DNA of 64,000 bases from positions 92,666 through 156,665 of the forward strand of contig CBDBPB010000002.1 in NCBI GenBank assembly GCA_965208615.1. Reading direction: 5' to 3'. This document shows, one piece after another, positions 1 to 64,000 of the stretch. This DNA is from Spirochaetota bacterium (lineage in GTDB: Bacteria > Spirochaetota > UBA6919 > CBDBPB01). Numbering within the stretch: position 1 is the stretch's first letter; each line of letters starts with the position of its first letter. The notes beneath the pieces are model-generated. The model did not search any database. It had not been told where the DNA came from and saw only the letters and a list, made by a program, of their open reading frames with translations. The position numbers and the translations under genes are program-made.

Positions 1-1432
1 TTCTTTGGATGAGTGTAGTAAAATTACTGGGGTTAGTAAGGATAAGATTATTAAGGCGGCAGAGTGGGCTTATAAGTCTAAAAAGTCTGGTCATAGACCG
101 CGAACAATGCATGCTTATGAAAAAGGTATTATATGGGGTAATGATAATTATCATATACAGGTGTCATTAGTGGATCTTGTATTGGCTACTCATAATGTGG
201 GACGTCGTGGTACTGGGGTTGTTAGATTAGGCGGACATCAAGAGGGATATGCTAGACCTCCATATCCGGGTCCTCGTCCTGCTCCGTATATAGATAAAGA
301 AATTATCAATGGTAATGGTAAGATGCTTACTGTTTGGGCGTGTAATTCGTTGCAGACAACTTGTAATGCGGATACTTATAAAAAAGCAATATTAAAAAGG
401 TCTAATATAGTTAGGGATGCTCTATCTAGGTTAACTGCACCGTCTTTAAATAAGGTGGTAGATACCATATATAGTGCTATTAACAGAGGTGGACTTTTTA
501 TTACTACTATTGATATTTATCCTACTAAGTTTGCTGAAGTTGGACATCTTGTTATGCCGGGTGCTCATCCTGGTGAAATGAATTTAACATCCATGAATGG
601 TGAAAGAAGAATGCGTCTTTCTGAGCGATTTATGGATCCTCCTGGTCTTGCTAAACCTGACTGTCTTATAGCGGCAGATATTGCTAATAAAATTAAGGCC
701 TTATATGCTAAAGAAGGTAATAATGAAATGGCTGATCGCTTTTCTGACTTTGACTGGAAGACAGAAGAAGATGTATTTAATGCTGGATTTAGAAAACCAA
801 AAGGTATAGATAGTCAGGGGGGTGGAACAGGTAATATAGCTAGTTATGAGCGTCTTAAGGCTATGGGTAATGACGGTGTTCAGTTGCCAATTAAGGAATA
901 TAAGGATGGTAAGCTAGTTGGAACAGAAATGATTTATTCTGATTATAAGTTTTCTACCAAAGATGGTAAGGCTCATTTTATGAGTTCTCCTTGGAAGGGA
1001 TTACATCCTACTGTAGCTAAACAAAAGAAAAAGTATAACTTTTGGATAAACAATGGTCGTAATAATCAGATATGGCAGAGTGCTTATCATGATAGGTATA
1101 TGGAGTTTAGAAAAAACCGTTATCCTATGGCGCCTGTTGAGATTAATCCTGTTGATGCTAAAAAGCTCAATATAAAAAGTAGTGATATAGTTGAGATATA
1201 TAATGATTTTGGTTCAACTTATGCTATGGCATATTTAGAAGAGGATATAAAGCAGGGTCATGTATTTATGATGTTTGCATATCATAATGGTACAGCCGGG
1301 GATATTACCACTGATGCTGTTGATGAGAATATTGTCCCTTATTATAAAGGTACATGGGCAAACATTCGTAGGTTTGGTACTATGGCTGAATATGAAAAAA
1401 CTGTTAGTTTTAAGTCGAGAAGATATAGTTAG
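1..1432 (+). CDS. Molybdopterin (DMSO-reductase family) oxidoreductase catalytic subunit, C-terminal part; 5' end lies outside the window
   Basis: ORF open to the window edge. C-terminal region ([33 protein letters not shown]...[10 protein letters not shown]) looks like a molybdopterin dinucleotide-binding domain. Substrate specificity not assignable by eye. Confidence 0.6.
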
Positions 1433-1445
1433 TAATGTATAATAT

Positions 1446-1478
1446 GCCTTCTTCTATTTCTGAAGAAGGCTTTTTTTA
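1446..1478 (+). terminator. Rho-independent terminator between convergent genes
   Basis: Inverted repeat gccttcttc / gaagaaggc followed by a run of seven T. Confidence 0.55.
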
Positions 1479-1502
1479 ATATTTAAGTAAACCGAGAATG
1501 AA

Positions 1503-2417
1503 CTATTGTTTATGAGCTACGTGGGTAAAATGCTCTGTTACACCACTAGTTTGTGCAGTCCATGTTATACCATCGGTTGATGCTATAATTGTTCCGGCAT
1601 TTCCTACAGCAACCCATTTATTATTATAATAAGTGATACCATTAATTTGGTTTGTTATACCACTAACTATACTGCTCCAGGTTGTTCCATTGGATGATCC
1701 TATTAAGGTTCCATCAGCTCCGCCAGCAATCCACTTGTTACCATAAGCAATGCTATGTAGTTGTTTTGATGTACCACTAGTTAGGTTAGACCAGCTAGTT
1801 CCATTAGTTGATGTTATCATAGCACCATACCATCCAGCGGCAACCCATTTGCTATTACCATAGGCTACTGCAAAAAAATTAGTTAGTGAACCAATTTGTT
1901 GTGTCCATGTTGTTCCATCAGATGAAGTTTTAAGCATTGTTGCATTTCCAACCACAACCCATTTATCGCCATAGGCTAATTCATAAAGTATATTTACACC
2001 CTGATTTTGTGAAGACCATGTTGTTCCATCACTTGATGTTAGAATGATGCCAGCATTACCCACAGAGACCCATTGGTTATTAGCATAACTTATGTTGTGA
2101 AGAGTCTCTGTTGTACCACTGGTTACTGGACTCCATGTAACTCCATCAGTTGATGTTAGCATTAGCCCTGTATTTCCAACAGCAATCCATTTACCATTGC
2201 CATAGGCTATACTTATAATATTTTTAATTGTGTTAGAGTTTTGTGATGTCCATTTAGACCCGTCAACTGATGTTGTAATAGTACCATTATTACCTACAGC
2301 AGTCCAAAATATCTCTTCAGTACTGTTTCCTGTAACTGACTCAGATACATTATCACCACATGCCATTATAAACAAAAACATGCCTATCATAGCCATCAAA
2401 ATAACTTTTGATTTCAT
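1503..2417 (-). CDS. Lipoprotein built from about seven beta-propeller-like repeats
   Basis: N-terminal signal peptide with lipobox (IMAC-G). Repeated ~40 aa units of the form Y/A-G-N-x-K-W-V/I-A-V-G-x-x-G-x-I-x-T-S-x-D-G-x-T-W. Confidence 0.55.
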   Translation of the reverse strand: MKSKVILMAMIGMFLFIMACGDNVSESVTGNSTEEIFWTAVGNNGTITTSVDGSKWTSQNSNTIKNIISIAYGNGKWIAVGNTGLMLTSTDGVTWSPVTSGTTETLHNISYANNQWVSVGNAGIILTSSDGTTWSSQNQGVNILYELAYGDKWVVVGNATMLKTSSDGTTWTQQIGSLTNFFAVAYGNSKWVAAGWYGAMITSTNGTSWSNLTSGTSKQLHSIAYGNKWIAGGADGTLIGSSNGTTWSSIVSGITNQINGITYYNNKWVAVGNAGTIIASTDGITWTAQTSGVTEHFTHVAHKQ

Positions 2418-2788
2418 AATAGTCTCCTTACATTTTATTTTAGTTTAATAAATATCTTATCAATTATAATTATAACCCAATTTTAATATATAACTAATAT
2501 TAGGCTAAAGTAATCAGTTTGTTTCAAAGCAATTTAAACTGTACTTTAAATGATTATTTATAACTATAGTTAACTTTTATATTTGTCATAATGTGATAAT
2601 ATATTTTTATTCTAATTATTAATGATTGTTTAAAAAGTGGTTTGATATTTTCGTATAGTTTATTAAGTTTATAGTCTAATATATTTATAAGCTGTTGTAT
2701 TTCTCTGATATAATAGTAAATAGTTATGCCATATTTAACTGTAATACAATCCAAATATAAAGATATATCCATTACTAAATTAATCTAA

Positions 2789-4144
<1,356 letters not shown>

Positions 4145-4166
4145 TAACTAATATAAGGCTTAAAAT

Positions 4167-5342
4167 ATGAATGAAATAGACTTTCTAACAAAATCCGTTC
4201 ACGCTGGTGAAGAAAAGCTAAAAGCAAAAGATTCCTTAACTAATCCAATATATAATACTTCAACCTATACATTTAGGAATACCTCTGACCTTTGTGACTA
4301 TATGGATAAAAAAAAAGTTAGGGAAGAATATGGTAGATACGGAAATCCAACTGTAGAAGTAGCACAGAATAAACTAGCTGAACTAGATAATGGTCAATGG
4401 GCTTTACTTTTTTCTAGCGGCATGAGTGCTATTTGTATAACATTATTTACTTTATTAGAAAAAGACTCTCACATAATAATTACCAGCGATTCTTATAGGC
4501 GAACTAGACAGTTTGTTAGAGAGGTTTTACCTAAGTTTGGAGTAGAGTTTTCTATTGTATCGCCTAATTCTAAGGCTATAGAAAGTAATATCAAGGATAA
4601 TACTGAAATTATTATATCAGAATCGCCGACTAATCCTTATCTTAGGGTGTTGGATATACCAAAAATAGTTAATATTGCTAAAAACCATAATATTATAACC
4701 ATGATTGATAGTACTCTTGCAAGTCCTTATAATCAAAGGCCTATAGAAATGGGAATAGATTTAGTAATCCACTCTGCTACTAAATACTTAGGCGGACACA
4801 ATGACTTAATTGCAGGAACTGTAATAGGTAATTCTGATCTATTATTAGAGCAAATAAAGCAATATAGGGATATTATAGGGGGAATACCAGACCCAAATAC
4901 GTCATACCTGCTTGTTAGAGGGCTTAAGACCTTTGGCCTTAGACTAAAACAACAAAATCAGAGTGCATTAAAGTTAGCTGAGTTTTTAGAATCCCATTCA
5001 AAAATTGATAAGGTATACTACCCCGGATTAAAGTCTCATCCTGACTATGACATAGCTAAAGAACAGCTTAGTGGTTTTGGTGGACTAATGAGCTTTGAAA
5101 TTAAGGGCGATCTGAAAAAAACCAGTAAGTTTATTGATTTGGTAGAAATACCCTTTATAGCTCCGAGTCTTGGAGGCGTAGAGACATTAATAGAACAGGT
5201 AAGCCTTGTATCATACTATGATTTAACAACAGAAGAACGCCTTAAACTGGGAATTAAAGATAATCTTGTACGATTATCCATTGGTATAGAGAATGTTGAT
5301 GATCTAATAGCTGATATTAATGGAGCATTAAATAAGATATAG
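4167..5342 (+). CDS. Cys/Met-metabolism PLP-dependent enzyme (cystathionine gamma-synthase / beta-lyase family)
   Basis: Family-typical motifs including HSATKYLGGH with the PLP-binding lysine; length 391 aa. Confidence 0.7.
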   Translation: MNEIDFLTKSVHAGEEKLKAKDSLTNPIYNTSTYTFRNTSDLCDYMDKKKVREEYGRYGNPTVEVAQNKLAELDNGQWALLFSSGMSAICITLFTLLEKDSHIIITSDSYRRTRQFVREVLPKFGVEFSIVSPNSKAIESNIKDNTEIIISESPTNPYLRVLDIPKIVNIAKNHNIITMIDSTLASPYNQRPIEMGIDLVIHSATKYLGGHNDLIAGTVIGNSDLLLEQIKQYRDIIGGIPDPNTSYLLVRGLKTFGLRLKQQNQSALKLAEFLESHSKIDKVYYPGLKSHPDYDIAKEQLSGFGGLMSFEIKGDLKKTSKFIDLVEIPFIAPSLGGVETLIEQVSLVSYYDLTTEERLKLGIKDNLVRLSIGIENVDDLIADINGALNKI

Positions 5343-5428
5343 TTATAATGCGGCTATTGATAATACGTATAATCCTTTATGTGTTTTTAAGTATAGTATC
5401 TTTTAATTAGTTTTTCATTAATTTAAAA

Positions 5429-5893
5429 ATGGTCATGGATAAAAAATTAATTATGAGCCTAAATAAAAAGAATATAATGGGATCAGTAGTACAAAAAGGG
5501 TTTAGCTGTAAGCCAAAGGAGAAAGATCCTAATAAACCAATAATGTTTTATAAATCCCATATAATATTCTGTATGGATGAAAGGTGTAAGCCCTGTTATA
5601 AAGGTGATGATAGGCTAAATGAGCTAAGAGAGCTAATAAAAACCCTTAAACTTAATAAAGGACATAAACGAATTAAGATTACAAGGTCATTTTGTTTTGG
5701 TGCGTGTAGGTTTAGGAGTGTGTCTTTAATATATAGCTCCGGTGATAAGCAGGTTAATAACTGTATTTGGCTAAAACAGAGCCATAAACTATCAAAAGAA
5801 AAATGGACTAGTATATTTAACTCCCTATCTAATGATGTACCAATAACAAAACAACTAAATAATAACCTAATACCCATTAACGTATATGAGTGA
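5429..5893 (+). CDS. Thioredoxin-like [2Fe-2S] ferredoxin, CbiW-like
   Basis: Cysteine pattern HIIFCMDERCKPC ... CFGAC typical of thioredoxin-like ferredoxins; sits immediately upstream of cbiD. The true start may be an internal Met. Confidence 0.4.
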   Translation: MVMDKKLIMSLNKKNIMGSVVQKGFSCKPKEKDPNKPIMFYKSHIIFCMDERCKPCYKGDDRLNELRELIKTLKLNKGHKRIKITRSFCFGACRFRSVSLIYSSGDKQVNNCIWLKQSHKLSKEKWTSIFNSLSNDVPITKQLNNNLIPINVYE

Positions 5894-7085
5894 TATAAAC
5901 TTAGCCCATTTAGTATATGGCTATACCACTGGTACTCATACAACTGCCATTGTAAAATCGGCAATAGAACTATATTGCAACAAAATAAATGAATCTAAAT
6001 ATCTCTGTAAAACTCCCCTAGCCAATGGAGAACTGGTAGATATATTAGTAAATACCTATAAGCTAAATAATAAACTAATAGTATCCTCAACTAAGAAAAC
6101 CTATAACGATGACTATGATGTTAGCAAGGGCTGTATTATAACCTGTTATATAATAGAGGATTACCAAATAGTTAAAAAATATTTATCCAAGATTAAGCAT
6201 AAGCCATATATAATCGAATTAAACAGTATAACTACGTATATATATGCAGGTAAGGGGCTTGGTATAGTATCAAAGCCTGGATTAAAGGCTTTAGTTGGTT
6301 ATCCAGCGATCAATCCCGTACCACTAAGCACTATAACAAAGGTTATTAAGGAATCCTTATTCTCATTGGCTAAGGCAGGTAATATTTATATTGTTATATC
6401 CATAGATAATGGAGAAGAACTGGCTAATAAAACAGCTAATCCTAAAGTTGGTGTAATAGGCGGACTCTCTATATTAGGCTCAACCGGAATTGTAAAACCA
6501 CTATCTATTGATAGATATTTAAAATCCATAAAGTCAGAACTACTAGTGGCAAAAGCAAGTGGTATACCAACCATTGTTTATACCATAGGTAATACAGCGA
6601 ATAACTTTGCCAAAACAGCAATGCTAATACCAAATGAATGCTTTATAGAAATAGGTAATTTTATTCATAAGTCAATAAGCCTTTTATCAGAATACTCTTT
6701 TAGAGAACTGTATATTATATCTGGACCAGGTAAAATGGCAAAAATAGCACAAGGATTTGATAATACTCATAATCGTAACGGATTTATAAACTTTAACGTT
6801 ATTATAGACTGGATAATAGATGATAATCCCAAATATAGTGATAAGCTATATAATAAAAGTTTTAATACCATAAGAGAAATGGCTAACACCTTGGCCTCAT
6901 TAGATAAAACTAAAATACTTAAAAAAAAGCTTTACTTAATGTTATGTCATAAGGCACTAAAACAGATAGAGTTATGGTTTATTAGTCCGCCTAATAATAG
7001 GGTTTTTGGCTTGGATATGATTAATATTATATGTCTGGATGAGGTAACTAATATTAAATATTCAAAATCATATACAAAGGTATAA
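5886..7085 (+). CDS. cbiD: Cobalt-precorrin-5B (C1)-methyltransferase
   Basis: N-terminal GYTTGT motif characteristic of CbiD; ~400 aa; clustered with cbiET and cbiF. Confidence 0.75.
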   Translation: MSDINLAHLVYGYTTGTHTTAIVKSAIELYCNKINESKYLCKTPLANGELVDILVNTYKLNNKLIVSSTKKTYNDDYDVSKGCIITCYIIEDYQIVKKYLSKIKHKPYIIELNSITTYIYAGKGLGIVSKPGLKALVGYPAINPVPLSTITKVIKESLFSLAKAGNIYIVISIDNGEELANKTANPKVGVIGGLSILGSTGIVKPLSIDRYLKSIKSELLVAKASGIPTIVYTIGNTANNFAKTAMLIPNECFIEIGNFIHKSISLLSEYSFRELYIISGPGKMAKIAQGFDNTHNRNGFINFNVIIDWIIDDNPKYSDKLYNKSFNTIREMANTLASLDKTKILKKKLYLMLCHKALKQIELWFISPPNNRVFGLDMINIICLDEVTNIKYSKSYTKV

Positions 7086-7087
7086 TC

Positions 7088-8335
7088 ATGTTAACTGTTG
7101 CTGGTACGGGTATGTCAGAATATAATACATCATTAATTGAGGGCTTAGTCGACTTTTATGACTTTGACTATATTGTCCTCGATAAGAACTATCTTATTGC
7201 CAATAGAAATCCAACACTAAATACTTTATCTCCTATGCTAATGAGTGACTCATTTGATAAGCAAAAGCTTTTTATAAGGGATAAGTTGGCTGAGGGCATG
7301 TCTATTTTATATATTGTATCAGGTAGTCCATACTTTTTTTCTGGTGCATCGGTTGTCATAAAGTATCTCAGTAGTTGTTTGACTAGTTTTAACCTCCATA
7401 AAGACCTCTTAATTATAAATAATCTATCCTGTAAGGACTATCTAATAAATAAACTTATGATATCCGAGCAGGATATTTATAGCTTATCCCTACATGGCAG
7501 GGCTAATATAGATCTTACTAACTTTATGACTAAGCCCTATACCTTTATACTGTCTGACTCCGAGACTCTATCAAAGGTAAGGGATATTATTAAATATATT
7601 GACAAAAGGGATATTAATATTATTATGGCGTCAAAGCTTGGCTACAGCTCTGAGAGAATACTATCTATAACCGATATAGACTTATTTTTATCGGGGCATT
7701 CAATTAGTGATTTTGAGCCGTATGTATTATTACTTAAAAAGCAATTTAAGGATAATCCCTCTTATTCTGACTCCAAAGACTTTGAACAGGATAAGGGTAT
7801 GATTACAAAAAACTTTAAACGTAATCTAACCATCCAGGAGCTGGAATTAAAATCCAATTTAGTATTATGGGATGTTGGAGCTGGTAGTGGTTCTGTTGGT
7901 ATAGAGGCATATAAGCGTTTTAGGGTTAGGACTGTCTTTTTTGAGAGGGATAAAAAGCGTTTATCGGATATTAAAAAAAATCTAAATAATAATAAGGTTA
8001 TGGGAGCAAGATTAGTAAGTGGAAATGTTATCCATAGTCATAAAGATGAGTTAGAGCTACCTGATAGGATATTCATTGGTGGAGGGGGAGAGTTAATTGC
8101 AAAAAACGTTAATTTATTTTATAATAAGCTTAAACCCTCTGGACTTATAATTGCTAATTACGTATCACTAAAAGACTTTATAACAATGATTAACTCTCTT
8201 ATGACATATAATATTCCATTTTCTATTCGTTCTATATCCCTAACGACTTTTAAGAATAACGATTTACTCTTTAGTGAGCCTGAGAGGTTAGTCTTTCAAA
8301 TAACCATTAAAAAGGATAAAGACTATGATCAATAA
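7088..8335 (+). CDS. cbiET: Cobalt-precorrin-6B/7 methyltransferase-decarboxylase (CbiE-CbiT fusion)
   Basis: C-terminal class I SAM-methyltransferase motif LWDVGAGSGSVGIEA (CbiT part); N-terminal tetrapyrrole-methylase-like part. Confidence 0.7.
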   Translation: MLTVAGTGMSEYNTSLIEGLVDFYDFDYIVLDKNYLIANRNPTLNTLSPMLMSDSFDKQKLFIRDKLAEGMSILYIVSGSPYFFSGASVVIKYLSSCLTSFNLHKDLLIINNLSCKDYLINKLMISEQDIYSLSLHGRANIDLTNFMTKPYTFILSDSETLSKVRDIIKYIDKRDINIIMASKLGYSSERILSITDIDLFLSGHSISDFEPYVLLLKKQFKDNPSYSDSKDFEQDKGMITKNFKRNLTIQELELKSNLVLWDVGAGSGSVGIEAYKRFRVRTVFFERDKKRLSDIKKNLNNNKVMGARLVSGNVIHSHKDELELPDRIFIGGGGELIAKNVNLFYNKLKPSGLIIANYVSLKDFITMINSLMTYNIPFSIRSISLTTFKNNDLLFSEPERLVFQITIKKDKDYDQ

Positions 8336-9065
8336 AAATACTGTTTACTTTATTGGAGCAGGACCTGGTGACCCTGAGTTAGTTACAGTTAAGGCTAGGT
8401 CTATTATTGAGGTGGCTGACTCAATATTATATACTGGATCTTTAGTTCCTAAGGAAGTTTTAAAGTGGGCAAAGCCTAACGCTATTATAAAGTCTTCGGC
8501 TAAGATGACTTATCCCGATATATTTTCTTTCTTTGATCAGCACGCTAAAAAAGGAGTATTTGTTAGACTACATACAGGTGATCCGTCAATATACTCCACC
8601 ATGGCAAGGCAAATTGAATATTTAAAAGAGAATAATATCAAATATCAGGTTATACCCGGTGTAACAGCCGCCTTTGCTGCTGCTGCCAGTTTGGGGATAG
8701 AGTATACCATACCTGGTGTATCACAAACTCTTATTATATCTAAGGTACCGGGTAATACTCCTAATCCTGAGCCATTAAAGCATATTTTAAATTGTAAAAA
8801 CTCATCAGTGGTATTATATTTATCGATTACCCTAATAGATAAACTACAGGATGTTGCAATAAATAATTGTTATTATAGTCCAGATACTCCATGTTGGGTT
8901 ATAGAAAAGGCATCATGGCCCGATGAGCAAATCATAAAAGGTACAATAGGTAATATTGTGGATAAACTAAAAAATACTAATATTAAAGGTATTGCTCTTA
9001 TACTTTTTGGTAGCTTTCTTAATCAGAGTCCATCTGACTTATCTGTATTGTACGGTCATAAATAG
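8325..9065 (+). CDS. cbiF: Cobalt-precorrin-4 C11-methyltransferase
   Basis: Tetrapyrrole methylase N-terminus VYFIGAGPGDPELVTVKA; start overlaps the cbiET stop (translational coupling). Confidence 0.75.
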   Translation: MINKNTVYFIGAGPGDPELVTVKARSIIEVADSILYTGSLVPKEVLKWAKPNAIIKSSAKMTYPDIFSFFDQHAKKGVFVRLHTGDPSIYSTMARQIEYLKENNIKYQVIPGVTAAFAAAASLGIEYTIPGVSQTLIISKVPGNTPNPEPLKHILNCKNSSVVLYLSITLIDKLQDVAINNCYYSPDTPCWVIEKASWPDEQIIKGTIGNIVDKLKNTNIKGIALILFGSFLNQSPSDLSVLYGHK

Positions 9066-9318
9066 CAGGACTATTATTTTAGGACAGTGTTAGCATAGCT
9101 CTTAATATCCAACTTTACTATACATTTATGTTATCTGTAAGATAGTCTGAAAAACCTTTGTTAGAACACTTATACAGCCTAAATAATTATACGATAACTT
9201 GGTTGACTAATCATAATAAATTGATTAATCTTTCTTTTAATATGGGTTAAGAATATAGAAAATACTTTATATAGAGTATATTTAGGTGTTGGATACTATT
9301 ATTATATGGGAGTATTAA

Positions 9319-10332
9319 ATGGAAAATGCTAATGATATAAAAGATAATAATATAAAGGCTAGGAGGCTTAGTTCAAACGTTATTATAATAAACGTTTTAT
9401 TGGTATTATCAATAGTTTTAGCTATTACTTTGTCCTTTAGGGATAGTAAACCCGTTGTTAAGCAAAAAAAGACTGCTATTAGTTTTATTAGTGGTGGTCC
9501 TTCTGTTAAGGTTATAGATGTTTATGGTATTATAGAATATCAAAAGATGGTTAGTCATATATCCCTTAGGTTAAAGAGTGCCGAGAAGAACGACAATATT
9601 AAGGCTGTTATTCTTAGGATAAACTCTGGTGGCGGTACTGTTGGGGCAAGCCAGGCTATTTATAGGCAAATACATGATTTTAAAAAGAAAACTAAGAAGC
9701 CAGTTGTTGCTGTAATAGGGGATATTGCCGCATCTGGTGGATATTATATAGCTTCTGCGGCTGATAGTATTATAGCTGGTAGAGGGTCTCTTACTGGGAG
9801 TATTGGGGTTATTATTATTAGTTTTAGTTTTAAGGATTTGTTTAAGAAACTTGGTATAAAGCAAGACATTATCAAAAGCGGAGAGTTTAAGGATATTATG
9901 ACTGCAATTGGCAGGGATAAAACTCCTGCTGAGCTTAAACTTTTACAAAGGTCTATTGACAGCGTTTATAAGCAGTTTTTTGATGCTGTTTTAGCTAATA
10001 GAGAGGGTAAAAAGGGCTTAACGGATAAAATACTAAAAGCCTATGCAGATGGTAGAGTTATAATAGGTAGTGAGGCTAATGATCTTGGACTTGTTGATAG
10101 CTTAGGGGGTATGAAAGAGGCTATAAAGTATATCAAGGATAAGCTTAAGATAAAGGGTGAGTTAAAGGTTATTTATGATTCGAAGTCTATTTTTGATAAG
10201 ATATTTAGTACTTTGGGTGTTAATAACGAGTCTTTGTTTATGGACGAACCTTTATCTATAGAGAAGTTTTTAAAGTTCCACTCTACTAGTGGTTTACCTC
10301 TTTATCTTTATGTTGGAGGTAATGGACTATGA
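9319..10332 (+). CDS. sppA: Signal peptide peptidase SppA (S49 family)
   Basis: N-terminal membrane anchor; S49 motif GDIAASGGYYIASAADSIIA. Confidence 0.8.
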   Translation: MENANDIKDNNIKARRLSSNVIIINVLLVLSIVLAITLSFRDSKPVVKQKKTAISFISGGPSVKVIDVYGIIEYQKMVSHISLRLKSAEKNDNIKAVILRINSGGGTVGASQAIYRQIHDFKKKTKKPVVAVIGDIAASGGYYIASAADSIIAGRGSLTGSIGVIIISFSFKDLFKKLGIKQDIIKSGEFKDIMTAIGRDKTPAELKLLQRSIDSVYKQFFDAVLANREGKKGLTDKILKAYADGRVIIGSEANDLGLVDSLGGMKEAIKYIKDKLKIKGELKVIYDSKSIFDKIFSTLGVNNESLFMDEPLSIEKFLKFHSTSGLPLYLYVGGNGL

Positions 10333-10949
10333 GATTATTTATGATGTCATTACACGGGCTTATACTTAATCCCACTAGTTATTTATCTGATATAATAGAG
10401 AATAGTAAAGCTGGTATAGTTAATTTTTCTATTATGTTAATTTTGTTAATTGCTTCAGCGCAATACATCGGCTTTAATAATAGTACTGGGATTACGTTAT
10501 CCCCATTTTTTTATATTATTTTGATGTTGTTTTACGTATCATTTTTTCTACTTATGATATTTATAGAGAGTGCAATTACGTCTTTTTTTCTTAAGAGTCG
10601 TAATGTAACACCGTTTACTTTTGGCTCTAAGCAAGTTTTTGCTATTATATCCTTTTCTTATTTTCCTTATTTGTTATTTCCGGCATTATCTATTATATCC
10701 CTTAGTTTGGGAGGTATAATTTATTTTATTGCTATGATAGTTCTTTTTGTTATGGTTATAAGGTTGAGAAAGGGCTTTTTGGACCGCTATATATCTTATT
10801 TTAGTATATTGTCGCCTTTTAGTCTTGCGATTATCCCATTAGTTATACAGGTGGTTTTGGGGTTTTTATTATTCTTTTTTACAGCCTCTATGTTCGGGAT
10901 TTTATTTATTAATCAGGTTAGTAATTTAATCTCAGTTGCTAAGTGGTAA
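10329..10949 (+). CDS. Polytopic membrane protein of unknown function
   Basis: Several hydrophobic segments; start overlaps sppA stop; no motif recognised. Confidence 0.4.
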   Translation: MRLFMMSLHGLILNPTSYLSDIIENSKAGIVNFSIMLILLIASAQYIGFNNSTGITLSPFFYIILMLFYVSFFLLMIFIESAITSFFLKSRNVTPFTFGSKQVFAIISFSYFPYLLFPALSIISLSLGGIIYFIAMIVLFVMVIRLRKGFLDRYISYFSILSPFSLAIIPLVIQVVLGFLLFFFTASMFGILFINQVSNLISVAKW

Positions 10950-11142
10950 TTCGTTATAAATGCTATAATTTAAAAAAGATAAAAGAATCTCATTGTACAG
11001 TTTCTTATTAGAATAAGTAATATCTAAACTAGTAATATGATATTTATTAAGCTATCTTAAAAAGGCTTTATAGTATTGACATTTTGAATAATTCATATTA
11101 GTTTTTTTAAACAACTCTGTGTATTAGTATAGTTAATGTATA

Positions 11143-11577
11143 ATGAGTTCTTTTGTAAAACATATAAGCGAGTCTTATGATGAAACTATAGGCGTTGCTA
11201 AGCTTATAGGTAAATCATTATGCGGTGGTGAGGTCATATTTCTAAAAGGGGAGCTTGGTACTGGTAAAACCTGCTTTACCAAAGGGCTAGCAATAGGATT
11301 AGATATTGAGGATATTATTACAAGTCCTAGCTTTTCTATAATGAATATTTATGAGGGTAAGGGTTTAACTTTGTGTCATCTTGATCTTTATAGGCTAAAC
11401 TCTTTGGATGAGTTTTTAGACCTTGGTATTGATGATTATATTAGTCCGAAGTCTGTTATGGTGATAGAGTGGGGTAATAGGTTTATTGATGAGTTTTTAA
11501 GTTATTATGCCATAATAGAGCTAAAAATTATTGACAATGGCTATAGGGAAATTATTATCACAAAAAAGCCTAACTAA
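11143..11577 (+). CDS. tsaE: tRNA threonylcarbamoyladenosine biosynthesis ATPase TsaE
   Basis: P-loop GELGTGKT and YjeE-like length (144 aa). Confidence 0.8.
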   Translation: MSSFVKHISESYDETIGVAKLIGKSLCGGEVIFLKGELGTGKTCFTKGLAIGLDIEDIITSPSFSIMNIYEGKGLTLCHLDLYRLNSLDEFLDLGIDDYISPKSVMVIEWGNRFIDEFLSYYAIIELKIIDNGYREIIITKKPN

Positions 11578-11602
11578 TTAAACAAATCAAAATTGTTTTA
11601 AG
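11574..11602 (+). repeat. 29-bp direct repeat, copy 1 (ctaattaaacaaatcaaaattgttttaag), overlapping the tsaE stop
   Basis: Read directly; identical to copy 2 at 12052-12080. Contains the inverted pair aaacaa / ttgttt. Confidence 0.8.
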
Positions 11603-11694
11603 GAAGTTTATTTATCTAAATACTGTTTTATAATAATTCTTTATTTAACTGTTAGAATAATAGCTACAACATTATTAACTATTAGTATAAGGGT

Positions 11695-12033
11695 ATGAAA
11701 ATGATAAGTGAAGAGTTAAAACAAGAAATAAAAAAGGAAGTGGCTATAGCTGTCCATGAGATTGAGATTACTGACATTAAAGTCGAGAAGCTTAGGAATG
11801 AGATAGCTAATGTAAAGTCAGAGCTTAAAAATGAAATAACTGGAGTTGAATCAAGGCTAAGAGTAGAATTAAAAGCAGTAGAAAACAGACTTGACAATAA
11901 AATATCAGATGTTAAAATCACTTTCGAGAATAGAATTAGTAAGCTCGAAGGTATGATGAAAGTTATTATAACAATAACATCAGCAACAGCAATAGGTATT
12001 GTAATGCTAATGCTTAAAGACATTTTTAAATAG
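11695..12033 (+). CDS. Small coiled-coil protein with C-terminal transmembrane anchor
   Basis: 112-aa ORF: heptad-like charged region followed by a hydrophobic tail (VIITITSATAIGIVMLMLK). Bracketed by the two 29-bp repeats. Confidence 0.45.
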   Translation: MKMISEELKQEIKKEVAIAVHEIEITDIKVEKLRNEIANVKSELKNEITGVESRLRVELKAVENRLDNKISDVKITFENRISKLEGMMKVIITITSATAIGIVMLMLKDIFK

Positions 12034-12051
12034 TTATTGTTAAGGATTATT

Positions 12052-12080
12052 CTAATTAAACAAATCAAAATTGTTTTAAG
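12052..12080 (+). repeat. 29-bp direct repeat, copy 2, immediately upstream of thiF
   Basis: Identical 29/29 to copy 1. Confidence 0.8.
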
Positions 12081-12084
12081 TTAA

Positions 12085-12897
12085 ATGATTAAAATTAATG
12101 AACAGTTTATAGAGTATAAAAGTGATATAAGCCTTTTTGACCTTAGGGATAAGTTTAAGCCAGAGGCTGATATTATGATATACAACGGATTCCCTATTAG
12201 TGAAGACAGGTTTTTGGCTGATGGTGATGAGGTTGTATTTATTAAGCGGGGTGAAGTGCCTTCTAAAGACGATCTTGAAGGTTTAATGCTATCCCGTCAT
12301 ACACCTGGTGTACATAAAAGGCTTAAGGCTAGTGTGGTTGGTGTCGCTGGCATAGGTGGATTAGGTTCATCTGTGGCTATTGCATTAGCGAGGATAGGCA
12401 TTGGGAAGCTTATATTAGCTGATTTTGATATAGTGGAGCCTAGTAATTTAAATAGGCAACAGTATTTTATTAATCAGATTGGTATGCCTAAGGTTCATGC
12501 TATGCGGGATAATTTAAGGCAGATTAATCCTTATGTTGAGGTTGATATATATCAGGTAATTCTTGATGAGGCTAATGTACCTGATATTTTTAGTGGGGTT
12601 AATGTATTGGTTGAGGCTTTTGATAGGCCTGATATGAAGTCTATGTTGATTAATTCTTTTTTGGATAGTTATCCAGAGGGATATGTAGTTAGTGCATCTG
12701 GCTTAGCTGGCTATGATAGTGCTAATTTAATTAAGACCCATTGTTTTGGTGATAGGCTATTTGTTGTGGGGGATAGGGTATCGGCTGCTATGCCTGGTAG
12801 GGGGCTTATGGCTCCTAGAGTTGGTGTTGCTGCACATCATCAGGCTAATAAGGTTTTAGAGATAATATTAGGAGATGGTTATGAACATAGTGGTTAA
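12085..12897 (+). CDS. thiF: Sulfur-carrier adenylyltransferase ThiF with N-terminal ThiS-like extension
   Basis: E1-like nucleotide-binding motif GVAGIGGLGSSVAIALARIG...ILADFDIVEPSNLNRQ. First ~60 aa resemble a ThiS/MoaD beta-grasp (INEQF...DGDEVVFI). Confidence 0.75.
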   Translation: MIKINEQFIEYKSDISLFDLRDKFKPEADIMIYNGFPISEDRFLADGDEVVFIKRGEVPSKDDLEGLMLSRHTPGVHKRLKASVVGVAGIGGLGSSVAIALARIGIGKLILADFDIVEPSNLNRQQYFINQIGMPKVHAMRDNLRQINPYVEVDIYQVILDEANVPDIFSGVNVLVEAFDRPDMKSMLINSFLDSYPEGYVVSASGLAGYDSANLIKTHCFGDRLFVVGDRVSAAMPGRGLMAPRVGVAAHHQANKVLEIILGDGYEHSG

Positions 12898-13078
12898 CGG
12901 AGAGGATAGATTGATTAAGGGTTTAACGGTTAATGATCTTTTGGATGAGCTATGTATTTCCAGGGTAAATATAGCTGTGGAGCTTAATAAGAGTATTGTT
13001 CCAAAGGGTCAGTTTGATAGTGTTAACTTGGCTGATGGGGATAAAATAGAGATTGTACAATTTGTTGGTGGTGGATAA
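12875..13078 (+). CDS. thiS: Sulfur carrier protein ThiS
   Basis: 67 aa, MVMNIVVNGE start and C-terminal GG; overlaps thiF stop. Confidence 0.8.
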   Translation: MVMNIVVNGEDRLIKGLTVNDLLDELCISRVNIAVELNKSIVPKGQFDSVNLADGDKIEIVQFVGGG

Positions 13079-13097
13079 ATAGATTAGGGAGATATTT

Positions 13098-13874
13098 ATG
13101 TCGAAAAAAGATAATTTAGTTATTGCTAACAGGGAGTTTAGTTCAAGGTTATTTGTGGGTACTGGAAAGTACAATAGTTTTGAGCTTATGAAGGAGGCTT
13201 TTGAGGCCTCAGGTTCTGATGTTATTACTGTTGCTGTACGAAGGATTGATCTTAAGGCTAAGGGTGATAATTTACTTAGTCATATTGATCTTAGTAAATA
13301 TAAGCTTTTGCCAAACACTGCTGGATGCTATACGGCTGAGGATGCCATTAGATATGCACGGCTGGCAAGGGAAGTGGGCATGAGTGATATGGTTAAACTT
13401 GAGGTTATTGGTGATGAAAAAACATTATTCCCTGATAATGAAGCTACATTAGAGGCCGCCAAGGTATTAGTGAAAGAGGGTTTTATAGTGTTGCCTTATA
13501 CATCCGATGATCCCATTATGGCTAAGAAGCTTGAGGATATTGGATGTTCTGCTGTTATGCCATTGGCTGCACCTATTGGTTCTGGGCTTGGTATAAGAAA
13601 TCCATATAATATTAAGATAATACTTGAGACTGTTAACTTACCTGTTATTGTGGATGCTGGAGTAGGTACTGCTTCTGACGTTGCTATTGCTATGGAATTA
13701 GGTTGTGATGCTGTACTTATGAATACGGGTATTGCTGGTGCTAGTGATCCTGTTGCTATGGCAAGGGCTATGAATTATGGTGTTAAGGCTGGTAGGCTTT
13801 CATACTTAGCTGGACGTATCCCTAAAAAGCTTTATGCAAGTGCCAGTACGACATTTGAGGGTATGCTTAATTAG
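13098..13874 (+). CDS. thiG: Thiazole synthase
   Basis: ThiG length and motifs ([26 protein letters not shown]). Confidence 0.85.
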
Positions 13875-13877
13875 TGT

Positions 13878-14492
13878 ATGACTTTACCTAAGTTATACCT
13901 CATAACCGATAGAACCCTTTGTAAGAATATCTTTTACACTATTGAACAGGCTCTTATTGCTGGTGTCAGGATGATACAGCTTAGGGAGAAGGATTTATCA
14001 TCGGCTGAGCTTTATAATATGGCGTATAAGATGAGGGAGCTAACCAATAAGTATAATGCCATGCTTATAATAAACGATAGGGTGGATATTGCTTTATCCG
14101 TTGATGCTGATGGCATTCATGTTGGGAAGGATAGTTTGAGTATACCTATTATAAAAAATGTGCTTTATAGGGCTAATAAACAGCTACTTATTGGTTATTC
14201 TGCTCATTCTCTAAAAGAAAGCATTATGGTTGAGGATCATGGTGCAAACTGGATAACATTTAGTCCTATTTATTATACTAGGTCTAAGATGCTTTATGGT
14301 AGGCCTCAGGGGATAGATAGATTAATTGAGATTACATCTAGGATAAGTATACCGGTTTATGCTCTTGGAGGGATAAACAATTTTAACGCTGTTGAGGTTT
14401 CTAAGGTTGCCTATGGTATTGCTCTTATTTCTCAGATAATCGGTTCTACGGACCCTAAACATAGTGCAGAAGAGATGTTAGACATTATTTAA
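13878..14492 (+). CDS. thiE: Thiamine-phosphate synthase
   Basis: TMP-TENI family features (IQLREKDLS, INDRVDIAL, ALGGIN); operon position after thiG. Confidence 0.8.
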   Translation: MTLPKLYLITDRTLCKNIFYTIEQALIAGVRMIQLREKDLSSAELYNMAYKMRELTNKYNAMLIINDRVDIALSVDADGIHVGKDSLSIPIIKNVLYRANKQLLIGYSAHSLKESIMVEDHGANWITFSPIYYTRSKMLYGRPQGIDRLIEITSRISIPVYALGGINNFNAVEVSKVAYGIALISQIIGSTDPKHSAEEMLDII

Positions 14493-14596
14493 TATATCAT
14501 ACTAATTATTCTAAAATAGCTTATAATACTTTTGACCTATACTATTATAACAATTAATAATACTTCTATATAAACTTTTTATATAAATAGTAATAA

Positions 14597-15229
14597 TTAG
14601 AATTCTTTAAGAAGTGCCTTCCTAACCCTTATATCATTACGAAACTCTTTTTGAAAGTCCTTTTTTACCTTTTCAAAGTCATCAATAAGCGTAGTCTTGG
14701 TTATACTATAAAACTCATTATGGTCAAACTTAAGAGTACCTATATATACAGCTTTGTCATTAGGCTTAATCTTAACCATAGCCCTAATAGGAATTATAAG
14801 TTTGTTCGTATTTAAATTCCGAGTACCCTTATTAACATACTCACACTCCTGTAAGATAAACATCTCAAGTATATAAAAAGATTTTCTTTTAAACTTGATA
14901 TAAAAATCATTGTTAAGCCTAGCAATAATCCTATTAGTAAAATAGAATCCCATAGATGAATTATAAGTTTTTTCTGTAGGAGGATCTTGTATTTTTTCAT
15001 CAATCCAAATATGAATCTTATCTTTAAACTCGTAAGGAAAACAATTACGAGAGTCGCTAATATTATAAAAGCTATCCCCAAGAGGAGGGTCAAAAATAAT
15101 CTTTCCAATAACTAAAACTTCATTATCCTTTAAGTTGGAATCTTTCTCAAAATGTTCAACTTTATTAGGTAAGCTTGAACAACCCATAAATACTAATAAA
15201 ACTAAACATATAAACTTTATCTTATTCAT
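14597..15229 (-). CDS. Lipoprotein of unknown function
   Basis: Signal peptide with lipobox (VFMGC-SS). Confidence 0.45.
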   Translation of the reverse strand: MNKIKFICLVLLVFMGCSSLPNKVEHFEKDSNLKDNEVLVIGKIIFDPPLGDSFYNISDSRNCFPYEFKDKIHIWIDEKIQDPPTEKTYNSSMGFYFTNRIIARLNNDFYIKFKRKSFYILEMFILQECEYVNKGTRNLNTNKLIIPIRAMVKIKPNDKAVYIGTLKFDHNEFYSITKTTLIDDFEKVKKDFQKEFRNDIRVRKALLKEF

Positions 15230-15233
15230 AAAA

Positions 15234-15815
15234 CTAACCTTCAGTTTTTAAATTATCAGTAATCATTTTAATTTGTTTAGAATACTTATTCTTATCCATT
15301 TTTATAAACATAGTCCTTAACCTAATTAATAGATCCTTCTTTGATGGATTGGTAATAGTTATAAGGTCATAATCACTTCTTTTGTTTTTTAACATTACAT
15401 ATCTATATGAACCCATAAAATAAATACCAGGCTTTTTAACTCTTATAGCAGTTTTATTTTCACTAATAGAAAAATTATATACATAACTACCAAATTCCAA
15501 AGTCTCTTGAATAAAATCATAAGAGTAAAACTCCTCAATCTGATAAGGTCCAGGCTTAACTACAGAACTATACCAAAATAAATTACCTTTATCTATCTCA
15601 AAATCAAGATATATCTTTGGCTTAAAAGGATATCTACGAGCATGTATACCAGTTAGCTCTTTTCCAGGTGCATTTTTCATATCAATATAACCAAAAATAA
15701 GGGAACTCTTAAGAGAACTATTAGTATTATGAGATTCCTTTTTAGACACAGAATTACTGCAGTCAATAATAAAAAACGCCGCTATTAGTATTATAACTAT
15801 TAGTCTGAAATACAT
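15234..15815 (-). CDS. Putative exported protein or lipoprotein of unknown function
   Basis: Hydrophobic N-terminus with Cys shortly after (FFIIDCSN); same strand as and adjacent to the previous lipoprotein gene. Confidence 0.4.
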   Translation of the reverse strand: MYFRLIVIILIAAFFIIDCSNSVSKKESHNTNSSLKSSLIFGYIDMKNAPGKELTGIHARRYPFKPKIYLDFEIDKGNLFWYSSVVKPGPYQIEEFYSYDFIQETLEFGSYVYNFSISENKTAIRVKKPGIYFMGSYRYVMLKNKRSDYDLITITNPSKKDLLIRLRTMFIKMDKNKYSKQIKMITDNLKTEG

Positions 15816-16216
15816 TTTATCTCCAAAATAAGTAAAACTATACTTAATAGTTTATCTATTAGGATTCTCACATTTTTATAGCTAAAAACTTACTAAAAGC
15901 CAAGTAAATAGTTAATATTAGACATACTTTAAAAATATGCCTAAGCTTATATTTAATAGATAATAACTTAAGTATTCTAATATGTAAAACCTTGCCCTAC
16001 AGATAACGTCAATCTATAAAAGTTTAACAATTTAAACTAGTTCTCTTTTTCAAAGAGATGTAAAATACATTTATCTGAAGTTATATGTTTTATCATAAGA
16101 TATATACTTTTTAATCGACCTACTAAGAAATTAAAATAATATTTTTTTTATTATAAAAAAAGTGTTTACTATTGTTAACTCGATCTTAAAATAAGATTAA
16201 ATGAGGGTATAAAGTT

Positions 16217-18034
16217 ATGAATATTATTAGAATAGTTCTTTGTTTTGGACTAATTGGCATACTACAATGCAATACCAGTAAGGTTAATTCAAAACAAAAA
16301 AAAGTTATAAGTGGTAATAAACATCTATTTGAACAGCTTGTTAAAGAAAAAGATGGATCAAAAACAAATATAGAATACATAAATAGAGAAGGAATTATTA
16401 GAACCGATGTAATTGTAACTAATCCTATTACCAATGTTAGCGTTAGAGACTTTAATGTTAGAATAACTCAAATTGATAATAGTAGATTTCCAGAGGTTAC
16501 CCTACTAGTAAGCGTAACTGATAAATATGGTAATCCCCTTATTGTTAGCAATAAAGACTACTTTCAGATTGAAGAGCATGGTTTACCTGTTAAGAAAGAT
16601 AATATTATAAGAATTATCCAAAAGAAAGATATAAATGAAAAAGCAAATAAAATACCACTAAATACTGTACTCGCAATAGATAAAAGCGGTTCTATGAATG
16701 GAGGGCTAACCGAAGAAGAAAAACAACCTTTATGGTTTGCTAAAAGGGCCGCTGTTGACTTTATAAATAAGGTAAAGGATGATGATCTTGTTAGAGTTAT
16801 AGCTTTTGATGGTGATATACACTCCCTAGGGTCAAATAAAGAGGCTGTATCAATGATAGACCTGCTAAAACCTAAAGGTTCAACCGCCTTATATGGAGCA
16901 TTATTTATTGGAGTTAAAAAGCTTGAACTTGGATCTGGTATAAAAGCTATGATATTATTGAGCGATGGTAGAAATGATACAAGGGGTACTGTTAGTAATA
17001 CAATAAAGAAGATTACCTTGCAATATGGTATACATGCGGCTGAACAGTTTGCTATTCCTGTTTTTACGATAGGCTTTGGACAAGACTTTGATGAATATAC
17101 CTTAAGGAAAATCGCTAATGATACTCATGCACTATTCTTTAAAACCGCTAATAAAGAAGAAATAAATAAACTATATACGCAAATAAGACAAATTATTACT
17201 ACTCAATATTTAATTACTTATAAGTCTGAGTCATTAGAAGCAGTGACTAATGTTACCGCAAGACTTGGTAAATATGAAGATCACAGACAGTTCATCACTC
17301 CGGAACACGTTATTGAGAGAGAAAAAAAACTTATAAAAGAAATTAATATTGTTGCCAAAGAAAAGTTCCGCTTGGGAAAGGCCAATGAGGATATAAATAA
17401 ACAGATTGCTAACCTTAATCATAGAATGAAGGAATTGGATAAAAAAATACTTATACTAAAAGAAAAAGAGGATCTACTATCTTTAACCTCTAATAAAATA
17501 AACGAAAGAGAAAGTAGGCTAATTAGTTATAATAAAAGTATTAAAGAACTAGAAAATAAGACTAACGAAGATAAAATTAAGCTAAAACAAGAAAAGCAAT
17601 ATCTGGATAATATAAAATCCCAGCTAAATGAAAATAAAATCAGACTGGAAGAAAGAAAGGAAGCATTAGCACAACGTGAAAAAGATATTGATAATAAAAC
17701 TAATCAGCTAAATAATAAAGAAAATGGTTTAGAACAAAAGCTATCAAAACTGGATCAAAAAGAAAATAAAATTAAAGAAGAAGAAGCAAGAATCACCCAG
17801 CTAAAGGCTATGCTAGAAAGCAAAGAAATTGAGTTAAATAGCAAATTAAAAAAGAACGAAAAAATAGAAGTTAATCTTGAAAAAGAAAACAAAGAAATTA
17901 AGCTAAAACAACAAAAACTAAATGAACTAAAAAAACTAATAACTAGCCTATTAAAGCAGATAAAAGTAGAATATGAAGAGTCAATTGATGACCTAGTAAA
18001 ACAAAAAAAAGAATTGGATACAATTAAACCTTAA
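16217..18034 (+). CDS. VWA-domain lipoprotein with long C-terminal coiled coil
   Basis: Lipobox ILQC; MIDAS-type motif LAIDKSGSM; C-terminal ~250 aa highly charged Lys/Glu-rich heptad region. Confidence 0.6.
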   Translation: MNIIRIVLCFGLIGILQCNTSKVNSKQKKVISGNKHLFEQLVKEKDGSKTNIEYINREGIIRTDVIVTNPITNVSVRDFNVRITQIDNSRFPEVTLLVSVTDKYGNPLIVSNKDYFQIEEHGLPVKKDNIIRIIQKKDINEKANKIPLNTVLAIDKSGSMNGGLTEEEKQPLWFAKRAAVDFINKVKDDDLVRVIAFDGDIHSLGSNKEAVSMIDLLKPKGSTALYGALFIGVKKLELGSGIKAMILLSDGRNDTRGTVSNTIKKITLQYGIHAAEQFAIPVFTIGFGQDFDEYTLRKIANDTHALFFKTANKEEINKLYTQIRQIITTQYLITYKSESLEAVTNVTARLGKYEDHRQFITPEHVIEREKKLIKEINIVAKEKFRLGKANEDINKQIANLNHRMKELDKKILILKEKEDLLSLTSNKINERESRLISYNKSIKELENKTNEDKIKLKQEKQYLDNIKSQLNENKIRLEERKEALAQREKDIDNKTNQLNNKENGLEQKLSKLDQKENKIKEEEARITQLKAMLESKEIELNSKLKKNEKIEVNLEKENKEIKLKQQKLNELKKLITSLLKQIKVEYEESIDDLVKQKKELDTIKP

Positions 18035-18038
18035 CTTT

Positions 18039-19676
18039 TTATTTATCTGTGATAATTTGTGGAGAAGCTCCATAAAGTTCTCCCTCGGTTAATAAATACC
18101 TGAAATATGCTATAAAGCTATAACAATAACTTATAGCTTGAGAAGAGTTTGTTCCTTCCAATCTTTTTTTGCCGTCGATGGTATCAAAATATAGTTTTTC
18201 ACTACTATTTTGCGTTACAGAATCACTATTGTTAATCCAGGATAGTATTTTTTCAAGTTTTTTAGTTATGTCTGTTAGCCTTACACGGATAATATTACTA
18301 ATTCTGGTTTGATTATCTTCGAAGGTTAATAGCATCTCATTCTTTTTATAAGTGGATAAGCTAGAATTAATTTCTATATCATTTATCTCTTTTAGTATAG
18401 TAGTATAATCTTTAATTAGGTCATGGCATGAGTTAATGCCTAAGTATAGGTCGCTAAATTCTTTTTTAGTGTCAACCTTTTTTCCATCAAGAAGATCAAT
18501 ATTAAATTTTATTTTATTTGAGGTTAGGATAAAGGAGAACTCTTTTTCAAACTCTTCTAAAATAACATAAACTTTGAATATCTTATCGTTTTTATTAAAA
18601 TAAGCTATATTTCCTTTATCTTTAACAGTTTCATTTGTATAGTCGAGTTTATCTATCCATTCTTTTCCTTCTTTAAGTGATTCTGGTAGTTCTTCTTGTT
18701 TTTTTTCTTTTAGTTTTTCTTCATCATTTTTGTTTGTGGATAATGATTTTTGTTTATTAGTTTTAGTTTTTTTTCTTTCTTTTATTGCCTGTTTAATACG
18801 ATATTCAACTGTCTCACCTTCGTGTATATGCAATAGACCATATATTCTGCTTTGATCTTGGATATAAATATGTTCCATAAAGAGGTTAGAAATAGCATAG
18901 TGTAGTTTGTGAAGGCAGTTATGATAAATAATATCAATAGCTTTTTTTGATTTAGCCATATAATCTTTATAGCTTTGATCGTCTATAAGTTTTAAATCTT
19001 TTTTAATACTTAATGCTAGTTCAACTGCGTCTATAAGTTCGCTATAATAATGTCTAAATAAGTAAAGCCTACGATAAATCTTTTTTATAGGTTCTTCAAT
19101 AGCAATAAAGTCAATATTTCCTATACTATTTTCAGCTATTTTAGAGAAATGTTTAACGTCCTCGGCATTATAAAGATGGCTAGATATTCTTAATAGTTCA
19201 TATAGGTATATATTTTTTTTTATCATAAGAGTTATAAAAGTTTTATATTTAGCTTTTTTGGGATTTAAAATAAATTTTATTACATTATCAAGGTAATATA
19301 GTTCAGTGTTTAATAGAGTTTTTTGTTCGTTAATAAAAGTTTCTTTAAACTGATCCCCAAAAATAGTTTTTACTCCAACAAAAGTCGAAGCCAAATAAAG
19401 TGCAAGCTTATCAAAGAAGCTGTTGTGAGCAATAACTGGAACTCTATCTTCACTTTTTTGTTCTTCTTTATTTTCTTCACCTGCTAATTCTTTAAGTTTT
19501 CGTTTTTCTGATCCACCTATAATATGTTTACTATCTTTTACCTTTGTTTTTTTAACAGGAGGTTTAATAATCTTTCCACCATGATCAATAAATTTATCAA
19601 ATAGTTTTTTTTGTTCTTTTTTATTGAGTTTATCAGCTCCAATTTGTTTATGCAGTTTATCAAATTCGTTTTCCAT
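18039..19676 (-). CDS. Hypothetical protein (545 aa), Lys/Glu-rich
   Basis: Long ORF convergent with the VWA gene; no motif recognised. Confidence 0.4.
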   Translation of the reverse strand: MENEFDKLHKQIGADKLNKKEQKKLFDKFIDHGGKIIKPPVKKTKVKDSKHIIGGSEKRKLKELAGEENKEEQKSEDRVPVIAHNSFFDKLALYLASTFVGVKTIFGDQFKETFINEQKTLLNTELYYLDNVIKFILNPKKAKYKTFITLMIKKNIYLYELLRISSHLYNAEDVKHFSKIAENSIGNIDFIAIEEPIKKIYRRLYLFRHYYSELIDAVELALSIKKDLKLIDDQSYKDYMAKSKKAIDIIYHNCLHKLHYAISNLFMEHIYIQDQSRIYGLLHIHEGETVEYRIKQAIKERKKTKTNKQKSLSTNKNDEEKLKEKKQEELPESLKEGKEWIDKLDYTNETVKDKGNIAYFNKNDKIFKVYVILEEFEKEFSFILTSNKIKFNIDLLDGKKVDTKKEFSDLYLGINSCHDLIKDYTTILKEINDIEINSSLSTYKKNEMLLTFEDNQTRISNIIRVRLTDITKKLEKILSWINNSDSVTQNSSEKLYFDTIDGKKRLEGTNSSQAISYCYSFIAYFRYLLTEGELYGASPQIITDK

Positions 19677-20119
19677 AATGAGTTGTCCTATGTTTATGAT
19701 ATTAAAAAAGCTAAACTATAGTTGTAGATACTGTAACATATAATTTTATAATAACAACTTTTCATTGCAAAAAAGTTTATTATATTATAATTTTATTATA
19801 AGTAAAAACCAATATAAAATTAGTAATTTATATAAAAGTTGTTAGATTTTATACTATATTATATTTAAATATTTTGATAGCTATAAAGAGTTAATTTCAG
19901 TCATATTCAAGGCATATAACCCATTTAAAATCCTCAATAATAAAGATAAAAATAATAAATAAACATCTTTTTGATAAGGTGAAGTTATTATTTTTTATTC
20001 ATATTTTAATGTCTTTTATTTTAATGTCTTTTATTATCAGGTTATATTTTAATAATTATAGTATTAAAGTTTAATAGTTTTCCGAAAATTAATTTTAGAA
20101 ATTATGGAAAGGGATTCTT

Positions 20120-21209
20120 ATGATCATAAGTAGCAAAGGGAATAGATTAAATATTAGAGCTTTGTTTTCTTTAAACAAGATTTTTATATTTGTCTTTATT
20201 TTTTTTATGTTTGTGTTAACCATGTTATTCTTCTCTAAGGAAGTTTTATCTCAGGATAGACACAGAATAGATTTTTTAAATAAAAATATAGTCAAAGGTA
20301 TTAATATAGGGGATAATTATTATAGTGAAGATAATGAGAATCTTTTGTATGCCTTAGCTCGTTTTGAGTTGAAGAACAAACAGTTTTTAATTGACGATAA
20401 TATTGTAGACTATAAAGGATATTTTAAACAGTTAAAGTTCCGGACTTATACAATTAAAAAGCGTGATACTCTTAGTAGTATTTCAAGGAAGTTTAATATA
20501 AATATTGCTACTTTAGTAAGTTTTAATAACATAGAGGTTGATAAGGCTTTAAGGATTAATAATCAGCTTTTTATTCCGAGTATGGATGGGATTTTATATT
20601 CTGTTAAAAAAGAGGATAGTTTAAGAGGTATTGTAAAGAAGTACTCAAAATATAATGTTAAGTTAGGCGACATAATTTATTTAAATAATATAGTAAATAA
20701 CAAGATAATAGAGAAAGAGCGTCTTTTTATTCCTGGAGCAAAAATAGCTAAGAATCTTCTTATTAAGAAGTTAGAGCATACTTTTGCAATACCGGCAAAA
20801 GGTAGGATAACATCATTAGTGGGGATGAGGCCTAGTATTTTTAAGGGTCCCCAAAAAGGGTTATGAATTTCATCCAGGGGTTGATATAAAGGCCTATTAT
20901 GGTTCACCTGTGAGGGCGGCCAAAAGTGGACGAATAAAGTTAGCAGGTAGAGTTAAGGGATATGGAAAAGTAATTTTCATTAACCATGGTAATGGTTTAC
21001 AGACTAGATATGGTCATTTATCCCGGATATTGGTAAAACGTGGAGAGAGGGTAAGGAAGAGGCAGGTAATTGGGAAGGTAGGCAGTACTGGCAATTCTAC
21101 AGGTCCACATCTTCATTTTGAAGTGAGAAAGTATGGTAAGGTAGTTAATCTTACTCGTAAGTTTAAGGGATTAAGGTTAAAGCGTGGCGGATACTGGAAG
21201 TGGAATTAA
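20120..21209 (+). CDS. LysM-domain M23 metallopeptidase, interrupted by a +1 shift near 20849-20860
   Basis: Two LysM-like segments in ORF 20120-20866. M23 signature continues in the next frame (EFHPGVDI...GSTGNSTGPHLHFEV) in ORF 20910-21209. Shift sits in a C4-A5-G3 run. Confidence 0.65.
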
Positions 21210-21240
21210 TTTTATAATTTGTAGACATATTATAGTTTTT

Positions 21241-21480
21241 ACTCATAGGGGATTAGGCATACTTTTTTTAGATTTACTGTGTGTTATCAAAGGTATTACT
21301 ATGCTATTGTAAAGAGGTTTTGCTAGTTTACTTTTTATAATTGTTGTTTATTTATAGGGGATTAGGCATACTTTTTTTAGATTTACTGTGTGTTATCAAA
21401 GGTATTACTATGCTATTGTAAAGAGGTTTTGCTAGTTTACTTTTTATAATTGTTGTTTACTCATAGGGGATTAGGTATAC
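21241..21480 (+). repeat. Tandem repeat, ~110 bp unit, about 2.2 copies
   Basis: Unit starting ...ataggggattaggcatactttttttagatttactgtg... recurs at 21241, 21351 and partially at 21459. Confidence 0.75.
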
Positions 21481-21859
21481 TTTTTTGAAGTTTTACACAT
21501 AACGTCAATATCTAATATTTAAATAATCCGCTCTACACCTTTATGGAACTGCAAATCCGTTAACACTTAATAAGGGTCTATAATCCTTAGTCTCAGTAAG
21601 GGATTCTTAATAGCTCCCGTAATGATGACTACTTGCATAAAAAGTGATATTTTGTGTTAATTACTAAGGCATTTAAACAGCACTTAAAGAGCATATAGGG
21701 ATAACCTGCTTGACACAGGAAAATAACTTTTCCATAAATATTTTAACTTTCCTGTTCCACAAAGAGATATAAAATACATCTGCCTTTACGTTATATGTCT
21801 TGCTTTTTACCTTGTAGACTTTGTCATAACTATGTCATAAAATGACAACTGAATTATTA
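21481..21859 (+). repeat. Conserved noncoding block, copy A (paired with 58116-58570)
   Basis: Near-identical long stretch in both loci (e.g. ...ccgctctacacctttatggaactgcaaatccgttaacactt...cttgacacaggaaaataacttttcc...); no ORF of 60 aa or more in any frame. Confidence 0.7.
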
Positions 21860-22712
21860 AATAATATCCCTTTAGCCTTAACAAAAAATAAATATACTTA
21901 CTCGTCTGACTTAAAGTCTAAGCGTACAAGTTTATATGCATGTCTATTTTCAACAACCTAAACTTGATGGAGTATCCGTTATACTAAACCATAAAAAAGA
22001 AAAACTATATTCCCTTTAACCTCAACAAAAAATAAATATACCTACCAGCCCTAACTCAAGGTCTGAGCGTACAAGTTTATATGCATGTCTATTGTCAACA
22101 ACCTAAACTTGATAGAGTGCCTGTTATACTAAACCATAAAAAAGAAAAACTATATTCCCCTTAGCCTCAACAAAAAATAAATATACTTACTCGCCTGACT
22201 TAAAGTCTAAGCGTACAAGTTTATATGCATGTCTATTGTCAACAACCTAAACTTGATGAAGTATCCGTTATACTAAACCATAAAAAAGAAAAACTATATT
22301 CCCCTTAGCCTCAACAAAAAATAAATATACTTACTCGCCTGACTTAAAGTCTAAGCGTACAAGTTTATATGCATGTCTATTGTCAACAACCTAAACTTGA
22401 TGAAGTATCCGTTATACTAAACCATAAAAAAGAAAAACTATATTCCCCTTAGCCTTAACAAAAAATAAATATACTTACCCGCCTGACTTAAAGTCTAAGC
22501 GTACAAGTTTATATGCATGTCTATTGCCAACAACCTAAACTTGATGGAGTGCCTGTTATACTAAACCATAAAAAAGAAAAGCTATATTCCCCTTAGCCTT
22601 AACAAAAAATAAATATACTTACTCGCCTGACTCAAGGTCTGAGCGTACAAGTTTATATGCATGTCTATTGTCAACAACCTAAACTTGATGAAGTATCCGT
22701 TATACTAAATTA
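21860..22712 (+). repeat. Tandem array, 144-145 bp unit, about 6 copies
   Basis: Landmark acaaaaaata recurs at 21881, 22025, 22170, 22314, 22458, 22602. Unit contains ...gtctaagcgtacaagtttatatgcatgtctattgtcaacaacctaaacttgatg.... Confidence 0.85.
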
Positions 22713-23070
22713 TCACATATTATGTATAGGTATGGCAATTGGGAATATTAAAACCTCTTATTAAAATATAGCTATCCCCTTTGAAATAGGTTTAAGTACT
22801 TTTTCAGGATGCGGAGAGGATGATATATCCTGTGAGGCTCTGGGTGATTGTGATAAAAATGTTGAAAGTCAGCTAGAGAAAGCAAAAGATGAGGTTACAG
22901 CTGCAAATAAAGAGGTTAACGATGCAAAGAAAGAGGTTAAAAAGGATAAAAAATTAACGCCTGAAGAATTAGAAGAAGCAAGAAAAAAATTAGAAGAAGC
23001 AAGAAAAAAATTAGAAGAAGCAGAAAAAAGATTAAAAGAAGCAAAAAAGATATTAGAAAAGCTAGAAGAT

Positions 23071-25524
23071 ATGTTCCTTAAGGTTTGCAAGGTAACAAGA
23101 ACTACGGATGCTTATATTAACGCTGTTACTTGTAATAAGACTCTCGAGGATAAGTGTAATGGTGAGTGGGATTCACAAGACTGTATAGCGTCTCTTGGTA
23201 CGGCAATTGGGGTATGTAGAGTAGAAAAAGATACAACTACTCGTACTGACGTTGTTACTTGTAATACGATGGTTCAAAGTGAGTGTGATGACAAACTAGG
23301 TGAGTGGGGCTTGCAAAGCTGTACTACAAATCCTGGTACTAAAAGGCTAAAAGCAGTGCCAGAAGCAATATGCAAGGTAATTAGAGATACAGCTTCTCAT
23401 GCTAATGTAGTTACTTGTAATACAATGGTTCAAAGTGAGTGTAGTAAAAGTAAAAGAAAAGGTAATTGGAATCCACAAATCTGTAATCCAGATATTGGTA
23501 CGCCAATAAGTAAAACCTGTAAGATAATAAAAGATTCGGATACTCATACTGATGTTGTTACTTGTCAGACTACTACTAAGGCTGATTGTCCAAGTCCAAG
23601 TGTGTGGGATCCAAAAACCTGTATTCCGTCTATTGGTAATACATGTAAGATAACAGAAAATACGGATAGTCATACCGGCGTTGTTACTTGTAAAAAAACT
23701 ACTAAGGATGATTGTCAAGGTGAGGGGCGTGCGTGGGGTCTACTAGCCTGTACTGAGTCTATTGGTACTCCAATAACTAAGACATGCAAAGTGGAAAAAG
23801 ATACGGATAGTCATACCGGCGTTGTTACTTGTGATAAAACTACTAAAACTCAGTGTGATACTGATAAGGGTACCTGGGACCCACCAAGCTGTGAGCCGTC
23901 TGATGGTACAAAAAGGCAAACACCAGTGGAAGAAAAGGTTTGTAAGATAACAAAAGATACGGATACTCATACAGGCGTTGTTACTTGCGATAAGAATATT
24001 AAGACTGAGTGTGATACTAAACAAGGTGAGTGGGATCCACAAACCTGTACTCCGTTTACTGGTCAGCCCAAGACTAAGATTTGTAAGATAACAACAGAGA
24101 CGTATACTCATACAGGCGTTGTTACTTGTGATACAACTACTAAGGCTCAGTGTGATACTGATAATGGTGATTGGGACTCACAAAGCTGTACTACAAATCC
24201 TGGTACGCCTAAGACTAAGGTTTGCAAGATAACAGAAAATACGCCTACTCGTAGAGGTGTTGTTACTTGTGATACAGCTACTAAAACTCAGTGTGATACT
24301 GATAAGGGTGAGTGGGGCTTAAAAAGTTGTACTCCATCTAAGGGTAAGGCAATTAAGGTTTGTAAGATAACAACAGAGACGCCTAGTCATACAGGCGTTG
24401 TTACTTGTGAGAAAACTACTAAAACTAAGTGTGATACTAAACATGGTGAGTGGGACTCAACAAACTGTACTCCGTCTGCTGGTACGCCCATACCAAATGG
24501 TACGCCCATACCACCTGGGGTTGTTTTTGTAAAAGCTGGAACTCGTACTACTAAAAATGGGAAATCCTGGAATACTGCTTATAGTGATCTTCAAAAAGGT
24601 ATTGAGGAAGCCTCAGAAAAGTTTAAGTCTACTAAAAAACCTGTTAAGGTATATGTAGCCCAAGGGACTTATAAGCCTCAGAGTAGGCCAAATGGTGGTA
24701 CTAGTGATCGTCATAACCATTTTTCATTAAGGAATGGTGTAGAGGTTATTGGGGGTTTTCCTGGTCTAATTACTGGTGAGTCTAATAATCCTAACTACTA
24801 TAAGACTGTCCTAAGCGGTGATATCAGAAGAGTGGGCGATGATAGTGATAACGCCTATCATGTTTTTTATCATCCAGCTACTGCAAAGCTAGATAACACT
24901 GCAAAGTTAGTAGGGGTTATAATTACCAAAGGCAATACTAATACTAGTAGTAATTCCCATAGTTCTGGAGGAGGCATGTTTAATTATGAGAGCTCTCCAA
25001 CGTTAACAAATGTGGAGTTTAATAGTAATACGGCATCATACGGAGGGGGCATGGATAATACTAGTAGTAGCTCTCCAACGTTAACAAATGTGGAGTTTAA
25101 TAGTAATACGGCATCATACGGAGGGGGCATGTTTAATTTTAATAATAGCTCTCCAACGTTAAAAGATGTGACTTTTACTAGTAATACGGCTACTTATAGA
25201 GGAGGGGGCATGTATAATTATAATGAGAGCTCTCCCACTTTAACAAATGTGACTTTTACTAGTAATACGGCTAATAGGTACGGAGGGGGCATGGTTAATT
25301 GGGGTAATAGCAAGCCCACTTTAGATAATACGGTGATTTTTAATAAAAACATTGCTGGTAGTGTTGCTAATAGCCAAATAGGCAAAGGCGGGGCTATTTA
25401 TAATTATTCCTCAAGCATAACAGGCACACCAACCTATGGAACGGGTACTAATGAAAATAAAAAGGTTGTCAAAAATAATAATGGCACATATAAACTTATA
25501 AAGTCAAACCTTGACTCAGACTAA
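23071..25524 (+). CDS. Pmp-like repeat surface protein, paralog 1; lacks signal peptide
   Basis: About ten Cys-rich ~47-51 aa modules (CKITKDTDTHTGVVTCDKTTKTxCDTDKGxWDPxSC), then a choice-of-anchor / beta-helix-like region and five or more GGGM-Y/F-N...VTFTSN units. The frame is open upstream to 22765 but has no ATG/GTG/TTG before 23071. Confidence 0.6.
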   Translation: MFLKVCKVTRTTDAYINAVTCNKTLEDKCNGEWDSQDCIASLGTAIGVCRVEKDTTTRTDVVTCNTMVQSECDDKLGEWGLQSCTTNPGTKRLKAVPEAICKVIRDTASHANVVTCNTMVQSECSKSKRKGNWNPQICNPDIGTPISKTCKIIKDSDTHTDVVTCQTTTKADCPSPSVWDPKTCIPSIGNTCKITENTDSHTGVVTCKKTTKDDCQGEGRAWGLLACTESIGTPITKTCKVEKDTDSHTGVVTCDKTTKTQCDTDKGTWDPPSCEPSDGTKRQTPVEEKVCKITKDTDTHTGVVTCDKNIKTECDTKQGEWDPQTCTPFTGQPKTKICKITTETYTHTGVVTCDTTTKAQCDTDNGDWDSQSCTTNPGTPKTKVCKITENTPTRRGVVTCDTATKTQCDTDKGEWGLKSCTPSKGKAIKVCKITTETPSHTGVVTCEKTTKTKCDTKHGEWDSTNCTPSAGTPIPNGTPIPPGVVFVKAGTRTTKNGKSWNTAYSDLQKGIEEASEKFKSTKKPVKVYVAQGTYKPQSRPNGGTSDRHNHFSLRNGVEVIGGFPGLITGESNNPNYYKTVLSGDIRRVGDDSDNAYHVFYHPATAKLDNTAKLVGVIITKGNTNTSSNSHSSGGGMFNYESSPTLTNVEFNSNTASYGGGMDNTSSSSPTLTNVEFNSNTASYGGGMFNFNNSSPTLKDVTFTSNTATYRGGGMYNYNESSPTLTNVTFTSNTANRYGGGMVNWGNSKPTLDNTVIFNKNIAGSVANSQIGKGGAIYNYSSSITGTPTYGTGTNENKKVVKNNNGTYKLIKSNLDSD

Positions 25525-25554
25525 TAAGTATATTTATTTAGTCCGTTAAAATTA

Positions 25555-25580
25555 AGGGGAGTATAGCTCCTCTTTTTTTT
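25555..25580 (+). terminator. Rho-independent terminator shared by the paralog family
   Basis: aaggggagtatagctcctc followed by T8; same element after all three paralogs. Confidence 0.7.
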
Positions 25581-25762
25581 ATGGTTTTTATAACAAAGTA
25601 GCATAAATAGCAGTTATAGCATAGATAGACTTGACTTATCCTTCTATAAATATTATCCTATGTGATAGAACAAGTTAATTTACTTTTAATTCTATAGTTT
25701 TTAATAAAAAGTTGTTTTTTGTTTAGTTTGAGTTATCTTATAAAAAAACAAGGAATTAAGTT

Positions 25763-27136
25763 ATGACAAAAAAGAATTATTTAAACATTTTAATAATACT
25801 ATTAATTAGTATTTCGTTAGTTAGGGGCAAGTGCGATTCCGATAAGGTAATAAGTCCTCCTTCTGATGGTACAGAAAGGCCAGAACCAGTGGAAGAAAAG
25901 GTTTGTAAGATAACAACAGATACGGATACTCGTAGAGGTGTTGTTACTTGTGAAAAGAATACTACTAATTGTCAAGGTGAGTGGGTCGTAGGATGTCGTC
26001 CATCTAACGGTATACTTATTCCAAAAGCTCAAAAAGATCAAATTTTTGTAAAAGCTTTAAACCAAGATGAAAGGCGCTCTAATGAAGATGGAAAGTCCTG
26101 GACAACTGCCTTTAGTGATCTTCAAAAAGGTATTAAGTATGCTTTTGAGAATAATAAAAAGATGGTATATGTAGCCCAAGGGACTTATAAGCCTACTAGT
26201 TATCCAAATGGTGGTAGTGGTGATGATCGTTATAAGCATTTTTCATTAAGGAATGGTATAGAGGTTATTGGAGGCTTTCCCGGTGAAAAGCTTGATGAGC
26301 CTAATAATCCTGAGCAATATGAGACTATTCTAAGCGGTGATATTGGAACTAAAGATGATAGAGATAACGTCTATCATGTTTTTTATCATCCTGATGGTAC
26401 AAACCTAAATAACTCAGCAAAGCTAGCTGGGGTTACAATTACCCAAGGCTATGCTTATTTTGCGTCTCCTGATGTTAATGAGCCTCGTAAGTTAGGAGGG
26501 GGCATGTATAATTTTAAGAGCTCTCCAACGTTAACAACTGTGACTTTTCGTAATAATACGGCTAGAGATGGAGGGGGCATGTATAATTTTAAGAGCTCTC
26601 CAACGTTAACAGGTGTGGCTTTTACTGAAAATACGGCTATTACCGGAGGGGGCATGCGTAATTATAAGGATAGCTCCCCAACGTTAAAAGATGTGACTTT
26701 TACTAAAAATGAGGCTACTGTTAACGGAGGGGGCATGCATAATTGGGATAATAGCTCTCCAAAGTTAACAGATGTGACTTTTACTAAGAATAAGGCTACT
26801 ATTAACGGAGGGGGCGGCATGTATAATTATTATTATAGCTCCCCAAAGTTAACAGGTGTGACTTTTAATAGTAATACGGCTAGTAGGTACGGAGGGGGCA
26901 TGTTTAATTTTGTTGGTTGCTCTCCAGAGTTCATAAGTAATGTGGTTTTTAATAAAAACATTGTTGGTAGTGTTGGTAGTGACCTAATAAGCTACGGCGG
27001 GGCTATTTATAATAGTAAGACTTCAGCCATAACAGGCACTCCAACCTATGGAACGGGTGATGATGAAAATAAAAAGGTTGTCAAAAATACAGATGGCACA
27101 TATAGTTTTGTAAAGTCAAACAGTTGGCCATGGTAA
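25763..27136 (+). CDS. Pmp-like repeat surface protein, paralog 2 (short form)
   Basis: Own N-terminal hydrophobic leader; one Cys module, then the same beta-helix-like region and about seven GGGM units; same C-terminal segment (ITGTPTYGTG.DENKKVVKN) and 3' flank as paralog 1. Confidence 0.7.
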   Translation: MTKKNYLNILIILLISISLVRGKCDSDKVISPPSDGTERPEPVEEKVCKITTDTDTRRGVVTCEKNTTNCQGEWVVGCRPSNGILIPKAQKDQIFVKALNQDERRSNEDGKSWTTAFSDLQKGIKYAFENNKKMVYVAQGTYKPTSYPNGGSGDDRYKHFSLRNGIEVIGGFPGEKLDEPNNPEQYETILSGDIGTKDDRDNVYHVFYHPDGTNLNNSAKLAGVTITQGYAYFASPDVNEPRKLGGGMYNFKSSPTLTTVTFRNNTARDGGGMYNFKSSPTLTGVAFTENTAITGGGMRNYKDSSPTLKDVTFTKNEATVNGGGMHNWDNSSPKLTDVTFTKNKATINGGGGMYNYYYSSPKLTGVTFNSNTASRYGGGMFNFVGCSPEFISNVVFNKNIVGSVGSDLISYGGAIYNSKTSAITGTPTYGTGDDENKKVVKNTDGTYSFVKSNSWPW

Positions 27137-27165
27137 TAAGTATATTTATTTAGTCCGTTAAAATT

Positions 27166-27192
27166 AAGGGGAGCATAGCTCCTCTTTTTTTT
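27166..27192 (+). terminator. Rho-independent terminator (family 3' flank)
   Basis: ggggagcatagctcctc hairpin followed by T-run. Confidence 0.7.
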
Positions 27193-27293
27193 ATGGTTTT
27201 TATAACAAAGTAGCATAAATAGCAGTTATAGCATAGATAGACTTGACTATATATTTAATTTTGATATATATTTTTATAGTGCATAGAAGACTA

Positions 27294-27488
27294 TTAAGCT
27301 TTAAGATTTATCATATTGCTTAGCCAAGGAATGATATTACTATTAATTTGTGGGGCTTGAGCCTGTTTTTTTATAAGGTGCAAAGCAAGGTCATGTTTAA
27401 TTTGGATAGCTTTTTCAATTGTATTTAGTTGAGCTTGTTGATGGGCATTTTGCATAGCTACTGCATTAGTTGTTTGTACAATATTCAT
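27294..27488 (-). CDS. Small hypothetical protein (64 aa), Gln/Ala-rich
   Basis: ORF only; no motif recognised; could be spurious. Confidence 0.2.
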   Translation of the reverse strand: MNIVQTTNAVAMQNAHQQAQLNTIEKAIQIKHDLALHLIKKQAQAPQINSNIIPWLSNMINLKA

Positions 27489-27752
27489 TTTAACTCCTTT
27501 TTATAATTAAAGTATCGGTAATATATAATTTAATACAAGGATTATAATATAAAAATAAATTTTATATACTTGTTAAATTATGTTTAGATAGCTTATAATA
27601 AATCTTATTTTTTTTTAAATTAACTTGTATTATGTTGTATTTCTTTTTATAATTTACGAGTTAAGTAATTTTAAATATTATTGTATACAAAGCTATTTAA
27701 CTATAATAAAGCTATTTAACTATAATAAAGCTAATATGAGTTAACAGAGTTT

Positions 27753-28110
27753 ATGAGAGAAGAATTTATACCTATTGTTATATATACGGCTTTAGTTGTT
27801 GGTTTAGGTCTTTTATTTTTACTTATGTCGAGGTATATTGGGCCAATAAAAAAGTCTAAGCAGAAGTATGATCCTTATGAGTGTGGAGTAGAGCCAATAG
27901 ATTCTTTAAGAAAGAGGTTTCATATAAGGTTTTTACTTAATAGCTGCGTTATTTATTTTGTTTGACATTGAAACTGTATTTTTATTGCCATGGGCGGTAA
28001 CTTTTGCTGATATGACTATATTAGCTATAGTTGAGGTTGTTGTATTCATAGGTATTTTGGCTATTGGACTATTATATATTATTAAAAAGAAGGTATTTCA
28101 ATGGGATTAG
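27753..28110 (+). CDS. nuoA: NADH-quinone oxidoreductase subunit A, with apparent +1 shift in a T5 run at 27930-27934
   Basis: N-terminal part ...YECGVEPIDS...RFHIRF in one frame; conserved continuation YLIAALFILFDIETVFLLPWAV... in the next frame, ending at 28110. Confidence 0.75.
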
Positions 28111-28587
28111 AGTCTCATTTACATGGTTTTATTACTACTAAGCTTGACAAGCTGGTTAATTGGGGACGAAAGAACTCATTATGGGCCTATGCCTTTTGGG
28201 GTAGCATGTTGTGCAATAGAGTTTATGGGTTTACTTTGTTCACGGTTTGATTTAGCTCGATTTGGAGCTGAGGTAATACGTTTTTCTCCAAGACAGTCTG
28301 ATTTACTTATTATATCTGGTAGGATATCTATCAAGATGTTGCCTGTTCTAATAAAGATTTATGAGCAGATGCCTGCACCAAAGTGGGTTATTAGTGTTGG
28401 AGCTTGTTGTTCATCTGGGGGAGTGTTTGATACATATACTCTTATACAGGGTGTGGATCAGTTTATACCTGTTGATTGTTATGTACCTGGTTGTCCACCA
28501 AGGCCAGAGGCATTTATAGAGGCTCTTATGTTCATTCAGAAAAAGATAGACAGCGAAAGAATACAGGATAACATACACGGAAAGTAA
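28101..28587 (+). CDS. nuoB: NADH-quinone oxidoreductase subunit B, with apparent +1 shift (tggg) near 28180-28195
   Basis: N-terminus LDKLVNWGRKNSLW in the frame from ATG 28101; conserved continuation PMPFGVACCAIEFM...GCPPRPE in the ORF 28123-28587 frame. Confidence 0.8.
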
Positions 28588-28589
28588 TT

Positions 28590-29120
28590 ATGGATAATGA
28601 TTCGGTAATTCAGCTATTAAAGTATAATTTAAACGATAAGATTATTAACCACTCTATATTTAGGGGGCTTTTGTCTATAGATATTATGGCTAGTTCTATT
28701 TTAGATATGGTATCTTTACTTAGGGCTAATGAGAAGTTAGATTTTTCTATGTTGATTGACATATCTGGGGTGGACTATTCTGACTTTACTGATGATTTAC
28801 CTGTTAACAGTCGTTTTGGGGTTATTTATATATTTTATTCTTTTGCAAATGATTTAAGGATTAAGGTTAGGGCATTTATACCTGATGATAAGCCTGAGAT
28901 AGATTCTATTTATGGTGAGTTTAAGGGTGCGGATTGGACTGAGAGAGAGATTTATGATATGTATGGTATTAGTTTTAGGGGGCATCCTAACTTGGAGCGT
29001 ATACTAATGCCAGATTATTATAAACATCACCCACTACGTAAGGACTATCCTCTTAGGGGATTGGGAGAGAGAACTAACTTTCCTAAATATAACATATATG
29101 ACAAGTTGAATAGAGAGTAA
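28590..29120 (+). CDS. nuoC: NADH-quinone oxidoreductase subunit C
   Basis: 30-kDa subunit length and motifs (ERxxYDMYGIxFxGHP); operon position. Confidence 0.8.
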   Translation: MDNDSVIQLLKYNLNDKIINHSIFRGLLSIDIMASSILDMVSLLRANEKLDFSMLIDISGVDYSDFTDDLPVNSRFGVIYIFYSFANDLRIKVRAFIPDDKPEIDSIYGEFKGADWTEREIYDMYGISFRGHPNLERILMPDYYKHHPLRKDYPLRGLGERTNFPKYNIYDKLNRE

Positions 29121-29125
29121 TATGA

Positions 29126-30331
29126 GTGGTTATATTTTTTGACATAGAAGAAGAGATTGACTCTACCATTACAATTAATGTTGGGCCTAATCATCCTGCG
29201 ACTCATGGTACTCTTAGGCTTAAGGTTGAGATGGATGGTGAGCGTATTATAAACTGTGAGCCAGAGATAGGTTTTTTACATACTGGTTTTGAGAAGCTTG
29301 CAGAGGATCGTAGTTACAATCAGTTTATAACTATGACTGATCGTATGAATTATATATCCCCTCTTAATAATAACATAGGTTTTGCTATTGCTGCAGAGGA
29401 GCTTTTAGCTATTGAAGTACCTGAGAGAGCCCAAATTATACGGGTTATTATGGCGGAGCTATCTAGGATATCTGATCATATAATATGCGTTGGTTTACAG
29501 GGTATGGACCTTGGTGCATTTAGTGTATTTTTATGGACTATGGTAGAGAGGGAGAGGTTATATGATATATTTGAGCTTGTTACTGGTGCAAGACTGACTA
29601 CTAGTTACACTCGTGTAGGGGGTTTAGCTTTTGATGTACCTTCTGACTTTGCTGAGAGAGTATTAAAGACCCTTGTTACTATAGAGAAGTGCATTGCCGA
29701 GATTGAGCTTATGCTATCCAAGAATAGGCTTTTTATTGACCGTTGCAAGGGTATTGGTTATTTGTCTAAGGAGGATGCTCTTAGTTATGGTATTACTGGT
29801 CCTATATTACGGGCTAGTGGCGTAAATTATGATATTAGGAAGGTTAAGCCTTATTCGTCTTATGATAGGTTTGATTTTCTTATACCTGTTGAGCATGCTG
29901 GTGATAGTTATGCACGTTATATTGTTCGCATAGAGGAGATGAAGCAGAGTGTGAGTATTGTAAGGCAGGCTTTAAAGGTTTTACCTGGTGGAGAGGTTAA
30001 TTATTTTAACAAGAAGCACATATTACCGAATAAGGATAAAACTTATAATGATATGGAGTCACTGATTCATCATTTTAAGGTAATAATGCCAGATGGAGAT
30101 CATGGTATACATCCACCTATTGGAGAGGTATACTCATCTACTGAGGTACCCAATGGAGAACTAGGTTTTCATGTTGTTAGTGATGGGACTTATAAGCCTT
30201 ATAGGTTAAGGGTTAGGCCTCCATCTATTTTTAACTATCAGTGTTTTGATAAGTTATCAAAAGGACATTTAGTTGCAGATATACCTGCTATTCTTAGTAG
30301 TTTAAAATATCGTAGCTGGCGAATTAGATAG
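29126..30331 (+). CDS. nuoD: NADH-quinone oxidoreductase subunit D
   Basis: 49-kDa subunit motifs (INVGPNHPATHGTLRL). An ATG at 29122 would be in frame if the T6 run at 29135-29140 carries one extra T. Confidence 0.8.
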   Translation: MVIFFDIEEEIDSTITINVGPNHPATHGTLRLKVEMDGERIINCEPEIGFLHTGFEKLAEDRSYNQFITMTDRMNYISPLNNNIGFAIAAEELLAIEVPERAQIIRVIMAELSRISDHIICVGLQGMDLGAFSVFLWTMVERERLYDIFELVTGARLTTSYTRVGGLAFDVPSDFAERVLKTLVTIEKCIAEIELMLSKNRLFIDRCKGIGYLSKEDALSYGITGPILRASGVNYDIRKVKPYSSYDRFDFLIPVEHAGDSYARYIVRIEEMKQSVSIVRQALKVLPGGEVNYFNKKHILPNKDKTYNDMESLIHHFKVIMPDGDHGIHPPIGEVYSSTEVPNGELGFHVVSDGTYKPYRLRVRPPSIFNYQCFDKLSKGHLVADIPAILSSLKYRSWRIR

Positions 30332-30348
30332 ATAAAGGTTTTAGGACG

Positions 30349-30822
30349 ATGCTAAAAGAGTTTTCCAAAGAGATGAGAGAAGAGTTAGACAGGCTTATAA
30401 CTGTATTACCTAATAAGAAGGCGGTGTTATTACCTGCACTTCGTATTGCTGAGGAAAAGTTTGGCTTTGTTGATAGTGAGTCTTGTAAGTTAGTGGCTGG
30501 TATTTTAGGCTTATCTCCTTCTTATGTATACGGTACTCTTACCTTTTATACTCATTATAAGAGGGAGTTTCATGGTAAGTATAGGATTATGGTATGCAGT
30601 ACTTTGATGTGTTCTTTAAGGAATAGCAAGGGTATTTTAGAACATATAAAGGCTAGGCTGGGTATTGATGTTGGTGAAAAGACTGAGGATGGTAAGTTTT
30701 CTATAGAGAAGGTTGAGTGCCTAGCTAGTTGTGGTACTGCTCCTTCCATACAAATAAATGATGATTTTTACGAGAATATGACTATAGAGAAGGTAGATGA
30801 GATATTAGATAGTTTGGATTAG
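30349..30822 (+). CDS. nuoE: NADH-quinone oxidoreductase subunit E
   Basis: 24-kDa thioredoxin-like [2Fe-2S] subunit; cysteines spaced C-x4-C...C-x3-C. Confidence 0.8.
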   Translation: MLKEFSKEMREELDRLITVLPNKKAVLLPALRIAEEKFGFVDSESCKLVAGILGLSPSYVYGTLTFYTHYKREFHGKYRIMVCSTLMCSLRNSKGILEHIKARLGIDVGEKTEDGKFSIEKVECLASCGTAPSIQINDDFYENMTIEKVDEILDSLD

Positions 30823-30873
30823 TGGGTCATAGTTTAATTAAGTTATGGTGATATTAGTTTTGAGGTAATAGAG

Positions 30874-32118
30874 TTGGCATTTGAACCTATTTTATTAAAG
30901 AATATTAAGCTAGGCGGGGCTTTAGGCATTGAGTCTTATATGTCAGGTGGGGGATATAAAGCGGCAAAGAAGGCTATAGCAATGGACCCTAAGGCTGTGA
31001 CTAAAGAGGTTAAAGACTCTGGCTTAAGGGGACGTGGTGGTGCTGGTTTCCCTACTGGTATGAAGTGGAGTTTTGTTCCTGATAATATTAAGCCTGTTTA
31101 TCTTGCTTGTAATGCCGATGAGAGTGAGCCTGGAACGTTTAAGGATAGGTATATAATAGAGAAAGACCCTCATCAACTTATTGAGGGTATTATTATTTGT
31201 TGTTGGGCTATACAATCTAACACGGCATTTATATATATACGGGGTGAGTTCCCTTATGGTGCTAGGGTATTAAAGAACGCTATACAAGAGGCTAAAAATA
31301 AGGGTTTTGTTGGTAGTAATATATTTGATAGTGGTTTTGATTTAGATATTATTGTTGTACGGGGTGCTGGAGCTTATATTTGTGGTGAGGAGACTGCATT
31401 ATTGACGTCTATAGAGGGTTCAAGAGGTTATCCTAAATTGAAGCCTCCTTTTCCTGCTGTAGTGGGTTTATTTAAGAAGCCTACAATTATTAATAATGTT
31501 GAGACTCTTGCCAATCTACCTCATATTATTAACAATGGGGCAAAGTGGCATAAGAGTTTTGGTACTGAGAAGAGTCCTGGCTTTAAGATATTTTGTGTTA
31601 GTGGTCTTGTTAATAAGCCTGGGGTATATGAGTTGCCATTGGGTACTCCGTTAAGAGAGATTATATACGATCATGCAGGGGGAGTATTAAACAACAAAAA
31701 GATTAAGGCGGTTATACCAGGGGGATCATCCACACCTATTCTTACTGAGGATCAGTTAGATACAGCTATGGATTATGAGTCTTTACAAGAGGCTGGATCT
31801 ATGTTGGGTTCTGGTGGTATTACTGTTTTAGATGAGAGCAACTGCATGGTGGATGCAATTTTTAATTTAATTAGGTTTTACCATCATGAGTCATGTGGGC
31901 AGTGTACCCCTTGTCGTGAGGGTACTGGTTGGCTTGAGAAGATTATATCCAGGATAAAAAATGGAAGTGGTCTTAAAGAGGATATTGATCTAATACTGGA
32001 AATATGTGATAATATGGAGGGTAAAACTATTTGTCCTTTATCTGATGCTGCGGTTATGCCGACTAGGAGCTATGTTCAAAGGTTTAGGCACGAGTTTGAA
32101 GCGTATATAAAAGAATAG
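30874..32118 (+). CDS. nuoF: NADH-quinone oxidoreductase subunit F
   Basis: 51-kDa subunit; glycine-rich FMN/NADH-binding motifs (GRGGAGFPTG) and C-terminal ESCGQCTPCREG 4Fe-4S motif; TTG start. Confidence 0.85.
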   Translation: MAFEPILLKNIKLGGALGIESYMSGGGYKAAKKAIAMDPKAVTKEVKDSGLRGRGGAGFPTGMKWSFVPDNIKPVYLACNADESEPGTFKDRYIIEKDPHQLIEGIIICCWAIQSNTAFIYIRGEFPYGARVLKNAIQEAKNKGFVGSNIFDSGFDLDIIVVRGAGAYICGEETALLTSIEGSRGYPKLKPPFPAVVGLFKKPTIINNVETLANLPHIINNGAKWHKSFGTEKSPGFKIFCVSGLVNKPGVYELPLGTPLREIIYDHAGGVLNNKKIKAVIPGGSSTPILTEDQLDTAMDYESLQEAGSMLGSGGITVLDESNCMVDAIFNLIRFYHHESCGQCTPCREGTGWLEKIISRIKNGSGLKEDIDLILEICDNMEGKTICPLSDAAVMPTRSYVQRFRHEFEAYIKE

Positions 32119-32136
32119 CGTTAAGGGTTTGTTTAA

Positions 32137-33625
32137 ATGCCAGAGGTAAATAAGTTATTAAGTGTTACAATTGACGGTCAGAAGTATGAGGTTAAGGAAG
32201 GTTTAACTGTACTACAGGCATGTTTAGATTTTGGTATTGATGTGCCTTATTTTTGTTATCATCCTTGTTTATCTACTGCTGGTAATTGTAGGATGTGTTT
32301 AGTTAAAATAGATAAAATACCTAAGCTTGCTATATCATGTGCTACTATGGTTGCTGAGGGGATGAACATATACACTAAAGACCCAGAGGTAATTAAGGCT
32401 CGTAATGCTATTATGGAGTTTTTATTAATAAATCATCCACTTGACTGTCCTGTATGTGATCAGGCTGGTGAATGTACTTTACAGGACTACTCATACCGAC
32501 ATGGGAGAGATTCGGGCAGGTTTACCGAAGAGCGTAATGTTAGGCACAAAAAAGACTTTGGGCCAAATGTCAAATATTGGGGTAGTCGGTGTATTATGTG
32601 TACAAGGTGTATACGTTTTTGTCAGGAGGTTAGTGGTACTGACGAGTTATACGCTTTTAACAGAGGGGATCGTTCTGTAATTGATATATTCCCTGGCATA
32701 GAGCTTAATAATCCATTATCTATGAATGTGGTTGATATTTGTCCTGTTGGAGCTTTAGTTAGTTCTCATTTTTTATATCAGGCACGGGTATGGAATATGG
32801 AGCAAAGGCATAGCCTATGTATAGAGTGTTCTACTGGATGTCATAACTAGGGTTGATTCTTTAGGCAATAGGATTAAGCGTATAGTACCTAGTTCAAATG
32901 ATCGATTTATGTGTGATCATGGTAGGCTAAGTTATGGATATATGTATTCTGAGGATAGGCTTCGTTATCCTTTGGTTAATGGGGATAAGTTAGCTTCGTG
33001 GTCAAAGGTAATGTCCGTATTTAGGGATAAGATAAGACGGTATGCTAGTAAGTCTAGTAGGTTAGCTTTTTTGATTTCTGCATGGAATACTAATGAGGCT
33101 ATGTTTATGGTTAACAGGCTTAAGGATAGTTGCTTAGACAAGAGTGACGTCTATTTGTATTATAAGCCTGATGAAGAGGATAAGGTTTTTCCTAAGTTTA
33201 GGATTAGTGGTGATCGTAATCCTAATATAAATGGTTTTAAGGCGGTTTTTAAAACGGGTGACATTAAAAAGCACTCAGTTAATTTATTAGTAGATAGGGT
33301 TAAGGCTAAAGAGGTTGATGTAGTTATAATAATAGGGGGTATATCCAGTGGATATATGCCTGAGAGTATTACTAATGTTTTATCTGATCTTAAAGATGTT
33401 ATTGTAATAGATTATATTAGTTCATCTTTTAGTAAGGCTGCGAGTTTGGTTTTACCTTCACTTAGTTATGCTGAGAAGGCTGGTAGTTATGTTAATGATC
33501 AGCTTAAGGTTAAAGCTGTTAAGCCTGTTATCAATCCTTTTACCCCTGGTAAGTCAGAAGATGTTATTTTACAAGAGCTTATCATTGCCCTATCAGAAAA
33601 AGGTGAGGTTTTTATCTACTGCTGA
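32137..33625 (+). CDS. nuoG: NADH-quinone oxidoreductase subunit G (short form), with apparent +1 shift near 32845-32852
   Basis: N-terminal 2Fe-2S / 4Fe-4S cysteine clusters in ORF 32137-32850. Continuation ...RVDSLGNRIKRIVPSSNDRFMCDHGR... in the next frame (ORF 32909-33625). Confidence 0.75.
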
Positions 33626-33735
33626 TATATTTGATGAGATGAATAGACAAGGAGTTTTTGATAGTTTAGTTAGTGAAGTAGGAGTAAAGAGCTAGCATTA
33701 AGTATTTAATTTTTGTTATATAGGGGTTTAGTAAC

Positions 33736-35359
33736 TTGGGACAACAGTTAAACTTGTTAGATATTGATAATGATAATAATTATATAACTATTAGTGAGGC
33801 ATCTAAGTGGGCAAGTGAATACTTGAACAGAAGTGTGACTAAGTCTCAAATATCATATTTAATAAATTATGCTAGGGTAGGGTCAATTAAGATTGATAGA
33901 AAAAATCATATAAACCTTAATGAGCTAAAAAATTATTATGACAATAGAAGTGAGAATGAAAAAAATAAGATTCTTAATGGGTTAAGTAAAGACGTTAACC
34001 TGTCCCTTTCATTTTCTGAATATAATGAATATGAGAGGACAAAGCATGTTCATAGGTTGCATCCATATAAAGGCAAATTTATTACTCAGCTGGTGGAGTA
34101 TTTTTTAAGTAATCATACTGACGGCTTTAAAAAAGAGGTTTTCTTTAAACAGGGAGATATTGTATTAGATCCTTTTGCAGGCTCTGGAACTACTTTAGTT
34201 CAAGCTAATGAGTTAGGAATACATTCTATTGGTATTGAGCTTTCTAGTTATAATGCTATTATTTCTAGAGTAAAGACTGAAAGCTATGAAATGGACAAAA
34301 TGAGACAAGAAGGTGATAGAATTATAGAGCTATTATATCACCTTAAAAAAGAGACTACTGCTTATTATGATGAGTTAGATAAGCTTATTAGGTTATATAA
34401 TGAAAAGTACTTCCCATCTCCTAAATATCGAAAGGCTATACATGCTAAAGAGATTAATGAAAAGAGCTATGGGAAAGAAGTATTAGGTAAATTTAACTTT
34501 GATTATGAAAAAGCTATTAAAAAAGTTTAATAAAATACACCCAGATAAATTATTTGAGAATAAAAGTCATCATAGTTTTTTAGAGTATTGGCTTACAGAG
34601 GATATCCAAAAAGAGATTAAAGTTATAAAAGAGATAATTGAGCTTATCAAAGATGAGAAGTTAAAATATCTTTTTATGGTTATATTGGGCAGGGCTGTTA
34701 GATCGTGTAGAGCAACAAAACATATAGATTTAGCAACTTTAACAAAGCCTCAATTTGCTCCTTATTATTGTGAGAGAAAGCATTTTAAATTGTGTAGACC
34801 AGTAAATAGTTTATTAAGTCATTTTAAGAAATATTATTTGGATTCGATTAGAAGGATTAAAAGTTTTAGTATGCTTAAAACTAACGCTTTAAATCTTGTT
34901 TTAGAAGGTGACTCATATAGTATTGAGCTTGATAAGGTGTTGGAGGTTAAGTCTTTTTTTAATAAAGCAGGTAAATATAAAATTGATGGGATATTCACAT
35001 CACCTCCTTATGTTGGTCAAATTGATTATCATGAGCAACATCTATATGCTTATGAGATTTTTAATTTGCCTATGAAAAAGGATAGAGAAATAGGGATATT
35101 AGGTCTTGGTAAAAGTAAAAAGGCAAGGGATCAATATTCTAAGGGTATTACAAAAGTATTTAGAAATTTGAAATCTTATTTAAAACCTTATGCTAACTGC
35201 TTTATAGTTGCTAATGATCGGTTGCAATTGTATCCAGATATAATAAATAAGTCAGGATATGAGCTTGTAAATGAGTTTAAGAGACCTGTACTAAATAGAG
35301 TTGAGAAAGATAGACGAGTATATGAAGAAAGTATTTTTCATATAAGGCCTAAAAGTTAA
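33736..35359 (+). CDS. DNA amino-methyltransferase (N6-A or N4-C), read as one gene with +1 shift in an A6 run near 34523-34528
   Basis: First ORF carries HRLHPYKGKF and SAM motif VLDPFAGSGTT; second ORF carries catalytic motif TSPPY. The second frame is open from 34487, so one extra A joins them. Confidence 0.65.
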
Positions 35360-35361
35360 AT

Positions 35362-35844
35362 ATGTCATTATCAGGTGAAACACATTATCAGATTGCTGGG
35401 CTACTTAAAAAGGCAGTTATAAAAAAGTTAGATAGTTATGCGATGTATTCATTTATTCACTCGATGAACACAACCCTTGGAATGTCAATATGGGAGCAGA
35501 TAGCTAAAATATTAGCTAAAGGTGCTGGAATGGAAGTTAAACGACAATATAAACTATTAGGTGAAATAGATAAACCTACTGAAGCTTTAATTGATGACAA
35601 TGCACAAGTTGAAACGAATTTAGCTATTCCCTATAATCCTTATCATCCTAAACCTTATGAAAGGTGGACTCTTGTTGGCCTTTTTGATTTAGACAGGGAA
35701 CTGTACGCAGGAGAAGATTTCTGGAACTTTGTAGCTAATGATGACATTTATAATGAATTATTAAATGTTTTTGAAGAAGTTGGTAATGAGTTAAGGCCTA
35801 AAATTGATAATAGATTTGCCCAATTTAGAGTCAATTACAATTAA
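35362..35844 (+). CDS. Hypothetical protein (160 aa) immediately downstream of the methyltransferase
   Basis: ORF only; no nuclease motif recognised by eye. Confidence 0.4.
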   Translation: MSLSGETHYQIAGLLKKAVIKKLDSYAMYSFIHSMNTTLGMSIWEQIAKILAKGAGMEVKRQYKLLGEIDKPTEALIDDNAQVETNLAIPYNPYHPKPYERWTLVGLFDLDRELYAGEDFWNFVANDDIYNELLNVFEEVGNELRPKIDNRFAQFRVNYN

Positions 35845-35868
35845 GTTTTGGGGATAAAGTGAGGGATA

Positions 35869-36906
35869 ATGCTTGAATCAGTATTAATTATGTCAATAAA
35901 GCCCTTATTAGTGGTATTTATGGTGGTTAACACTTGTGCGGTGGGTGTTTATCTTGAGCGTAGAATATCTGCATTTATACAGATGAGGCTTGGACCAAAT
36001 AGGGTTGGCCCTTTTGGTGTACTACAACCTTTAGCTGACGTTATCAAGTTTATTTTTAAAGAAGACATAATACCAAAAGACGCTAATAAAATATTATATA
36101 ATTTAGGTCCTTTTATAGCTTTTGCACCTGGTTTAATTGTTTTTGGTGTAATCCCATTTGGCACTATTGATTGGTATGATCCAAGTGCTAGTTTAGCTGT
36201 AGGTGATATTGGAGTGGGTTTATTATTTGTTCTTGCCATAAGTTCTTTGACTACTTATGGTTTGGCTTATGGAGGCTGGGCATCATATAGTAAATATTCG
36301 GTTTTAGGTGGGCTAAGGGCTTCGGCACAGATGATTAGTTTTGAGATAGCTATGGGGCTATCGTTAATAAGCATAATTATGACAGCTGGGTCGGTTAATT
36401 TAAATGAGATGGTTATCAGTCAGACAGGTACTATTTGGGGTTTTTTACCTAATTGGCTTTGTTTTAAGCAGCCGCTTGCATTTTTAATATTTTTTATAAC
36501 TGCTTTTGCAGAGACTAACCGCTTACCTTTTGACATGCCAGAGGCTGAACCAGAGATAGTGGGGGGGTATCACACTGAGTATAGTGGACTTAAGTTTGCA
36601 CTTTATATGCTTGGTGAGTATGCCGCTATGGTTACTATGTCTGCGGTTATTACGACGTTATTTCTTGGTGGATGGTCATTACCTTTTGTAGATAGTTTAT
36701 TTTCTTCATCTGGTCCTGTGGTTATTGCTATTGTATCCATAAGTATTTTCTCAGCAAAGACTGGTTTTTTAATATTCTTTTTCATGTGGGTCAGGTGGAC
36801 TCTACCACGTACCAGGTGGGATCAATTAATGAAGTTAGGTTGGCATATATTAATTCCTTTGGCACTTTTAAACATAGTGTTAACGGCTATCTTATTGAAG
36901 GTTTAG
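35869..36906 (+). CDS. nuoH: NADH-quinone oxidoreductase subunit H
   Basis: Polytopic membrane protein with conserved ND1-like segments (GYHTEYSGLKFALYMLGEY). Confidence 0.85.
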   Translation: MLESVLIMSIKPLLVVFMVVNTCAVGVYLERRISAFIQMRLGPNRVGPFGVLQPLADVIKFIFKEDIIPKDANKILYNLGPFIAFAPGLIVFGVIPFGTIDWYDPSASLAVGDIGVGLLFVLAISSLTTYGLAYGGWASYSKYSVLGGLRASAQMISFEIAMGLSLISIIMTAGSVNLNEMVISQTGTIWGFLPNWLCFKQPLAFLIFFITAFAETNRLPFDMPEAEPEIVGGYHTEYSGLKFALYMLGEYAAMVTMSAVITTLFLGGWSLPFVDSLFSSSGPVVIAIVSISIFSAKTGFLIFFFMWVRWTLPRTRWDQLMKLGWHILIPLALLNIVLTAILLKV

Positions 36907-36916
36907 GTAAGGATTT

Positions 36917-37390
36917 ATGGCAAATAGTGCAACTTATAAGAGTAAAGATCATGAGATGGCTTTTTGGGAGAAGTTATATATTCCTGCTATAGTTAAAGGG
37001 CTTATAAATACTTTGCGTCATCTTTTCATGAAGAAGTTTACCACACCTTATCCAGAGAAGCGTTTAACCTTTTCTGATCGTTTTAGAGGTGAGCATAGGC
37101 TTAAAAAGGATGAGAAAGGACGTATTAAATGTGTTGCTTGTTATATGTGTTCTACGGCTTGTCCGTCAAATTGTATTATTATTGAGGCGGCGGAATGTCC
37201 TTCTGACTATGGTGATGATAGAGAAAAGTATCCATCTTCGTTTATAATAGATGAGTTACGGTGTATTTACTGTGGTTTTTGTGAAGAGGCATGTCCTAAG
37301 GATGCCATAGAGTTAACGAGGAAGTTGCCAAGGGTATATGGTTCACGGGCTGAGTTTATGTATGATAGAGAAAAGCTTTTAAATAACTAA
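36917..37390 (+). CDS. nuoI: NADH-quinone oxidoreductase subunit I
   Basis: Two 4Fe-4S ferredoxin motifs (CVACYMCSTACP, CIYCGFCEEACP). Confidence 0.85.
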   Translation: MANSATYKSKDHEMAFWEKLYIPAIVKGLINTLRHLFMKKFTTPYPEKRLTFSDRFRGEHRLKKDEKGRIKCVACYMCSTACPSNCIIIEAAECPSDYGDDREKYPSSFIIDELRCIYCGFCEEACPKDAIELTRKLPRVYGSRAEFMYDREKLLNN

Positions 37391-37405
37391 ACGGAGACGA
37401 TTAGC

Positions 37406-37936
37406 GTGGACATTTTACTGACTGATATAATATTTTTAATTTGTTCGGTACTGGCTATTATTTTTAGTCTTTTGGTTGTAATATCTAGGAATCCTATTTA
37501 TAGTTCACTTTTTTTAGTTGGATCATTTATACCCATTGCTGTTATATATATACTTATGTACGCACCATTTATTGCGGCTATTCAGATAATTGTATATGCT
37601 GGTGCAATTATGGTACTTTTTACATTTGTTATAATGATGGTCTATATTGACAGAGAGAATATAAAGATTGATAAGAGTAAGGGATTTAGGATATTATCGA
37701 TTTTTTTTGTAGTGGGTTTTTTGTTAACTTTTTTACTGAGTAATATAATTAGTGATAAGTCTTACAATCCTAATCCTGATGAAGACTTTGGATCAACTAA
37801 AGCAATAGGAAAGTTAATTTTTGGTTTACCTGATAACACTTTAGAGAGTACACAGGTTATTTCTTTTGAGCTAACTTCAATTTTGATAATGGTTGCCATA
37901 ATAGGTGCTTTAGTTCTTGCTAAGAAGAGGACATAG
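37406..37936 (+). CDS. nuoJ: NADH-quinone oxidoreductase subunit J
   Basis: Small hydrophobic subunit; operon position. Confidence 0.75.
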   Translation: MDILLTDIIFLICSVLAIIFSLLVVISRNPIYSSLFLVGSFIPIAVIYILMYAPFIAAIQIIVYAGAIMVLFTFVIMMVYIDRENIKIDKSKGFRILSIFFVVGFLLTFLLSNIISDKSYNPNPDEDFGSTKAIGKLIFGLPDNTLESTQVISFELTSILIMVAIIGALVLAKKRT

Positions 37937-37939
37937 ACT

Positions 37940-38260
37940 ATGACATTTTTCACGCTTACCAACTCATTGATATTGGGTTTAATATTATTTAGTATTGGGA
38001 TTTATGGGGTATTAGCTAAAAGGAATCTTTTGGTTATCATGATGTCTTTAGAGATCATGTTTAATTCGGCTAACATAGTATTTATATCGTTTAATTATTT
38101 TAAGTATAGTCAGGCTGGTAATGAGTTTGGTCATTATTTTGTACTTCTTGTTATAGCGGTGGCTGCTGCTGAGGCGGCTATTGGTTTGGCTATATTAGTT
38201 ACTATTTATAGAAACAGAAAGAAAGTTGATTCTGCTGATCTTACTGAGATGAAGGGATAA
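37940..38260 (+). CDS. nuoK: NADH-quinone oxidoreductase subunit K
   Basis: ~100 aa, three hydrophobic helices; operon position. Confidence 0.8.
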   Translation: MTFFTLTNSLILGLILFSIGIYGVLAKRNLLVIMMSLEIMFNSANIVFISFNYFKYSQAGNEFGHYFVLLVIAVAAAEAAIGLAILVTIYRNRKKVDSADLTEMKG

Positions 38261-38263
38261 ATA

Positions 38264-40213
38264 ATGTCTGACTTTATTAGCCAACTTGATAATTATATTT
38301 TTTTAATACCTCTTGCGCCGTTAATAGGTTTTTTGATTAATGGTATTATTGCTAAGAAGTTAAACCGTAGGGCAGTACATTTTGTAGGAGTATTTTCTGT
38401 TTTTATATCGGCTGTTATATCGGCGTTGGCTTTGTATAAGGTGGTTATTACTGATAATGCCATAGTTTATAATGGATATACATGGTTTTCGTCTGGCGGA
38501 TTAGATGTATCTGTTGGGTTTAGGGTTGATCAGTTATCGGCTATAATGATAAACATAGTTAGTGGGATAGGACTGCTAATTCACATATACTCTGTTGGGT
38601 ATATGAAAGAGGATAAGGGTGGAGCAAGGTTTTTTGCATATATGAACTTATTCACTTTTGCCATGTTGATATTGGTTATGGCGGATAATATATTGTTATT
38701 ATTCCTTGGTTGGGAAGGAGTAGGGCTTTGTTCATATTTGCTTATTGGTTTTTGGTATAAGAATGAGGAGTATGCCTCAGCTGGTAAGAAGGCATTTATA
38801 GTTAATCGCATAGGGGACTTTGGTTTTTTATTGGGTATATTTTTAATTTTCATTCACATTGGGACACTAACATTTTCGGAGATGCCTGCGGCTATATTTG
38901 CTAGTTCAGGGCTTAGTAGTTTAAGTAGTGAAACAGTTACGATTATAACTTTGTTATTATTTGTGGGAGCAGTAGGTAAGTCTGCACAGATACCGTTATA
39001 CGTATGGTTACCTGATGCAATGGCTGGACCTACACCTGTTAGTGCATTGATCCACGCGGCTACTATGGTGACTGCTGGGGTTTATATGATAGGCAGACTG
39101 CACTTTTTATTTGTCATGTCAGAAGTGACAATGCTTATTATATTGGTTGTTAGCGGTTTTACGGCACTTTATGCTGGGACTATTGGTATAACCCAGAATG
39201 ACATTAAGAAGGTATTGGCATACTCTACTGTTAGTCAGTTGGGATATATGTTTATGGCAATGGCGGTTGGTGCATTTTCTGTGGGGATATTTCATTTACT
39301 TACCCATGCTTTTTTTAAGGCATTATTGTTTTTAGGTTCTGGATCGGTTATTATAGCCTGTCATCATGAGCAGGACATGACCAAGATGGGGGGTTTAGCT
39401 ACGAAACTACCAATAACCTATAGGGCAATGTTTATAGGGATGCTTGCTCTTAGTGGCGTTGTACCGTTTATATCTGGGTTTTTGAGTAAGGATTTGGTAT
39501 TAGAGAAGGTATTCGAGTTTAGTGTATTCAACATAGGTATTGGCCCTATATTTTGGATAGTTGGAGTTTTAGCTGCTGCTTGTACTGCGTTTTATAGTTT
39601 TAGGTTATTGGGTATGACATTTTGGGGCAGGACTAACATGACCGATGAAGACTATCATCATGTAAAAGAGCCTTCTAAGAGTATGTCTGGGGTATTAGTT
39701 GTATTAGCTATACTATCGGTTTTTGGTGGATTAGTTGGTGTACCTGCCTTACTTGGTGGTAATAATTATATTCATTCATTTTTGGGTGGTGTATTTGGAG
39801 AGACTGTCCAGGCTGGCCATCATGGATATTTACCTTATGTACTTATGGTTATATCCACGTCTATAGGGATTATTATTGCTTTTAGTGCTGCTAAGATTTA
39901 TGCTAGCAGTTCGTCCATACCTGATAGCTTTGTTCAAAGTGGCATTGGCAAGTTATTGTATAAGTTTTCGTACAACAAGTATTATGTGGATGAGGTTTAT
40001 GATTTTCTTATAGTTAAACCTTTTACTAGGGCGTCTTATTATTTATGGAAGTTTTTTGATGTGCTAGTAATAGATGGTATTGTAAATGGTTTGGCGTATA
40101 TTTCAAGGGGTTTTGGGGATATTGCTAGAAAGATGAACACTGGTAGTATAAATACTTATGCACTATCCATATTGATTGGCGTAATTGCTTTACTGATATA
40201 TCTTATAGTTTAA
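38264..40213 (+). CDS. nuoL: NADH-quinone oxidoreductase subunit L
   Basis: Antiporter-like subunit motifs (WLPDAMAGPTPVSALIHAATMV). Confidence 0.85.
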   Translation: MSDFISQLDNYIFLIPLAPLIGFLINGIIAKKLNRRAVHFVGVFSVFISAVISALALYKVVITDNAIVYNGYTWFSSGGLDVSVGFRVDQLSAIMINIVSGIGLLIHIYSVGYMKEDKGGARFFAYMNLFTFAMLILVMADNILLLFLGWEGVGLCSYLLIGFWYKNEEYASAGKKAFIVNRIGDFGFLLGIFLIFIHIGTLTFSEMPAAIFASSGLSSLSSETVTIITLLLFVGAVGKSAQIPLYVWLPDAMAGPTPVSALIHAATMVTAGVYMIGRLHFLFVMSEVTMLIILVVSGFTALYAGTIGITQNDIKKVLAYSTVSQLGYMFMAMAVGAFSVGIFHLLTHAFFKALLFLGSGSVIIACHHEQDMTKMGGLATKLPITYRAMFIGMLALSGVVPFISGFLSKDLVLEKVFEFSVFNIGIGPIFWIVGVLAAACTAFYSFRLLGMTFWGRTNMTDEDYHHVKEPSKSMSGVLVVLAILSVFGGLVGVPALLGGNNYIHSFLGGVFGETVQAGHHGYLPYVLMVISTSIGIIIAFSAAKIYASSSSIPDSFVQSGIGKLLYKFSYNKYYVDEVYDFLIVKPFTRASYYLWKFFDVLVIDGIVNGLAYISRGFGDIARKMNTGSINTYALSILIGVIALLIYLIV

Positions 40214-40231
40214 GTTAAAAGTGAGTGTAAG

Positions 40232-41740
40232 ATGAGTTTTCCATTAATTAGTTTAGTTCTTTTTCTACCTGCCGTTGGGGGATTATTAACTGTACTCATA
40301 CCATCTGACAGGGAAAGGGCTATTAAGATAAGCGGTATATTATTTTCTGTTATAACTTTTATTTTATCCATACCGTTATTCACCCAGTTTGGCATTGATA
40401 ATGGTCTTTTTGAGGAGAAGTATTATTGGATTGATCAAAGTATTATTAACACGTCTTATCACTTAAAGGTTGATGGGATAAGCTTATTAATTATACTACT
40501 AACAACTTTCATAACGCCAATAACCATTTTAGCGTCGTGGAACTCGATTAATATAAGGGTTAAAGAGTTTATTATATCCATGCTTGTGTTAGAGACGGGT
40601 ATGATAGGGGCTTTAGTTGCATGGGACTTATTATTATTTTACGTATTTTGGGAAGTTATGCTAATCCCTATGTATTTTATTATTGGTATATGGGGTGGTG
40701 AGCGTAAGATTTATGCGGCTGTCAAGTTTTTTATATATACGATGGTTGGCAGTTTGCTCATGTTTTTGGCCATATTGTGGATATATATAGAGGTTGGTTC
40801 ATTTGATTTTAATGCTATATACAAGGCTGATATTGTAGCTGATGTTCAGACGATACTTTTTATTGCATTTGGATTATCTTTTGCTATAAAGGTACCTATA
40901 TTCCCATTTCACACGTGGTTACCTGATGCTCATGTTCAGGCGCCTACTGCTGGCAGTGTAATATTAGCTGGGGTACTTTTAAAGATGGGTACCTATGGAT
41001 TTATTAGGTTAGCCATACCTATTTTCCCTGATGCTACGGCTGAGTATTCTTATGTGCTATCTATATTGGCTATAATAGGTATTATTTATGGTGCTATGAT
41101 GGCTTTAGCCCAGACTGACATTAAAAAGCTTATTGCATATTCGTCCATAAGTCATTTGGGATTTGTTATGCTTGGACTTTTTGCTTTTAGTTTAGGCGAG
41201 ATGGGCAGGTATGAGATAGCTTATCAGAGTATACAGGGTGCTATTTACCAGATGATAAATCACGGTATTAGTACAGGGGCTTTGTTTTTGTTAGTGGGGA
41301 TGATATATGAAAGACGGCATACAAAAGAGATGAGTGAGTTTGGTGGTTTAGCAAAGGTTATGCCCATATATGCTGTTGTATTTATGATTACGACATTGTC
41401 GTCTATAGGATTACCTGGCTTAAATGGTTTTATTGGTGAGTTTCTTATTTTGATTGGTAGTTTTAAGGCTAATTGGGTATATGGTACTTTAGCATCTAGT
41501 GGAGTGATTTTAGGTGCTGTTTATATGTTAGTTCTTTATCAGAAGGTTTTTTTGGGGGATTGTACTAATGAGAAGAACCACTCATTAAAAGACTTATCCA
41601 TAAGAGAGATTGTTATAATGTTACCCTTAATAGTTATGATGGTGGTTATGGGAGTTATACCTGGGTATTTTCTTGATAAGATAGAGATTAGTTTAAACAG
41701 TTTTTTTGATAATATAGCGAATATTGGGTGGATGCCATGA
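40232..41740 (+). CDS. nuoM: NADH-quinone oxidoreductase subunit M
   Basis: Antiporter-like subunit motifs (HTWLPDAHVQAPTAGSVILAG). Confidence 0.85.
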   Translation: MSFPLISLVLFLPAVGGLLTVLIPSDRERAIKISGILFSVITFILSIPLFTQFGIDNGLFEEKYYWIDQSIINTSYHLKVDGISLLIILLTTFITPITILASWNSINIRVKEFIISMLVLETGMIGALVAWDLLLFYVFWEVMLIPMYFIIGIWGGERKIYAAVKFFIYTMVGSLLMFLAILWIYIEVGSFDFNAIYKADIVADVQTILFIAFGLSFAIKVPIFPFHTWLPDAHVQAPTAGSVILAGVLLKMGTYGFIRLAIPIFPDATAEYSYVLSILAIIGIIYGAMMALAQTDIKKLIAYSSISHLGFVMLGLFAFSLGEMGRYEIAYQSIQGAIYQMINHGISTGALFLLVGMIYERRHTKEMSEFGGLAKVMPIYAVVFMITTLSSIGLPGLNGFIGEFLILIGSFKANWVYGTLASSGVILGAVYMLVLYQKVFLGDCTNEKNHSLKDLSIREIVIMLPLIVMMVVMGVIPGYFLDKIEISLNSFFDNIANIGWMP

Positions 41741-43194
41741 TAGATGTACTAGAATACACAAAGATACTCATACCGGTTATAATACTGACCATTTCTGCAC
41801 TTTTAGTTATGGTAGTGGAAGTTTTATTTAGTGAGGCATTGAAAAGGATAGTATCATTTTGCTTATCTATATTGGCTATATTTTTAGCTTTAGTGGTTTT
41901 ATTGATTCAGGCGTTTGAGATTGGGTCTAGTGAGGTTATGATATTTGGTGGGTCTTTGTTGATAGACAAGTGGGCTATTGGATTTTCTATAGTTATAGTT
42001 TTGGGTGCATTTATGGTACTTGTTGCCTCATACGACTATATTGGGCGTATAAACAGTAAGTTGGGGGAGTATTATAGTTTAATATTGTTTGCTGTTGTGG
42101 GGATGATATTTTTGGTTATGTCCAATGATATGATGACATTTTTCATTAGTTTTGAGGTTATGTCCATAGCAGTTTTTGTATTAGCTGGATTTAATGTTGT
42201 TAATATAAGGTCTAACGAGTCGGCGTTCAAGTATTTTATATTGGGGGTATTTGCAACGGCTTTTATGATTATGGGCATTGCATTTATTTATGGTGCTACT
42301 GGTGAGATGAGATTCCAGGAGATTAGTCATATACTTGTTGGTATAGATGGGGTTGATTATTATTTTGGTTTATTTGGATTAGGTTTAATATTGGTTGGAT
42401 TTTTATTTAAGGTTGGCACTTTCCCTTTTCACCAGTGGATACCTGATGTATATGAGGGTGCACCTACATCGGTTACTGCATTTATGTCTACTGTGGTTAA
42501 GGTTGCTGGTTTTGCTATTATTATAAGGGTACTATTTATAGTTTTCAGTTATGAGGCTTACAGTGAGAAGTGGATTAATATTTTGACTGTTGTTAGCATT
42601 TTAACAATGATAGCTGGTAATTTTATGGCACTTGTACAGGATAACATAAAGCGTCTTTTGGCCTATTCTGGTATTGCACATAGCGGATATATACTTTTAG
42701 CTGTTATTGCTGCTAAGGTGGGTGGTGGTGATATTAGTCCTGTTATATTTTATTTATTGACTTACACGATAATGACAATTGGTGCATTTGTTGTACTTAT
42801 TGGTGCTGGGGATAAGGGTTGTGATGTTGAGAATATTGATGAGATAAGGGGTCTTGGATATAAGAATAAGTTTTTAGGATTTTCCATGTCATTTTTCTTT
42901 TTTTCATTAGCGGGTATACCGTCTACGGCTGGGTTTATGGCTAAGTTTTTTATATTTAAGAGTGTTATAGGTTCTGGCTTATATATGCTTGCGGTTATAG
43001 GTATACTTACTGCCATAGTTTCGGTTTATTATTATATTAGGGTAGTTGTTTATCTTTACATGAAGGATGAGGCTAGTAACTTTACTTATCACAAGCCATC
43101 TTTTGGGTATAGTTTTATTACTTTTATGGCTATAATTTTAACATTTCTTTTTGGTATATTACCCCAGTTTGGTTTTTATTTTCTTCACATTTAG
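41728..43194 (+). CDS. nuoN: NADH-quinone oxidoreductase subunit N
   Basis: Antiporter-like subunit; last gene of the operon; overlaps the nuoM stop. Confidence 0.8.
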   Translation: MDAMIDVLEYTKILIPVIILTISALLVMVVEVLFSEALKRIVSFCLSILAIFLALVVLLIQAFEIGSSEVMIFGGSLLIDKWAIGFSIVIVLGAFMVLVASYDYIGRINSKLGEYYSLILFAVVGMIFLVMSNDMMTFFISFEVMSIAVFVLAGFNVVNIRSNESAFKYFILGVFATAFMIMGIAFIYGATGEMRFQEISHILVGIDGVDYYFGLFGLGLILVGFLFKVGTFPFHQWIPDVYEGAPTSVTAFMSTVVKVAGFAIIIRVLFIVFSYEAYSEKWINILTVVSILTMIAGNFMALVQDNIKRLLAYSGIAHSGYILLAVIAAKVGGGDISPVIFYLLTYTIMTIGAFVVLIGAGDKGCDVENIDEIRGLGYKNKFLGFSMSFFFFSLAGIPSTAGFMAKFFIFKSVIGSGLYMLAVIGILTAIVSVYYYIRVVVYLYMKDEASNFTYHKPSFGYSFITFMAIILTFLFGILPQFGFYFLHI

Positions 43195-43369
43195 TAACTT
43201 CACTATTACTTTGTGGCTAACAGTTAATTAAGCATATCATTATTTTTTTATAAAATGTAGAATGTATAGCATAAATAGCATAACTAAACTTGCCTTAGTG
43301 TATTTTTCTGTTAGCTTTTATATGGGTTATGTGATCTTTGGATTTATATTTTATTAAAGGTTAGATTTT

Positions 43370-45785
43370 ATGAGTGGTGTTAGTTGTAGTCATTGTTTAT
43401 TACCTTTCCCAGAGAGGGATGCGGTTTATGCTAATGGGGATGATAAAAAGGTTTTTTGTTGTCATGGATGTTTAACTGTGTATGATATTATTAATAGTGA
43501 GGGGCTTAGTGATTTTTATGAAAAGAGGGATTGGGATAGTAATACTATTAAGTTTGACTTTAAGAAGGATATTGATATAAAGTCTTTTGTCCAATATGTT
43601 ATAGACAAAGGGGATAAAAAAGAGATAAACATATTTATTGAGGGTATACACTGTTCATCTTGTGTTTGGCTTAACGAAAAGATACTTACCAGGACTGATG
43701 GTATTGAGTATGCTATGGTTAACTATGCTAGTCATAGGGCGAAGATTATTTGGGATCCTAATATTATAGGGCTTAAGGCTATTTTAGATAGGATTATGTC
43801 CATAGGTTATGTACCAAAGGTTTATTCTGAGTCTGAGAAGATTAAGCTTCAGAAAGCCGAAAATAGGACTTTGTTGATAAGGTTGGGTACGGCTATTTTT
43901 CTATCCATGCAGCTTATGTTGTATAGTGTTGCGTTGTACGCTGGTTTTTTTCATGGTATTGATTATAGTTATAAGCTTACTTTTGAGTTAATAGCTTTAG
44001 TTATAACAACGCCAATATTGTTTTATTCTGGTATGCCGTTTATGAGGTCTACGGTAAGGGCGTTTAGGCGTTTAAGGTTTAATATGGACTCCCTTATTGT
44101 GATAGGTTCTGGTTCTGCATATTTGTATAGTATATATCAGATAACTGTGGGGGGAAAGGTATATTTTGACACATCTGCAATGATTATAACGTTAATCCTT
44201 GTTGGCAGGTATTTAGAGTCATTGGCTAAGGAGAGTGCGTCTAAGACAATAGAAAAGCTTATTAATCTTAGTCCAAAGGAAGCTAGACTTATTAGTGGTG
44301 ATAAACGGGATATGGTACTACTCACTTTCCTTAAGGTGGGGGATGTAGTTGAGGTTTTACCTGGTGAGAAAGTCCCTACTGATGGGGTTATAGTTAGTGG
44401 TGAGTCTGAGGTTAACGAGTCTATTATCACTGGGGAGTCTAAGCCTATACAGAAGGTCATTGGGGATAAGGTTATTGGTGGTACTATAAACATGTATGGG
44501 GTTATAAGGTTTGAGGTTAGCAGTGTTCTTGAGAATACAGTACTTTTTGGTATTATTAGGGCTGTTGAGGATGCTCAAGCACGAAAGCCTAAGATACAGT
44601 CTATTGCTGATCGTATAGTGGGAGTTTTTGTACCCTTTATATTAATTTTGTCGTTATCTACTATTATTACTTATATTGTGCTTGGTACTACTATTCACGA
44701 GGCATTACTTACGGGTATATCTATTTTAGTTATTGCATGTCCGTGTAGTTTGGGATTGGCCACTCCATTGGCTGTATTGGTATTTACTAACTCTGCGTCA
44801 TCAAGGGGTATACTTATTAAGGGTGGTGAGGTTATAGAGAATGTTAGTAGGCTTAGTCACATTGTTTTTGACAAGACTGGTACCATTACCTTAGGCAAGC
44901 CTAAACTAAAAGAGATCATATTATACGATGATAATATAAATCAGGATTATCTTTTATCTATTACGGCATCTATAGAGAGGTTATCCGAGCATAGTATTGC
45001 TCATGCTATTAATGACAGTGCTTTTGATGTTGATTTATTTGATGTGGATAGTTTTAAGGCTTTACCGGGTAGTGGGGTACGGGGTATTGTTAAAGGCAAG
45101 GAAGTTTTTATTGGTAATAGGGAGCTTATGGATGGCATAGGTATTAATAGTTCATACTTGGATAGGGATGATATTATACATAATTTTGAGTCTTGTGGTA
45201 ATACTGTTATATTTACGGCATGGGCTAATGTAGTTAGGGGAGCATTTATTATATCTGACGTTATTAGGGATGAGGCTAAGGCTGTTATTGATGATCTTAA
45301 GCTTAGATTTAATTTATCCATAGTCAGTGGGGATAATAGACTAACCACTACTGCTATTGCTAATGAGGTTGGTATAAAGAGTATTATATCTGAGGCTTCA
45401 CCTATTAAAAAAAGGGAGTTTATTCATAATTTACAGGCTGATAAACATAGGGTTATGATGGTTGGGGATGGGATTAATGATGCACCTGGATTAACTGAGT
45501 CGGCTGTTGGCATTGCAATGGGTCGGGGTACTGATATTGCTATGGACAGTGCTGATGCTGTATTAATTAGGGATAGTCTTTCAGTTATTCCTTATTTTAA
45601 TTAGGTTATCGTCATATACCTTTGGGATTATAAAGCAGAACATATTTTGGGCATTTTTTTATAATGTTATAGCCATACCTTTAGCGGTTATGAATATATT
45701 GCATCCAATAGTGGCAGCAGCCGCTATGGTGACCAGCTCATTATTTGTGGTATTCAATTCTCTTAGGATCAGGTTAAAGGATTAG
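43370..45785 (+). CDS. ccoI: P1B-type heavy-metal ATPase, CcoI/FixI-like, with apparent +1 shift in a T4 run near 45595
   Basis: Cys-rich N-terminus (CSHC...CCHGC), CPC motif (IACPCSLGLATP), phosphorylation site DKTGTIT. Conserved C-terminus IKQNIFWAFFYNVIAIPLAV...SSLFVVFNSLR continues in the next frame to 45785. Confidence 0.7.
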
Positions 45786-45805
45786 TTTTATTTTACGGAG
45801 GTTGT

Positions 45806-45946
45806 ATGTGGACAATATTTTATTTAATAGGGGTTTCGTTAGTACTTGGTATAGGTGTATGGTTATTTTTCATGTGGGCGGTTAAGAGTGGTCAGTTTGA
45901 GGATTCTGAGGATGCAAAGTATAGGATGCTTGATGATGATGATTGA
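45806..45946 (+). CDS. ccoS: cbb3 oxidase maturation protein CcoS/FixS (46 aa; not in the ORF track)
   Basis: MWTIFYLIGVSLVLGIGVWLFFMWAVKSGQFEDSEDAKYRMLDDDD; RBS ggagg 6 nt upstream; directly downstream of ccoI. Confidence 0.65.
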   Translation: MWTIFYLIGVSLVLGIGVWLFFMWAVKSGQFEDSEDAKYRMLDDDD

Positions 45947-46402
45947 CATTATATAAGTGGGTTTATAACTATTTATTAGAGTAGTTTTTATGAATGATAG
46001 TTTATTATTAGAACAGTAGGGTGCTGATGTTGTTATTGCAAGGGATAGTAAAGTGTTTATAGCTGATAAACTATCAAAAGTAAATAAAAGACAACTAAAT
46101 GAGCTTTTTGTTCTTTGAATTGAACTTCGTGGTAATAGCGGTTACAAGAGGTTTGGAGAGGTGCTTGACAAGCTTAGCATTCCATATAATAGTTTAGATA
46201 ATGGTCTTAATTCATTAGATAGTATATTTACTAAAGTTTTTTAAATAGTTGTTTTCTTTATTATATTGACCTTTTATATAGATATTACTATCTTTATTTT
46301 TCAATAAATAGTATTTGAAAATATATTCTTTATACTATATTTTATATATTATTATTCATTTGCATAATTTATTAACTGCATAAGGCAGGGGCGAGAGTAT
46401 TT

Positions 46403-48088
46403 ATGGAAAAGACAGGAGCACAGATTACCATAGACTTTTTAAAGCATCATAAGGTTGAGGTTATATTTGGTATACCGGGTGGAGCTACCTTACCTATTTA
46501 TGATGAGCTTTATAAGGCTGATATAAGGCATATTCTAACGAGGCATGAGCAGGGTGCAATACATGCGGCTGAGGGTTATGCTAAGGCAACTGGTAAGGTT
46601 GGAGTTTGTTTAGCAACATCAGGTCCAGGGGCTACTAATTTAGTTACTGGATTAGCTGATGCTAAAATGGATTCTGTTCCTATATTGGCTATTACTGGAC
46701 AGGTTGCAACGGGGTTTATAGGGACTGATGCCTTTCAGGAGGCTGATATTTATGGTATTAGCACTCCCATAACTAAGTATAACAAGTTGGTTAAGGATGT
46801 GGATGAGTTGGCATCCACTTTAGAAGAGGCATATTTTATAGCTGGTTCGAGGCGTCCAGGTCCTGTTTTGGTAGATATTCCAAAGGATATTCAAATTGCA
46901 AAGACCAGGAAGGTTAAGTATGTTAATGCTTTACCATTTGTTATACGTGAGCGTTATGAGAATATTGAGCCTGTGGGTAATTTTAAGGCTCTTGCTACGG
47001 CGATTAATGAGGCTAAGAGGCCTCTTATTTATGTTGGTGGTGGTGGGGTAATATCTGGTGCTGATAAAGAGATTATTGCTTTGGCTGAGAAAGCTAACAT
47101 ACCAGTTACTACAACCTTAAAGGGTTTGGGTGCTTTTCCTAGTGCACATAAACTGTATCTTGGTATGCTTGGTATGCATGGTACAAGGGCCGCTAATAAT
47201 GCTGTATGTCAGTGTGATTTATTAATTGCTTTAGGGGCTAGGTTTGATGATAGGGTTACTGGTAAGTTGGATGCATTTGCTAGGCAGGCTAAAATTATTC
47301 ATATTGATATTGACAAGGCTGAGTTAGGTAAGCTTATTACCCCTACTTACTCTATTGTAGGGGATCTTAAAAAGGCATTATATATTATTCTTCCTTATAT
47401 TGATCTTAAGGATAGGGCTGAATGGGTTGCTCAGACTTATAAGTGGAAGAGTGATTATCCTCTAACCTATGACAGAGAGGATAAGGATAATATAAAGCCT
47501 CAGTATTTTTTAGAGGAGCTTAGTGAGACTATAAAGGCTGATAACTTTATTATATCAACGGATGTTGGACAGCATCAGATGTGGTCAGCACAGTTTATTC
47601 AGTTTTCCAATACCAGGACTTTTTTAACATCAGGTGGATTGGGTACAATGGGTTATGGGTTTCCAGCGGCTATGGGTGCAAAAGTGGGTTGTCCTGACTC
47701 TAATGTTATTCTTATTGCTGGAGATGGTAGTATTCAGATGAACATTCAGGAATTAGCCACAGTAGCTAGCGAGAATATAGCTGTAAAAATAGTTATTTTG
47801 AATAATGGTGTTTTAGGCATGGTTCATCAGTGGCAGGATATGTTTTTTGAAAAGCGTTATTCTCATTCGGAGTTTAAGGGTATACCTGATTTTGTTAAGC
47901 TTGCTGAAGCTTATGGTTTAAATGCTAAGCGTATAACTAATAAGAGTGAGGTTAAAGAGGGCATTGACTTTCTTTTAAACTCTGAGAAAACGGTTATATT
48001 GGATGTAATTATACCTTCTAATGAGATGGTTTTTCCTATGGTACCTGTTGGAGCCTCTTTACACGAAATGATTGATTATCAGGAGTAG
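46403..48088 (+). CDS. ilvB: Acetolactate synthase large subunit
   Basis: TPP-enzyme family architecture; N-terminal GIPGGATLPIYDEL; followed by ilvN. Confidence 0.85.
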   Translation: MEKTGAQITIDFLKHHKVEVIFGIPGGATLPIYDELYKADIRHILTRHEQGAIHAAEGYAKATGKVGVCLATSGPGATNLVTGLADAKMDSVPILAITGQVATGFIGTDAFQEADIYGISTPITKYNKLVKDVDELASTLEEAYFIAGSRRPGPVLVDIPKDIQIAKTRKVKYVNALPFVIRERYENIEPVGNFKALATAINEAKRPLIYVGGGGVISGADKEIIALAEKANIPVTTTLKGLGAFPSAHKLYLGMLGMHGTRAANNAVCQCDLLIALGARFDDRVTGKLDAFARQAKIIHIDIDKAELGKLITPTYSIVGDLKKALYIILPYIDLKDRAEWVAQTYKWKSDYPLTYDREDKDNIKPQYFLEELSETIKADNFIISTDVGQHQMWSAQFIQFSNTRTFLTSGGLGTMGYGFPAAMGAKVGCPDSNVILIAGDGSIQMNIQELATVASENIAVKIVILNNGVLGMVHQWQDMFFEKRYSHSEFKGIPDFVKLAEAYGLNAKRITNKSEVKEGIDFLLNSEKTVILDVIIPSNEMVFPMVPVGASLHEMIDYQE

Positions 48089-48094
48089 AATATA

Positions 48095-48586
48095 ATGAAA
48101 CACACTATATTATTGAGGGTTTTAAATAGTGCTGGGGTAATGTCTCATGTAGTTGGTTTATTTGCAAGACGTGGATATAATATTGATAGTATTGCTGTTG
48201 GAGTATGTGATGACCCTAGTGAAAGTGTTATTACCTTTGTAGTGGATGATAAGGGTAGTTATGATATAATAAAGCAGGTTGATAGTCAACTTCAGAAGTT
48301 ACCTGGGGTAATAAGTGTTAGGGACTTTTTATATAATGAGTCTGTTAATCGTGAATTAGCACTTATACTTGTTAGGTTTAAGAACAAAGAGGAGCAGTTA
48401 GAGGCTCTTGAGATTGTAAATGCTTTTGGGGCTAATGTTGAGGATATGACTGAGGATACTCTTTTAATAGACATAGCTAGTTTGAGTAGAAAGGTACGTG
48501 CACTTATTGGCATATTGTCTAAGAAGTTTGAGATTATAGAGATGGCAAGAACGGGTGAGATTGCTCTTCCATATCAGACTGGATAG
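48095..48586 (+). CDS. ilvN: Acetolactate synthase small (regulatory) subunit
   Basis: ACT-domain N-terminus (HTILLRVLNSAGVMSHVVGLFARRGYNIDSI). Confidence 0.8.
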   Translation: MKHTILLRVLNSAGVMSHVVGLFARRGYNIDSIAVGVCDDPSESVITFVVDDKGSYDIIKQVDSQLQKLPGVISVRDFLYNESVNRELALILVRFKNKEEQLEALEIVNAFGANVEDMTEDTLLIDIASLSRKVRALIGILSKKFEIIEMARTGEIALPYQTG

Positions 48587-48587
48587 A

Positions 48588-48992
48588 TTATTTAATTCCT
48601 TTTAAGTGTAAGAATGATATATATTGTTTATCTACTACTTTTATATGGTTTAGTAGCCAATCTATTAAGAACCTTCCGATTTGTGGTATTAGGAATTTGT
48701 TATCTCCGTTATTAAGTTTACTTTTAAAGTCTTTTATTTTGTTTTTAAAGGTATTATGGATTTCTTTATGCTCGTCAAATTCGGGATAGTTATTTTCAGA
48801 TAATAGATTTTCTTCGTACGCAAGGTGATAATCCATATAATTAAATAAGGAGTCTATTATATTTTTTATTTTACTATTATTATGTCTACTTATTAGTAAT
48901 TCATTAATTAACTCTACTAGTTTTTTATGTTGCTTATCAATTTCTTTTATATCGATGTTATAACTTTTATCCCAATCGATTACTAGTTTCAT
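48588..48992 (-). CDS. Hemerythrin-like metal-binding protein
   Basis: Spacing of His/Glu ligands typical of bacteriohemerythrin (IDxQHKxL...H...EE...H). Confidence 0.6.
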   Translation of the reverse strand: MKLVIDWDKSYNIDIKEIDKQHKKLVELINELLISRHNNSKIKNIIDSLFNYMDYHLAYEENLLSENNYPEFDEHKEIHNTFKNKIKDFKSKLNNGDNKFLIPQIGRFLIDWLLNHIKVVDKQYISFLHLKGIK

Positions 48993-49404
48993 TTATTAGT
49001 TGCCCTCCTTTTGCGGTTTAAAACTGAACTTAGTATTATATTGAGTTTTTAAAATTATAATTTTGTTTTTGTATTAGGAAATACAATATAATAACTAAAA
49101 AAAGTAAATCAATATGATCATTGTTATTTTATAAAATATTTGTTAGTCAATCTATTTTTTTATTAAATGTTATAGATATTAAAACGTTTACATAATATTT
49201 ACATCTACCACCCAATAACTAAATCATTAACCAATACTAACTCTGAATTGTTAAATTATCCTAAAACATTTTTTATTATATTTATCCGCAATCTTGTTAA
49301 AAAAAGTGTTAATTAAAATATAGTAAAAATGCTTTAATTAATAACTATATCCACTTGTTTACTAAACCAATTTATAACTATAAAATAACTAAAGGCTATC
49401 AACA

Positions 49405-51021
49405 ATGAAAAGTAAAATAATTGCTTTAAAATTAACTATACTACTTATTATGGGATGTAGTGATACTAAACATTCTCCAACATATTATTCTCCTAAAAAA
49501 AAAGATAGTAGTGCCTTATTTAGTAATAGATATTCTGAAAAAAAAGCATACCTCAATGAAAAAAGAGTCTTGCCCCCTGAGCTAAAGGATAGAGAAAAAT
49601 ATGAGTATTACGGCGAGAACCCCAGAACCAGTCCACTGATTAATCCTGTTAGCACTTTCAGCATTGACGTGGATACTGCTAGCTATACAAATGCAAGAAG
49701 ATATATTAATAGAATGAATAAACTACCTCCAAAGTCGTCTATCAGAGTGGAAGAGTTCATAAACTATTTTGACTATAATTATCCTCTACCAAAAAGTAAT
49801 AATCCCTTTTCGATTAACTTTGAACTTGCTCAGTCCCCCTTTGACAACAATAGACTATTACTGCATATAGGCCTTAAGGGCAAGGAAATACCATTCGAAA
49901 AAAGACCTGCATCTAATTTGGTATTTCTTCTGGATGTATCTGGATCTATGAACTCAGAGTTTAAGCTGGGACTGCTTAAAAAAGCACTTATTATGCTTAC
50001 TGATCAGATGACTGAAAAAGATAAAGTTAGTATTGTTGTATACGCTGGTTCATCCGGAGTTGTTCTACTACCCACTAATGGTAATAAAAAAGCTGAAATT
50101 AAAAATGCTCTTAATAGGCTAAGTGCTGGTGGTAGTACTGCTGGATCAGAGGGTATTCAGTTGGCGTATAAAATGGCTGAAAGGGCTTATATAAAAAACG
50201 GCATTAATCGTGTTATCCTTGCCACTGATGGGGATTTTAACGTTGGTATAACAGATCACAAGGAACTTATTACTCTTATTGAAAATAAAAGAAAATCTGG
50301 GATAGCCTTAACTGTTTTGGGTTTTGGTATGTGGAACCTTAATGATAGAACTATGGAACAGCTAGCTAATAAGGGTAATGGTAACTATTTCTATATTGAT
50401 AGCTCAAACGAAGCAAAAAAAGTATTGGTTAATGAATTAGGCTCTACCCTTCAGATTATTGCTAAGGACGTTAAAGTTCAGATCGAGTTTAATCCTAAGT
50501 ATATATCCTCTTATAGGCTTATTGGATATGAAAATAGAAAGCTATCCAAAGAGCAGTTTGACGATGACACCGTTGATGCTGGGGATATTGGTGCAGGACA
50601 TAGTATAACAGCTATTTATGAGCTTACTATGACCAGTAGAGCTAAGGATCAGATGAATCTACGCTATGGTGAGGAGCATAGCACTATTAAAAAAGGTATT
50701 AAAAAAACTAATACCACCTTTAAAGATGAAATTGCCTTTTTTAAACTTAGGTATAAGCCTGATAACGGCAAGGTTAGCAAGTTGATTACAAAACCTTTGT
50801 TAAAAAGTGATCTTATTACTAATAAGCCCAGTAATAATTTTATTTTCTCAGCGTCTGTGGCATACTTTGCTCAAAAGCTTAGGGAGAGCAAGTATTCTAA
50901 GGGTATAGGTTATAATAAGATTCTTAATATGATGGCTAGTAGTAAAGGTGAGGATAAATGGGGATATAGACAAGAATGCGAAAACCTTATTAGAAAAGCA
51001 AAGACTATATCAAAGGGATAA
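49405..51021 (+). CDS. VWA-domain lipoprotein (YfbK-like)
   Basis: Lipobox IMGC; MIDAS motif LLDVSGSMN with downstream SAGGSTAGSEG and ATDGDFNVG. Confidence 0.65.
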   Translation: MKSKIIALKLTILLIMGCSDTKHSPTYYSPKKKDSSALFSNRYSEKKAYLNEKRVLPPELKDREKYEYYGENPRTSPLINPVSTFSIDVDTASYTNARRYINRMNKLPPKSSIRVEEFINYFDYNYPLPKSNNPFSINFELAQSPFDNNRLLLHIGLKGKEIPFEKRPASNLVFLLDVSGSMNSEFKLGLLKKALIMLTDQMTEKDKVSIVVYAGSSGVVLLPTNGNKKAEIKNALNRLSAGGSTAGSEGIQLAYKMAERAYIKNGINRVILATDGDFNVGITDHKELITLIENKRKSGIALTVLGFGMWNLNDRTMEQLANKGNGNYFYIDSSNEAKKVLVNELGSTLQIIAKDVKVQIEFNPKYISSYRLIGYENRKLSKEQFDDDTVDAGDIGAGHSITAIYELTMTSRAKDQMNLRYGEEHSTIKKGIKKTNTTFKDEIAFFKLRYKPDNGKVSKLITKPLLKSDLITNKPSNNFIFSASVAYFAQKLRESKYSKGIGYNKILNMMASSKGEDKWGYRQECENLIRKAKTISKG

Positions 51022-51026
51022 TTAAC

Positions 51027-52094
51027 CTATCTTATAAATCCTTTAGTTTTGTTAAACTCTTTTATAAACATGGATATTCCTTTTGCTATACCTGATGCAC
51101 TATTATTTTGGTAGGTTCTAGTTTTTATATATTTAGCTTCTTTTTTATTTGATAAAAATCCTACCTCTACTAGGATAGAAGGAAGATTATTATAGGTGAT
51201 AACAAAAAAAGGTTTACGAGCCTTAATACCGCGATTAATAGTATACCTTTTTACTTTTTTATATAGCTCATTATTAACAAGCTCTGCTAATCTGTATGAT
51301 TCTTTACTAATTTCCAGATTATACATTTGAGTAATGATACTCCTAGCTTCTTTGTTATAGGAAAGAGGTTTTACTAGTTTTGTTATATAAGTTATCCTGT
51401 CTTTTCTCTTATCATTAACTTTGGAAGAATAAAAAAAGGTCTCAATACCGTAGCTATCCTTATTCAGTGAGGCATTGGCGTGTATGCTTACGAATAAACC
51501 ATGGTTATTTGACTTAGTAAGTTTAATTGCCATAAGGTTTCTTTTCTCTAAGGACAAAAATCTATCATCTTGTCTGGTAAGGATTATTGGTATATTTGGA
51601 TTAGAACGTTGTAAAAGCTTTTTTACCCTTTTTGCTATGGATAAATTTATATGTTTTTCTTTTATACCGTTATTAATGTTACCTGGGTCTTTACCGCCGT
51701 GTCCTGGATCAATTAGTATAAACTTGATTTTAGTATTTTTATCTTTTGCTTTATAAGCCGGATTAGCATATTTAGTTTTTAGAGACTTTAACCTATGAAT
51801 AAACATCTTAGGTAGTATTATTCGTCCATTTTTAGTGGTAATGGGGTAGTCTAATAGCCATATTTGTTGTTTTCCATTTAGACCTTTCACAATGGTGGAT
51901 CTTGAGTTTAAAAGAAAGTGTATTTTGTATAAGTTATTTTTTAGGATAAAGCTTTCTTTTTGGATGTTAATTTCTAGTTTAAATCTGTTTTTTTTCAAAA
52001 AAGCTTTTAGGTATATATAACTGCTATTTTTGCCTTGTACTACATTTACCAGTAATAAAGTAATAATGATTAAGGTTATCTTTTTTAGAACCAA
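51027..52094 (-). CDS. N-acetylmuramoyl-L-alanine amidase (Amidase_3 family)
   Basis: Catalytic-domain motif ILIDPGHGGKDPGN; signal peptide. Confidence 0.7.
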   Translation of the reverse strand: MVLKKITLIIITLLLVNVVQGKNSSYIYLKAFLKKNRFKLEINIQKESFILKNNLYKIHFLLNSRSTIVKGLNGKQQIWLLDYPITTKNGRIILPKMFIHRLKSLKTKYANPAYKAKDKNTKIKFILIDPGHGGKDPGNINNGIKEKHINLSIAKRVKKLLQRSNPNIPIILTRQDDRFLSLEKRNLMAIKLTKSNNHGLFVSIHANASLNKDSYGIETFFYSSKVNDKRKDRITYITKLVKPLSYNKEARSIITQMYNLEISKESYRLAELVNNELYKKVKRYTINRGIKARKPFFVITYNNLPSILVEVGFLSNKKEAKYIKTRTYQNNSASGIAKGISMFIKEFNKTKGFIR

Positions 52095-52225
52095 TTATAA
52101 TTCCCCTTATAAAATAAGGGATCGGGATTTTATCTTGTTAGTTTAAGGCGTGAAGGATATTTTAACTTAAATATATAAAACTATAGCTTAATATTAAAAG
52201 ATATTGCTAGCTTTATACTTATACA

Positions 52226-52807
52226 TTAATCATGGCTATACATTCTTTGTTCTTTATCTATTTTTGGTAGTCTTAATAGTTGTTTTTCTATTGGTTTTTT
52301 TAACTCAGCTTCTATATACTTAGCACGATCGGCAATAGTGGGAGGATCTTTATCAATACCCCTTAGGAACTTCCATAGCCATCCTGGCCCTTCACTAATT
52401 TCTGGATTTAATTTTATAGCTTTCTTATAATCTGCTACTGCGAGTTTGTATTCACCCATATAGTCGTTTACTATACCCCTATTGGCATAGGCGCCAGCAA
52501 ACTCACTATCAATATCTATAGCCTTATCTATGTTCTTAAGAGCCATATCAAGCTTATTTAACTTTAGATAAGCTATACCTAAACCAAGATAGGCATTAGG
52601 ATGTTTAGGATTAACTTTAATAGCTTCTTTAAACTCGTCTATTGCCTCGTTAAAATTACCATCTTCTAAACGATGATTACCAGATTTAACATGATAATCT
52701 CCTGGTGTATCGTCTCTGTTAACGTAAAAATAAGCCACAATTCCAATACCAATTAATATAATAACAGCTAATATACCGCTATATGAACTTTTACCAAAAC
52801 CAGTCAT
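52226..52807 (-). CDS. TPR-repeat protein with N-terminal membrane anchor
   Basis: Three or more TPR-like units (AYLGLGIAYLKLNKLDMALKNIDKAIDID...). Confidence 0.6.
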   Translation of the reverse strand: MTGFGKSSYSGILAVIILIGIGIVAYFYVNRDDTPGDYHVKSGNHRLEDGNFNEAIDEFKEAIKVNPKHPNAYLGLGIAYLKLNKLDMALKNIDKAIDIDSEFAGAYANRGIVNDYMGEYKLAVADYKKAIKLNPEISEGPGWLWKFLRGIDKDPPTIADRAKYIEAELKKPIEKQLLRLPKIDKEQRMYSHD

Positions 52808-53053
52808 TTAGTTTGAACCTCCAAAGGTTTTATAAATTATTACTCGGGTAAATAAAAAAGCAAATGTCATTGATATAATAGCAGCAAAATATAAAGCTCT
52901 TTTTGTTACTTTTTCTAATTCTTCCTTAGATATTGCCCTATTATTCTTCTTCTGAAACCGGTTTATGCCCATATTAGTTATAAGCTTTCTAATAGGAAAA
53001 AATAATGCAGTGCCTAATAAAATAGACGAAATTGTGTACCATGCTGTTAGCAA
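52808..53053 (-). CDS. Small two-helix membrane protein (81 aa)
   Basis: ORF abutting the TPR gene start, downstream of the SSS transporter. Confidence 0.4.
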   Translation of the reverse strand: MLTAWYTISSILLGTALFFPIRKLITNMGINRFQKKNNRAISKEELEKVTKRALYFAAIISMTFAFLFTRVIIYKTFGGSN

Positions 53054-53178
53054 TGAAATCTCCTTTAGTTTTATTATTTGTAATAAGTATAATAAAAGAT
53101 TTAATATTAAGAAGTGAAAGTGTAAGGTAATAAAAATGTTTAGATAAGAGGGGCTAAGCCCCTCTTAATTATAGTTTA

Positions 53179-55143
53179 TTATGGTTTATCAGTATCCATT
53201 CTAGCGGAGTCTACATCTCCAATATCTTCAACCATGGCTACAACCTCTGTATCAGGAACAGTAGATAGTTGCATTTTATAGGCTAAGAACCACATCATAA
53301 AAATACCAACAAATAGCCAAATAATGTGCCATACCCATATAGAAGGCATACCAAATACCCATGTGCTATAGTTATTAGGATCACCAAAAAGAGTATTACC
53401 TATAACAGCACCAGGCCCTATTCCAAAGAAGAACCATACAATAGTTATGATCCATGCAGTAGGTACCAACGATTTTTTCTCAGCAGGTACACCAGCATGC
53501 TCTTTAAGATAGTCATGGTACTTCATTCTGTGTTTTGTTTCGTTATTATCTTGAGTAAAGAAACTAACAATTACAGCAGTACCAAAGTTAAAGAAAAACC
53601 CCCAGAATGCAGAGTGCATAGTAAGAGGCCATCTTCCCCATGGGTTTATTCCAATAGCTTTAAACAAGCTAGCACCAATGCTCTCAGTTAAGGTAACAGC
53701 AATTAACCCAAGAATTAGACCAAGAGTAACTCCTTGTCTTGTTAGCCATGGCCACCAACATATTCCAATAAGAGCAGGCCACATTTGAAAGCCATAAGCT
53801 ACAGCTAAACCACCAAGTAGCACCAAAGCGTCTTTAGAGAATGTCGCCACAATAAGAGCTAGTCCAGTAATAATAGCTACACCTATTCTACCAAATAGTT
53901 TTTGTGTTCCATGACCAGCCTTAGGATTAAGGAACCTTTTATAAATATCTCTGGTTAACATACCACCAGCGGTTGACATATAAGCCGCACCAGTGGACTG
54001 CATTGCCGCAAGAGCACAGACAGCTAATAAACCAACTAACCATGGAGCGCCAGTACTCATTAGGTGTATGAGTTCTGGTACTAATTGTCCTTGTTTACCC
54101 CATGGAAGGTCTTTTATTACATTAGAAATACCATTAGCCGAAGCCCATTCTATCATGCTTTTATCTGCGCCAAGTAAGTGAGCTCCCATACCCTGAATAG
54201 CAGTAAATACTATCAATATAATACCAATACCAGCAGAAGAAGCCCATACTTGCTGAGGAGCAAATGGCTTTGGATTCTTATTGGAAAAAGACCACATTGA
54301 GAACGCAGGAGCTGATTGAATACCCATAAGAGCAAACATATATGTTAATACCATAACTCCAGTCCATGCACCTCCACTAGCTTTGGCCAAGCTTGCACCA
54401 GACTTGACAAACTGTATCACCCCGGGTATGGCAATATAATGACTATAACCATCTATAGTTCTATTTGTGTCTACTTTTGCTAGTTCAGCAATACCTATGT
54501 TTAGCTTTTCAAAGCCACCAACAAAGGTTAGGGTAATAATACCTATTGCCACAATACCAAGAGCTAATAATACCCCTTGAGCAGTATCCACATATGCTAC
54601 AGCTCTTAAGCCTCCTGAAGCAACATAGATTACAACTACAATAGATAAAAGCCACATTCCAGCGGTAACAGGGAATAAGCCATCGGTTAACACGTTAAAA
54701 AGGAACCCAGATGCACGTAACTGTAGTCCTAAATATGGCACAGAAAATATTAACGCCACAATTACAGTTAGAATACGCATTGTATCAGACTTAAAGTAGT
54801 CAGAATACATCTCACCGGGAGTAATGTATCCAAAACGTTTACCTAATATCCATTGTCTCTTTAAAAAGAGTACCCCAGTAAACGGAATGGTGATAGCATA
54901 AAAAGATGCGTATGCATATTGAAAGCCGTCACGAAATACTAGACCAGGGTGTCCAACAAAAGTCCAGCCTGAAAAGGACGTTGCTGTTGCCGCTAATACA
55001 AATACCCATATTGGGATAGTTCGCCCTGCAATAAAGTAGTCAGAAGCTGTTTTTGCAGTTTTGGCTCCCTTAAAACCCCAGTATAGACAATATGCCCAAT
55101 ACAAGATAACAAACACAAATAACCAAATTACATGTGCTTTCAT
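53179..55143 (-). CDS. Sodium:solute symporter family transporter
   Basis: 654 aa, about 13-15 hydrophobic helices, SSS-family segments (GRTIPIWVFVLAATATSFSGWTFVGHPG). Substrate unknown. Confidence 0.75.
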   Translation of the reverse strand: MKAHVIWLFVFVILYWAYCLYWGFKGAKTAKTASDYFIAGRTIPIWVFVLAATATSFSGWTFVGHPGLVFRDGFQYAYASFYAITIPFTGVLFLKRQWILGKRFGYITPGEMYSDYFKSDTMRILTVIVALIFSVPYLGLQLRASGFLFNVLTDGLFPVTAGMWLLSIVVVIYVASGGLRAVAYVDTAQGVLLALGIVAIGIITLTFVGGFEKLNIGIAELAKVDTNRTIDGYSHYIAIPGVIQFVKSGASLAKASGGAWTGVMVLTYMFALMGIQSAPAFSMWSFSNKNPKPFAPQQVWASSAGIGIILIVFTAIQGMGAHLLGADKSMIEWASANGISNVIKDLPWGKQGQLVPELIHLMSTGAPWLVGLLAVCALAAMQSTGAAYMSTAGGMLTRDIYKRFLNPKAGHGTQKLFGRIGVAIITGLALIVATFSKDALVLLGGLAVAYGFQMWPALIGICWWPWLTRQGVTLGLILGLIAVTLTESIGASLFKAIGINPWGRWPLTMHSAFWGFFFNFGTAVIVSFFTQDNNETKHRMKYHDYLKEHAGVPAEKKSLVPTAWIITIVWFFFGIGPGAVIGNTLFGDPNNYSTWVFGMPSIWVWHIIWLFVGIFMMWFLAYKMQLSTVPDTEVVAMVEDIGDVDSARMDTDKP

Positions 55144-55547
55144 ATGATAAAGTACCTCCTTAGAAGTTTTACTATAATTAATGTATTTAATGATTAATTT
55201 AGAGATACTGATTATATTTTAAATTTTAGCTAAGACTATTTTTTATGGTGAGTTTGATTAATTTGCTTAAACCTAAAATCACATCAGTATAACTACACAA
55301 CTTATACAATATAATATAAAATATTTATTTATACAAGTAAAAAAGAAAAAATGTGCTTTAGGTTAGGGCTGACATGTGATTATTTTGATTAACATAAAAA
55401 AGGGATAACTATTTATATTTTATAATATAAATTTAATAAGTTTTGGTATATTTAAAGCTTTATTTTTTTTGGTAAAAAAATATTATATCGAATAATTGAC
55501 TATTAATTTTGAGTTATTAATAGTATATAATCATAATTTAGCAGAGG

Positions 55548-57392
55548 ATGTCTATGAAAAATACTAAATCTACAAACAGGAGATCATTTATATTATCTGT
55601 ATCACCGTTTAACATATTAAGTAGTTCAGAAGTTGAGCTACTTATACCTTCTATAAAGGAATTTACCTTTGAAGAAGATCAAATTATTGCAAAGGAAGGA
55701 GGAGAACCTGAGTTTTTTTATTTAGTTGTTTATGGAGTAGTTAAAAAGCGTTGTGATAGGGATGACATTTTGTATTACTATCCAGGGGATAGTTTTGATG
55801 TTACCTCACTTATTAATAATATAAATGAACATACCTTCGACGCTGACGAAAAGACTTTATGTATTGCTATACCTAAGGATACATTTCTTAAGTTGATGTC
55901 TATCAACAGTGCTTTTGAGAAGTACTATCTTCAGGACTTATCACAAAAGATACACTCTATGATAAACAAGGATGTTAATCAAGAGCTGGCATCATTTATG
56001 GCGGCTAAGGTGGAGGATAGTCTTATACACCCTGCAATTTGTGTTAGTGAGAAGACATCCATTTATGATGCTGTTAAGAAGATGAGTGAAAATCATATAT
56101 CTAGTATATTGGTCGATTGTCCAAACTGTAAGGGGGGATATGGTATAGTTACTGATACTGATCTTCGTAAAAAGGTGATATTAGAGAATCGGTCTTACGA
56201 AGATGATATAGGTAATATTACTACTAATAAGTTAATCAGCATTGATAAAGAGGATTTTCTTTATAATGCATTACTGCTTATGACAGAACACTCAGTAAAG
56301 CGTCTTATTGTTAAGGATGACAATAAGATAGTGGGTACTTTGGAGCAGATAGATGTACTTAGTACAATATCTCATAGATCTAGATTATTCCACGTTCGTA
56401 TTAACAGGGCTACTAGTGTTGAGGAGTTAAAGACAGCTAGTAAGGAGTCTATTTATATGATTAAGGCTTTGCTTAGTCAGGGAGTTAAGGTAATTAATAT
56501 AACGAAGCTCTTGTCTCAGTTGTACTCTCAGTTATTTAGGAAGCTTTTTGAGATATTGGCACCTAAGGATTTGATTGATAATTCATGTTTAGTAGTTTTG
56601 GGTAGTGAGGGTAGGGGGGAGCAGATTCTCAAAACTGATCAGGATAACGCTATTATACTAAGAGACGGATATAGAAATGATAATTTTAGGGAGATAATGA
56701 ATGCTTTTACTAATGCTTTGCTGGAGTGTGGTTATCCAAGGTGCAAGGGTAATATTATGGTATCCAATCCATATTGGGCAAAGTCTCTTAGGGAGTATGA
56801 GACTGAGATTAAGAACTGGATGGTAAATCTAAAGAATGAGGATATAATTAATATAGCGGCTTTATACGATGGTATTGCTGTAGCGGGGGACAAATTACTT
56901 TTGGATGAGTTAAAGGAGAGGTTTTTGCTATTGAGGAAGGATAAGAATTTATTATCCCAGTTTGCTTATCCAACAGTATATATAGCTACACCTCTTTCAT
57001 TTTTCAACAAGTTTATTTTGGATAAGGGTCACAATGATATGCTTGATATTAAGAAGGGTGGGATATTTCCGATAGTTCATGGTATTAGGAGTTTTGCGTT
57101 GGAGGCGAATCTTAGTGAGACTAATACTTTTGAGCGTATTGAGAAGATTAGTGAAATGGGGATTATAAAGAAAGACATAGCAGATGAGCTTATAGAGGCA
57201 TTAAACTTTTTATTAACTATTAGGTTAAGGGTTAGGCTGGATAAGACGGATAAGGGAGAAAAGCTTGATAATTATATTGATCCTAGGGTATTATCCAAGT
57301 TGGAGCAGGATGTATTAAGAGATATTTTAAAGATAGTCAAGCGTTTTAAGGAGTTAGTTAGTTATCATTTTAGGTTAGACAGTCTTGGATGA
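55548..57392 (+). CDS. cNMP-binding / tandem CBS / DUF294 nucleotidyltransferase-domain signalling protein
   Basis: cNMP-binding-like N-terminus, CBS pair, nucleotidyltransferase signature LVVLGSEGRGEQILKTDQDNAIIL. Confidence 0.7.
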   Translation: MSMKNTKSTNRRSFILSVSPFNILSSSEVELLIPSIKEFTFEEDQIIAKEGGEPEFFYLVVYGVVKKRCDRDDILYYYPGDSFDVTSLINNINEHTFDADEKTLCIAIPKDTFLKLMSINSAFEKYYLQDLSQKIHSMINKDVNQELASFMAAKVEDSLIHPAICVSEKTSIYDAVKKMSENHISSILVDCPNCKGGYGIVTDTDLRKKVILENRSYEDDIGNITTNKLISIDKEDFLYNALLLMTEHSVKRLIVKDDNKIVGTLEQIDVLSTISHRSRLFHVRINRATSVEELKTASKESIYMIKALLSQGVKVINITKLLSQLYSQLFRKLFEILAPKDLIDNSCLVVLGSEGRGEQILKTDQDNAIILRDGYRNDNFREIMNAFTNALLECGYPRCKGNIMVSNPYWAKSLREYETEIKNWMVNLKNEDIINIAALYDGIAVAGDKLLLDELKERFLLLRKDKNLLSQFAYPTVYIATPLSFFNKFILDKGHNDMLDIKKGGIFPIVHGIRSFALEANLSETNTFERIEKISEMGIIKKDIADELIEALNFLLTIRLRVRLDKTDKGEKLDNYIDPRVLSKLEQDVLRDILKIVKRFKELVSYHFRLDSLG

Positions 57393-58111
57393 CAGGGGTT
57401 AGTAAAAAGGTTATATCTTTGCATTGTATGTTATATATATATAGATATCGCATGGGTTCAATTATCTTTGATGTTGGAGCAGGATGTATTAAGAGATATT
57501 TTAAAGATAGTCAAGCGTTTTAAGGAGTTAGTTAGTTATCATTTTAGGGTTAGACAGTCTTGGGATGACAGGGGTTAGTAAAAAGGTTATATCTTTGCAT
57601 TGTATGTTATATATATATAGGTATTGCATGGGTTCAATTATCTTTGATGTTGGAGCAGGATGTATTAAGAGATATTTTAAAGATAGTCAAGCGTTTTAAG
57701 GAGTTAGTTAGTTATCATTTTAGGGTTAGACAGTCTTGGATGACAGGGGTTAGTAAAAAGGTTATATCTTTGCATTGTATGTTATATATATATAGGTATC
57801 GCATGGGTTCAATTATCTTTGATGTTGGAGCAGGATGTATTAAGAGATATTTTAAAGATAGTCAAGCGTTTTAAGGAGTTAGTTAGTTATCATTTTAGGT
57901 TAGACAGTCTTGGGATGACAGGGGTTAGTAAAAAGGTTATATCTTTGCATTGTATGTTATATATATATAGGTATCGCATGGGTTCAATTATCTTTGATGT
58001 TGGAGCAGGATGTATTAAGAGATATTTTAAAGATAGTCAAGCGTTTTAAGGAGTTAGTTAGTTATCATTTTAGGGTTAGACAGTCTTGGATGACAGGGGT
58101 TAGTAAAAAGG
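57299..58111 (+). repeat. Tandem array, ~175 bp unit, about 4.6 copies, reiterating the 3' end of the DUF294 gene
   Basis: Landmark tggagcaggatgtattaaga recurs at 57301, 57475, 57651, 57826, 58001. Copies differ mainly in G-run length. Confidence 0.85.
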
Positions 58112-58115
58112 TTCT

Positions 58116-58570
58116 ATCAGTCATTTTATTAGTGAAGATTTCAGTAGTTTACTTTTTATAGTTGTTATTTATCATAGAGGATTAGGCATACTTTTTTGAA
58201 GTTTTACACATAACGTCAACATGTAATATTTAAATAATCCGCTCTACGCCTTTATGGGACTGCAAATCCGTTAACACTTAATAAAGGTCTATAATTCTTA
58301 GTTCCAGTAAGGGATTCTTAATAGCTCCCGTAATGATGACTACTTGCATAAAAAGTGATATTTTGTGTTAATTACTAAGGCATTTAAACAGCACTTAAAG
58401 AGCATATAGGGGTAACCTGCTTGACACAGGAAAATAACTTTTCCATGAATATCTTAACTTTCCTGTTCCACAAAGAGATATAAAATACATCTGCCTTTAC
58501 GTTATATGTCTTCATTTTGCCTTGTATCCCTCGTCATTACTACGTCATAAAATGATAACTAAATTATCAT
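58116..58570 (+). repeat. Conserved noncoding block, copy B (paired with 21440-21859)
   Basis: Near-identical to copy A over its length, with scattered substitutions. Confidence 0.7.
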
Positions 58571-58860
58571 AAAAAAGAAGAGCCGTCCTCCCCTTAATTT
58601 TAACAAAAAAATAAACTATACTTACTAACTTTACTCAAAGTCTAAGCGTACAAGTTTATATGCATGTCTATTTTCAACAACCTAAACTTGATGGAGTGCC
58701 TGTTATACTAAACCATAAAAAAGAAAAGCTATATTCCCCTTAGCCTTAACAAAAAATAAATATACCTACCAGCCCTAACTCAAGGTCTGAGCGTACAAGT
58801 TTATATGCATGTCTATTGTCAACAACCTAAACTTGATGAAGTATCCGTTATACTAAATTA
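58571..58860 (+). repeat. Tandem array, 144-146 bp unit, about 2 copies
   Basis: Same unit family as 21860-22712. Confidence 0.75.
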
Positions 58861-59076
58861 TTACATATTATGTATAGGTATGCCAATTGGGAATATTAAA
58901 ACCTCTTATTAAAATATAGCTATCCCCTTTGAAATAGGTTTAAGTACTTTTTTTAGTTGTATTTTTCTTTGAGATTGATTACCTTATAGTAGATTTATTT
59001 TTAAATGATATAGCTTTATATGCGTTGGCCTATTAGAGCTTAACGTTTTAAGCTAAAAAAAACAATAGGGGGAATC

Positions 59077-61743
59077 ATGAAGAAAGTATTCTTTATTTTA
59101 CTAACTTTAGCTTTATTAACAGGATGCGGAGAGGATGATATATCCTGTGAGGCTCTGGGTGATTGTGATAAAAATGTTGAAAGTCAGCTAGACAAAGCAG
59201 ATAAAGATGTTGCAGCTGCAGAGGAAGAGCTAAATAAATTAGAAGTAGATGGGATAAATGATGGAAATAAAGAAGAGGTAGTAGGAAAAGTAGAAGATAT
59301 AGCAACAGGAGTACAGAAAGCAGTAGATAGCTTAAAAGATGTAGTCGAAGAAGAAAAACTAAAAAATATAAAAAATAAACTTATAACAATATTAAATAGT
59401 TTAACAGACGCAGACACAAAAAAAGTAAGAGAAATAGTAAATGTGCTAAAAACAGCAGTAAAAGGCCTAAAAACAGCAGTAGAAGCTTTAAAAGGCTTAG
59501 TAGACGAGGGAAAAGGAAAAAAGACCTGTAAGGTAACAAGTAATACGGATACTCATAGAGGCGTTGTTACTTGTGATAAAACTACTAAAACTAAGTGTGA
59601 TACTGATAAGGGTACCTGGGACCCACCAAGCTGTGAGCCGTCTGCTGGTACAGAAAGGCAAACACCAGTGGAAGAAAAGGTTTGTAAGGTAACAAAAGAT
59701 ACGGATACTCATACAGGCGTTGTTACTTGTGATAAAACTACTAAAACTAAGTGTGATACTGATAAGGGTACCTGGGACCCACCAAGCTGTGAGCCGTCTG
59801 CTGGTAAGGCAATTAAGGTTTGTAAGGTAACAAAAGATACGGATACTCATGCTAACGTTATTACTTGTGATACAATGGTTCAAAGTGAGTGTAGTAAAAG
59901 AGATGGTGAGTGGGGAGTGCAATGTACTAAATCTAATGGTATGCCTAAGATTAGGCTTTGTAAGGTAAAAAAAGATACGGATGATTATATCGGCGTTATT
60001 ACTTGTGATACAACTACTAAGGCTAATTGTCAAGGTGAGTGGGATTCACAAGACTGTAGGCCATCTGATGGTACTCCAATTAAGATATGTAAAGTAAAAA
60101 AAGATACGACTACTCATATCGGCATTGTTACTTGTAAGAAGACTACTAAAACTAAGTGTAATACTGATAAGGGTACCTGGGGGTCCACCAAGCTGTAATC
60201 AAAATCCTGGAGCTCTCATACCAGCTGGGGTTGTTTTTGTAAAAGCTGGAACTCGTACTACTAAAAACGGTAAAACCTGGAAAAACTGCTTATAGTGACC
60301 TACAAAAGGCTATTGATGAAGCTAAGAAAGCTAATAAACCTAAGGTATATGTAGCCCAAGGGACTTACAAGCCTACTGGTCATCCAAATGGTGGTAATGG
60401 TGGACGTGAAAAGCATTTTTCATTAAGGAATGGTGTAGAGGTTATTGGTGGTTATAAAGGTGAAAAGGTTGATGAGTCTAATAATCCTAACTACTATAAG
60501 ACTATCCTAAGCGGTGATAATAACGCCTATCATGTTTTTTATCATCCCGCTATTGCAAACTTAGATAAAACAGCAAAGTTAGTGGAGGTTACTATTACCA
60601 AAGGCAATGCTAATGGTAGTGATCCTCATGAATACGGAGGGGGCATGTATAATTATAATAGCCATCCCACTTTAACAACTGTGATTTTTGAGAGTAATAA
60701 GGCCGGATGGGGAGGGGGCATGTATAATGAGTATAGCTCTCCAGAGTTAAGAAATGTGACTTTTGAGAGTAATAAGGCCGGATGGGGAGGGGGCATGTAT
60801 AATAAGGATAATAGCAAGCCAAAGTTAACAAATGTGACTTTTACTTAGTAATGAGGCCTCATACGGAGGGGGCATGTTTAATATTAATAGTTCTCCAGAG
60901 TTAAAAGATGTGACTTTTGATAGCAATGAGGCTAAGCAATACGGAGGGGGCATGTATAATAAGGATAATAGCAAGCCAAAGTTAACAAATGTGACTTTTA
61001 CTAGTAATGAGGCCTCATACGGAGGGGGCATGTTTAATATTAATAGTTCTCCAGAGTTAAAAGATGTGACTTTTGATAGCAATGAGGCTAAGCAATACGG
61101 AGGGGGCATGGGTAATGAGAAGAGCTCTCCCACTTTAAAAGATGTGGAGTTTACTAGTAATACGGCCGACTTAGGAGGGGGCATGTATAATAATAATAGC
61201 TCTCCCAAGTTAACAAATGTGACTTTTACTAGTAATACGGCTAATAGGTACGGAGGGGGCATGTTTAATAGTGATAGCTATCCAACGTTAAGAAATGTGA
61301 CTTTTACTAGTAATGAGGCCTCATACGGAGGGGGCATGACTAATTATAAAACCTTTCCCACTTTAAAAGATGTGACTTTTACTAGTAATACGGCTACTAA
61401 AGGAGGGGGCATGTATAATTATAAAACCTTTCCCACTTTAAAAGATGTGACTTTTAATAGCAATGAGGCTAAGCAATACGGAGGGGGCATGTATAATAGT
61501 GATAATAGCAAGCCCACTTTAGATAATACGGTGATTTTTAATAAAAACATTGCTGGTAGCATTGAAGATAAAAAAGAAGGAAAAGGCGGGGCTATTTATA
61601 ATGTTGTTGGTAAAGATAATATTCCTGACTCAAGCATAACAGGCACACCAACCTATGGAACGGGTACTAATGAAAATAAAAAGGTTGTCAAAGTGGGTAA
61701 TACATATAAACTTGTACAGTCAAACCTTGAGTCAGGCCAGTAA
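59077..61743 (+). CDS. Pmp-like repeat surface lipoprotein, paralog 3, interrupted by three +1 shifts (about 60183, 60275, 60848)
   Basis: RBS plus lipoprotein signal peptide MKKVFFILLTLALLTGC. Six Cys modules, then the beta-helix-like region and about twelve GGGM units across three consecutive frames (ORFs 59077-60198, 60582-60848, 60874-61743). Confidence 0.65.
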
Positions 61744-61771
61744 GTATATTTATTTAGTCCGTTAAAATTAA

Positions 61772-61797
61772 GGGGAGCATAGCTCCTCTTTTTTTTA
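61772..61797 (+). terminator. Rho-independent terminator (family 3' flank)
   Basis: ggggagcatagctcctc followed by T8. Confidence 0.7.
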
Positions 61798-61847
61798 TTG
61801 GTTTTAATAACATTGAAATATTTATAGATGTAGGTTATATTTACTTA

Positions 61848-62397
61848 ATGGAGGAGCTTATGTTTAATATAAAAAACAGTATCTTACTTGTAATAGATGT
61901 ACAAACTAGACTAGCTAATGTAATGCATGATCTAAACATCTTAATTCATAATTTAAAGCGGATCATTAATGGAGCTAAAATTCTTGGCTTACCTATTATT
62001 GTTACTGAACAATATCCTGAGGGTATTGGCCATACTATAGAAGAAATAGAACAGCTTTTACCTAAGAATCCTATATCAAAGTTAACTTTTAGTTGTTGTG
62101 AGGATCAAAGGTTTATAGAAGAACTTGAAAAACATAATAGAAAACAGGTTATTGTATGCGGTATAGAAACTCATATATGCGTATACCAAAACCGTGGTTA
62201 GCCTTATTGAGAGAGGTTATGAGGTGCAGGTTATATCCGATGGGGTATCATCTAGAAAACTGGATAATAAGATAATCGGCCTTGAGCTTATGAGAGATTG
62301 TGGGGCTAAACTTACCTGCATAGAAACCATTTTATTTGAACTTCTAAAGTTAGCATCGGGTGATAAATTTAAAGAAATACTAAAAATTGTTAAATAG
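61848..62397 (+). CDS. Isochorismatase-family hydrolase, with apparent +1 shift in an A4 run near 62187-62190
   Basis: LLVIDVQ start and GIETHICVYQ in the first frame; continuation ...VVSLIERGYEVQVISDGVSS in the next frame. Confidence 0.65.
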
Positions 62398-62629
62398 TAT
62401 AGTTTTATAATTACTTAGTATTAACTTACTTAACGGTGCTTAGCTAACAGGCTTATTGCCTGGTAGATTATATGGCTTAGTGGACAACTTAAATTATATC
62501 ATTTTGATTTGTCTTAGATGGACTATTTTATTATACTAAGGGCTAGATATTTATATAATATTTTATATTCACAGAAATAGTTTATCTATATTTATTAAGT
62601 TGTATATAAAATAGATTAGGGTTATAAAG

Positions 62630-63481
62630 TTGAGATTTAGTTATAACGTTGGTTTTGGAAAACAAAGTATCACTCCTGGTATTAAATGGATTATGATTAT
62701 AACAGGAGTTTGTTATTTAATTGAATTAATATCCCCAGATTTTACTCTTTGGTGGTTTAGGCTTAATCCTGCTGGAAGTAACGAAGCAGGTACTGTTAGT
62801 AATTTTCAGATATGGCAACCTATTACATATATGTTTCTTCATAATCCTGGTAGTTTTCTTCATATACTATTTAATATGTTTGCCCTTTGGATGTTTGGTA
62901 TTTCCTATGAGAGACAGTTTGGTACTAAAGATTTTTTAAAGCTATACTTTATATCTGGTATTGGAACAGGGATTATCCTATCATTTTTCTTAACTAATGT
63001 ATTAGGAGCCTCAGCCGCTGTTTTTGCTGTATTAGTATCATTTGCATATATGTGGCCTAATGCACAGGTACTTTTAATGTTTGTTATCCCTGTTAGAGCT
63101 AAGACCGCTGTAATTGTCTTTATAGTCCTCGAGTTATTTTTTACCATTCAGACCGCTAAAAGTAATATTGCTCATTCGGGGCATTTATTAGGTGCTTTAA
63201 TAGGATTTATCTATTTACAAGCGGTACACAAACGCTATAACTTATTTAGTTCTTTTTTTACATGGTATCATAACTTATTTTACAAGACTAAATCATCAGT
63301 TAAGGCCAAAAGTAAGGCTAAAATTATAAAAAAAGAACAGTGGACAAAAGATAAGGTTAATTTACTACTAGAAAAAATATCTAAACATGGTATAAGCTCT
63401 CTCACAAAAGAAGAAAAAGATTTTCTTGATAGGGTTAGCTCAGAATACAAAAGTGATTCTTATAAAAGTGATCTAGACTAA
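62630..63481 (+). CDS. Rhomboid-family intramembrane serine protease
   Basis: Multi-pass membrane protein with catalytic Ser segment (GASAAVFAVLVSFAY) and His segment (AHSGHLLGALIG). Confidence 0.7.
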   Translation: MRFSYNVGFGKQSITPGIKWIMIITGVCYLIELISPDFTLWWFRLNPAGSNEAGTVSNFQIWQPITYMFLHNPGSFLHILFNMFALWMFGISYERQFGTKDFLKLYFISGIGTGIILSFFLTNVLGASAAVFAVLVSFAYMWPNAQVLLMFVIPVRAKTAVIVFIVLELFFTIQTAKSNIAHSGHLLGALIGFIYLQAVHKRYNLFSSFFTWYHNLFYKTKSSVKAKSKAKIIKKEQWTKDKVNLLLEKISKHGISSLTKEEKDFLDRVSSEYKSDSYKSDLD

Positions 63482-63555
63482 TAATGGCTCCTAATTAAGT
63501 TAAATAGCATAAGTTTTTTAATAGCTTTAATAATATCAAAAAGGAATATGAGCTT

Positions 63556-63978
63556 ATGGAAAATAAAAAAAAGCCTAAGTATATGATACTTGTTATAGTA
63601 TTCGTTGTAATATTTTTACTATCCTTTGCTATACTAATTCTTATTGAAATCAAAGACCCTAATCATGGTATTATTAAGCGTTTAACTATATCCAAAGAGG
63701 TTTTGTTTAGTAAGGATTGGTTAAAAAAATATTATGTATACGAAGAACTTTTAAAAGAGGTCAAGGATAAAGATGCAAGGCTTAAAAGCATAGATAAAGA
63801 AATTAAAACAAAAAAGGATATTTTAAGTAATATAGACAGCTTAATCGAATTACGTGTTCCCCTTTTAAAGAGCAAGGTAGAGGTATTAAGTAACAAAGTA
63901 GACGTATTAAATAATAGAGTTCCTAGTCACAATAAAAAAAGTAGTCGTACAAAGGCTAAAAAGCCAACCAGTAAATAA
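63556..63978 (+). CDS. Hypothetical membrane-anchored coiled-coil protein
   Basis: N-terminal hydrophobic helix, then a charged Lys-rich region; no motif recognised. Confidence 0.4.
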   Translation: MENKKKPKYMILVIVFVVIFLLSFAILILIEIKDPNHGIIKRLTISKEVLFSKDWLKKYYVYEELLKEVKDKDARLKSIDKEIKTKKDILSNIDSLIELRVPLLKSKVEVLSNKVDVLNNRVPSHNKKSSRTKAKKPTSK

Positions 63979-64000
63979 TAACCAACTTATAAAAGACCTA

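Follow-up and report, generated by a model that had tools for sequence, protein, structure and literature searches.

A non-coding sequence of some 400 bp that occurs at two places in the same stretch of DNA, each time ahead of a tandem array and a gene of one protein family, raises the question of what keeps its two copies alike. The stretch analysed as a whole, referred to here as the window, is 64 kb long. The initial annotation had proposed that such a block is either a functional element (a long 5' leader, a small RNA or a recombination module) or the product of a very recent duplication. On balance, the sequences in question are probably boundary sequences of a variable family of Pmp-repeat lipoproteins, kept alike by short-tract gene conversion and accompanied by VNTR-like arrays. 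Coordinates of all features are collected in Table 1.

Pairwise alignment of 21433-21863 with 58145-58567 confirms the recurrence at a second locus with scattered substitutions. The two copies, which lie in direct orientation and are separated by 36.7 kb, differ by 25 substitutions (20 transitions and 5 transversions) and 8 indel columns, for an identity of about 94%. This similarity is far above chance, with a self-BLAST E value of 0 across 716 columns and, when the block is used in nhmmer, E values of at most 1e-154 for both copies. The extra nhmmer matches in the window are two copies of the first 55 nt only (partial copies at 21225-21269 and 21325-21378), within the adjoining 109-bp repeat. 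On the left (5') side of the block, the two loci are unrelated (53% identity), which gives a sharp left boundary; the start given earlier for copy B (58116) lay about 29 nt too far to the left, the true start being 58145. The reported absence of any ORF of 60 aa or more also stands, the longest called ORFs being 31 aa (A) and 43 aa (B), and the longest stop-free stretch 53 codons.

On the right side, homology between the two loci runs past the array (placed by TRF at 21867-22709 and 58568-58857, in agreement with the succession of block, 144-145 bp array and paralog gene described before), through a promoter-proximal segment of 95 bp and over the first 24 codons of the mature protein, and ends abruptly at 22905/59220 within coding sequence. 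Rather than standing alone, the block forms the gene-distal end of an upstream module of 1.1-1.5 kb common to two family loci, in which it is followed by the antisense 3'-end array, the 95-bp segment and those 24 codons.

Table 1. Features of the two loci (positions in the window).
Feature	Position	Strand	Basis and remarks
Locus-A tandem repeat	21238..21486		TRF; 109 bp x 2.3, 96% identity
Conserved non-coding block, copy A	21433..21863		Pairwise alignment; no ORF, no 3-base periodicity
Block core, copy A	21594..21803		206/209 identical to 58305-58513, including a 107-nt change-free run
Array A	21864..22709 (TRF 21867-22709)	-	TRF, nhmmer; period 144 bp x 5.8 copies, 93% matches
Post-array segment A	22710..22804		93/95 identical to 58858-58952; back-to-back promoter-like sites
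Gene A1, 5'-deleted family member	22805..25524	+	Open frame from ..FSGCGEDD..; no RBS, start codon or signal peptide
A1 3' flank and intrinsic terminator	25525..25592	+	Alignment; GGGGAG-loop-CUCCUC then U8; fold z=-2.3
Gene A2, 457 aa	25763..27204	+	Different signal peptide, 1 Cys repeat, 6 Pmp repeats, conserved 3' flank
Locus-B tandem repeat	57299..58118		TRF; 175 bp x 4.7, 98% identity
Conserved non-coding block, copy B	58145..58567		Alignment, nhmmer, folds; core 58305-58513
Array B	58568..58857	-	TRF, nhmmer; period 145 bp x 2.0 copies, 84% matches; same antisense 3'-end relic
Post-array segment B	58858..58952		Promoter-like sites 58887-58915 (+) and 58886 down to 58857 (-)
167-bp segment, locus B only	58953..59119	+	Clean indel in alignment; most of 5' UTR, RBS GGGGGA, ATG 59077, signal peptide MKKVFFILLTLALL(TGC)
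Gene B, full-start family member	59077..61743	+	5 Cys repeats, 12 Pmp repeats
B 3' flank and intrinsic terminator	61744..61811	+	Alignment; fold z=-3.7

The family proteins share a common plan, with a lipobox signal peptide, the N-terminus CGEDDISCEALG.CDKNVES, a coiled coil, Cys-rich repeats and a beta-helix of Pmp repeats. Repeat numbers vary widely among the paralogs. A2, with no block or array upstream, lacks the shared N-terminal peptide; this peptide is present in a third gene, P0242, located on another contig, where the same N-terminal module is fused to a zincin protease domain and where one stretch is B-like and another A1-like. The Pfam families found are Chlam_PMP (PF02415) and Beta_helix. 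For Chlam_PMP (cutoff 20.6), A2 reaches 27.4 bits and the C-terminal part of B 52.1 bits; A1, at 17.0 bits, stays below the cutoff, yet it contains five GGGM (Pmp-type) repeats in addition to 10 Cys-rich ones. No C-terminal autotransporter beta-barrel domain is found in the family proteins, which end about 70 aa past the last repeat and have a lipoprotein signal at the start; they are predicted Pmp-repeat lipoproteins rather than autotransporters. Family-profile locus searches of genomes and metagenomes yielded distant relatives only (23-39% identity), and the family is, as far as these features predict, one of lineage-specific variable surface lipoproteins.

As assembled, gene B contains three 1-nt frameshifts, at about 60179-60183 (G5), 60281-60285 (A5) and 60843-60849. 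Since nuoA, nuoB, nuoG and a LysM-M23 gene are also frameshifted, those of gene B point to assembly indel errors, and the apparent pseudogenes in this assembly, including the three nuo genes, probably reflect errors of this kind.

Exactly the 167 bp that supply 5' UTR, RBS, ATG and signal peptide at locus B are missing from locus A, with an identity of 113/115 upstream and 73/73 downstream of the indel (the first 73 nt of A1 are identical to B 59120-59192). Because this segment is absent, A1 cannot be made as a lipoprotein. Its frame is stop-free over 919 codons (22765-25524), 906 of them counted from the deletion junction. The signal peptide of gene B gives an LPAM_1 lipoprotein-signal hint. 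Within the post-array segment of locus A, the plus-strand promoter-like site is TTGGGA-17-TAAAAT (22739-22767) and the minus-strand one TTGCCA-18-GATAAT with a preceding TG (22738 down to 22709); all these sites are consensus matches only, with a count that is not above shuffle expectation.

The array between block and gene start can be traced to the family itself. Read on the minus strand, its unit is a decayed copy of a family gene 3' end, extending from some 20 codons ahead of the stop codon through the 3' UTR to the terminator. This relationship is recovered by nhmmer in both directions between array unit and gene 3' ends (E 4e-15 to 9e-7 and 8e-18 to 2e-9), and the reverse-complement unit translates as '..VVDNRHAYKLVRSDLESGE*VYLFF..' against '..VVKVGNTYKLVQSNLESGQ*VYLFS..' in gene B, so that the stop codon is kept together with a relic peptide. 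The GC skew of array A is -0.30, versus +0.19 to +0.53 in its surroundings. Array B retains, in its unit 1, a terminator-like hairpin followed by a T-run on the minus strand (58595 down to 58575); otherwise, the units are decayed and appear unstructured in folding. A family gene that once stood in divergent orientation probably left this stump, which was then amplified into the array. With exact matches no longer than 12-17 nt, array units and the gene's own 3' end are today unlikely partners for homologous inversion.

Large tandem arrays flank both blocks on both sides, and they are the sole noncoding arrays with a period of at least 100 bp in the 64 kb. The 109-bp repeat starts directly 3' of the stop codon of an M23 peptidase gene and covers the first 55 nt or so of block A; in the 175-bp unit, the final 94 nt of the CBS/DUF294 gene upstream are joined to 81 nt from beyond that gene, and the repeat stops 27 nt short of block B. 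By TRF, these arrays have the makeup of intergenic VNTRs, with head-to-tail periods of 109, 144/145 and 175 bp and, for the array shared by the two loci, a copy number of 5.8 versus 2.0. Slippage or unequal exchange probably produced all three kinds of 109-175 bp array, in the manner of VNTRs. The association of both blocks with flanking arrays is unexplained by a view of the block as a passive passenger. The shared array offers a VNTR whose origin, an amplified antisense stump of a gene 3' end and terminator, is traceable, which aids the reading of such arrays elsewhere.

Identity between the two loci changes from one segment to the next: 92.5% in the 5' part of the block, 98.6% in its core, 81.5% in its 3' part, 85.6% in array unit 1, 97% in the last unit, 97.9% in the post-array segment and 100% over the first 73 coding nt. 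Differences are significantly fewer in the core (3/209) than in the remainder of the block (22/214), with permutation P values of 0.001 for three or fewer substitutions in any 209-nt window and 0.014 for the 107-nt run. Over the whole repeat, divergence is uneven by a chi-square test (P=3e-6, with segments chosen after seeing the data) and by permutation (P=0.001). As this unevenness is significant, a single event does not explain the repeat. At the other end of the genes, the 3' flanks of A1, A2 and B, terminator hairpin included, are 98-100% identical over about 57-110 nt, whereas the A1 and B gene bodies are about 75-82% identical and their coiled-coil parts non-homologous.

This pattern is consistent with recurrent gene conversion, in the form of homologous recombination over short tracts, that maintains the likeness of the family's 5' and 3' boundary sequences, while the fast-evolving coding bodies, rich in repeats and with dS of 0.07-0.27 and dN/dS of 0.8-3.1, would diverge under diversifying or relaxed selection. 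Shuffling within the family is further supported by P0242, with its B-like and A1-like stretches, and by the differing repeat numbers of the paralogs. A reciprocal exchange between A and B would be harmful, since the two have the same orientation and enclose the nuo operon; conversion of the non-reciprocal kind is the only viable form. The conservation of the block, including that of its core, would then mainly consist of recent conversion patches and depend less on a sequence-specific function.

The initial annotation had also considered that the identity might come from a single recent segmental duplication including the gene. According to this explanation, which we regard as rather unlikely, block, array, promoter and gene were duplicated together and then decayed neutrally, A1 being a dead pseudogene and the block undiverged junk. 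Part of it is borne out, as the 5' end of the gene does belong to the repeat. The average divergence of the block (about 6%) falls within the range of dS of the genes, its substitutions are mainly transitions with no coding or structural pattern, the start of A1 is lost, and the tests of the block for function (Rfam, folding, Pfam) came back empty. It is the single event that fails: adjacent segments range from 0% to 18.5% divergence, homology stops abruptly within coding sequence ahead of non-homologous coiled-coil parts, the 3' flanks are far more alike than the bodies, and A1 retains its long stop-free frame.

Selection on the 209-bp core as a functional cis element is an alternative of distinctly low probability. 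The core could then regulate from a distance or set off recombination, or it could encode an unstructured small RNA or a small peptide. Its higher conservation compared with the remainder of the block and the position of both copies between tandem arrays argue for this, as do a perfect TTGACA and, likewise within the core, an 8-bp inverted repeat (ACAGGAAA-N25-TTTCCTGT) whose hairpin is seen in folds of both copies; moreover, 2/3 core substitutions are synonymous in one minus-strand frame. However, by our own estimate, chance alone should yield such an inverted repeat in 430 AT-rich bases, and a -10 box of acceptable sequence at proper spacing is lacking. The small ORFs differ in start and length (29 versus 43 aa) and have neither a convincing RBS nor a Pfam match, and the arrays, unequal in length, place the core about 550 bp nearer to the gene at one locus than at the other. 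The two copies studied are too few to tell purifying selection on the core from a recent patch of conversion.

Searches for an RNA or a coding function were negative. The covariance-model search suggested by the initial annotation gave no Rfam match in the whole window at the gathering threshold, and over 21150-23100, at E up to 10, chance-level matches only (best 18 bits against a cutoff of 53). No tRNA or tmRNA gene was found. Whole-block folding, compared with dinucleotide shuffles, gave z of -0.5 to -0.9 for both copies and both strands, that is, no excess stability, and 100-nt sliding windows a minimum z of -1.9, in a test based on two sequences with folding energy as its sole readout. 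No terminator was found inside the block, no sigma-54 consensus site with up to 3 mismatches, and no excess of promoter-like sites over shuffles in the block region; six-frame reading showed no 3-base periodicity and open fragments without Pfam match. Two other origins for the block were considered and rejected: a terminator relic at its left end is unsupported by nhmmer and folding, and a kinship with regions downstream or upstream of family genes gave Smith-Waterman scores at shuffle level. Of the options first put forward, a small RNA or structured 5' leader finds no support, and a recombination module or duplication is retained in the form of a block set within a 1.1-1.5 kb mosaic repeat. 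The conserved non-coding block should not receive an RNA-gene annotation.

The preferred reading, gene conversion between boundary sequences, can be extended further, although the extension is a long shot. In it, the two loci, belonging to an uncultured and deep-branching spirochete-like lineage, would form a chromosomal surface-variation system in which the start-less A1 donates its body to the start-bearing B locus via the boundary sequences, with block core and antisense array as active parts. Identical 5' (73 nt) and 3' (about 57 nt) boundaries would let the A1 body be copied into locus B, in a speculative, silent-cassette-like manner. One possibility is that core and array initiate recombination or stall forks and also give rise to the tandem arrays on either side; another is that they supply an RNA complementary to all family mRNA 3' ends that enforces exclusive expression. 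As part of this same joint reading, the proteins would constitute a new type, namely Pmp-repeat lipoproteins with an orphan Cys-rich stalk.

Taken without such a system, the array as a source of regulatory RNA is highly improbable. A plus-strand RNA would be antisense to family mRNA 3' ends, or a minus-strand transcript from the 22738-22709 or 58886-58857 site would serve as a decoy, and either could couple the expression of members. Complementarity of the units to actual 3' ends does extend over about 124 nt (some 77-83% identity), with exact runs of 12-17 nt spanning the stop codon; the best promoter-like match of both regions (10/12, with upstream TG) is a minus-strand site directed into the array, and, in B, the terminator-like hairpin closes the array. 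Nevertheless, promoter-like matches are no more numerous than shuffles predict, and the units show the decay and lack of structure described above. In addition, local sequence of unrelated kinds makes up the arrays left of the blocks, which points to amplification as a general process and not to a designed RNA.

A mobile origin of the block, whether as a non-autonomous element (MITE or IS remnant) or as one end of a mobile cassette of genes, is largely refuted: sharp left boundaries at two unrelated chromosomal sites and a GC skew unlike the surroundings would suit it, but the block has no terminal inverted repeats, target-site duplications or notable terminal or internal repeats (the sole direct repeat, an 11-bp duplication at 21818-21839, lies in a poorly conserved part), no transposase or recombinase domain is encoded across the 64-kb window, the two copies in the window are both linked to the same gene type, and there was no match in GTDB representative genomes (block 23-mer), viral contigs (block 23-mer and array-core 24-mer), JGI metagenomes (array-core 24-mer) or plasmids and phages (blastn 'distant').

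Among the closest known systems are the Vmp genes of Borrelia hermsii. They comprise one expression site, about 60 promoterless silent vsp/vlp copies, and the crossover elements UHS and DHS, with a poly-T run and three IR elements of about 1 kb upstream of the expressed copy (PMC6011951). The host of the present loci is spirochete-related, the best named matches of its NuoL being Spirochaetota MAGs (66-69% identity). Both cases involve surface lipoprotein genes (predicted here). In the window, one copy (B, with three frameshifts as assembled) has a complete start and one (A1) lacks it, a single pair that may be a counterpart of expressed and silent copies. As with the UHS, a short conserved sequence spans the point where the mature coding region begins (113/115 and 73/73 identity); as with the DHS, an extragenic conserved inverted-repeat element of at least 57 nt follows each of A1, A2 and B, although here it is simply the terminator. 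Repeated elements of unclear role lie upstream of the start-bearing copy in both. On the other hand, Pfam places the proteins in the Pmp-repeat beta-helix type, unrelated to Vsp/Vlp, the loci are chromosomal among housekeeping genes and not on linear plasmids, there is one start-less copy in the window against about 60, and A1 retains its whole upstream module. The comparison covers gene arrangement and sequence.

The silent copies of Neisseria pilE/pilS and the 'functional pseudogenes' of Anaplasma msp2 (reviewed in PMC4534519) resemble A1, which has no RBS or N-terminal coding part and has kept an open frame; in these systems too, a variable centre lies between conserved 5' and 3' ends, and the members are mosaic. 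The family is not homologous to pilin or Msp2, inspection by eye showed no G4 element upstream, and A1 is donor-like by its sequence only. In Mycoplasma vsa/vpma (PMC4534519), products are likewise repeat-rich lipoproteins, and silent vsa genes lack the same part as A1 (5' UTR, start and signal peptide). That system, in contrast, relies on site-specific inversion, with an adjacent recombinase and opposed gene orientation; in the present case, the two genes share the plus strand at a distance of 36.7 kb, and no recombinase domain was found in the window. Chlamydial Pmp proteins share the multiple PF02415 repeats, but differ from the present proteins, which have a lipoprotein signal and no autotransporter beta-barrel.

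The arrays can be compared with intergenic VNTRs of reduced or host-associated bacteria, for instance Wolbachia VNTR-141 and VNTR-105 (PMC3287509), which are also head-to-tail intergenic repeats (periods of 105-175 bp across both cases) with a hairpin in the unit, high unit identity and varying copy number, here between two loci (5.8 versus 2.0). Unlike the Wolbachia repeats, the present unit has a traceable origin in the 3' end and terminator of a neighbouring gene family, in antisense, and lies within a repeat common to paralog loci. If the boundary-homology reading is true, these loci would provide a compact example of a surface-protein family kept able to recombine, outside the classical pathogens, on the chromosome and amid housekeeping genes.

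A block of about 400 bp was said in the initial annotation to recur at a second locus, and alignment of its two copies, block A and block B, bears this out, with 25 substitutions (20 transitions, 5 transversions) and 8 indel columns. It was also described as free of ORFs of 60 aa or more, and followed at each locus by a tandem array and a paralog gene. Both points hold: the longest called ORFs have 31 aa in block A and 43 aa in block B, and the arrays measure 144 bp × 5.8 at locus A and 145 bp × 2.0 at locus B. Left of the blocks, the two sequences are unrelated (53% identity). An nhmmer search of the 64 kb found two full block copies only, and two extra copies of the first 55 nt, both within the adjoining 109-bp repeat. 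The repeat is real and well delimited, and most of its anatomy can now be accounted for: the block forms the distal end of a mosaic 5' module of 1.1-1.5 kb, common to one start-bearing member (B, at locus B) and one start-less member (A1, at locus A) of a variable lipoprotein gene family, of which A2 is the third gene in the window.

Self-BLAST and alignment show that the A/B homology runs past the array, through a 95-bp post-array segment and the start of the mature coding sequence of A1 and B. It stops about 100 nt into the coding sequence; the two proteins have non-homologous coiled-coil parts, and the remainder of the genes is 75-82% identical. Locus A is missing exactly 167 bp that B has between its post-array segment and its coding sequence. 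Because this stretch, which ends two codons before the lipobox cysteine, carries most of the 5' UTR, the RBS, the ATG, and the signal peptide, A1 has no usable start; its sequence reads ..FSGCGEDD.. and is preceded by an in-frame stop. The region's best promoter-like sites are not in the block but in the post-array segment, arranged back to back: TTGGGA-17-TAAAAT on the plus strand, and TTGCCA-18-GATAAT with a preceding TG (10/12 match) on the minus strand, pointing into the array. As consensus matches, they would fit a former divergent promoter region.

Coordinates and properties of the features at loci A and B and in the surrounding window
Feature	Coordinates	Observation
Block	A 21433-21863; B 58145-58567	
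Block 5' part		A/B identity 92.5%
Block core	A 21594-21803	A/B identity 98.6%; 3/209 differences; 107-nt run unchanged
Block 3' part		A/B identity 81.5%
Core inverted repeat	A 21712-21766; B 58423-58477	
Block right-end duplication and palindrome	A 21818-21850; B 58528-58560	
Array unit 1		A/B identity 85.6%
Array unit 2		A/B identity 93%
Last array unit		A/B identity 97%
Post-array segment	A 22710-22804; B 58858-58952	A/B identity 97.9% (93/95)
Stretch missing from locus A	B 58953-59119	167 bp
Gene B start codon	59077	ATG
First 73 coding nt		A1/B identity 100%
A1 stop-free frame	22765-25524	919 codons; 906 from deletion junction
Cys-rich repeat	A1 23071-24490; B 59540-60190; A2 25900-26010	CKVTKDTDTHTGVVTCDKTTKTKCDTDKGxWDPxSC..
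A1 repeats		Cys-rich (~47 aa) 10; GGGM (Pmp-type) 5
A2 repeats		Cys-rich (~47 aa) 1; GGGM (Pmp-type) 6
B repeats		Cys-rich (~47 aa) 5; GGGM (Pmp-type) 12
Last ~66 codons	A1 25315-25521; A2 26930-27133; B 61519-61740	dN/dS 1.6-3.1 (Nei-Gojobori, small sample)
Minus-strand matches to array-unit model	61697-61779; 25463-25563; 27029-27175	E 4e-15; 6e-10; 9e-7
109-bp × 2.3 array	21210-21486	starts directly after M23 peptidase gene stop codon; spans block A left boundary
175-bp × 4.7 array	57299-58118	98% identity; ends 27 nt before block B
CBS/cNMP/DUF294 nucleotidyltransferase gene	55548-57392	
Frameshifts	27753-28250; 32850-32909; 20866-20910; 60179-60849	nuoA, nuoB, nuoG, LysM-M23 gene, gene B
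von Willebrand factor A-like domain protein genes	16217-18034; 49405-51021	
545-aa ORF	18039-19676	minus strand

Gene B begins with a lipoprotein signal. Both A2 and B score above threshold for Pfam Chlam_PMP, and A2 has a Beta_helix match as well; the Cys-rich repeat of about 47 aa matched no Pfam family. The N-terminal Cys-repeat module has orphan status: a search of 5.8 billion proteins matched only B itself and P0242, a protein encoded outside the window on a 605-kb contig, and a search of 1.84 billion cluster representatives matched only B itself and A2. All these matches presumably come from the same assembly, two of them from the window's own 168-kb contig, and the 605-kb contig probably belongs to it as well. 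P0242 shares the signal peptide and the CGEDDISCEALG.CDKNVES N-terminus, and also has a coiled coil and a single Cys repeat; its body, to which these are fused, is a zincin metalloprotease-like domain (HEIGHLLGLRH). One stretch of its N-terminus resembles B, and another resembles A1. With the same N-terminal module on another body, the 5' module is therefore common to at least three genes with different bodies.

Identity between loci A and B is uneven along the module (chi-square P=3e-6, for segments picked after seeing the data). Permutation gave P=0.001 for three or fewer substitutions in any 209-nt window, and P=0.014 for the unchanged 107-nt run. Past the stop codon, at the far end of the genes, 57 nt are 98-100% identical among A1, A2, and B, and between A1 and A2 the near-identical flank reaches 110 nt. 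Coding dS within the family is 0.07-0.27, and dN/dS 0.8-3.1. The 5' and 3' boundaries of the family are far more alike than the gene bodies, which is the mark of boundaries evolving in concert while selection on the sequence between them is diversifying or relaxed. Repeated short-tract gene conversion would keep such boundary sequences alike, and this is, on balance, our favored main explanation of block conservation, with the arrays as VNTR-like by-products. One duplication followed by neutral decay would also leave two similar blocks, but the mosaic identity speaks against it, and we consider it unlikely. The initial annotation had proposed a functional element (long 5' leader, small RNA, or recombination module) or a very recent duplication. 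A recombination module or recent duplication fits in part; duplication as a single event fits the mosaic poorly, no independent function was detected in the block, and what we infer is recombination between the copies.

Selection on the block core as a functional element is somewhat less likely still; two copies would look the same whether the core is a recent conversion patch or is under selection. The idea of a small RNA or structured leader was not supported: a covariance-model search of the block against Rfam returned no match, and its folding energies were indistinguishable from those of shuffles, whichever copy, strand, or 100-nt window was folded. Coding periodicity was absent, and open fragments had no Pfam match. 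Neither terminal inverted repeats, nor a sigma-54-like site, nor a terminator was found within the block, promoter-like matches were not commoner there than in shuffles, and the block showed no similarity to the flanks of the family genes. Similar DNA was absent from GTDB representative genomes, JGI metagenomes, viral contigs, plasmids, and phages. The core holds a perfect TTGACA and an 8-bp inverted repeat, ACAGGAAA-N25-TTTCCTGT, with two of the three core substitutions in its loop; by estimate, chance would be expected to produce an inverted repeat this large in AT-rich DNA. The right end of the block has an 11-bp tandem duplication with a palindrome after it (ACTTTGTCATA ACTATGTCATA AAATGACA), and both TGTCAT motifs read CGTCAT in copy B, a parallel change.

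In the array, an antisense stump of a gene 3' end has been amplified. When the eight units were aligned with the reverse-complemented 3' ends of A1, A2, and B, homology was clear. An nhmmer model of the unit matched three minus-strand segments of the window; a second model, built from the genuine 3' ends of the three genes, recovered every one of the eight units, again on the minus strand (positions 14-137 of the model; E 8e-18 to 2e-9). Read on that strand, one unit gives ..VVDNRHAYKLVRSDLESGE-stop-VYLFFVKAKGN, compared with ..VVKVGNTYKLVQSNLESGQ-stop-VYLFSPLKLRGA in gene B, with the stop codon in register. Each unit thus comprises, in decayed form, about 60-75 nt of C-terminal coding sequence, a stop codon, a 3' UTR, and a terminator. 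The plus-strand GC skew of the array (-0.30, against +0.19 to +0.53 in the surroundings and -0.09 in the block) fits an origin on the other strand. In the simplest history, a divergently oriented family gene would once have stood at the array site, its body would have been lost, and the remaining 3' stump would have been amplified in tandem. Because positional variants are shared (A unit 1 with B unit 1, A units 2 and 6 with B unit 2), an array of at least two units is older than the A/B split; copy number changed afterwards. Real terminators fold well (z=-2.3 and -3.7), and array units fold poorly, except B unit 1, which has a hairpin and T-run on the minus strand; a regulatory RNA derived from the array is improbable.

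The window has four large-period intergenic tandem arrays, each no more than 30 nt from a block copy. The two 3'-end-relic arrays sit to the right. On the left, the overlap of the 109-bp array leaves block A's first 55 nt present three times, and the 175-bp unit joins the last 94 nt of the nucleotidyltransferase gene to 81 nt downstream, yielding a string of partial ORF copies. These left-hand arrays are built from unrelated local sequence, and so have independent origins at the two loci. It may be that slippage is simply tolerated in such long intergenic regions, or that something in the 5' module promotes local duplication. A mobile element is very improbable, and the 64-kb window contained no tRNA gene, Rfam family, recombinase, or transposase.

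The window is AT-rich chromosomal DNA (G+C about 33%) with strongly positive plus-strand GC skew, and carries housekeeping genes (thrC, thiamine biosynthesis genes, sppA, the nuoA-N operon, a copper-transporting ATPase, ilvB/ilvN, amidase); the best named relatives of NuoL are from Spirochaetota bacterium MAGs (66-69% identity), which makes the source a spirochete-like bacterium, deep-branching and probably uncultured. Close to the lipoprotein loci are two von Willebrand factor A-like domain protein genes and a 545-aa ORF for which Pfam gave no match. Single-base frameshifts affect nuoA, nuoB, nuoG, the LysM-M23 (DipM/NlpD-like) peptidase gene, and gene B (three times), several at short homopolymers (C4A5G3, G5, A5). 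Since so many breaks fall in an otherwise complete respiratory operon, they are likely assembly indel errors rather than real pseudogenes, so that the organism probably has an intact gene B. An error of this kind does not account for the 167-bp deletion.

More speculatively, the identical 73-nt 5' and roughly 57-nt 3' boundaries would let the A1 body be copied into locus B, which would resemble the silent cassettes of Borrelia hermsii. That system uses upstream and downstream crossover elements (UHS, 61-62 bp; DHS, 214 bp with an inverted repeat), and its expression site has upstream repeated elements whose role is unknown (PMC6011951); comparable silent-cassette systems occur in Neisseria and Anaplasma (PMC4534519). 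Membership in any of these is not claimed: the proteins here are unrelated, only one start-less copy was seen, and no switching was observed. The arrays are comparable to intergenic VNTRs, such as Wolbachia VNTR-141 (PMC3287509). Two known elements are, in sum, combined here, namely the conserved boundary sequences of a recombining surface-protein family and intergenic VNTRs.

Follow-up and report, generated by a model that had tools for sequence, protein, structure and literature searches.

The window analysed here, that is, the whole 64,000-nucleotide stretch of the 168,053-bp contig CBDBPB010000002.1 from a Spirochaetota bacterium (assembly GCA_965208615.1), is of low GC content (~33%) and carries a 14-subunit nuo operon as well as functions such as arsenite oxidase and the synthesis of cobalamin and thiamine. 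Three PMP-repeat lipoprotein genes are also found in it: gene 1 (22805-25524, plus strand), gene 2 (25763-27136, with its tail on the plus strand) and gene 3 (59077-61743, plus strand). Genes 1 and 3 combine Cys-rich modules with a beta-helix of Chlamydia-PMP-type repeats. The lipoprotein family is large and modular, and paralogues encoded on other large contigs have a common C-terminal tail, ..TGTPTYGTGxDENKKV...NTYKLVxSNLESGQ. The Cys-rich coding modules of the window (23071-24485 and 59500-60200) are 138-156 bp long, contain four Cys each, are repeated ~6-10 times and have no Pfam match. Within the tails of genes 1 and 3, which are otherwise ~80% identical, a stretch of 64 nt is perfectly identical (25410-25473 versus 61629-61692); as judged by this comparison of the two tails, the stretch suggests recent gene conversion between the paralogues, and conversion between genes 1 and 3 is plausible.

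Upstream of gene 1 (locus 1) and gene 3 (locus 3) lie two tandem arrays of a 144-145 bp unit. Array 1 (21867-22709) consists of the units A1 (21867-22011), A2 (22012-22155), A3 (22156-22299), A4 (22300-22443), A5 (22444-22587) and A6 (22588-22709), and array 3 (58568-58857) of a partial junction (58568-58590) and the units B1 (58591-58735) and B2 (58736-58857). Both arrays are assigned to the minus strand, array 1 on the basis of Tandem Repeats Finder (TRF), unit alignment, homology to gene tails and in-frame translation, and array 3 on the basis of TRF, a terminator-like site and the predicted fold. TRF reports a period of 144 and 5.8 copies for array 1 (93% matches, 0 indels, score 1460) and a period of 145 and 2.0 copies for array 3 (84% matches), and an independent repeat search returned spacings of 145, 144, 144, 144 and 144 in array 1. 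The tandem spacing of 144-145 bp described in a first-pass annotation of this DNA is thus borne out by both methods, as is, in the assembly, its count of about six versus two units (5.8 versus 2.0 by TRF); the unit variants it listed, gatggagtatccg, gatagagtgcctg and gatgaagtatccg, are all present in the sequence. The longest open reading frame (ORF) that overlaps a unit is 39 aa, and a tRNA search found none. A CRISPR array is ruled out, as each unit follows directly on the one before, with no spacer in between and at a period of exactly one unit.

Alignment of the eight units (A1-A6, B1 and B2) gives a mean column identity of 91%. A3 and A4 are identical in sequence, and most units differ from one another by 4-21 substitutions. 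Divergence is greatest for B1, with 17-21 differences from the other units; in the region that we assign below to a terminator, B1 is also the unit closest to the lipoprotein genes. B2 is a mosaic, its 5' half equal to A2 and its 3' half to A6. BLAST aligns locus 3 colinearly with both the left end of locus 1 (shared block, A1 and A2) and its right end (A5, A6 and the flank). The arrays have the features of an intergenic VNTR or minisatellite: head-to-tail units of high identity in non-coding DNA, with signs of recent duplication or homogenisation. Within the 64-kb window, long-period intergenic arrays are confined to lipoprotein loci 1 and 3, which hints at a tie to this gene family.

The arrays are embedded in a larger cassette common to the two loci. 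To the left lies a shared block of ~430 nt (21432-21866 at locus 1, 58143-58567 at locus 3, delimited by repeat search and alignment), 96% identical between the loci and free of any ORF of at least 40 aa and of Rfam matches. Its core of ~105 nt (21600-21705, corresponding to 58311-58416) is 100% identical between the loci; it, too, holds no ORF and no Rfam match. To the right, between array and coding sequence, a flank of 95 nt (22710-22804 at locus 1, 58858-58952 at locus 3), found by the repeat search and carrying a promoter-like site, is 98% identical. Neither the flank nor the shared block has detectable homology to gene bodies or downstream regions (z < 1). The similarity continues into the mature coding sequence, of which the initial ~110 nt (22805-22914 versus 59120-59229) are 91% identical by BLAST; past this point, genes 1 and 3 are only about 65-82% (about 75%) identical. 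That the cassette (96-98%) is better conserved than the genes (about 75%) could reflect either selection on the cassette or recent conversion.

The two loci differ in what separates the flank from the mature coding sequence. At locus 3, a segment found only there (58953-59119, plus strand) supplies a strong Shine-Dalgarno sequence (RBS GGGGGA), the ATG at 59077 and a lipoprotein signal peptide, MKKVFFILLTLALLTG, cleaved before the Cys. At locus 1, the corresponding ~166 nt are missing between 22804 and 22805, and the sequence resumes precisely at the lipobox Cys codon (CAGGATGC). Gene 1 is therefore a 5'-truncated copy: although its frame is open from about 22765, a start codon (M) first occurs at 23071, and a signal peptide is encoded in none of the frames. 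The copy may be silent or dead. The initial description of the array as lying between the shared block and a gene start thus holds for locus 3, where a translatable gene (ATG 59077) follows the array, but not for locus 1, where there is no gene start.

To trace the unit, we compared each of the eight copies with the 64-kb window on both strands. Outside the arrays, the only matches are the tails of genes 3, 1 and 2, and every match is inverted (E 1e-18 to 5e-4). From end to end, the minus strand of each unit shares 70-77% identity with the 3' tails of the PMP-repeat lipoprotein genes; local alignments of unit and tail cover 98-150 nt at 66-77% identity, and the best of them span the whole unit. 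The homologous tails, all on the plus strand, are those of gene 1 (25463-25595, stop codon 25522-25524), gene 2 (27075-27190) and gene 3 (61682-61814, ending in ...NTYKLVQSNLESGQ and the stop codon at 61741-61743). BLAST of locus 1 against locus 3 pairs 22570-22662 with 61794-61700 (83%, E 2e-22), 25463-25595 with 58828-58701 (74%) and 27075-27190 with 58683-58571 (72%), and an inverted-repeat search independently recovered the same array/tail pairs, among them arms at 58551-58683 and 61682-61814 that join the region of array 3 to the tail of gene 3. The gene 3 tail is the nearest relative of the array units, with identities of up to 86% over 56 nt and of 84% over 77 nt (E 1e-18).

The homology includes the end of the reading frame and what follows it. 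Read on the minus strand, a unit contains ~30 codons, a stop codon and the remnant of an intrinsic terminator, and the stop codon takes the same position in the unit (after AYKLVRSDLESGE) and in the gene (after TYKLVQSNLESGQ). Translated in the gene frame, the minus strand of A6 reads ..VVDNRHAYKLVRSDLESGE before the stop, and gene 3 reads ..VVKVGNTYKLVQSNLESGQ before its own; the units carry in-frame stops upstream of the shared stop codon. The terminator has decayed as well. Those of genes 1, 2 and 3 fold with -17.2, -18.6 and -19.8 kcal/mol, respectively (z -3.8 to -5.3), and are followed by U8, while their counterparts in the five units folded, B1 excepted, reach -4 to -8 kcal/mol with z about 0. 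The best-kept remnant (-10.7 kcal/mol, 58575-58595) is that of B1, which on the minus strand is the last copy. The last ~17 nt of the locus 3 shared block (58551-58567) still align with sequence downstream of the gene terminators. At the junction between units, sequence from past the terminator (..ATGGTTT..TATAAC) is joined to ..GGrTAC (GGATAC) in the coding tail; at the corresponding point the genes read ..GGAAC/GGGTAC, and the junction would thus carry a microhomology of 3 nt (AAC).

The homology to gene tails, the shared position of the stop codon, the in-frame stops and the decayed terminator lead us to view the unit as a pseudogenised gene tail with its terminator: the homology extends through the stop codon into downstream sequence, and the integrity of both reading frame and terminator is lost. 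We consider it reasonably probable that the two arrays are a non-coding minisatellite, the unit of which is the pseudogenised, reversed 3' end of a PMP-lipoprotein gene, placed upstream of two other genes of that family, and would have no function of its own today. The first-pass annotation had remarked that the unit length is close to that of the coding Cys module and had seen no similarity between the two. Our comparison of each unit with the whole window on both strands likewise shows no sequence relation to the Cys modules, and the similar lengths are a coincidence; what that annotation missed is the reverse-complement homology to the gene tail and its terminator. What counts against this reading is that no remnant of a parent gene body is detectable that would account for the arrival of an inverted tail upstream of a family gene.

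A second array of the same kind lies close by. The 175-bp array (57299-58118, plus strand; 4.7 copies, 98% identical, detected by TRF and the repeat search) has a unit that consists of the last 94 nt of a cNMP-binding/CBS/DUF294 gene (55548-57392) and 81 nt of downstream sequence, and each copy retains the tail peptide LEQDVLRDILKIVKRFKELVSYHFR. It is a gene-tail duplication like the 144-bp array, but in direct orientation. The 109-bp array (21238-21486; 2.3 copies, 96% identical) adds a third long-period duplication to these loci, independent of the other two. It starts 29 nt past an M23 peptidase gene and runs across the left boundary of the shared block, of which it covers the first ~55 nt.

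These observations suggest a history in four steps, of which both the order of events and the mechanism of duplication are our inference. A gene tail of ~148 nt would first have been duplicated head to tail, with the 3-nt microhomology (AAC) at the junction, and the array would then have been amplified via slippage or unequal crossing-over. The upstream cassette, from the shared block through array and flank to about the 37th mature codon, would next have come to occupy two loci by duplication or gene conversion, after which the two arrays would have changed length independently, to about six and two units. Since the units are mosaic and A3 equals A4, slippage or unequal crossing-over is most likely behind the difference in copy number; mosaic units together with colinear array ends form the pattern that would be expected of either process acting on arrays of common ancestry. 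The earlier proposal that the array marks unequal recombination is supported by the same three features, that is, the mosaic B2, the identity of A3 and A4 and the colinear array ends. The mechanism, tandem duplication followed by unequal recombination, is ordinary; the origin, traceable to a gene tail, is unusual.

The other role first suggested for the array was regulatory, in that its length could tune expression. The number of units would then set the spacing or DNA geometry between the promoter and an upstream element in the shared block, or add promoters or operators, and so tune expression of the lipoprotein. The array does lie upstream of a surface-protein gene within a cassette that is highly conserved between the loci, some units contain TGnTATACT, a motif resembling an extended -10 element (others read CGTTATACT), and an invariant 8-bp inverted repeat, CAAGTTTA/TAAACTTG, recurs in each unit. 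However, a scan with a sigma-70-type consensus, which may not be the promoter type of this host, found 8 promoter-like sites versus 9.2 +/- 3.4 expected, with 0 on the plus strand within units. The best conserved plus-strand candidate, and the only conserved one, lies downstream of the array in the 95-nt flank (TTGGGA-17-TAAAAT, 22739-22767, and 58887-58915 at locus 3). Furthermore, it is the six-unit array that precedes gene 1, the copy without RBS, ATG and signal peptide, and descent from a gene tail already accounts for the sequence of the unit. With no excess of promoters, with units that are antisense tail remnants and with a start-less gene downstream of the longer array, we consider tuning by array length unlikely. 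The array is best read as a fossil of a gene tail that expands and contracts rather than as an expression dial.

The 8-bp inverted repeat is an observation in its own right: its arms, CAAGTTTA and TAAACTTG, lie 24 nt apart in every unit (e.g. 21932-21975) and are missing from the parent gene tails. As judged from the units, the repeat may be due to chance or may be a candidate binding site.

A second functional possibility is that the arrays serve as a substrate for recombination, in which the inverted tails and the 5' cassette would mediate gene inversion or gene conversion; locus 3 would be the expressed site, and the start-less locus 1 its silent partner. Inverted repeats bracket both genes: array units on one side match the tail of the gene itself on the other, in inverted orientation, over 30-133 nt and with 71-86% identity. 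Such repeats constitute long, diverged homology rather than short recombinase sites. The exact truncation of gene 1 at the lipobox Cys, the perfect 64-nt stretch in the otherwise ~80% identical tails and the size and modularity of the family fit this possibility too. Yet array and tail are merely 70-86% identical, and their longest exact match, 15-17 nt, counts against recombination as it falls below the ~25 nt of identity that efficient RecA recombination needs. A scan of window proteins, covering a subset of the ORFs, recognised no recombinase domain; loci 1 and 3 have the same orientation; and both the terminators and the reading frame of the units are decaying. Taken together, we regard a present-day role as a recombination substrate as quite improbable.

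A specific form of this proposal is modelled on silent-cassette systems, in which one expression site is accompanied by promoter-less or start-less copies with common 5' and 3' homology. The two loci visible here comprise the start-less gene 1, the shared 5' cassette and the conserved tails with their 64-nt identity. In Borrelia hermsii, the vmp lipoproteins are encoded by a system of silent cassettes and an expression site with upstream and downstream homology sequences. Like vmp, the loci described here involve a family of lipoproteins of which one copy lacks a start, with a block of homology common to the 5' ends and with conserved 3' ends. Unlike in vmp, the tail copies are inverted and decayed, and no switching, telomeric expression site or conversion product is seen; the likeness is one of resemblance only. 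It is highly improbable, in our estimation, that inverted tail array, own tail and 5' cassette would together make up a recombination-based variation system with locus 3 as the expressed gene and locus 1 as the silent donor. Were it so, the number of tail units would set the frequency of inversion or conversion, and the system would serve a lineage-specific family of surface lipoproteins with Cys modules and PMP repeats.

The arrays could also be real but their difference in length, six versus two units, a product of collapse or expansion during assembly. The identity of A3 and A4 would fit such an error, the source is a single contig of the metagenome type, and a short-read Logan contig that apparently stems from the same genome ends at 21274, within the 109-bp repeat. 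Run ERR12408773 contains two short-read contigs that agree with the window to 100% and 99.99%. The sole difference of a short-read contig from the window is CCCC versus CCC at 20852; this +1 insertion, which disrupts the M23 peptidase gene of the window, has no counterpart in the short-read contig. The frame of gene 3 is likewise broken three times (~60181, ~60284 and ~60846), in each case by a +1 insertion at a run of a single base, and nuoA (~27958) and nuoB (~28110) are also split. These frameshifts are probably long-read consensus errors and not pseudogenes. As +1 homopolymer errors are typical of long-read consensus, and such reads would readily span the 843 bp of array 1, the copy numbers of 5.8 and 2.0 in the assembly appear plausible. 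In addition, most units are separable by 4-21 substitutions, and both ends of the array align cleanly to unique flanks. An assembly artefact is, in our view, very unlikely.

Finally, that the units encode a structured small RNA or a 27-aa plus-strand mini-ORF (MHVYCQQPKLD.V.VILNHKKEKLYSP) is improbable in the extreme: the mini-ORF does recur in every unit, and of the base pairs in a 4-bp hairpin one has undergone a compensated substitution, but the mini-ORF lacks a Shine-Dalgarno sequence and differs at several residues between copies, the compensated pair coincides with the SDLES and LDFKS lineages of the tail remnant, Rfam gives 0 matches at the gathering score or at E = 1, fold z-scores on both strands (-0.66 to +2.0) are none better than those of shuffled sequences, and the consensus structure is worth merely -8.3 kcal/mol.

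The reading of the arrays as a gene-tail minisatellite invites comparison with known repeats. Phase-variable promoter repeats have units of 1-10 bp in or near the promoters of surface-protein genes and act by altering spacing. The arrays described here are likewise variable-number repeats upstream of a surface-protein gene; unlike promoter repeats, however, they have a 144-bp unit, lie upstream of the sole conserved promoter-like site and are derived from coding sequence. Many repeats of Ehrlichia ruminantium duplicate the ends of genes, as do the 175-bp and 144-bp arrays. That species has a reduced, obligate intracellular genome with repeats genome-wide, whereas here the genome is metabolically rich and the arrays cluster at two lipoprotein loci. 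Intergenic tandem repeats of E. ruminantium expand and contract, and in this the arrays resemble them (PMC10710844). Similar in period are VNTR-141 and VNTR-105 of Wolbachia, described as intergenic, with periods of 105-141 bp and copy numbers of 0.8 to 7.3, and as proposed to originate by slipped-strand mispairing (PMC3287509). The arrays share with them the head-to-tail arrangement of highly similar, non-coding units and hairpin remnants within the periods; copies in Wolbachia vary between strains at one locus, whereas here they vary between paralogous loci, the comparison being of two such loci in one genome (PMC3287509). Furthermore, the portion of the Wolbachia report considered does not describe its units as gene-derived, whereas the unit here is a reversed gene tail with its terminator (PMC3287509).

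Read as a duplicated gene tail, the array shows a route by which a long-period bacterial minisatellite can originate, namely by tandem duplication of the last codons, the stop and the terminator of a gene. The parent sequence of the 144-bp unit is still present in the same window and can be compared directly, and ~450 bp upstream of array 3 there is a second, younger array, which derives from the tail of an unrelated gene; together, they offer a worked example against which to model how the ends of genes are duplicated in tandem. Annotators are warned by this case not to take such arrays for promoters or RNA genes, and it flags a modular, recombining family of surface lipoproteins in this organism.

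The repeat and the proteins of the window have few relatives. The repeat core gave 0 matches to an exact 27-mer in the genome collection and 0 to a 24-mer in the metagenome collection; a mobile-element origin of the array was rejected upon finding no match in plasmid or phage collections. At 90% identity, each of the eight window proteins tested forms a singleton cluster, and NuoL has no relative above ~50% identity in GTDB species genomes, its matches being of mixed phyla. The lipoprotein genes, the DUF294 gene and the paralogues P0026, P0038 and P0130 have no entry in the gene-position index. For the lipoprotein family, JGI metagenomes contain only relatives of 25-35% identity, and for its N-terminal and Cys-module part P0130 is the sole other homologue among 5.8 billion protein clusters. 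The N-terminus shared with P0130 reads GCGEDDISCEALG. In gene 3, the N-terminal module (59077-59500) has the form MKK.FFILLTL.LL.GC GEDDISCEALG.CDKNVES and is followed by a coiled coil and a Cys module; the same N-terminal module heads P0130, a lipoprotein encoded on a 605-kb contig that carries the metzincin motif HEIGHLLGLRH.

What the first reader, a model, noticed from the sequence alone, without database searches (positions are those of the whole stretch)
22765..27192. Multi-copy family of repeat-built Pmp-like surface protein genes
Seen in sequence: three paralogs (22765-25524, 25763-27136, 59077-61743) share a beta-helix-like core with about 20-aa units of the form SSPTLTNVTFTSNTA..YGGGMYN and a common C-terminus, and all are followed by the same 3' flank and terminator. 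They differ in the number of Cys-rich ~47-51 aa modules (about 10, 1 and 6) and of GGGM units (about 5, 7 and 12), and in their N-termini. Established knowledge: GGA[ILV]/FxxN repeats define chlamydial polymorphic membrane proteins. Here the GGGM/F-x-x-N pattern is joined to a lipoprotein signal and lacks an obvious C-terminal beta-barrel. Inference: a variable surface-exposed adhesin-like family diversifying by repeat expansion and recombination between copies.
Basis: partly seen in the sequence, partly recalled or inferred. Interest (0 to 1): 0.8.

Follow-up and report, generated by a model that had tools for sequence, protein, structure and literature searches.

The report
Spirochaete beta-helix surface protein gene family
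An uncultured Leptospira-like spirochaete carries several diverged copies of a secreted beta-helix protein of a common, widespread type, and two copies sit on a lineage-restricted stalk (lipid anchor signal, coiled coil, chain of small four-cysteine modules); in this assembly one of those two copies has lost its start and the other is frameshifted.

Summary
The three paralogs are real and are not an assembly duplicate (72-82% DNA identity). Pmp-repeat and Beta_helix profiles match above their cut-offs, and AlphaFold2 gives a confident right-handed beta-helix. There is no Pmp middle domain, autotransporter barrel or choice-of-anchor Q domain. The genes belong to the very large non-chlamydial Pmp-repeat beta-helix family (>3,500 hits).

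- Gene 1 (22765-25524) has no start codon or signal peptide. A clean 167-bp deletion removed the RBS, the ATG and 14 codons.
- Gene 3 (59077-61743) carries three 1-nt insertions at short base runs. These are probably assembly errors, because nuoG, an M23 peptidase and an isochorismatase gene are broken in a similar way.
- Only gene 2 is intact.
- Cys modules number 10, 1 and 5. Coils are 25-27 aa long.

New points:
- The 4-Cys module and the N-terminal stalk occur in only four proteins among billions. Three are from this contig. The fourth, from a sister genome, joins the same stalk to a metzincin-like head.
- The 144-bp arrays upstream of genes 1 and 3 are inverted, amplified copies of the family's 3' end plus terminator.
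- Identity between copies is mosaic and dN/dS is about 1, which fits recombination-driven diversification.

Surface exposure and adhesion remain inference. This is a new variant of a known kind, of moderate interest.

The parts
21867..22709 (-). 144-bp tandem array (5.8 copies) upstream of gene 1. Read on the minus strand, each unit is a decayed copy of the last ~75 nt of a family coding sequence (..KKVV..YKLV...SG.*), the stop codon, the 3' flank and the terminator.
   Evidence: TRF. blastn of the unit against the gene 3' ends. Alignment A5.
22626..22804 (+). Upstream block 98% identical to 58774-58952 ahead of gene 3. It holds a promoter-like site (22739-22767) and ends at the deletion junction 22804/22805.
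   Evidence: (family D7).
22765..25524 (+). Gene 1: a 919-codon open frame with no start codon and no signal peptide (5'-deleted copy). In order it encodes ..GCGEDDISCEALGDCDKNVES, a heptad coiled coil (21-nt repeats), 10 four-Cys modules (23086-24510), the beta-helix N-cap (24511-24966), 6 coils and the family C-terminus. The public record calls it from the internal ATG at 23071 (817 aa, P0244).
25554..25582 (+). Intrinsic-terminator-like hairpin plus T-run after gene 1.
25763..27136 (+). Gene 2: an intact 457-aa ORF. It has a signal peptide (MTKKNYLNILIILLISISLVRGKC), one four-Cys module (25904-26032), the beta-helix N-cap, 7 coils and the family C-terminus.
   Evidence: (P0001, 100% identical).
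27166..27194 (+). The same terminator-like hairpin plus T-run after gene 2.
58568..58857 (-). Two copies of the same 144/145-bp unit upstream of gene 3. One retains a recognisable terminator hairpin on the minus strand (58595-58575).
58953..59119 (+). 167-bp segment present at gene 3 and absent at gene 1. It holds the 5' UTR, the RBS (GGGGGAATC), the ATG at 59077 and the first 14 codons (MKKVFFILLTLALL).
   Evidence: Alignment A1.
59077..61743 (+). Gene 3: lipobox signal (LLTG|C), a coiled coil of ~130 aa, 5 four-Cys modules (59527 to ~60190), the N-cap, 13 coils (about 60632-61600) and the family C-terminus. It is interrupted by three 1-nt insertions (60179-83 G5, 60281-85 A5, 60845-46 TT). 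The repaired ORF is 887 aa.
   Evidence: LPAM_1; P0121 is the first fragment in the public record.
61770..61798 (+). The same terminator-like hairpin plus T-run after gene 3.

Best explanation
This is a chromosomal multigene family in an uncultured spirochaete related to Leptospiraceae. It encodes exported proteins whose distal 'head' is a right-handed parallel beta-helix. The helix is made of 25-27-residue coils of the widespread Pmp-repeat type (..SSPTLTNVTF.SN.A...GGGM.N). It has the family's conserved N-terminal cap and a short lineage-specific C-terminal end. It has no autotransporter barrel.

Two members (genes 1 and 3) place this head on a portable N-terminal stalk. The stalk consists of a lipoprotein signal, a short Cys-containing motif, a heptad coiled coil and a chain of a lineage-restricted ~45-aa four-cysteine module (CK[VI]..T....V[VI]TC-x7-C-x..W-x4-C....G). 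The module is presumably stapled by two disulfides. The number of modules (1, 5 or 10) would set how far the head sits from the membrane.

The family diversifies in two ways. One is unequal recombination within three tiers of tandem coding repeats (21-nt heptads, ~141-nt Cys modules, 75-78-nt coils). The other is patchy gene conversion between copies.

In this assembly gene 2 is intact. Gene 1 has recently lost its translation start and signal peptide and is a dead or silent copy. Gene 3 is probably intact in the cell, because its three 1-nt insertions look like assembly errors.

Shown: homology, fold, anatomy, the deletion, the mosaic identity, the rarity of the stalk, and reuse of the stalk with another head.

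Inferred: lipid anchoring, disulfides, surface exposure, and a binding (adhesin-like) role.
For: Family and fold:
- Pmp-repeat and Beta_helix profile hits are above their cut-offs.
- More than 3,500 homologues were found, with E values down to 1e-125. Sources name them parallel beta-helix repeat, predicted outer membrane repeat or choice-of-anchor Q proteins.
- The family consensus reproduces the window's repeat and N-cap.
- The AlphaFold2 model has mean pLDDT 82, and above 90 over residues ~90-400. It shows a regular three-strand-per-coil pattern.
- Foldseek matches are all right-handed beta-helices: PfbA adhesin, Rhombotarget A, AlgE4 and Pel9A.

Organism: the IlvB gene in the window has its best named hits in Spirochaetota and Leptospiraceae.

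Stalk:
- Gene 3 has the lipobox LLTGC (LPAM_1).
- The coiled-coil region is encoded by 21-nt tandem repeats and gives only weak coiled-coil and Lpp-type hits.
- All 16 modules keep 4 Cys, 1 Trp and 1 Gly invariant.
- The module profile found only this contig's proteins among 1.84e9 representatives.
- The word-index search found only P0244, P0121, P0001 and P0245 among 5.8e9 clusters.
- P0245 comes from a sister genome. It has the same signal, motif, coiled coil and one module, followed by an HEIGHLLGLRH metzincin-like domain.

Diversification:
- Module order is shuffled between genes. g1m6 and g3m1 are 91% identical, while other module pairs are 55-85%.
- Exact runs of 43-74 nt occur in alignments that are 45-81% identical overall. 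None of 5,000 shuffles reached these runs.
- Nei-Gojobori dN/dS is 0.7-1.05 in the N-cap, above 1 in the C-terminus and coiled coil, and 0.8-1.6 between modules.
- Presumed orthologues have 7, 8 and 5 coils, and 14 versus 11 coils.

State of the copies:
- The gene 1 deletion is shown in alignment A1.
- Similar single-site frame breaks occur in the M23 peptidase, nuoG and isochorismatase genes. The M23 and isochorismatase breaks lie at short base runs, and the M23 one is a +1 insertion.
Against: - No experiment or expression data exist. Lipidation, disulfides, localisation and ligand are all inferred.
- Gene 2's ..VRGKC is not a canonical lipobox.
- AlphaFold2 can over-confidently predict beta-solenoids for repeat sequences (bioRxiv 10.1101/2024.10.30.621056, seen).
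- Gene 3 has 3 frameshifts in 2.7 kb, against at least 3 in the other ~60 kb. This enrichment could mean real decay.
- dN/dS near 1 is also what pseudogenes show. The estimates come from short, recombining, AT-rich sequences.
- Orthology of the sister-genome proteins rests only on similar signal peptides. Their loci could not be retrieved.
Confidence: 0.65

Rival explanations
1. Silent-copy and expression-site variation. The two stalked loci share a nearly identical 5' block. Only one of them carries the 167-bp segment with the RBS, the ATG and the signal-peptide start. Recombination across the identical flanks would move this segment, or move heads and modules, and so switch which variant is displayed, as in spirochaetal antigenic variation.
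For: - The sequences flanking the indel are the most similar parts of the two loci: 98% over 179 nt upstream and 73 nt identical downstream, against about 75% in the gene bodies.
- Gene 1 keeps a 919-codon open frame despite having no start.
- Identity between copies is mosaic.
- The same stalk carries another head in a sister genome.
Against: - There is only one start-less copy, not an array of cassettes.
- No recombinase, inverted repeats or direct repeats at the junction were noted by inspection of the alignment. Ten other ORFs scattered across the window that were scanned are housekeeping or have no family match.
- No population data show both states.
- A simple recent deletion explains the same facts.
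Confidence: 0.1
2. Decaying family. Genes 1 and 3 are both true pseudogenes, and the repeat differences are relics of neutral slippage with no current function. At most gene 2 is functional.
For: - Gene 1 lacks a start.
- Gene 3 has three frameshifts, denser than in the rest of the window.
- dN/dS is about 1.
- Amplified gene-end debris lies upstream of both genes.
Against: - Apart from the three 1-nt insertions in gene 3, both frames stay open in a 33-37% GC genome: 919 codons in gene 1 and 887 in repaired gene 3.
- All 16 modules keep the 4 Cys, the Trp and the Gly.
- The three insertions lie at short base runs. Core genes such as nuoG are also frameshifted at single sites, which points to assembly error.
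Confidence: 0.15
3. The beta-helix heads are enzymes acting on polysaccharides (lyase, epimerase or hydrolase) held at a distance from the membrane. They are not adhesins.
For: - Most structural neighbours are carbohydrate-active beta-helix enzymes: AlgE4, Pel9A, GH87 and phage tailspikes.
- The same stalk carries an enzyme (a metzincin-like protease) in the sister genome.
Against: - No catalytic family profile matches.
- The top structural match is an adhesin (PfbA).
- TM-scores are low, 0.2-0.4.
- The coils are near-perfect sequence repeats without an evident active-site groove, as in Pmp-type passengers.
Confidence: 0.2
4. Assembly artefact: one gene duplicated or mis-joined by the assembler.
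For: The region is rich in repeats, and the assembly carries indel errors.
Against: - The copies are only 72-82% identical. They have different module orders and numbers and different unique flanks.
- The public record holds the same gene products (P0001, P0121, P0244).
Confidence: 0.02

Closest known systems
Widespread non-chlamydial Pmp-repeat parallel beta-helix proteins (named 'choice-of-anchor Q domain-containing', 'parallel beta-helix repeat' or 'predicted outer membrane repeat' protein; PF02415, PF13229, TIGR01376)
   Same: They share the N-terminal cap (..YVA.GTY.PT..F.L.NGV.I.GGF.G.E..T.LSGDIG..DN.YHV..) and the same 25-26-aa coil consensus (SSPTLTNVTFSGN.A..GGGMYN). E values reach 1e-125 with 35-48% identity over the core.
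   Different: - The window proteins lack the C-terminal choice-of-anchor Q domain, NF041518. It is present in P0005 and P0034 and absent from the three window genes and from two sister-lineage proteins, P0006 and P0030.
- They end in a short lineage-specific tail.
- Two of them carry the coiled-coil and 4-Cys-module stalk, which was not found elsewhere.
Chlamydial polymorphic membrane proteins (Pmps; type Va autotransporters)
   Same: They have FxxN and GG[AG][ILVM] tetrapeptides within a ~25-aa coil of a beta-helix. They form a multigene family with variable repeat number and are thought to be adhesins (PMC11166332).
   Different: The window proteins have no Pmp middle domain and no C-terminal 12-strand barrel. 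They would be anchored, if at all, by an N-terminal lipid. GGGM replaces GGA[ILV] in all but the last coil.
PfbA of Streptococcus pneumoniae (4mr0) and Rhombotarget A (9cdv)
   Same: These are the best Foldseek matches. Both are exported right-handed beta-helix proteins. PfbA is described in its PDB entry as a surface adhesin.
   Different: Sequence identity is only 11-13% and TM-scores are 0.28-0.41. Their anchors differ (LPXTG and GlyGly-CTERM respectively, from own knowledge). Neither has a Cys-module stalk.
Spirochaetal variable surface lipoprotein families and stalk-repeat adhesins (Borrelia Vsp/Vlp/VlsE, Treponema Tpr, Leptospira Lig proteins with Big-domain arrays). This comparison is from own knowledge and was not tested here.
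   Same: They are paralogous families of (lipo)proteins in spirochaetes that diversify by recombination. The Lig proteins place a binding region on a chain of small repeated domains.
   Different: No sequence relationship was found. There is no cassette array or telomeric expression site here. The repeated stalk unit is a different, 4-Cys domain.

Membership tests
Chlamydial Pmp autotransporters | GGA[ILV] and FxxN repeats (PF02415 / TIGR01376) | tested here: met
   PF02415 gives 27.4 bits (gene 2) and 52.1 bits (gene 3 C-terminal fragment) against a cut-off of 20.6. TIGR01376 gives 28.1 and 67.2 bits against 15. Gene 1 scores 17.0 bits on PF02415, below the cut-off, and 16.0 on TIGR01376. The motif is GGGM in most coils and GGAI in the last.
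Chlamydial Pmp autotransporters | Beta-helical passenger domain | tested here: met
   AlphaFold2 pLDDT is above 90 over residues ~90-400 of gene 2. Foldseek hits are all right-handed beta-helices.
Chlamydial Pmp autotransporters | Pmp middle domain and C-terminal autotransporter beta-barrel | tested here: not met
   No such Pfam or NCBIfam hit at E<=1. The proteins end ~50 residues after the last coil.
Non-chlamydial Pmp-repeat parallel beta-helix family | Conserved N-cap plus ~25-aa SSPTLTNVTFSGN.A..GGGMYN coils, with significant full-length homology | tested here: met
   3,515 proteins at E<=1e-3 among the candidates scored, with top E values of 1e-125. Consensus of alignment A4.
Choice-of-anchor Q domain proteins (NF041518) | 58-aa C-terminal choice-of-anchor Q domain | tested here: not met
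   The model hits P0005 and P0034 (33-35 bits, cut-off 25). It hits none of the window genes at E<=1, and neither P0006 nor P0030 at E<=0.01.
Bacterial lipoproteins | Signal peptide ending in a lipobox [LVI][ASTVI][GAS]C | tested here: inconclusive
   Gene 3 has MKKVFFILLTLALLTG|C, with LPAM_1 at E 0.006 and 17.4 bits, below the cut-off of 20. Gene 2 has ..LVRGKC, which is atypical. Gene 1 has no signal. Lipidation itself cannot be tested here.
Cassette-based antigenic variation systems (vls, tprK and msp2 type) | One expression site plus several promoterless donor cassettes, with segmental gene conversion seen within a population | not testable with these tools
   One start-less copy and mosaic identity are compatible with this. 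No read-level or population data are available, and no related loci could be fetched.
Any described Cys-rich repeat domain | Profile or fold match of the 4-Cys module to a known family | tested here: not met

The most novel reading that the evidence does not exclude
The lipobox, coiled-coil and 4-Cys-module stalk is a mobile display cassette, together with its conserved 5' block (amplified inverted gene-end array, promoter region and the 167-bp start segment). Recombination across the near-identical flanks would couple one translation start and anchor to alternative heads (different beta-helices here, a metalloprotease in a sister genome). It would also reset stalk length. This would be a previously undescribed head-swapping and expression-switching system in a free-living spirochaete lineage, built on a new disulfide-stapled domain.
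Probability: 0.1. Interest if true: 0.7.

Novelty: new variant of a known kind. Interest (0 to 1): 0.38.

Why it matters
The beta-helix heads are ordinary members of a huge, poorly characterised family of exported bacterial proteins. Their presence and multiplicity are therefore not surprising.

The stalk is the new element. Its small four-cysteine domain was found in only two genomes among billions of proteins. The domain is arrayed 1, 5 or 10 times, follows a heptad coiled coil and a lipoprotein signal, and is reused with a protease head in a sister genome.

If this is confirmed, it would add a new bacterial spacer domain. It would also give a tidy example of how tandem coding repeats and gene conversion tune the reach and identity of displayed proteins in an uncultured Leptospira-related lineage.

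There is a practical lesson too. The apparent pseudogenes here are a mixture of one real deletion and probable assembly indels.

Tried and rejected
- Retrieving the source contig or sister-genome loci by exact protein look-up failed. This applied to gene 2/P0001, P0018, P0030, P0047 and P0245. Only a 956-bp Logan contig carrying nuoC was found.
- The genome-contig scan with gene 2 returned only distant Chloroflexi, Planctomycetes and Bacteroidota loci.
- The metagenome scan for the shared 3' flank returned nothing.
- Cluster look-up gave no names.
- Rfam and tRNA scans of the window were empty.
- The shared upstream block 21487-21866 has no notable ORF or RNA structure (z = -1.1).
- The two extra hits of the module profile (P0122, P0123) were inspected and rejected as unrelated repetitive sequences.
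- Minus-strand ORFs inside the genes (23347-23718, 23743-24111, 59497-60033, 60825-61262) are shadow ORFs of the repeats.
- Assembly duplication was rejected on identity and anatomy.
- A link between the downstream rhomboid protease and the 'Rhombotarget A' fold match was considered and dropped. The proteins have no C-terminal transmembrane or GlyGly signal.

Full report
**What is in the sequence**

ORF listing and translation show three related coding regions on the + strand.

- Gene 2 (25763-27136) is an intact 457-aa ORF.
- Gene 1 is open from 22765 to 25524 (919 codons). However, 22765 simply follows a stop codon, and no ATG, GTG or TTG occurs before 23071.
- I aligned the gene 1 upstream region with that of gene 3 (alignment A1). 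The two are almost identical on both sides of a clean 167-bp gap in gene 1. The missing segment corresponds to 58953-59119 and holds the 5' UTR, the RBS, the ATG at 59077 and the first 14 codons of the signal peptide. Gene 1 therefore starts, in effect, at ..SGCGEDDISCEALG without any export signal.
- Gene 3 (59077-61743) begins with a canonical lipoprotein signal, MKKVFFILLTLALLTG|C. It is split over three frames by single extra bases at a G5 run (60179-83), an A5 run (60281-85) and a TT (60845-46). Deleting one base at each site restores an 887-aa ORF collinear with gene 1.
- The public record holds the same broken products: P0121 (373 aa) and P0244 (817 aa, called from the internal ATG).

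**Are the frameshifts real?**

The same window has single-site frame breaks in three unrelated genes: a LysM/M23 peptidase (20866/20910), nuoG (32850/32909) and an isochorismatase gene (62201). The M23 and isochorismatase breaks lie at short base runs, and the M23 one is a +1 insertion. Copies of a 175-bp repeat also differ by GG versus GGG. A broken nuoG inside an otherwise complete nuo operon argues for indel errors in a long-read-type assembly rather than decay. I therefore treat the gene 3 frameshifts as probably artefactual. One caveat remains: three frameshifts in 2.7 kb is denser than the window average. The 167-bp deletion in gene 1 is not that kind of error.

**Repeat anatomy**

- TRF finds periods of 75-81 nt (beta-helix coils), about 141 nt (Cys modules) and 21 nt (heptads of the coiled coil).
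- Coil motifs number 6, 7 and 13, spaced 25-27 residues apart. The last coil is GGAIYN.
- Cys modules number 10, 1 and 5.
- Aligning all 16 modules gives invariant C1, T15, C16, C24, W31, C36 and G41.
- All three genes end with ITGTPTYGTG..ENKKV..YKL..SN. They are followed by the same flank and hairpin-plus-T8 terminator.
- The copies are 72-82% identical in DNA and have different module orders, so they are not an assembly duplicate.
- No further copy lies in the window. A fourth paralogue (P0006, 591 aa, 14 coils, no Cys module) lies elsewhere on the same 168-kb contig.

**What family is it?**

- PF02415 and TIGR01376 (Pmp repeat) and PF13229 (Beta_helix) match above their cut-offs.
- A word-index search with gene 2 found more than 3,500 homologues, with E values down to 1e-125. 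These are mostly unnamed metagenomic proteins. Where sources name them, they are called parallel beta-helix repeat, predicted outer membrane repeat or choice-of-anchor Q proteins, from Anaerolineae, Planctomycetes and others.
- The consensus of 68 of these reproduces both the N-cap and the SSPTLTNVTFSGN.A..GGGMYN coil. The 'GGGM/FxxN' pattern is therefore the family norm.
- The AlphaFold2 model of gene 2 built with that alignment has mean pLDDT 82, and above 90 across the helix. Foldseek returns only right-handed beta-helices, led by the adhesin PfbA and by Rhombotarget A.
- There is no Pmp middle domain, no autotransporter barrel and no choice-of-anchor Q domain. The choice-of-anchor Q model does hit the non-spirochaete homologues P0005 and P0034.
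- PF02415 is known not to be specific to Chlamydia (PMC11166332).
- The verdict on membership: the proteins work like, and are homologous to, Pmp-type passengers. They are not Pmp autotransporters. They are members of the broad non-chlamydial Pmp-repeat beta-helix family.

**Organism and context**

The window is chromosomal. It holds an aioA fragment, thi genes, a nuo operon, ilvBN and a P-type ATPase. The IlvB protein has its best named hits in 'MAG: Spirochaetota bacterium' (67%) and in Leptospiraceae and Leptospira (~57%). This points to an uncultured lineage related to Leptospiraceae.

**The stalk is the unusual part**

- A profile of 15 modules was searched against 1.84 billion representatives. 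It hit only this contig's own proteins plus two spurious repeat proteins.
- A word-index search with the N-terminal half of gene 1 found four proteins in 5.8 billion clusters. Three are from this contig. The fourth is P0245, from the 605-kb contig of a sister genome.
- P0245 has the same lipobox signal, the same GCGEDDISCEALG.CDKNVES motif, a KEAEKRL heptad coiled coil, the same LED.FLKVCK junction and one Cys module. It then continues into a domain with HEIGHLLGLRH, giving metzincin-type hits just below the cut-off.
- The stalk is therefore a portable unit joined to different heads.
- Conversely, the presumed orthologues of gene 2 in sister genomes (P0018, P0030; same signal peptide) lack the Cys module. 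The module region of gene 2 is 88-89% identical in DNA to parts of genes 1 and 3, against about 72% elsewhere. This suggests the module was transferred between paralogues.

**Evidence for recombination and fast protein change**

- Module similarities cross genes and are out of order. g1m6 and g3m1 are 91% identical, g1m1 pairs best with g3m4, and g1m3 with g3m3.
- Exact runs of 43-74 nt occur inside alignments that are 45-81% identical overall. None of 5,000 column shuffles reached these runs.
- Nei-Gojobori dN/dS is 0.7-1.05 in the N-cap, above 1 in the C-terminus and coiled coil, and 0.8-1.6 between modules. The scaffold residues stay invariant throughout.
- Coil numbers differ between presumed orthologues: 7, 8 and 5, and 14 versus 11.
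- These findings fit diversification of an exposed protein. They would also fit relaxed constraint, and the estimates are noisy.

**The upstream arrays**

Both stalked genes are preceded by about 1.5 kb of shared sequence (91-98% identity), including a 144-bp tandem array of 5.8 and 2 copies. Read on the minus strand, each unit aligns with the last ~75 nt of the family coding sequence, its stop codon, the 3' flank and the terminator. The arrays are therefore amplified debris of an inverted family member's 3' end. The whole block plus the gene was duplicated between the two loci. The highest identity surrounds the 167-bp indel (98% upstream, 73 nt exact downstream). The deletion is therefore recent, or the flanks are being homogenised.

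**Interpretation**

The best-supported reading (about 0.65) is a family of exported beta-helix proteins of a common type. Two of them are mounted on a lineage-restricted lipoprotein, coiled-coil and Cys-module stalk of variable length. The family diversifies by unequal recombination and gene conversion. One copy was recently inactivated. Adhesion and surface exposure are inferred by analogy with Pmps and PfbA.

The rivals are:
- a silent-copy and expression-site switch (0.1);
- true decay of genes 1 and 3 (0.15);
- enzymatic rather than adhesive heads (0.2, not exclusive of the main reading);
- an assembly artefact (0.02).

Its interpretation is partly supported. Novelty lies in the stalk, not in the Pmp-like core. 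This is a new variant of a known kind, with interest about 0.4.

Noticed in passing
window 57299-58118: A 175-bp tandem array (4.7 copies, 98% identical). Each unit repeats the last ~90 nt of the DUF294/CBS/cNMP-binding gene (55548-57392) plus the downstream sequence. Like the 144-bp arrays, it is an amplified gene 3' end. Copies differ by GG versus GGG.
   Followed up: partly
window 21238-21486: A 109-bp tandem repeat (2.3 copies, 96%) starts 29 nt after the M23 peptidase stop codon. Part of the unit recurs at 58145-58207, at the start of the block shared with the gene 3 upstream region.
   Followed up: partly
window 20120-21209; 32137-33625; 61848-62400: A LysM/M23 peptidase, nuoG and an isochorismatase-family gene are each split by a single-site frameshift. 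The M23 and isochorismatase breaks are at short base runs (near CCCCAAAAAGGG and CAAAAC). The nuoG break is near AACTAGGG. This suggests indel errors in the assembly rather than pseudogenes.
   Followed up: partly
window 33736-35844: Fragments of a restriction-modification system sit inside the nuo operon between nuoG and nuoH. They match the N6_N4 DNA methylase family and the TdeIII-type restriction endonuclease family, each only partially.
   Followed up: no
window 62630-63481: A rhomboid protease gene (Rhomboid plus DUF6576) lies ~900 bp downstream of gene 3. One of the best fold matches of the beta-helix is 'Rhombotarget A'. The window proteins have no C-terminal transmembrane or GlyGly signal, so this is probably coincidence.
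   Followed up: partly
window 5-1432: The C-terminal 475 aa of an arsenite oxidase large subunit (TIGR02693, E 3e-201) lies at the window start. This hints at arsenite oxidation in this spirochaete lineage.
   Followed up: no
window 14597-15815 (-) and 18039-19676 (-): Three minus-strand ORFs (210, 193 and 545 aa) have no Pfam match. They sit in an otherwise plus-strand, strongly GC-skewed region.
   Followed up: no
window 59020-59060: Within the 167-bp segment unique to gene 3 there is a perfect 7-bp hairpin (AGCTTAAcgttTTAAGCT) followed by A8. It lies just upstream of the RBS and could be a 5'-UTR element.
   Followed up: no

Follow-up and report, generated by a model that had tools for sequence, protein, structure and literature searches.

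One gene copy in the 64-kb window (the whole stretch of 64,000 nucleotides that was analysed), here called locus 1, most probably represents an ordinary copy of a gene that was disabled recently, and not a proven antigenic-variation "archive". Specifically, we assign a probability of roughly 55% to the reading that locus 1 is a lineage-specific surface-lipoprotein paralog that was recently disabled by one non-homologous deletion of 167 bp and is now a young, functionally silent pseudogene; a role as a donor of sequence is possible. The choice between donor and pseudogene was judged from one genome. The lesion and the two loci that define it are as follows.

22804..22805, plus strand: deletion junction at locus 1, ACTTTTT joined to CAGGATGC, blunt, with 0 microhomology.
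22805..25524, plus strand: coding body of locus 1, homologous to the family, beginning at the second base of codon Thr-15, followed by the lipobox G-C.
58953..59119, plus strand: segment found at locus 3 alone; leader of 124 nt, Shine-Dalgarno (SD) site AGGGGGA, ATG 59077, signal-peptide codons 1-14 plus 1 nt.
59077..61743, plus strand: locus 3 gene; signal MKKVFFILLTLALLTGC, five 4-Cys repeats, beta-helix, three +1 frameshifts.

The alignment of 22400-22900 with 58540-59220, with exact extension from both sides, leaves 167 bp of locus 3 (58953-59119) without a counterpart at locus 1. This comparison extends the narrower one (22700-22830 against 58850-59130) proposed in an earlier note on this DNA, and the deletion is seen in it. 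The note had described a precise loss of some 170 bp carrying the ribosome-binding site (RBS), ATG and lipoprotein signal from between flanks of the same sequence, and in these respects it was right. The absent segment encodes M1-L14 and the first base of T15 of the locus 3 signal, with AGGGGGA placed 5 nt before ATG 59077; the rest of this Thr codon and the lipobox G-C are retained at locus 1, so that the right breakpoint falls 5 nt before the codon for the lipidated cysteine. Around the junction, locus 1 is perfectly identical to locus 3 over 142 bp (22736-22877): the first mismatch on the right is at 22878, and the left side carries 3 mismatches in 179 bp (22626-22804 versus 58774-58952). 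Since 22804 is followed directly by 22805, with no ambiguous base, microhomology is zero. The 167-bp segment occurs once in the window, at locus 3, and by inspection has neither inverted nor direct terminal repeats; with no microhomology, no inverted-repeat ends and no second copy in the window, the segment is neither mobile nor invertible, and a (promoter) cassette of that kind was rejected. The 124-nt leader at locus 3 contains a hairpin, AGCTTAA-CGTT-TTAAGCT; a structured RNA in the leader is unsupported, as the leader has no Rfam match and the predicted CCCCU-SD pairing is marginal (z = -1.96).

The absence at locus 1 is supported as a derived deletion because P0010, a fourth member of the family at another place in this genome, shares both the signal peptide and the N-terminal box; it carries MKKIFFILLTLLLLIGCGEDDISCEALGNCDKNVES and the lipoprotein signal MKKIFFILLTLLLLIGC. 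The 142 bp of perfect identity, set against a dS of 0.07-0.31 in the gene body, suggests that the event was recent, although this identity may itself come from gene conversion.

The reading frame of locus 1 is open from 22765 to 25524 (919 codons), after a TAA at 22762-22764. A frame scan bears out the claim that it contains no ATG, GTG or TTG before 23071. The frame encodes first the GCGEDDISCEALGDCDKNVES box and a coiled-coil stalk, then ten 4-Cys repeats at 23086-24510, and last a beta-helix of PMP-like type. Signal peptides were judged by reading the sequence against an n-region/h-region/lipobox [LVI][ASTVI][GAS]C pattern. Locus 3 conforms to it, with MKK-VFFILLTLALL-TG-C and the lipobox L-T-G-C behind AGGGGGA-N5-ATG; at locus 1 the start codon, n-region and h-region are gone and only (T)GC is left. 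The evidence supports the view that neither translation of locus 1 from the ancestral start nor its export as a lipoprotein is possible. The features that bear on residual expression are listed here.

23071..23073, plus strand: first in-frame ATG, at which the database annotation begins protein P0001 (817 aa).
22739..22767, plus strand: sigma-70-like TTGGGA-N17-TAAAAT, a candidate promoter, kept at locus 1.
58887..58915, plus strand: locus 3 counterpart of this sigma-70-like site, 5' of the 167 bp missing from locus 1.
Within the coiled-coil region of locus 1: EKAKDEVTAANKEVNDAKKEV.

The further claim that the promoter went with the start codon is not supported: both loci retain the sigma-70-like site, which is located upstream of the deleted stretch, and no site of equal quality was found inside the deleted 167 bp. 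In scans that perform at chance level, it is the sole sigma-70-like match near the gene on the plus strand. With a candidate promoter and a long open frame in place, locus 1 might still be expressed, from ATG 23071, from ATA 22825 (a non-canonical start preceded by an SD-like GGAGAGG) or by read-through from a 35-codon open reading frame (ORF) at 22657-22764, which lies upstream in the same frame and is separated by the TAA alone. We regard this as very improbable. No SD site precedes ATG 23071, which is an internal residue of the family (LEDMFLKVCK, versus LEDKFLKVCK in P0010); initiation at ATA and read-through of TAA are rare; locus 3 carries the same small ORF 165 nt upstream of its real start; and none of these starts would provide a signal peptide, yet the protein has more than 40 cysteines in repeats of extracytoplasmic type.

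Accordingly worded, the young-pseudogene reading runs as follows. A single deletion took away the 5' leader and the RBS together with the start codon and the signal peptide's hydrophobic stretch, leaving intact the 2.7-kb body and, upstream, some 1.4 kb of DNA in which the promoter may lie. Locus 1 may still be transcribed, with no usable in-frame start on the transcript, and a product begun at the internal ATG 23071 would be without an export signal despite its cysteine-rich domain. Lacking both a usable start and an export signal, locus 1 would be functionally silent, and its intact frame would be owed to its youth and not to selection. Of this account, the deletion and what it took away, the missing start, the ancestral form and the past recombination within the family are demonstrated here, whereas the recent date, the silence of the locus and the lack of selection on it are inferred.

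The openness of that frame counts against a pseudogene, as it is complete over 919 codons despite about one frameshift per 6-7 kb elsewhere in the assembly. The window contains at least eight frameshifts, all of them +1 and including nuoA and nuoG, plus two further candidates; besides these two genes and locus 3, +1 sites fall in thiF, an nlpD-like gene, an MTase gene and an isochorismatase-like gene. At locus 3, which has a start and a signal, the three +1 frameshifts lie inside motifs starting at 60176 (G5), 60276 (A5) and 60840 (ACTTAG), and taking out three bases gives an 887-aa ORF. Given the number of +1 frameshifts in the window and the fact that essential genes are hit too, those of locus 3 are probably consensus errors of the assembly and carry little weight in either direction. 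Locus 3 is therefore no longer regarded as a proven pseudogene; its standing as "the expressed locus" is uncertain.

So error-prone an assembly, in a repetitive region of 144-bp arrays and paralogs, raises the question of whether the deletion itself is fixed: it could be a minority or heterogeneous allele caught in the consensus, or an artefact arising where the two loci share 1.4 kb of DNA that is 91-98% identical. This is improbable in our judgement. The errors seen are all single-base insertions, with no long deletions among them; repeat collapse cannot yield a blunt junction with zero shared bases, which must therefore be in the reads; and both versions sit in distinct, unique assembled contexts.

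The family to which locus 1 belongs is built of a lipoprotein signal, a GCGEDDISCEALGDC box, a coiled coil, 4-Cys repeats and a PMP-like beta-helix, the N-terminal box following the pattern GCGEDDISCEALG(D/N)C. Besides loci 1 and 3 the window holds one short member, and a tblastn search with all family proteins found no other family fragments in it.

25763..27136, plus strand: locus 2, an intact short paralog of 457 aa, in which an unrelated signal peptide is joined inside a Cys repeat.

Membership in the Chlam_PMP/right-handed beta-helix class comes through locus 2, which matches Beta_helix (PF13229) at 35.9 bits (gathering cut-off 25.9) and Chlam_PMP (PF02415) at 27.4 bits (cut-off 20.6). 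Locus 1 gave no Pfam match at E<=0.001; its C-terminal third has 71-79% DNA identity to locus 2 and 35-41% identity to beta-helix proteins of other phyla. Locus 2 shows 5' truncation and remodelling to be a recurrent accident in the family.

By all searches made, the family appears confined to this genome. A HMMER search against 1.84 billion representative proteins matched this genome's own proteins only; a scan of GTDB species representatives returned just the 35-41% beta-helix relatives from other phyla; and a degenerate N-terminal-box pattern had no match in JGI metagenomes. In other phyla, distant homologs stand in tandem arrays of paralogs (L002, L003), and the stalk of coiled coil and 4-Cys repeats has no homolog outside this genome. 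The closest relatives (NuoD 73-77% identical) have no family gene upstream of nuoA; the named NuoD matches, about 60% identical, are from Leptospirales, Fibrobacterota and Planctomycetota MAGs. With no homologous family in the databases or in the nuo flanks of relatives, nothing indicates a conserved system. Two observations concern the stalk: its K/E-rich coiled coil swamped a word-indexed protein search, and AlphaFold gave a two-repeat unit of the 4-Cys repeat a pLDDT of 34.

Loci 1 and 3 are chromosomal; 36 kb separates them, and the nuo operon lies in this interval. Their surroundings contain the following shared elements.

21433..21760, plus strand: upstream block of locus 1 common to locus 3 (58145-58471), with 96% identity over 300 bp.
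21761..22769, plus strand: seven tandem units of 144 bp 5' of locus 1; every unit is an inverted, degenerate copy of the family's 3' coding end plus terminator.
58485..58917, plus strand: three 144-bp units upstream of locus 3.
25525..25636, plus strand: conserved 3' flank with the terminator hairpin GGGGAGTATAGCTCCTC-T8, 99% identical to 27137-27248 and 96% to 61741-61812.

The inverted 3'-end units are unexplained, and no role has been demonstrated for them. Near the junction the 5' flanks are 98-100% identical, and the 3' flanks 96-99% over 72-112 bp, whereas the interior is 65-80% identical; interior dN/dS ranges from 0.7 to 2.3: for the N-terminal portion of the beta-helix it is 0.7-1.1, and the C-terminal tail exceeds 2. 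The Cys repeats form a non-colinear mosaic with one clear inter-locus patch: repeat 6 of locus 1 is 91% identical to repeats 1 and 2 of locus 3 and at most 76% to its own neighbours. Homogenised flanks go with a fast-evolving interior, and one patch has passed between the loci.

These features also suit the possibility, raised in the earlier note, that locus 1 is a maintained silent donor whose body is copied, in whole or in part, into locus 3 by non-reciprocal gene conversion, varying a surface antigen. The 5' block of homology would comprise the upstream DNA and the first 25 mature codons, the 3' block the last 40 or so codons and the terminator, while leader, start codon and lipoprotein signal would come from locus 3. 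The entire mature coding region is kept and open; the breakpoint so close to the Cys codon spares the whole mature protein, as in silent cassettes; the flanks (96-100%) are far more conserved than the synonymous sites of the body; the dN/dS values are as for diversifying surface proteins; and the gene encodes a surface-type lipoprotein with PMP-like repeats. An open frame, a neat breakpoint, conserved flanks and the repeat-6 patch would indeed be expected of a maintained donor. Even so, we consider such a donor unlikely. The window offers one start-less copy where known systems have many, and hence no repertoire of several to many silent donors as in systems of the pilE/pilS, vlsE/vls, Vmp or tprK type; the complete upstream region kept at locus 1 is the signature of a deletion allele, not of a cassette; and relaxed constraint also fits the high dN/dS. 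No recombinase was found adjoining locus 1 or locus 3, and no dedicated recombination-initiating element (G4, vls 17-bp repeats, DHS inverted repeat) came to light: neither strand of the window carries a G4 motif, and on inspection the segment ends are not repeats. The genome is, moreover, a singleton in every collection searched. Still more doubtful is a minimal two-locus cassette for an orphan family of stalked surface lipoproteins in a deep-branching uncultured lineage, in which locus 3 would give leader, start and signal, the start-less copy would give the body by gene conversion through homogenised blocks, and the upstream inverted 3'-end arrays would serve as recombination substrates.

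Conserved flanks, a fast interior and one exchanged patch fit a cassette system and ordinary concerted evolution alike, and the evidence for conversion is historical only. Under the young-pseudogene reading, the family evolves by birth and death with frequent recombination, as seen in homogenised ends, divergent interiors, shuffled repeats and remodelled N-termini. As a member of a recombining family, locus 1 can exchange sequence with its paralogs; such exchange would be incidental, and nothing shows that the locus is maintained for that purpose.

On present evidence, locus 1 exemplifies how paralogous surface-protein genes are silenced through small 5' deletions; if it were a maintained donor, it would reveal a system of surface variation by recombination, in a lineage and a protein family without described relatives. 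Two cautions concern annotation: database protein P0001 begins at an internal Met, and +1 insertion errors in the assembly break up nuoA, nuoG and other genes, so that "pseudogene" calls in this genome require read-level confirmation.

Among known systems, the silent pilS copies of Neisseria have no promoter, RBS or N-terminal leader-coding part and keep the variable body, conserved blocks permitting non-reciprocal transfer into the expressed pilE; they are numerous and clustered, lack the pilE upstream region, and switching needs a G4-forming element beside pilE. Locus 1 is likewise without RBS and leader-coding part and keeps its body; in contrast, it is one copy with full upstream homology, in a window free of G4 motifs.

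In Chlamydia-type Pmp proteins, the likeness lies in the Chlam_PMP/Beta_helix matches of locus 2 and in the GGGM(Y/F)N...TF..N repeats of 75-81 bp; the family differs in having no Pfam autotransporter-domain match, and its anchoring is by a predicted N-terminal lipid and a stalk of coiled coil and 4-Cys repeats.

The Vmp system of Borrelia hermsii combines an expression site with about 60 silent vmp genes and has UHS/DHS homology blocks; the silent genes lack a promoter and keep the UHS, which takes in the RBS and start codon and extends over the first 26 bp of coding sequence (PMC6011951). Shared with our case are variable surface lipoproteins, a conserved 5' block straddling the gene start together with a 3' block, and a complete silent mature part. 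At locus 1, however, the arrangement is reversed, the candidate-promoter DNA being kept and the RBS, start and signal peptide gone, and instead of dozens of copies on linear plasmids there are two on the chromosome.

The closest parallel is an ordinary 5'-deleted pseudogene, in which a single lesion takes the translation start and export signal and the rest is intact as the event is recent. We see no essential difference from it; what is unusual is the position of the right breakpoint and the very high flank identity to locus 3. The setting resembles a birth-and-death paralog family, whose sister copies are remodelled in other ways, as with the replaced N-terminus of locus 2.

Locus 1 stands out as the start-less paralog in a family of variable surface lipoproteins.

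Members and repeat of the surface-lipoprotein family in the window
22805-25524, + strand: locus 1, with GCGEDDISCEALGDCDKNVES box, K/E-rich coiled coil, ten ~47-aa 4-Cys repeats, and GGGM(Y/F)N repeats in its C-terminal domain
25763-27136, + strand: locus 2, intact, 457 aa; Pfam Beta_helix and Chlam_PMP above threshold
59077-61743, + strand: locus 3, with lipoprotein signal, box of the locus 1 type, different stalk, five Cys repeats and beta-helix
23086-24510, 59527-60198 and 25904-26020: 10, 5 and 1 copies of the 4-Cys repeat (~47 aa), CK[IV]T.DTD.HTGVVTC....K..C.....G.W....C

Alignment of locus 1 with locus 3, together with exact-match extension from each side, confirms the earlier note in that a 5' segment is missing from locus 1 between matching flanks, and sets its size at 167 bp: 58953-59119 of locus 3 has no counterpart, and 22804 abuts 22805. 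The left flank shows 3 mismatches in 179 bp, mismatches on the right begin at 22878, and identity around the junction is perfect over 142 bp (22736-22877). Lost with the segment are a 124-nt leader, a Shine-Dalgarno-like AGGGGGA with 5 nt between it and the ATG (59077), and the first 14 codons and one further base of MKKVFFILLTLALLTGC, a sequence whose n-region, h-region and L-T-G-C lipobox are canonical. Of the lipobox, locus 1 still has G-C and the final two nucleotides of the Thr codon. A frame scan bears out that the locus 1 frame, open over 22765-25524 (919 codons), contains no ATG, GTG or TTG before 23071. The junction is blunt, with zero microhomology and each base assignable to one side; no inverted or direct repeats were seen by inspection at the segment ends, and no further copy of the segment occurs in the window. 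Since a blunt junction without shared bases cannot come from repeat collapse, we regard the deletion as real and unlike the single-base shifts in kind; that it reflects heterogeneity or an artefact is improbable. A recent loss-of-function deletion would have made locus 1 a young pseudogene, its frame still being open by virtue of its youth, and this reading is the most economical one (probability roughly 0.55).

The direction of the change can be judged from P0010, the fourth family member, encoded elsewhere in the genome on a 605 kb contig from the same source, which consists of MKKIFFILLTLLLLIGCGEDDISCEALGNCDKNVES, a coiled coil, one Cys repeat and a metalloprotease-like domain with metzincin-like HEIGHLLGLRH. 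Over its residues 16-145 it aligns, at 61% identity, with the part of the locus 1 frame that begins at GCGEDD, and an internal Lys stands where 23071 encodes Met. Signal peptide and box are therefore the ancestral state, and it is locus 1 that lost them. P0010 also shares the GCGEDDISCEALGNC box and the lipoprotein signal, there fused to a different C-terminal domain, and because the same module is thus joined to another domain, the N-terminal module is probably a shared surface-anchoring stalk. Locus 2 is a 5'-truncated member with a newly acquired start and export signal: its beginning (25763-25903) is an unrelated signal peptide, MTKKNYLNILIILLISISLVRG, joined in mid-Cys repeat (KCDSDKVISPPSDGTERPEPVEEKVCK). 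The database protein P0001 (817 aa, from 23071) is an annotation artefact; the ATG at 23071 has no Shine-Dalgarno site upstream, and the predicted product lacks an export signal, yet carries a domain with >40 cysteines. The Cys repeat found no match in Pfam, and AlphaFold gave no usable model of a two-repeat unit (pLDDT 34).

Locus 3 as assembled contains three +1 frameshifts, in motifs starting at 60176 (G5), 60276 (A5) and 60840 (ACTTAG instead of ACTAG); removal of the three bases yields a clean, stop-free frame of 887 aa. An initial suggestion that this "expressed" copy is a dead pseudogene was dropped in view of similar shifts across the window.

Genes and regions affected by single-base shifts
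nlpD-like LysM+M23 gene: split, +1 shift
nuoA and nuoG: split, +1 shifts (tblastn with proteins of L005, a relative)
alpha-class DNA methyltransferase: split, +1 shift (motif I and motif IV in different frames)
isochorismatase-like gene: split, +1 shift
thiF and a minus-strand gene: two further candidate shifts
Regions with split genes or sites: 20120-21209; 27753-28107; 32137-33625; 33736-35359; 61848-62394; 60176/60276/60840
Candidate split regions: 12085-13075; 14600-15851 (- strand)

The frameshifts total at least 8 in the window. Because every confirmed one (8/8) is a +1 shift that adds a single base, usually within a short homopolymer, and essential complex I subunits are among the genes affected, they look like insertion-type consensus errors of long-read assembly, not biological pseudogenes. 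Hence, locus 3 cannot be called a pseudogene, although it carries an excess of shifts (three in 2.7 kb). The methyltransferase, an N6/N4 enzyme, lies with a 160-aa ORF in a ~2.2 kb insert (33625-35869) between nuoG and nuoH, which adjoin in L005.

The further claim that the promoter was lost is unsupported. A consensus scan found one sigma-70-like + strand site near each gene, TTGGGA-N17-TAAAAT (58887-58915 at locus 3, 22739-22767 at locus 1), situated 5' of the deletion and still present at locus 1, and no comparable site inside the 167 bp; as such sites occur at chance level, it is a candidate only. Locus 1 may well be transcribed; residual expression from another start is very unlikely. Folding prediction for the locus 3 leader (58920-59100; z = -1.96 only), which has no match in Rfam, pairs AUCCCCU with the AGGGGGA Shine-Dalgarno site, the two being separated by a 7-bp hairpin, AGCUUAA/UUAAGCU; AUCCCCU itself precedes the deletion and survives at locus 1.

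The unit as a whole is segmentally duplicated. Upstream of locus 1, the block at 21433-21760 matches 58145-58471 of locus 3 at 96% over 300 bp, the tandem arrays of 144-bp units match at 88-93%, the leader matches too, and all three loci share a 3' flank, terminator hairpin included, at 96-99% identity, whereas the interior shows only 65-80% identity between paralogs and the locus 1 stalk cannot be aligned with that of locus 3. In the alignable parts (24500-25524, 26020-27136, 60215-61743) dS is 0.07-0.31, and dN/dS, on small counts, ranges over 0.7-1.1 for the N-terminal section of the beta-helix and ~2.0-2.3 for the C-terminal tail, values that speak for either diversifying selection or relaxed constraint. 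The Cys repeats of loci 1 and 3 are not colinear: locus 1 repeat 6 is the best partner of locus 3 repeats 1, 2 and 5 (91, 91 and 85%), with <=76% identity to the other locus 1 repeats, a pattern characteristic of patch exchange between the two loci.

Homogenised flanks, a divergent interior and an exchanged patch are in keeping with a surface-protein family that evolves fast and recombines; on their basis, a dedicated cassette mechanism and ordinary concerted evolution cannot be told apart. Of the two fates proposed in the earlier note, silent donor or decaying pseudogene, recent loss of function is the favoured one, and a maintained silent donor, its main rival, is a distinctly less probable alternative. 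Points that would suit a donor are a mature coding region left intact, a breakpoint that stops 5 nt short of the Cys codon, flanks that have been homogenised and the patch exchange between loci; but locus 1 is a single copy in the window, its full upstream region is that of a deletion allele and not of a cassette, and no initiating element or recombinase was found nearby. It is improbable that this orphan family operates a minimal cassette system of two loci.

The 144-bp units (21761-22769, 58485-58917) repeat, in inverted and degenerate form (77-83% identity), the 3' end of the family's genes from the last ~28 codons through the stop to the terminator hairpin, so that loci 1 and 3 are each flanked by inverted 3'-end homology. 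A second array derived from a gene 3' end, at 57299-58118 (175-bp unit x4.7, 98% identity), repeats the last ~30 codons of a DUF294/CBS/cNMP nucleotidyltransferase gene (55548-57392) plus downstream DNA, and a 109-bp unit (21238-21486, x2.3, 96% identity) directly follows an M23 peptidase fragment and precedes the block that locus 1 has in common with locus 3.

In each of the collections searched, the genome is a singleton, and a HMMER search of 1.84 billion representative proteins found the N-terminal and Cys-repeat module in this genome only. The nearest NuoD relatives (MAGs and contigs, 73-77% identity) have no family gene upstream of nuoA; named relatives (Leptospirales, Fibrobacterota, Planctomycetota) show ~60% identity. 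The window also encodes the C-terminal part of the arsenite oxidase large subunit (5-1432; AioA, TIGR02693, E 3e-201) and genes for cobalamin (CbiD, tetrapyrrole methylase) and thiamine (ThiS-ThiF, ThiG) synthesis, a content consistent with a metabolically versatile organism.

Among known systems, pilS copies are many and lack RBS, start, leader and upstream homology. Locus 1 resembles them in lacking RBS, start and leader, but differs in being single and in having a full upstream region. In the silent vmp genes of Borrelia hermsii, the UHS holds the RBS, the start and the first 26 coding bp while the promoter is absent, an arrangement opposite to that of locus 1 (PMC6011951).

Follow-up and report, generated by a model that had tools for sequence, protein, structure and literature searches.

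The 64-kb stretch of DNA analysed here (the window) most likely carries a compact Type II restriction-modification (R-M) cassette inserted between nuoG and nuoH of its complex I operon. The core of the nuclease has been deleted and the methylase retained, which would leave an orphan methylase beside a dead nuclease stub. The window has a GC content of 33.3% and the nuoA-N operon occupies its + strand from ~27.75 to 43.2 kb. Three + strand ORFs, at 33736-34530 (264 aa), 34499-35359 (286 aa) and 35362-35844 (160 aa), lie between nuoG and nuoH. They were found where an earlier, sequence-only reading of this DNA had placed them, as were the end of nuoG at 33625 in the sequence as assembled and the start of nuoH at 35869. 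The features of the junction are as follows.

32137..33695, + strand: nuoG, upstream boundary (as assembled, 32137-32850 plus 32909-33625)
33696..33735, + strand: spacer between nuoG and the methylase, 40 nt; the ribosome-binding-like motif AGGGG occupies 33722-33726 and is followed after 9 nt by the TTG start
33736..35359, + strand: Type II DNA amino-methyltransferase gene (PF01555), 540 aa after one A is removed
34168..34194, + strand: motif I (SAM binding) of the methylase, DPFAGSGTT, residues 145-153
34519..34524, + strand: frameshift site in the methylase, an A6 run; A5 would restore the frame
35000..35011, + strand: motif IV (catalytic) of the methylase, SPPY, residues 422-425
35359 / 35362, + strand: gap of 2 nt between the methylase and the nuclease stub
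35362..35844, + strand: remnant of a TdeIII-family Type II restriction endonuclease, 160 aa compared with ~260 aa normally
35845..35868, + strand: spacer before nuoH, 24 nt, with a GTGAGGG ribosome-binding-like motif
35869..36906, + strand: nuoH, downstream boundary, intact

Junction boundaries and frameshifts in the assembly

The correct end of nuoG is probably 33695 and not 33625, with an extra base in the T5 run at 33609-33613. A tblastn search with the NuoG proteins of relatives placed a frame change at ~32845, and the conserved NuoG C-terminus goes on in the other frame past 33609-33613. The removal of one base at 32845-32846 and of one T from the T5 run resulted in a 519-aa NuoG that ends with a TAG codon at 33693-33695. 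The Pfam matches of nuoG were Fer2_4, NADH-G_4Fe-4S_3, Fer4_Nqo3 and Molybdopterin. The corrected end reduces the spacer in front of the methylase to just 40 nt, and the gap between nuoG and nuoH measures 2173 nt with it and 2243 nt as assembled. After nuoH, the genes nuoI to nuoN follow without frameshifts, and nuoH to nuoN were each recovered as a single full-length HSP.

Together with that of the methylase, seven +1 homopolymer shifts were detected, all of them within 20.8-34.5 kb, a stretch whose part at 21-27 kb is rich in repeats. The six shifts in other genes are listed below.

20849-20860: M23 peptidase, C4/A5/G3, one extra base
27930-27934: nuoA, T5, one extra base
28184-28186: nuoB, G3, one extra base
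30304-30307: nuoD, A4, one extra base
32845-32846: nuoG, AA, one extra base
33609-33613: nuoG, T5, one extra base

When the genes were reconstructed, one-base removals gave full-length, well-conserved NuoB and NuoD proteins in addition to the 519-aa NuoG. For nuoA and the M23 peptidase the one-base repair rests on the translated frames together with the sequences of relatives. The nuoH-N genes contain more homopolymer runs, yet not a single shift, and the genes checked elsewhere in the window matched their Pfam profiles end to end. The clustering of the shifts suggests that the assembly was left unpolished here. An error-prone stretch of this kind breaks nuoA, nuoB, nuoD and nuoG as well as the methylase into spurious pieces, which are deposited as separate proteins. 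Since six +1 shifts of the same type occur in conserved genes nearby, the A6 frameshift of the methylase is probably an assembly or sequencing error as well.

The methylase and the nuclease remnant

Shortening the A6 run (34519-34524) by one A joined the two overlapping ORFs and gave a product of 540 aa. This confirmed the amino-methyltransferase of about 540 aa that had been proposed once the A-run shift was removed, and the two motifs named for it, DPFAGSGTT and SPPY, are both present. At least 8,000 methylase homologues were found; they are uninterrupted, 521-546 aa long and 45-51% identical to the query, of which they span 96-100%. In an alignment of 24 methylase sequences ∼150 columns were invariant, the window methylase included, and these comprised both motifs (D145, P146, F147, G149, S150, G151, T152 and T153 of motif I; S422, P423, P424 and Y425 of motif IV). 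In the same alignment the A6 site falls where conservation is poor and indels are frequent.

The methylase matched Pfam PF01555 (N6_N4_Mtase) with 57.1 bits, against a cut-off of 26.7. The match covered the motif I half of the profile alone (57-171 to 111-213 of 221) because the order of the motifs is permuted relative to the Pfam model: motif I lies ∼270 residues ahead of motif IV, which is the alpha-type order. Over the 541 positions of the PADLOC profile PDLC03249 (MTase_II), the two halves matched positions 6-264 (E 5e-84) and 257-538 (E 6e-89). A search of NCBIfam with the methylase returned weak motif I matches far below the cut-off, and a PDB sequence search returned motif I matches alone, which were weak and included N4-cytosine and N6-adenine enzymes alike. 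The locus therefore holds the methyltransferase with motifs I and IV that belongs to a Type II R-M system. Judged by its sequence, in which the conserved motifs are all kept, the methylase is probably intact.

Two other explanations of the A6 run were considered. The frameshift may be real, in which case both genes would be pseudogenes and the whole cassette a dead, decaying relic in the operon. The shift is indeed present in the sequence as given, and the nuclease is certainly degraded, so that the decay of the system has begun. We regard this explanation as rather unlikely, since the same type of shift occurs six times in the otherwise well-conserved nuoA, nuoB, nuoD, nuoG (twice) and M23 peptidase genes, and since the methylase keeps all family-invariant residues and shows no stop codon or other lesion beyond the A6 shift. 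The second explanation is that the run serves as a phase-variation switch of the methylase by slipped-strand mispairing (a phasevarion), which would fit a shift in a homopolymer within the coding region. Contingency tracts, however, usually have eight or more repeats, and six bases are short for such a tract. The methylase gene of the sister cassette described below lacks the run at that site (TTATTAAAGGAT), and the same kind of shift is found in housekeeping genes at runs of 2-5 bases. A switch of this kind is therefore very unlikely.

The 160-aa ORF, which had been described as being of unknown function, was identified by homology search as a member of the TdeIII family of restriction endonucleases. 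It matched Pfam PF09520 (RE_TdeIII) in two separate stretches, with an E value of 2.3e-32 and 113 bits (cut-off 27.2), and it also matched three PADLOC Type II REase profiles. The suggestion that the protein could be a cognate partner of the methylase thereby gained support. Searches of NCBIfam and PHROGs with the ORF gave no match, and a PDB sequence search for the nuclease family gave nothing useful. The PF09520 profile has 242 positions, and the 160-aa ORF falls short of a full-length domain. A total of 477 relatives were found; among the matches listed, all non-identical ones are 256-265 aa long and align with just about half of their own length to the ORF. The 160-aa protein itself is present in the protein collection as a singleton. 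Full-length relatives carry the NCBI name 'TdeIII family type II restriction endonuclease', and according to the homology search the family is widespread and occurs in both Bacteria and Archaea.

Alignment with the family located two in-frame deletions in the ORF. The first, at ∼35430/35431, follows residue 23 and removed 19 residues (57 nt); the second, at ∼35592-35599, follows residue 77 and removed ∼84 residues (∼250 nt). Deletions of these sizes are not homopolymer-type errors. In a family alignment of 54 sequences, 31 of the 83 invariant columns are deleted in the stub, including E29, P134, D135, D139, E148, D152 and K157, and 50 of the 52 invariant columns outside the deletions are kept. 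The family has a PD-(D/E)XK fold, and the predicted core beta-hairpin (132-153) is situated inside the deleted part. As the deleted segment carries the PD...D/E...K positions, the missing part is the predicted catalytic core, and its loss accounts for the earlier observation that the ORF shows no nuclease motif. An AF2 model of the stub was poor, with a pLDDT of 52.8 and values below 50 for residues 59-122, and was built on a shallower alignment of 10 sequences. By sequence and predicted fold, the stub is a nuclease from which the catalytic core has been removed, and it is dead as a nuclease of the TdeIII kind. A cognate endonuclease with an intact catalytic centre is thus missing at the locus, which makes it a degraded R-M system and not a working one.

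It is extremely improbable that the 160-aa protein is still an active endonuclease in a working R-M pair, or that the genes encode diverged accessory subunits of complex I. In favour of activity, the reading frame is open and almost all invariant residues that were retained are preserved. Against this stand the 31 lost invariant residues, which include the PD...D/E...K positions and affect both core strands, and the poor AF2 model, with the reservation that its alignment was shallow. With regard to complex I, both proteins are strongly and specifically homologous to R-M enzymes but not to complex I proteins: neither was matched to a complex I subunit in Pfam or NCBIfam.

The methylated base is probably the N4 of cytosine in a GGNCC-like site, as judged by analogy from the SPPY motif, a plasmid-borne family member paired with dcm, and EcoO109I as a structural match. 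SPPY is the form of motif IV that is typical of N4-cytosine methylases. On a Clostridium perfringens plasmid, a gene of the TdeIII family adjoins the cytosine-5 methylase gene dcm, so that the protected base there is a cytosine. Among structures, the nuclease family was closest to EcoO109I (PDB 1wtd), which cuts RGGNCCY. TdeIII is listed as GGNCC; its recognition site was not found in the literature searched, which names TdeIII/TDE0911. Among all 16 xxNxx palindromes in the 64-kb window, the observed/expected ratio was 1.02 for GANTC and 0.74 for GGNCC, a mild depletion that is no stronger than in some unrelated words, for example GTNAC (0.68).

Origin and history of the insertion

The cassette is a lineage-specific insertion between nuoG and nuoH. 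A GTDB genome scan with NuoH returned nothing closer than 54% identity, and among 5.8 billion proteins there were no NuoH relatives above 70% identity. The protein search did return closer relatives at 64-70% identity, one of them named 'Spirochaetota bacterium'. In the six closest relatives the spacer between nuoG and nuoH measures 1, 88, 89, 91, 116 and 160 nt. At 80 distant loci, nuoH was directly next wherever nuoG was detected upstream, and no methylase or TdeIII match was found at any of these nuo loci. The junction is therefore uninterrupted in all six closest relatives and in every distant locus that covers it. The same genes were not seen at this position in any of these relatives, and their absence from all nuo operons compared also argues against complex I accessory subunits. 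Together with the PF09520 identity of the 160-aa ORF, the uninterrupted junctions support the view of the sequence-only reading that this is a horizontally acquired R-M-like or orphan-methylase cassette.

The segment had also been described as more AT-rich than its surroundings. This holds for the comparison with the flanking nuo genes, which have 35-39% GC compared with 29.1% and 32.7% in the insert genes, but not for the comparison with the whole window. The mean gene GC of the window is 33.8% (sd 3.9) and its GC3 is 26.7% (sd 3.7). The insert genes, with ∼28-33% GC and a GC3 of 21-24%, are ∼1-1.5 sd below the window mean and within the spread of its genes; the total GC of the 160-aa ORF is just ∼0.3 sd below the mean. 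The codon-usage distance of the insert genes is in the normal range for the window. Given this weak compositional signal, the cassette did not arrive recently from a donor of foreign composition.

The insert of ∼2.2 kb has the same orientation as the nuo operon and consists of the methylase (M) and nuclease (R) genes alone; it contains no mobility genes such as an integrase or a transposase. A search of 33000-36500 for target duplications and inverted repeats returned just short, low-identity chance matches. The Rfam search of the window found no RNA family. No terminator-like sites were found in 33626-35868, so that read-through from the nuo promoter would most likely transcribe the cassette.

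The source is apparently a contig assembled from a metagenome that is prone to errors over part of its length, and the cassette could in principle have been joined into the operon by misassembly of the metagenome bin. Such a chimera is highly improbable. The insert is placed exactly in the intergenic spacer and in operon orientation, with spacers of 40 and 24 nt and intact ribosome-binding-like motifs on its two sides, and its composition and codon usage are host-like. Moreover, the closest relative of the methylase resides in the same genome as the closest NuoH.

That genome is the MAG GCA_002450905.1, which holds the closest NuoH (70%) and in which the nuoG-nuoH junction is empty. It carries a sister cassette between recA and asd (contig DKAT01000089.1, locus L081, 6387-8792). 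The order is the same as in the window, with the methylase followed a few bases later by the nuclease, but the sister nuclease is full length (263 aa compared with 160 aa) and the sister methylase is uninterrupted (535 aa), whereas that of the window is frameshifted as assembled. The L081 methylase is 61-64% identical to that of the window, compared with 45-51% for other homologues among the matches listed. Both cassettes have DPFAGSGTT, a YYCERKH insertion and, in the nuclease, a one-residue gap before ELY in common. The cassettes are 61-65% identical, a value that falls inside the 51-76% obtained when the nuo proteins of the two genomes are compared. Outside the ORFs, the non-coding sequences flanking the window and L081 cassettes have nothing in common, and neither recA nor asd is present in the 64-kb window. 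The cassette is thus either ancestral and relocated, or it was taken twice from a common pool. At the DNA level the stub and the L081 nuclease gene are too diverged for an alignment to reveal microhomology at the end-points of the deletions.

The history that we favor would begin with the insertion of a compact Type II R-M cassette, methylase first, into the nuoG-nuoH spacer in the lineage of the window. Transcription from the nuo promoter would run through the cassette and on into nuoH-N, keeping these genes expressed. The endonuclease was later inactivated, as the alignment and the fold show, when the two in-frame deletions took out its catalytic core. The methylase has kept all of its conserved motifs, its sole defect being the extra A in the A6 run, most likely an assembly error. 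The locus would now behave as an orphan DNA methylase accompanied by a dead endonuclease stub.

A more far-reaching possibility, which we consider unlikely, is that the cassette has been domesticated, with the methylase carried on the complex I transcript and the nuclease lost in frame in a way that avoids polarity. Deletions in frame, and not frameshifts, would then have been retained because any loss of translation there would expose nuoH-N to Rho-dependent polarity, and methylation of the genome would follow the expression of the respiratory genes. Alternatively, within the same possibility, the stub may retain a function, either by binding DNA or dimerising without cleavage, or by interfering with incoming related nucleases, and this would be the reason why 50 of the 52 invariant residues left to it are unchanged.

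Comparison with known systems

PF09520, the Pfam family of the 160-aa ORF, takes its name from TdeIII, the R-M system of Treponema denticola ATCC 35405 with TDE0909 as the methylase and TDE0911 as the endonuclease. Compared with the members of this family, the nuclease of the window is ∼100 residues shorter and its catalytic core is gone. EcoO109I, a PD-(D/E)XK enzyme of Type IIP, shares just 15% identity, and the window copy lacks the part with the core strands. Dam and CcrM are orphan methylases whose locus is conserved throughout a clade. The methylase of the window differs from them in being lineage-specific and absent from the junction in relatives, and its sister is accompanied by a full-length nuclease; it is thus not an orphan of the Dam/CcrM kind.

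TdeIII is an experimentally supported transformation barrier (PMC12878829, PMC8265222), and pairs resembling TdeIII have passed from one species to another (PMC3467074). R-M gene complexes have been described as mobile units able to insert in the absence of additional mobility genes (Furuta, Abe and Kobayashi, 2010, PMC2853133). The insert in the window resembles this mode in that it is small and composed of M and R genes alone, without an integrase or transposase. The mode typically involves a long target duplication (>30 bp), whereas neither a target duplication nor inverted repeats are detectable at the window insert; they may have eroded.

In the decay of an R-M system the nuclease is expected to be lost before the methylase, because the reverse order is lethal. 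According to a pan-genome analysis, solitary methylases rarely arise by loss of the partner in situ (PMC4176335). With its apparently intact methylase and disabled nuclease, the window would represent the predicted intermediate of such in-situ degradation, and given the argument of that analysis documented decay intermediates have some value. The parts of the locus are ordinary. Less common are the site in a complex I operon and the fact that the intermediate and its intact sister are both visible. The locus illustrates that a foreign cassette of 2.2 kb can be accommodated within a complex I operon, which is normally contiguous, in a little-sampled lineage possibly related to the Spirochaetota, and it may be viewed as a snapshot of a selfish R-M system dying in place, the nuclease first and the methylase surviving.

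Homopolymer frameshifts

Seven frameshifts were found in the window, all of them within 20.8-34.5 kb, and every one consisted of a single surplus base in a homopolymer.

Frameshifts caused by one extra homopolymer base (window positions)
20849-20860, M23 peptidase
27930-27934, nuoA
28184-28186, nuoB
30304-30307, nuoD
32845-32846, nuoG, first
33609-33613, nuoG, second
34519-34524, Type II DNA amino-methyltransferase between nuoG and nuoH

No such frameshift was present in nuoH-N or in the other window genes that were checked, and the 20.8-34.5 kb stretch is probably a locally unpolished part of the assembly. Fragments of the split genes are already listed as distinct proteins in public protein collections.

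Candidate promoter within the nuclease remnant

Across the 17 kb of the nuo region, the top sigma-70-like match (TTGAAA and TATAAT separated by 17 nt; 11 of 12 positions) was located at 35609-35637, within the 160-aa remnant of a TdeIII-family restriction endonuclease and 230 nt from the downstream nuoH. This match could be an internal promoter of nuoH-N. Sigma-70-like matches numbered 90 against 77.5 expected, which is not a significant enrichment in such AT-rich DNA.

The closest relative genome

The nuo operon of the closest relative, GCA_002450905.1, carried a different extra gene, a 145-aa ORF between nuoF and nuoG (5868-6305 of its nuo locus, L083, on contig DKAT01000015.1), for which searches of Pfam and PHROGs gave no match. 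Inserted genes seem to be tolerated at more than one nuo operon junction in this group. Near the sister R-M cassette of the same genome, which lies between recA and asd (locus L081, contig DKAT01000089.1), precomputed Pfam matches to magnetosome-associated families (MamS_MamX and, weakly, MamF_MmsF) were present at 4497-4982 and 16731-16792, and these hint that the organism may be magnetotactic.

Tandem arrays and repeat proteins

An ORF-free stretch of ∼1.6 kb in the window contained two non-coding tandem arrays, neither of which was matched in an Rfam search. Two paralogous repeat proteins were encoded directly upstream of the nuo operon.

Repeat features (window positions)
21238-21486, tandem array 1, 109-nt unit, 2.3 copies, 96% matches
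21867-22709, tandem array 2, 144-nt unit, 5.8 copies, 93% matches
23071-25524, repeat protein, 817 aa
25763-27136, repeat protein paralogue, 457 aa

Both paralogues look secreted. They share cysteine-rich modules of ∼47 aa with a 'GVVTC' motif and C-terminal GGGMxN / SSPTLTNVTF repeats. A weak match to the Chlamydia polymorphic membrane protein repeat was obtained.
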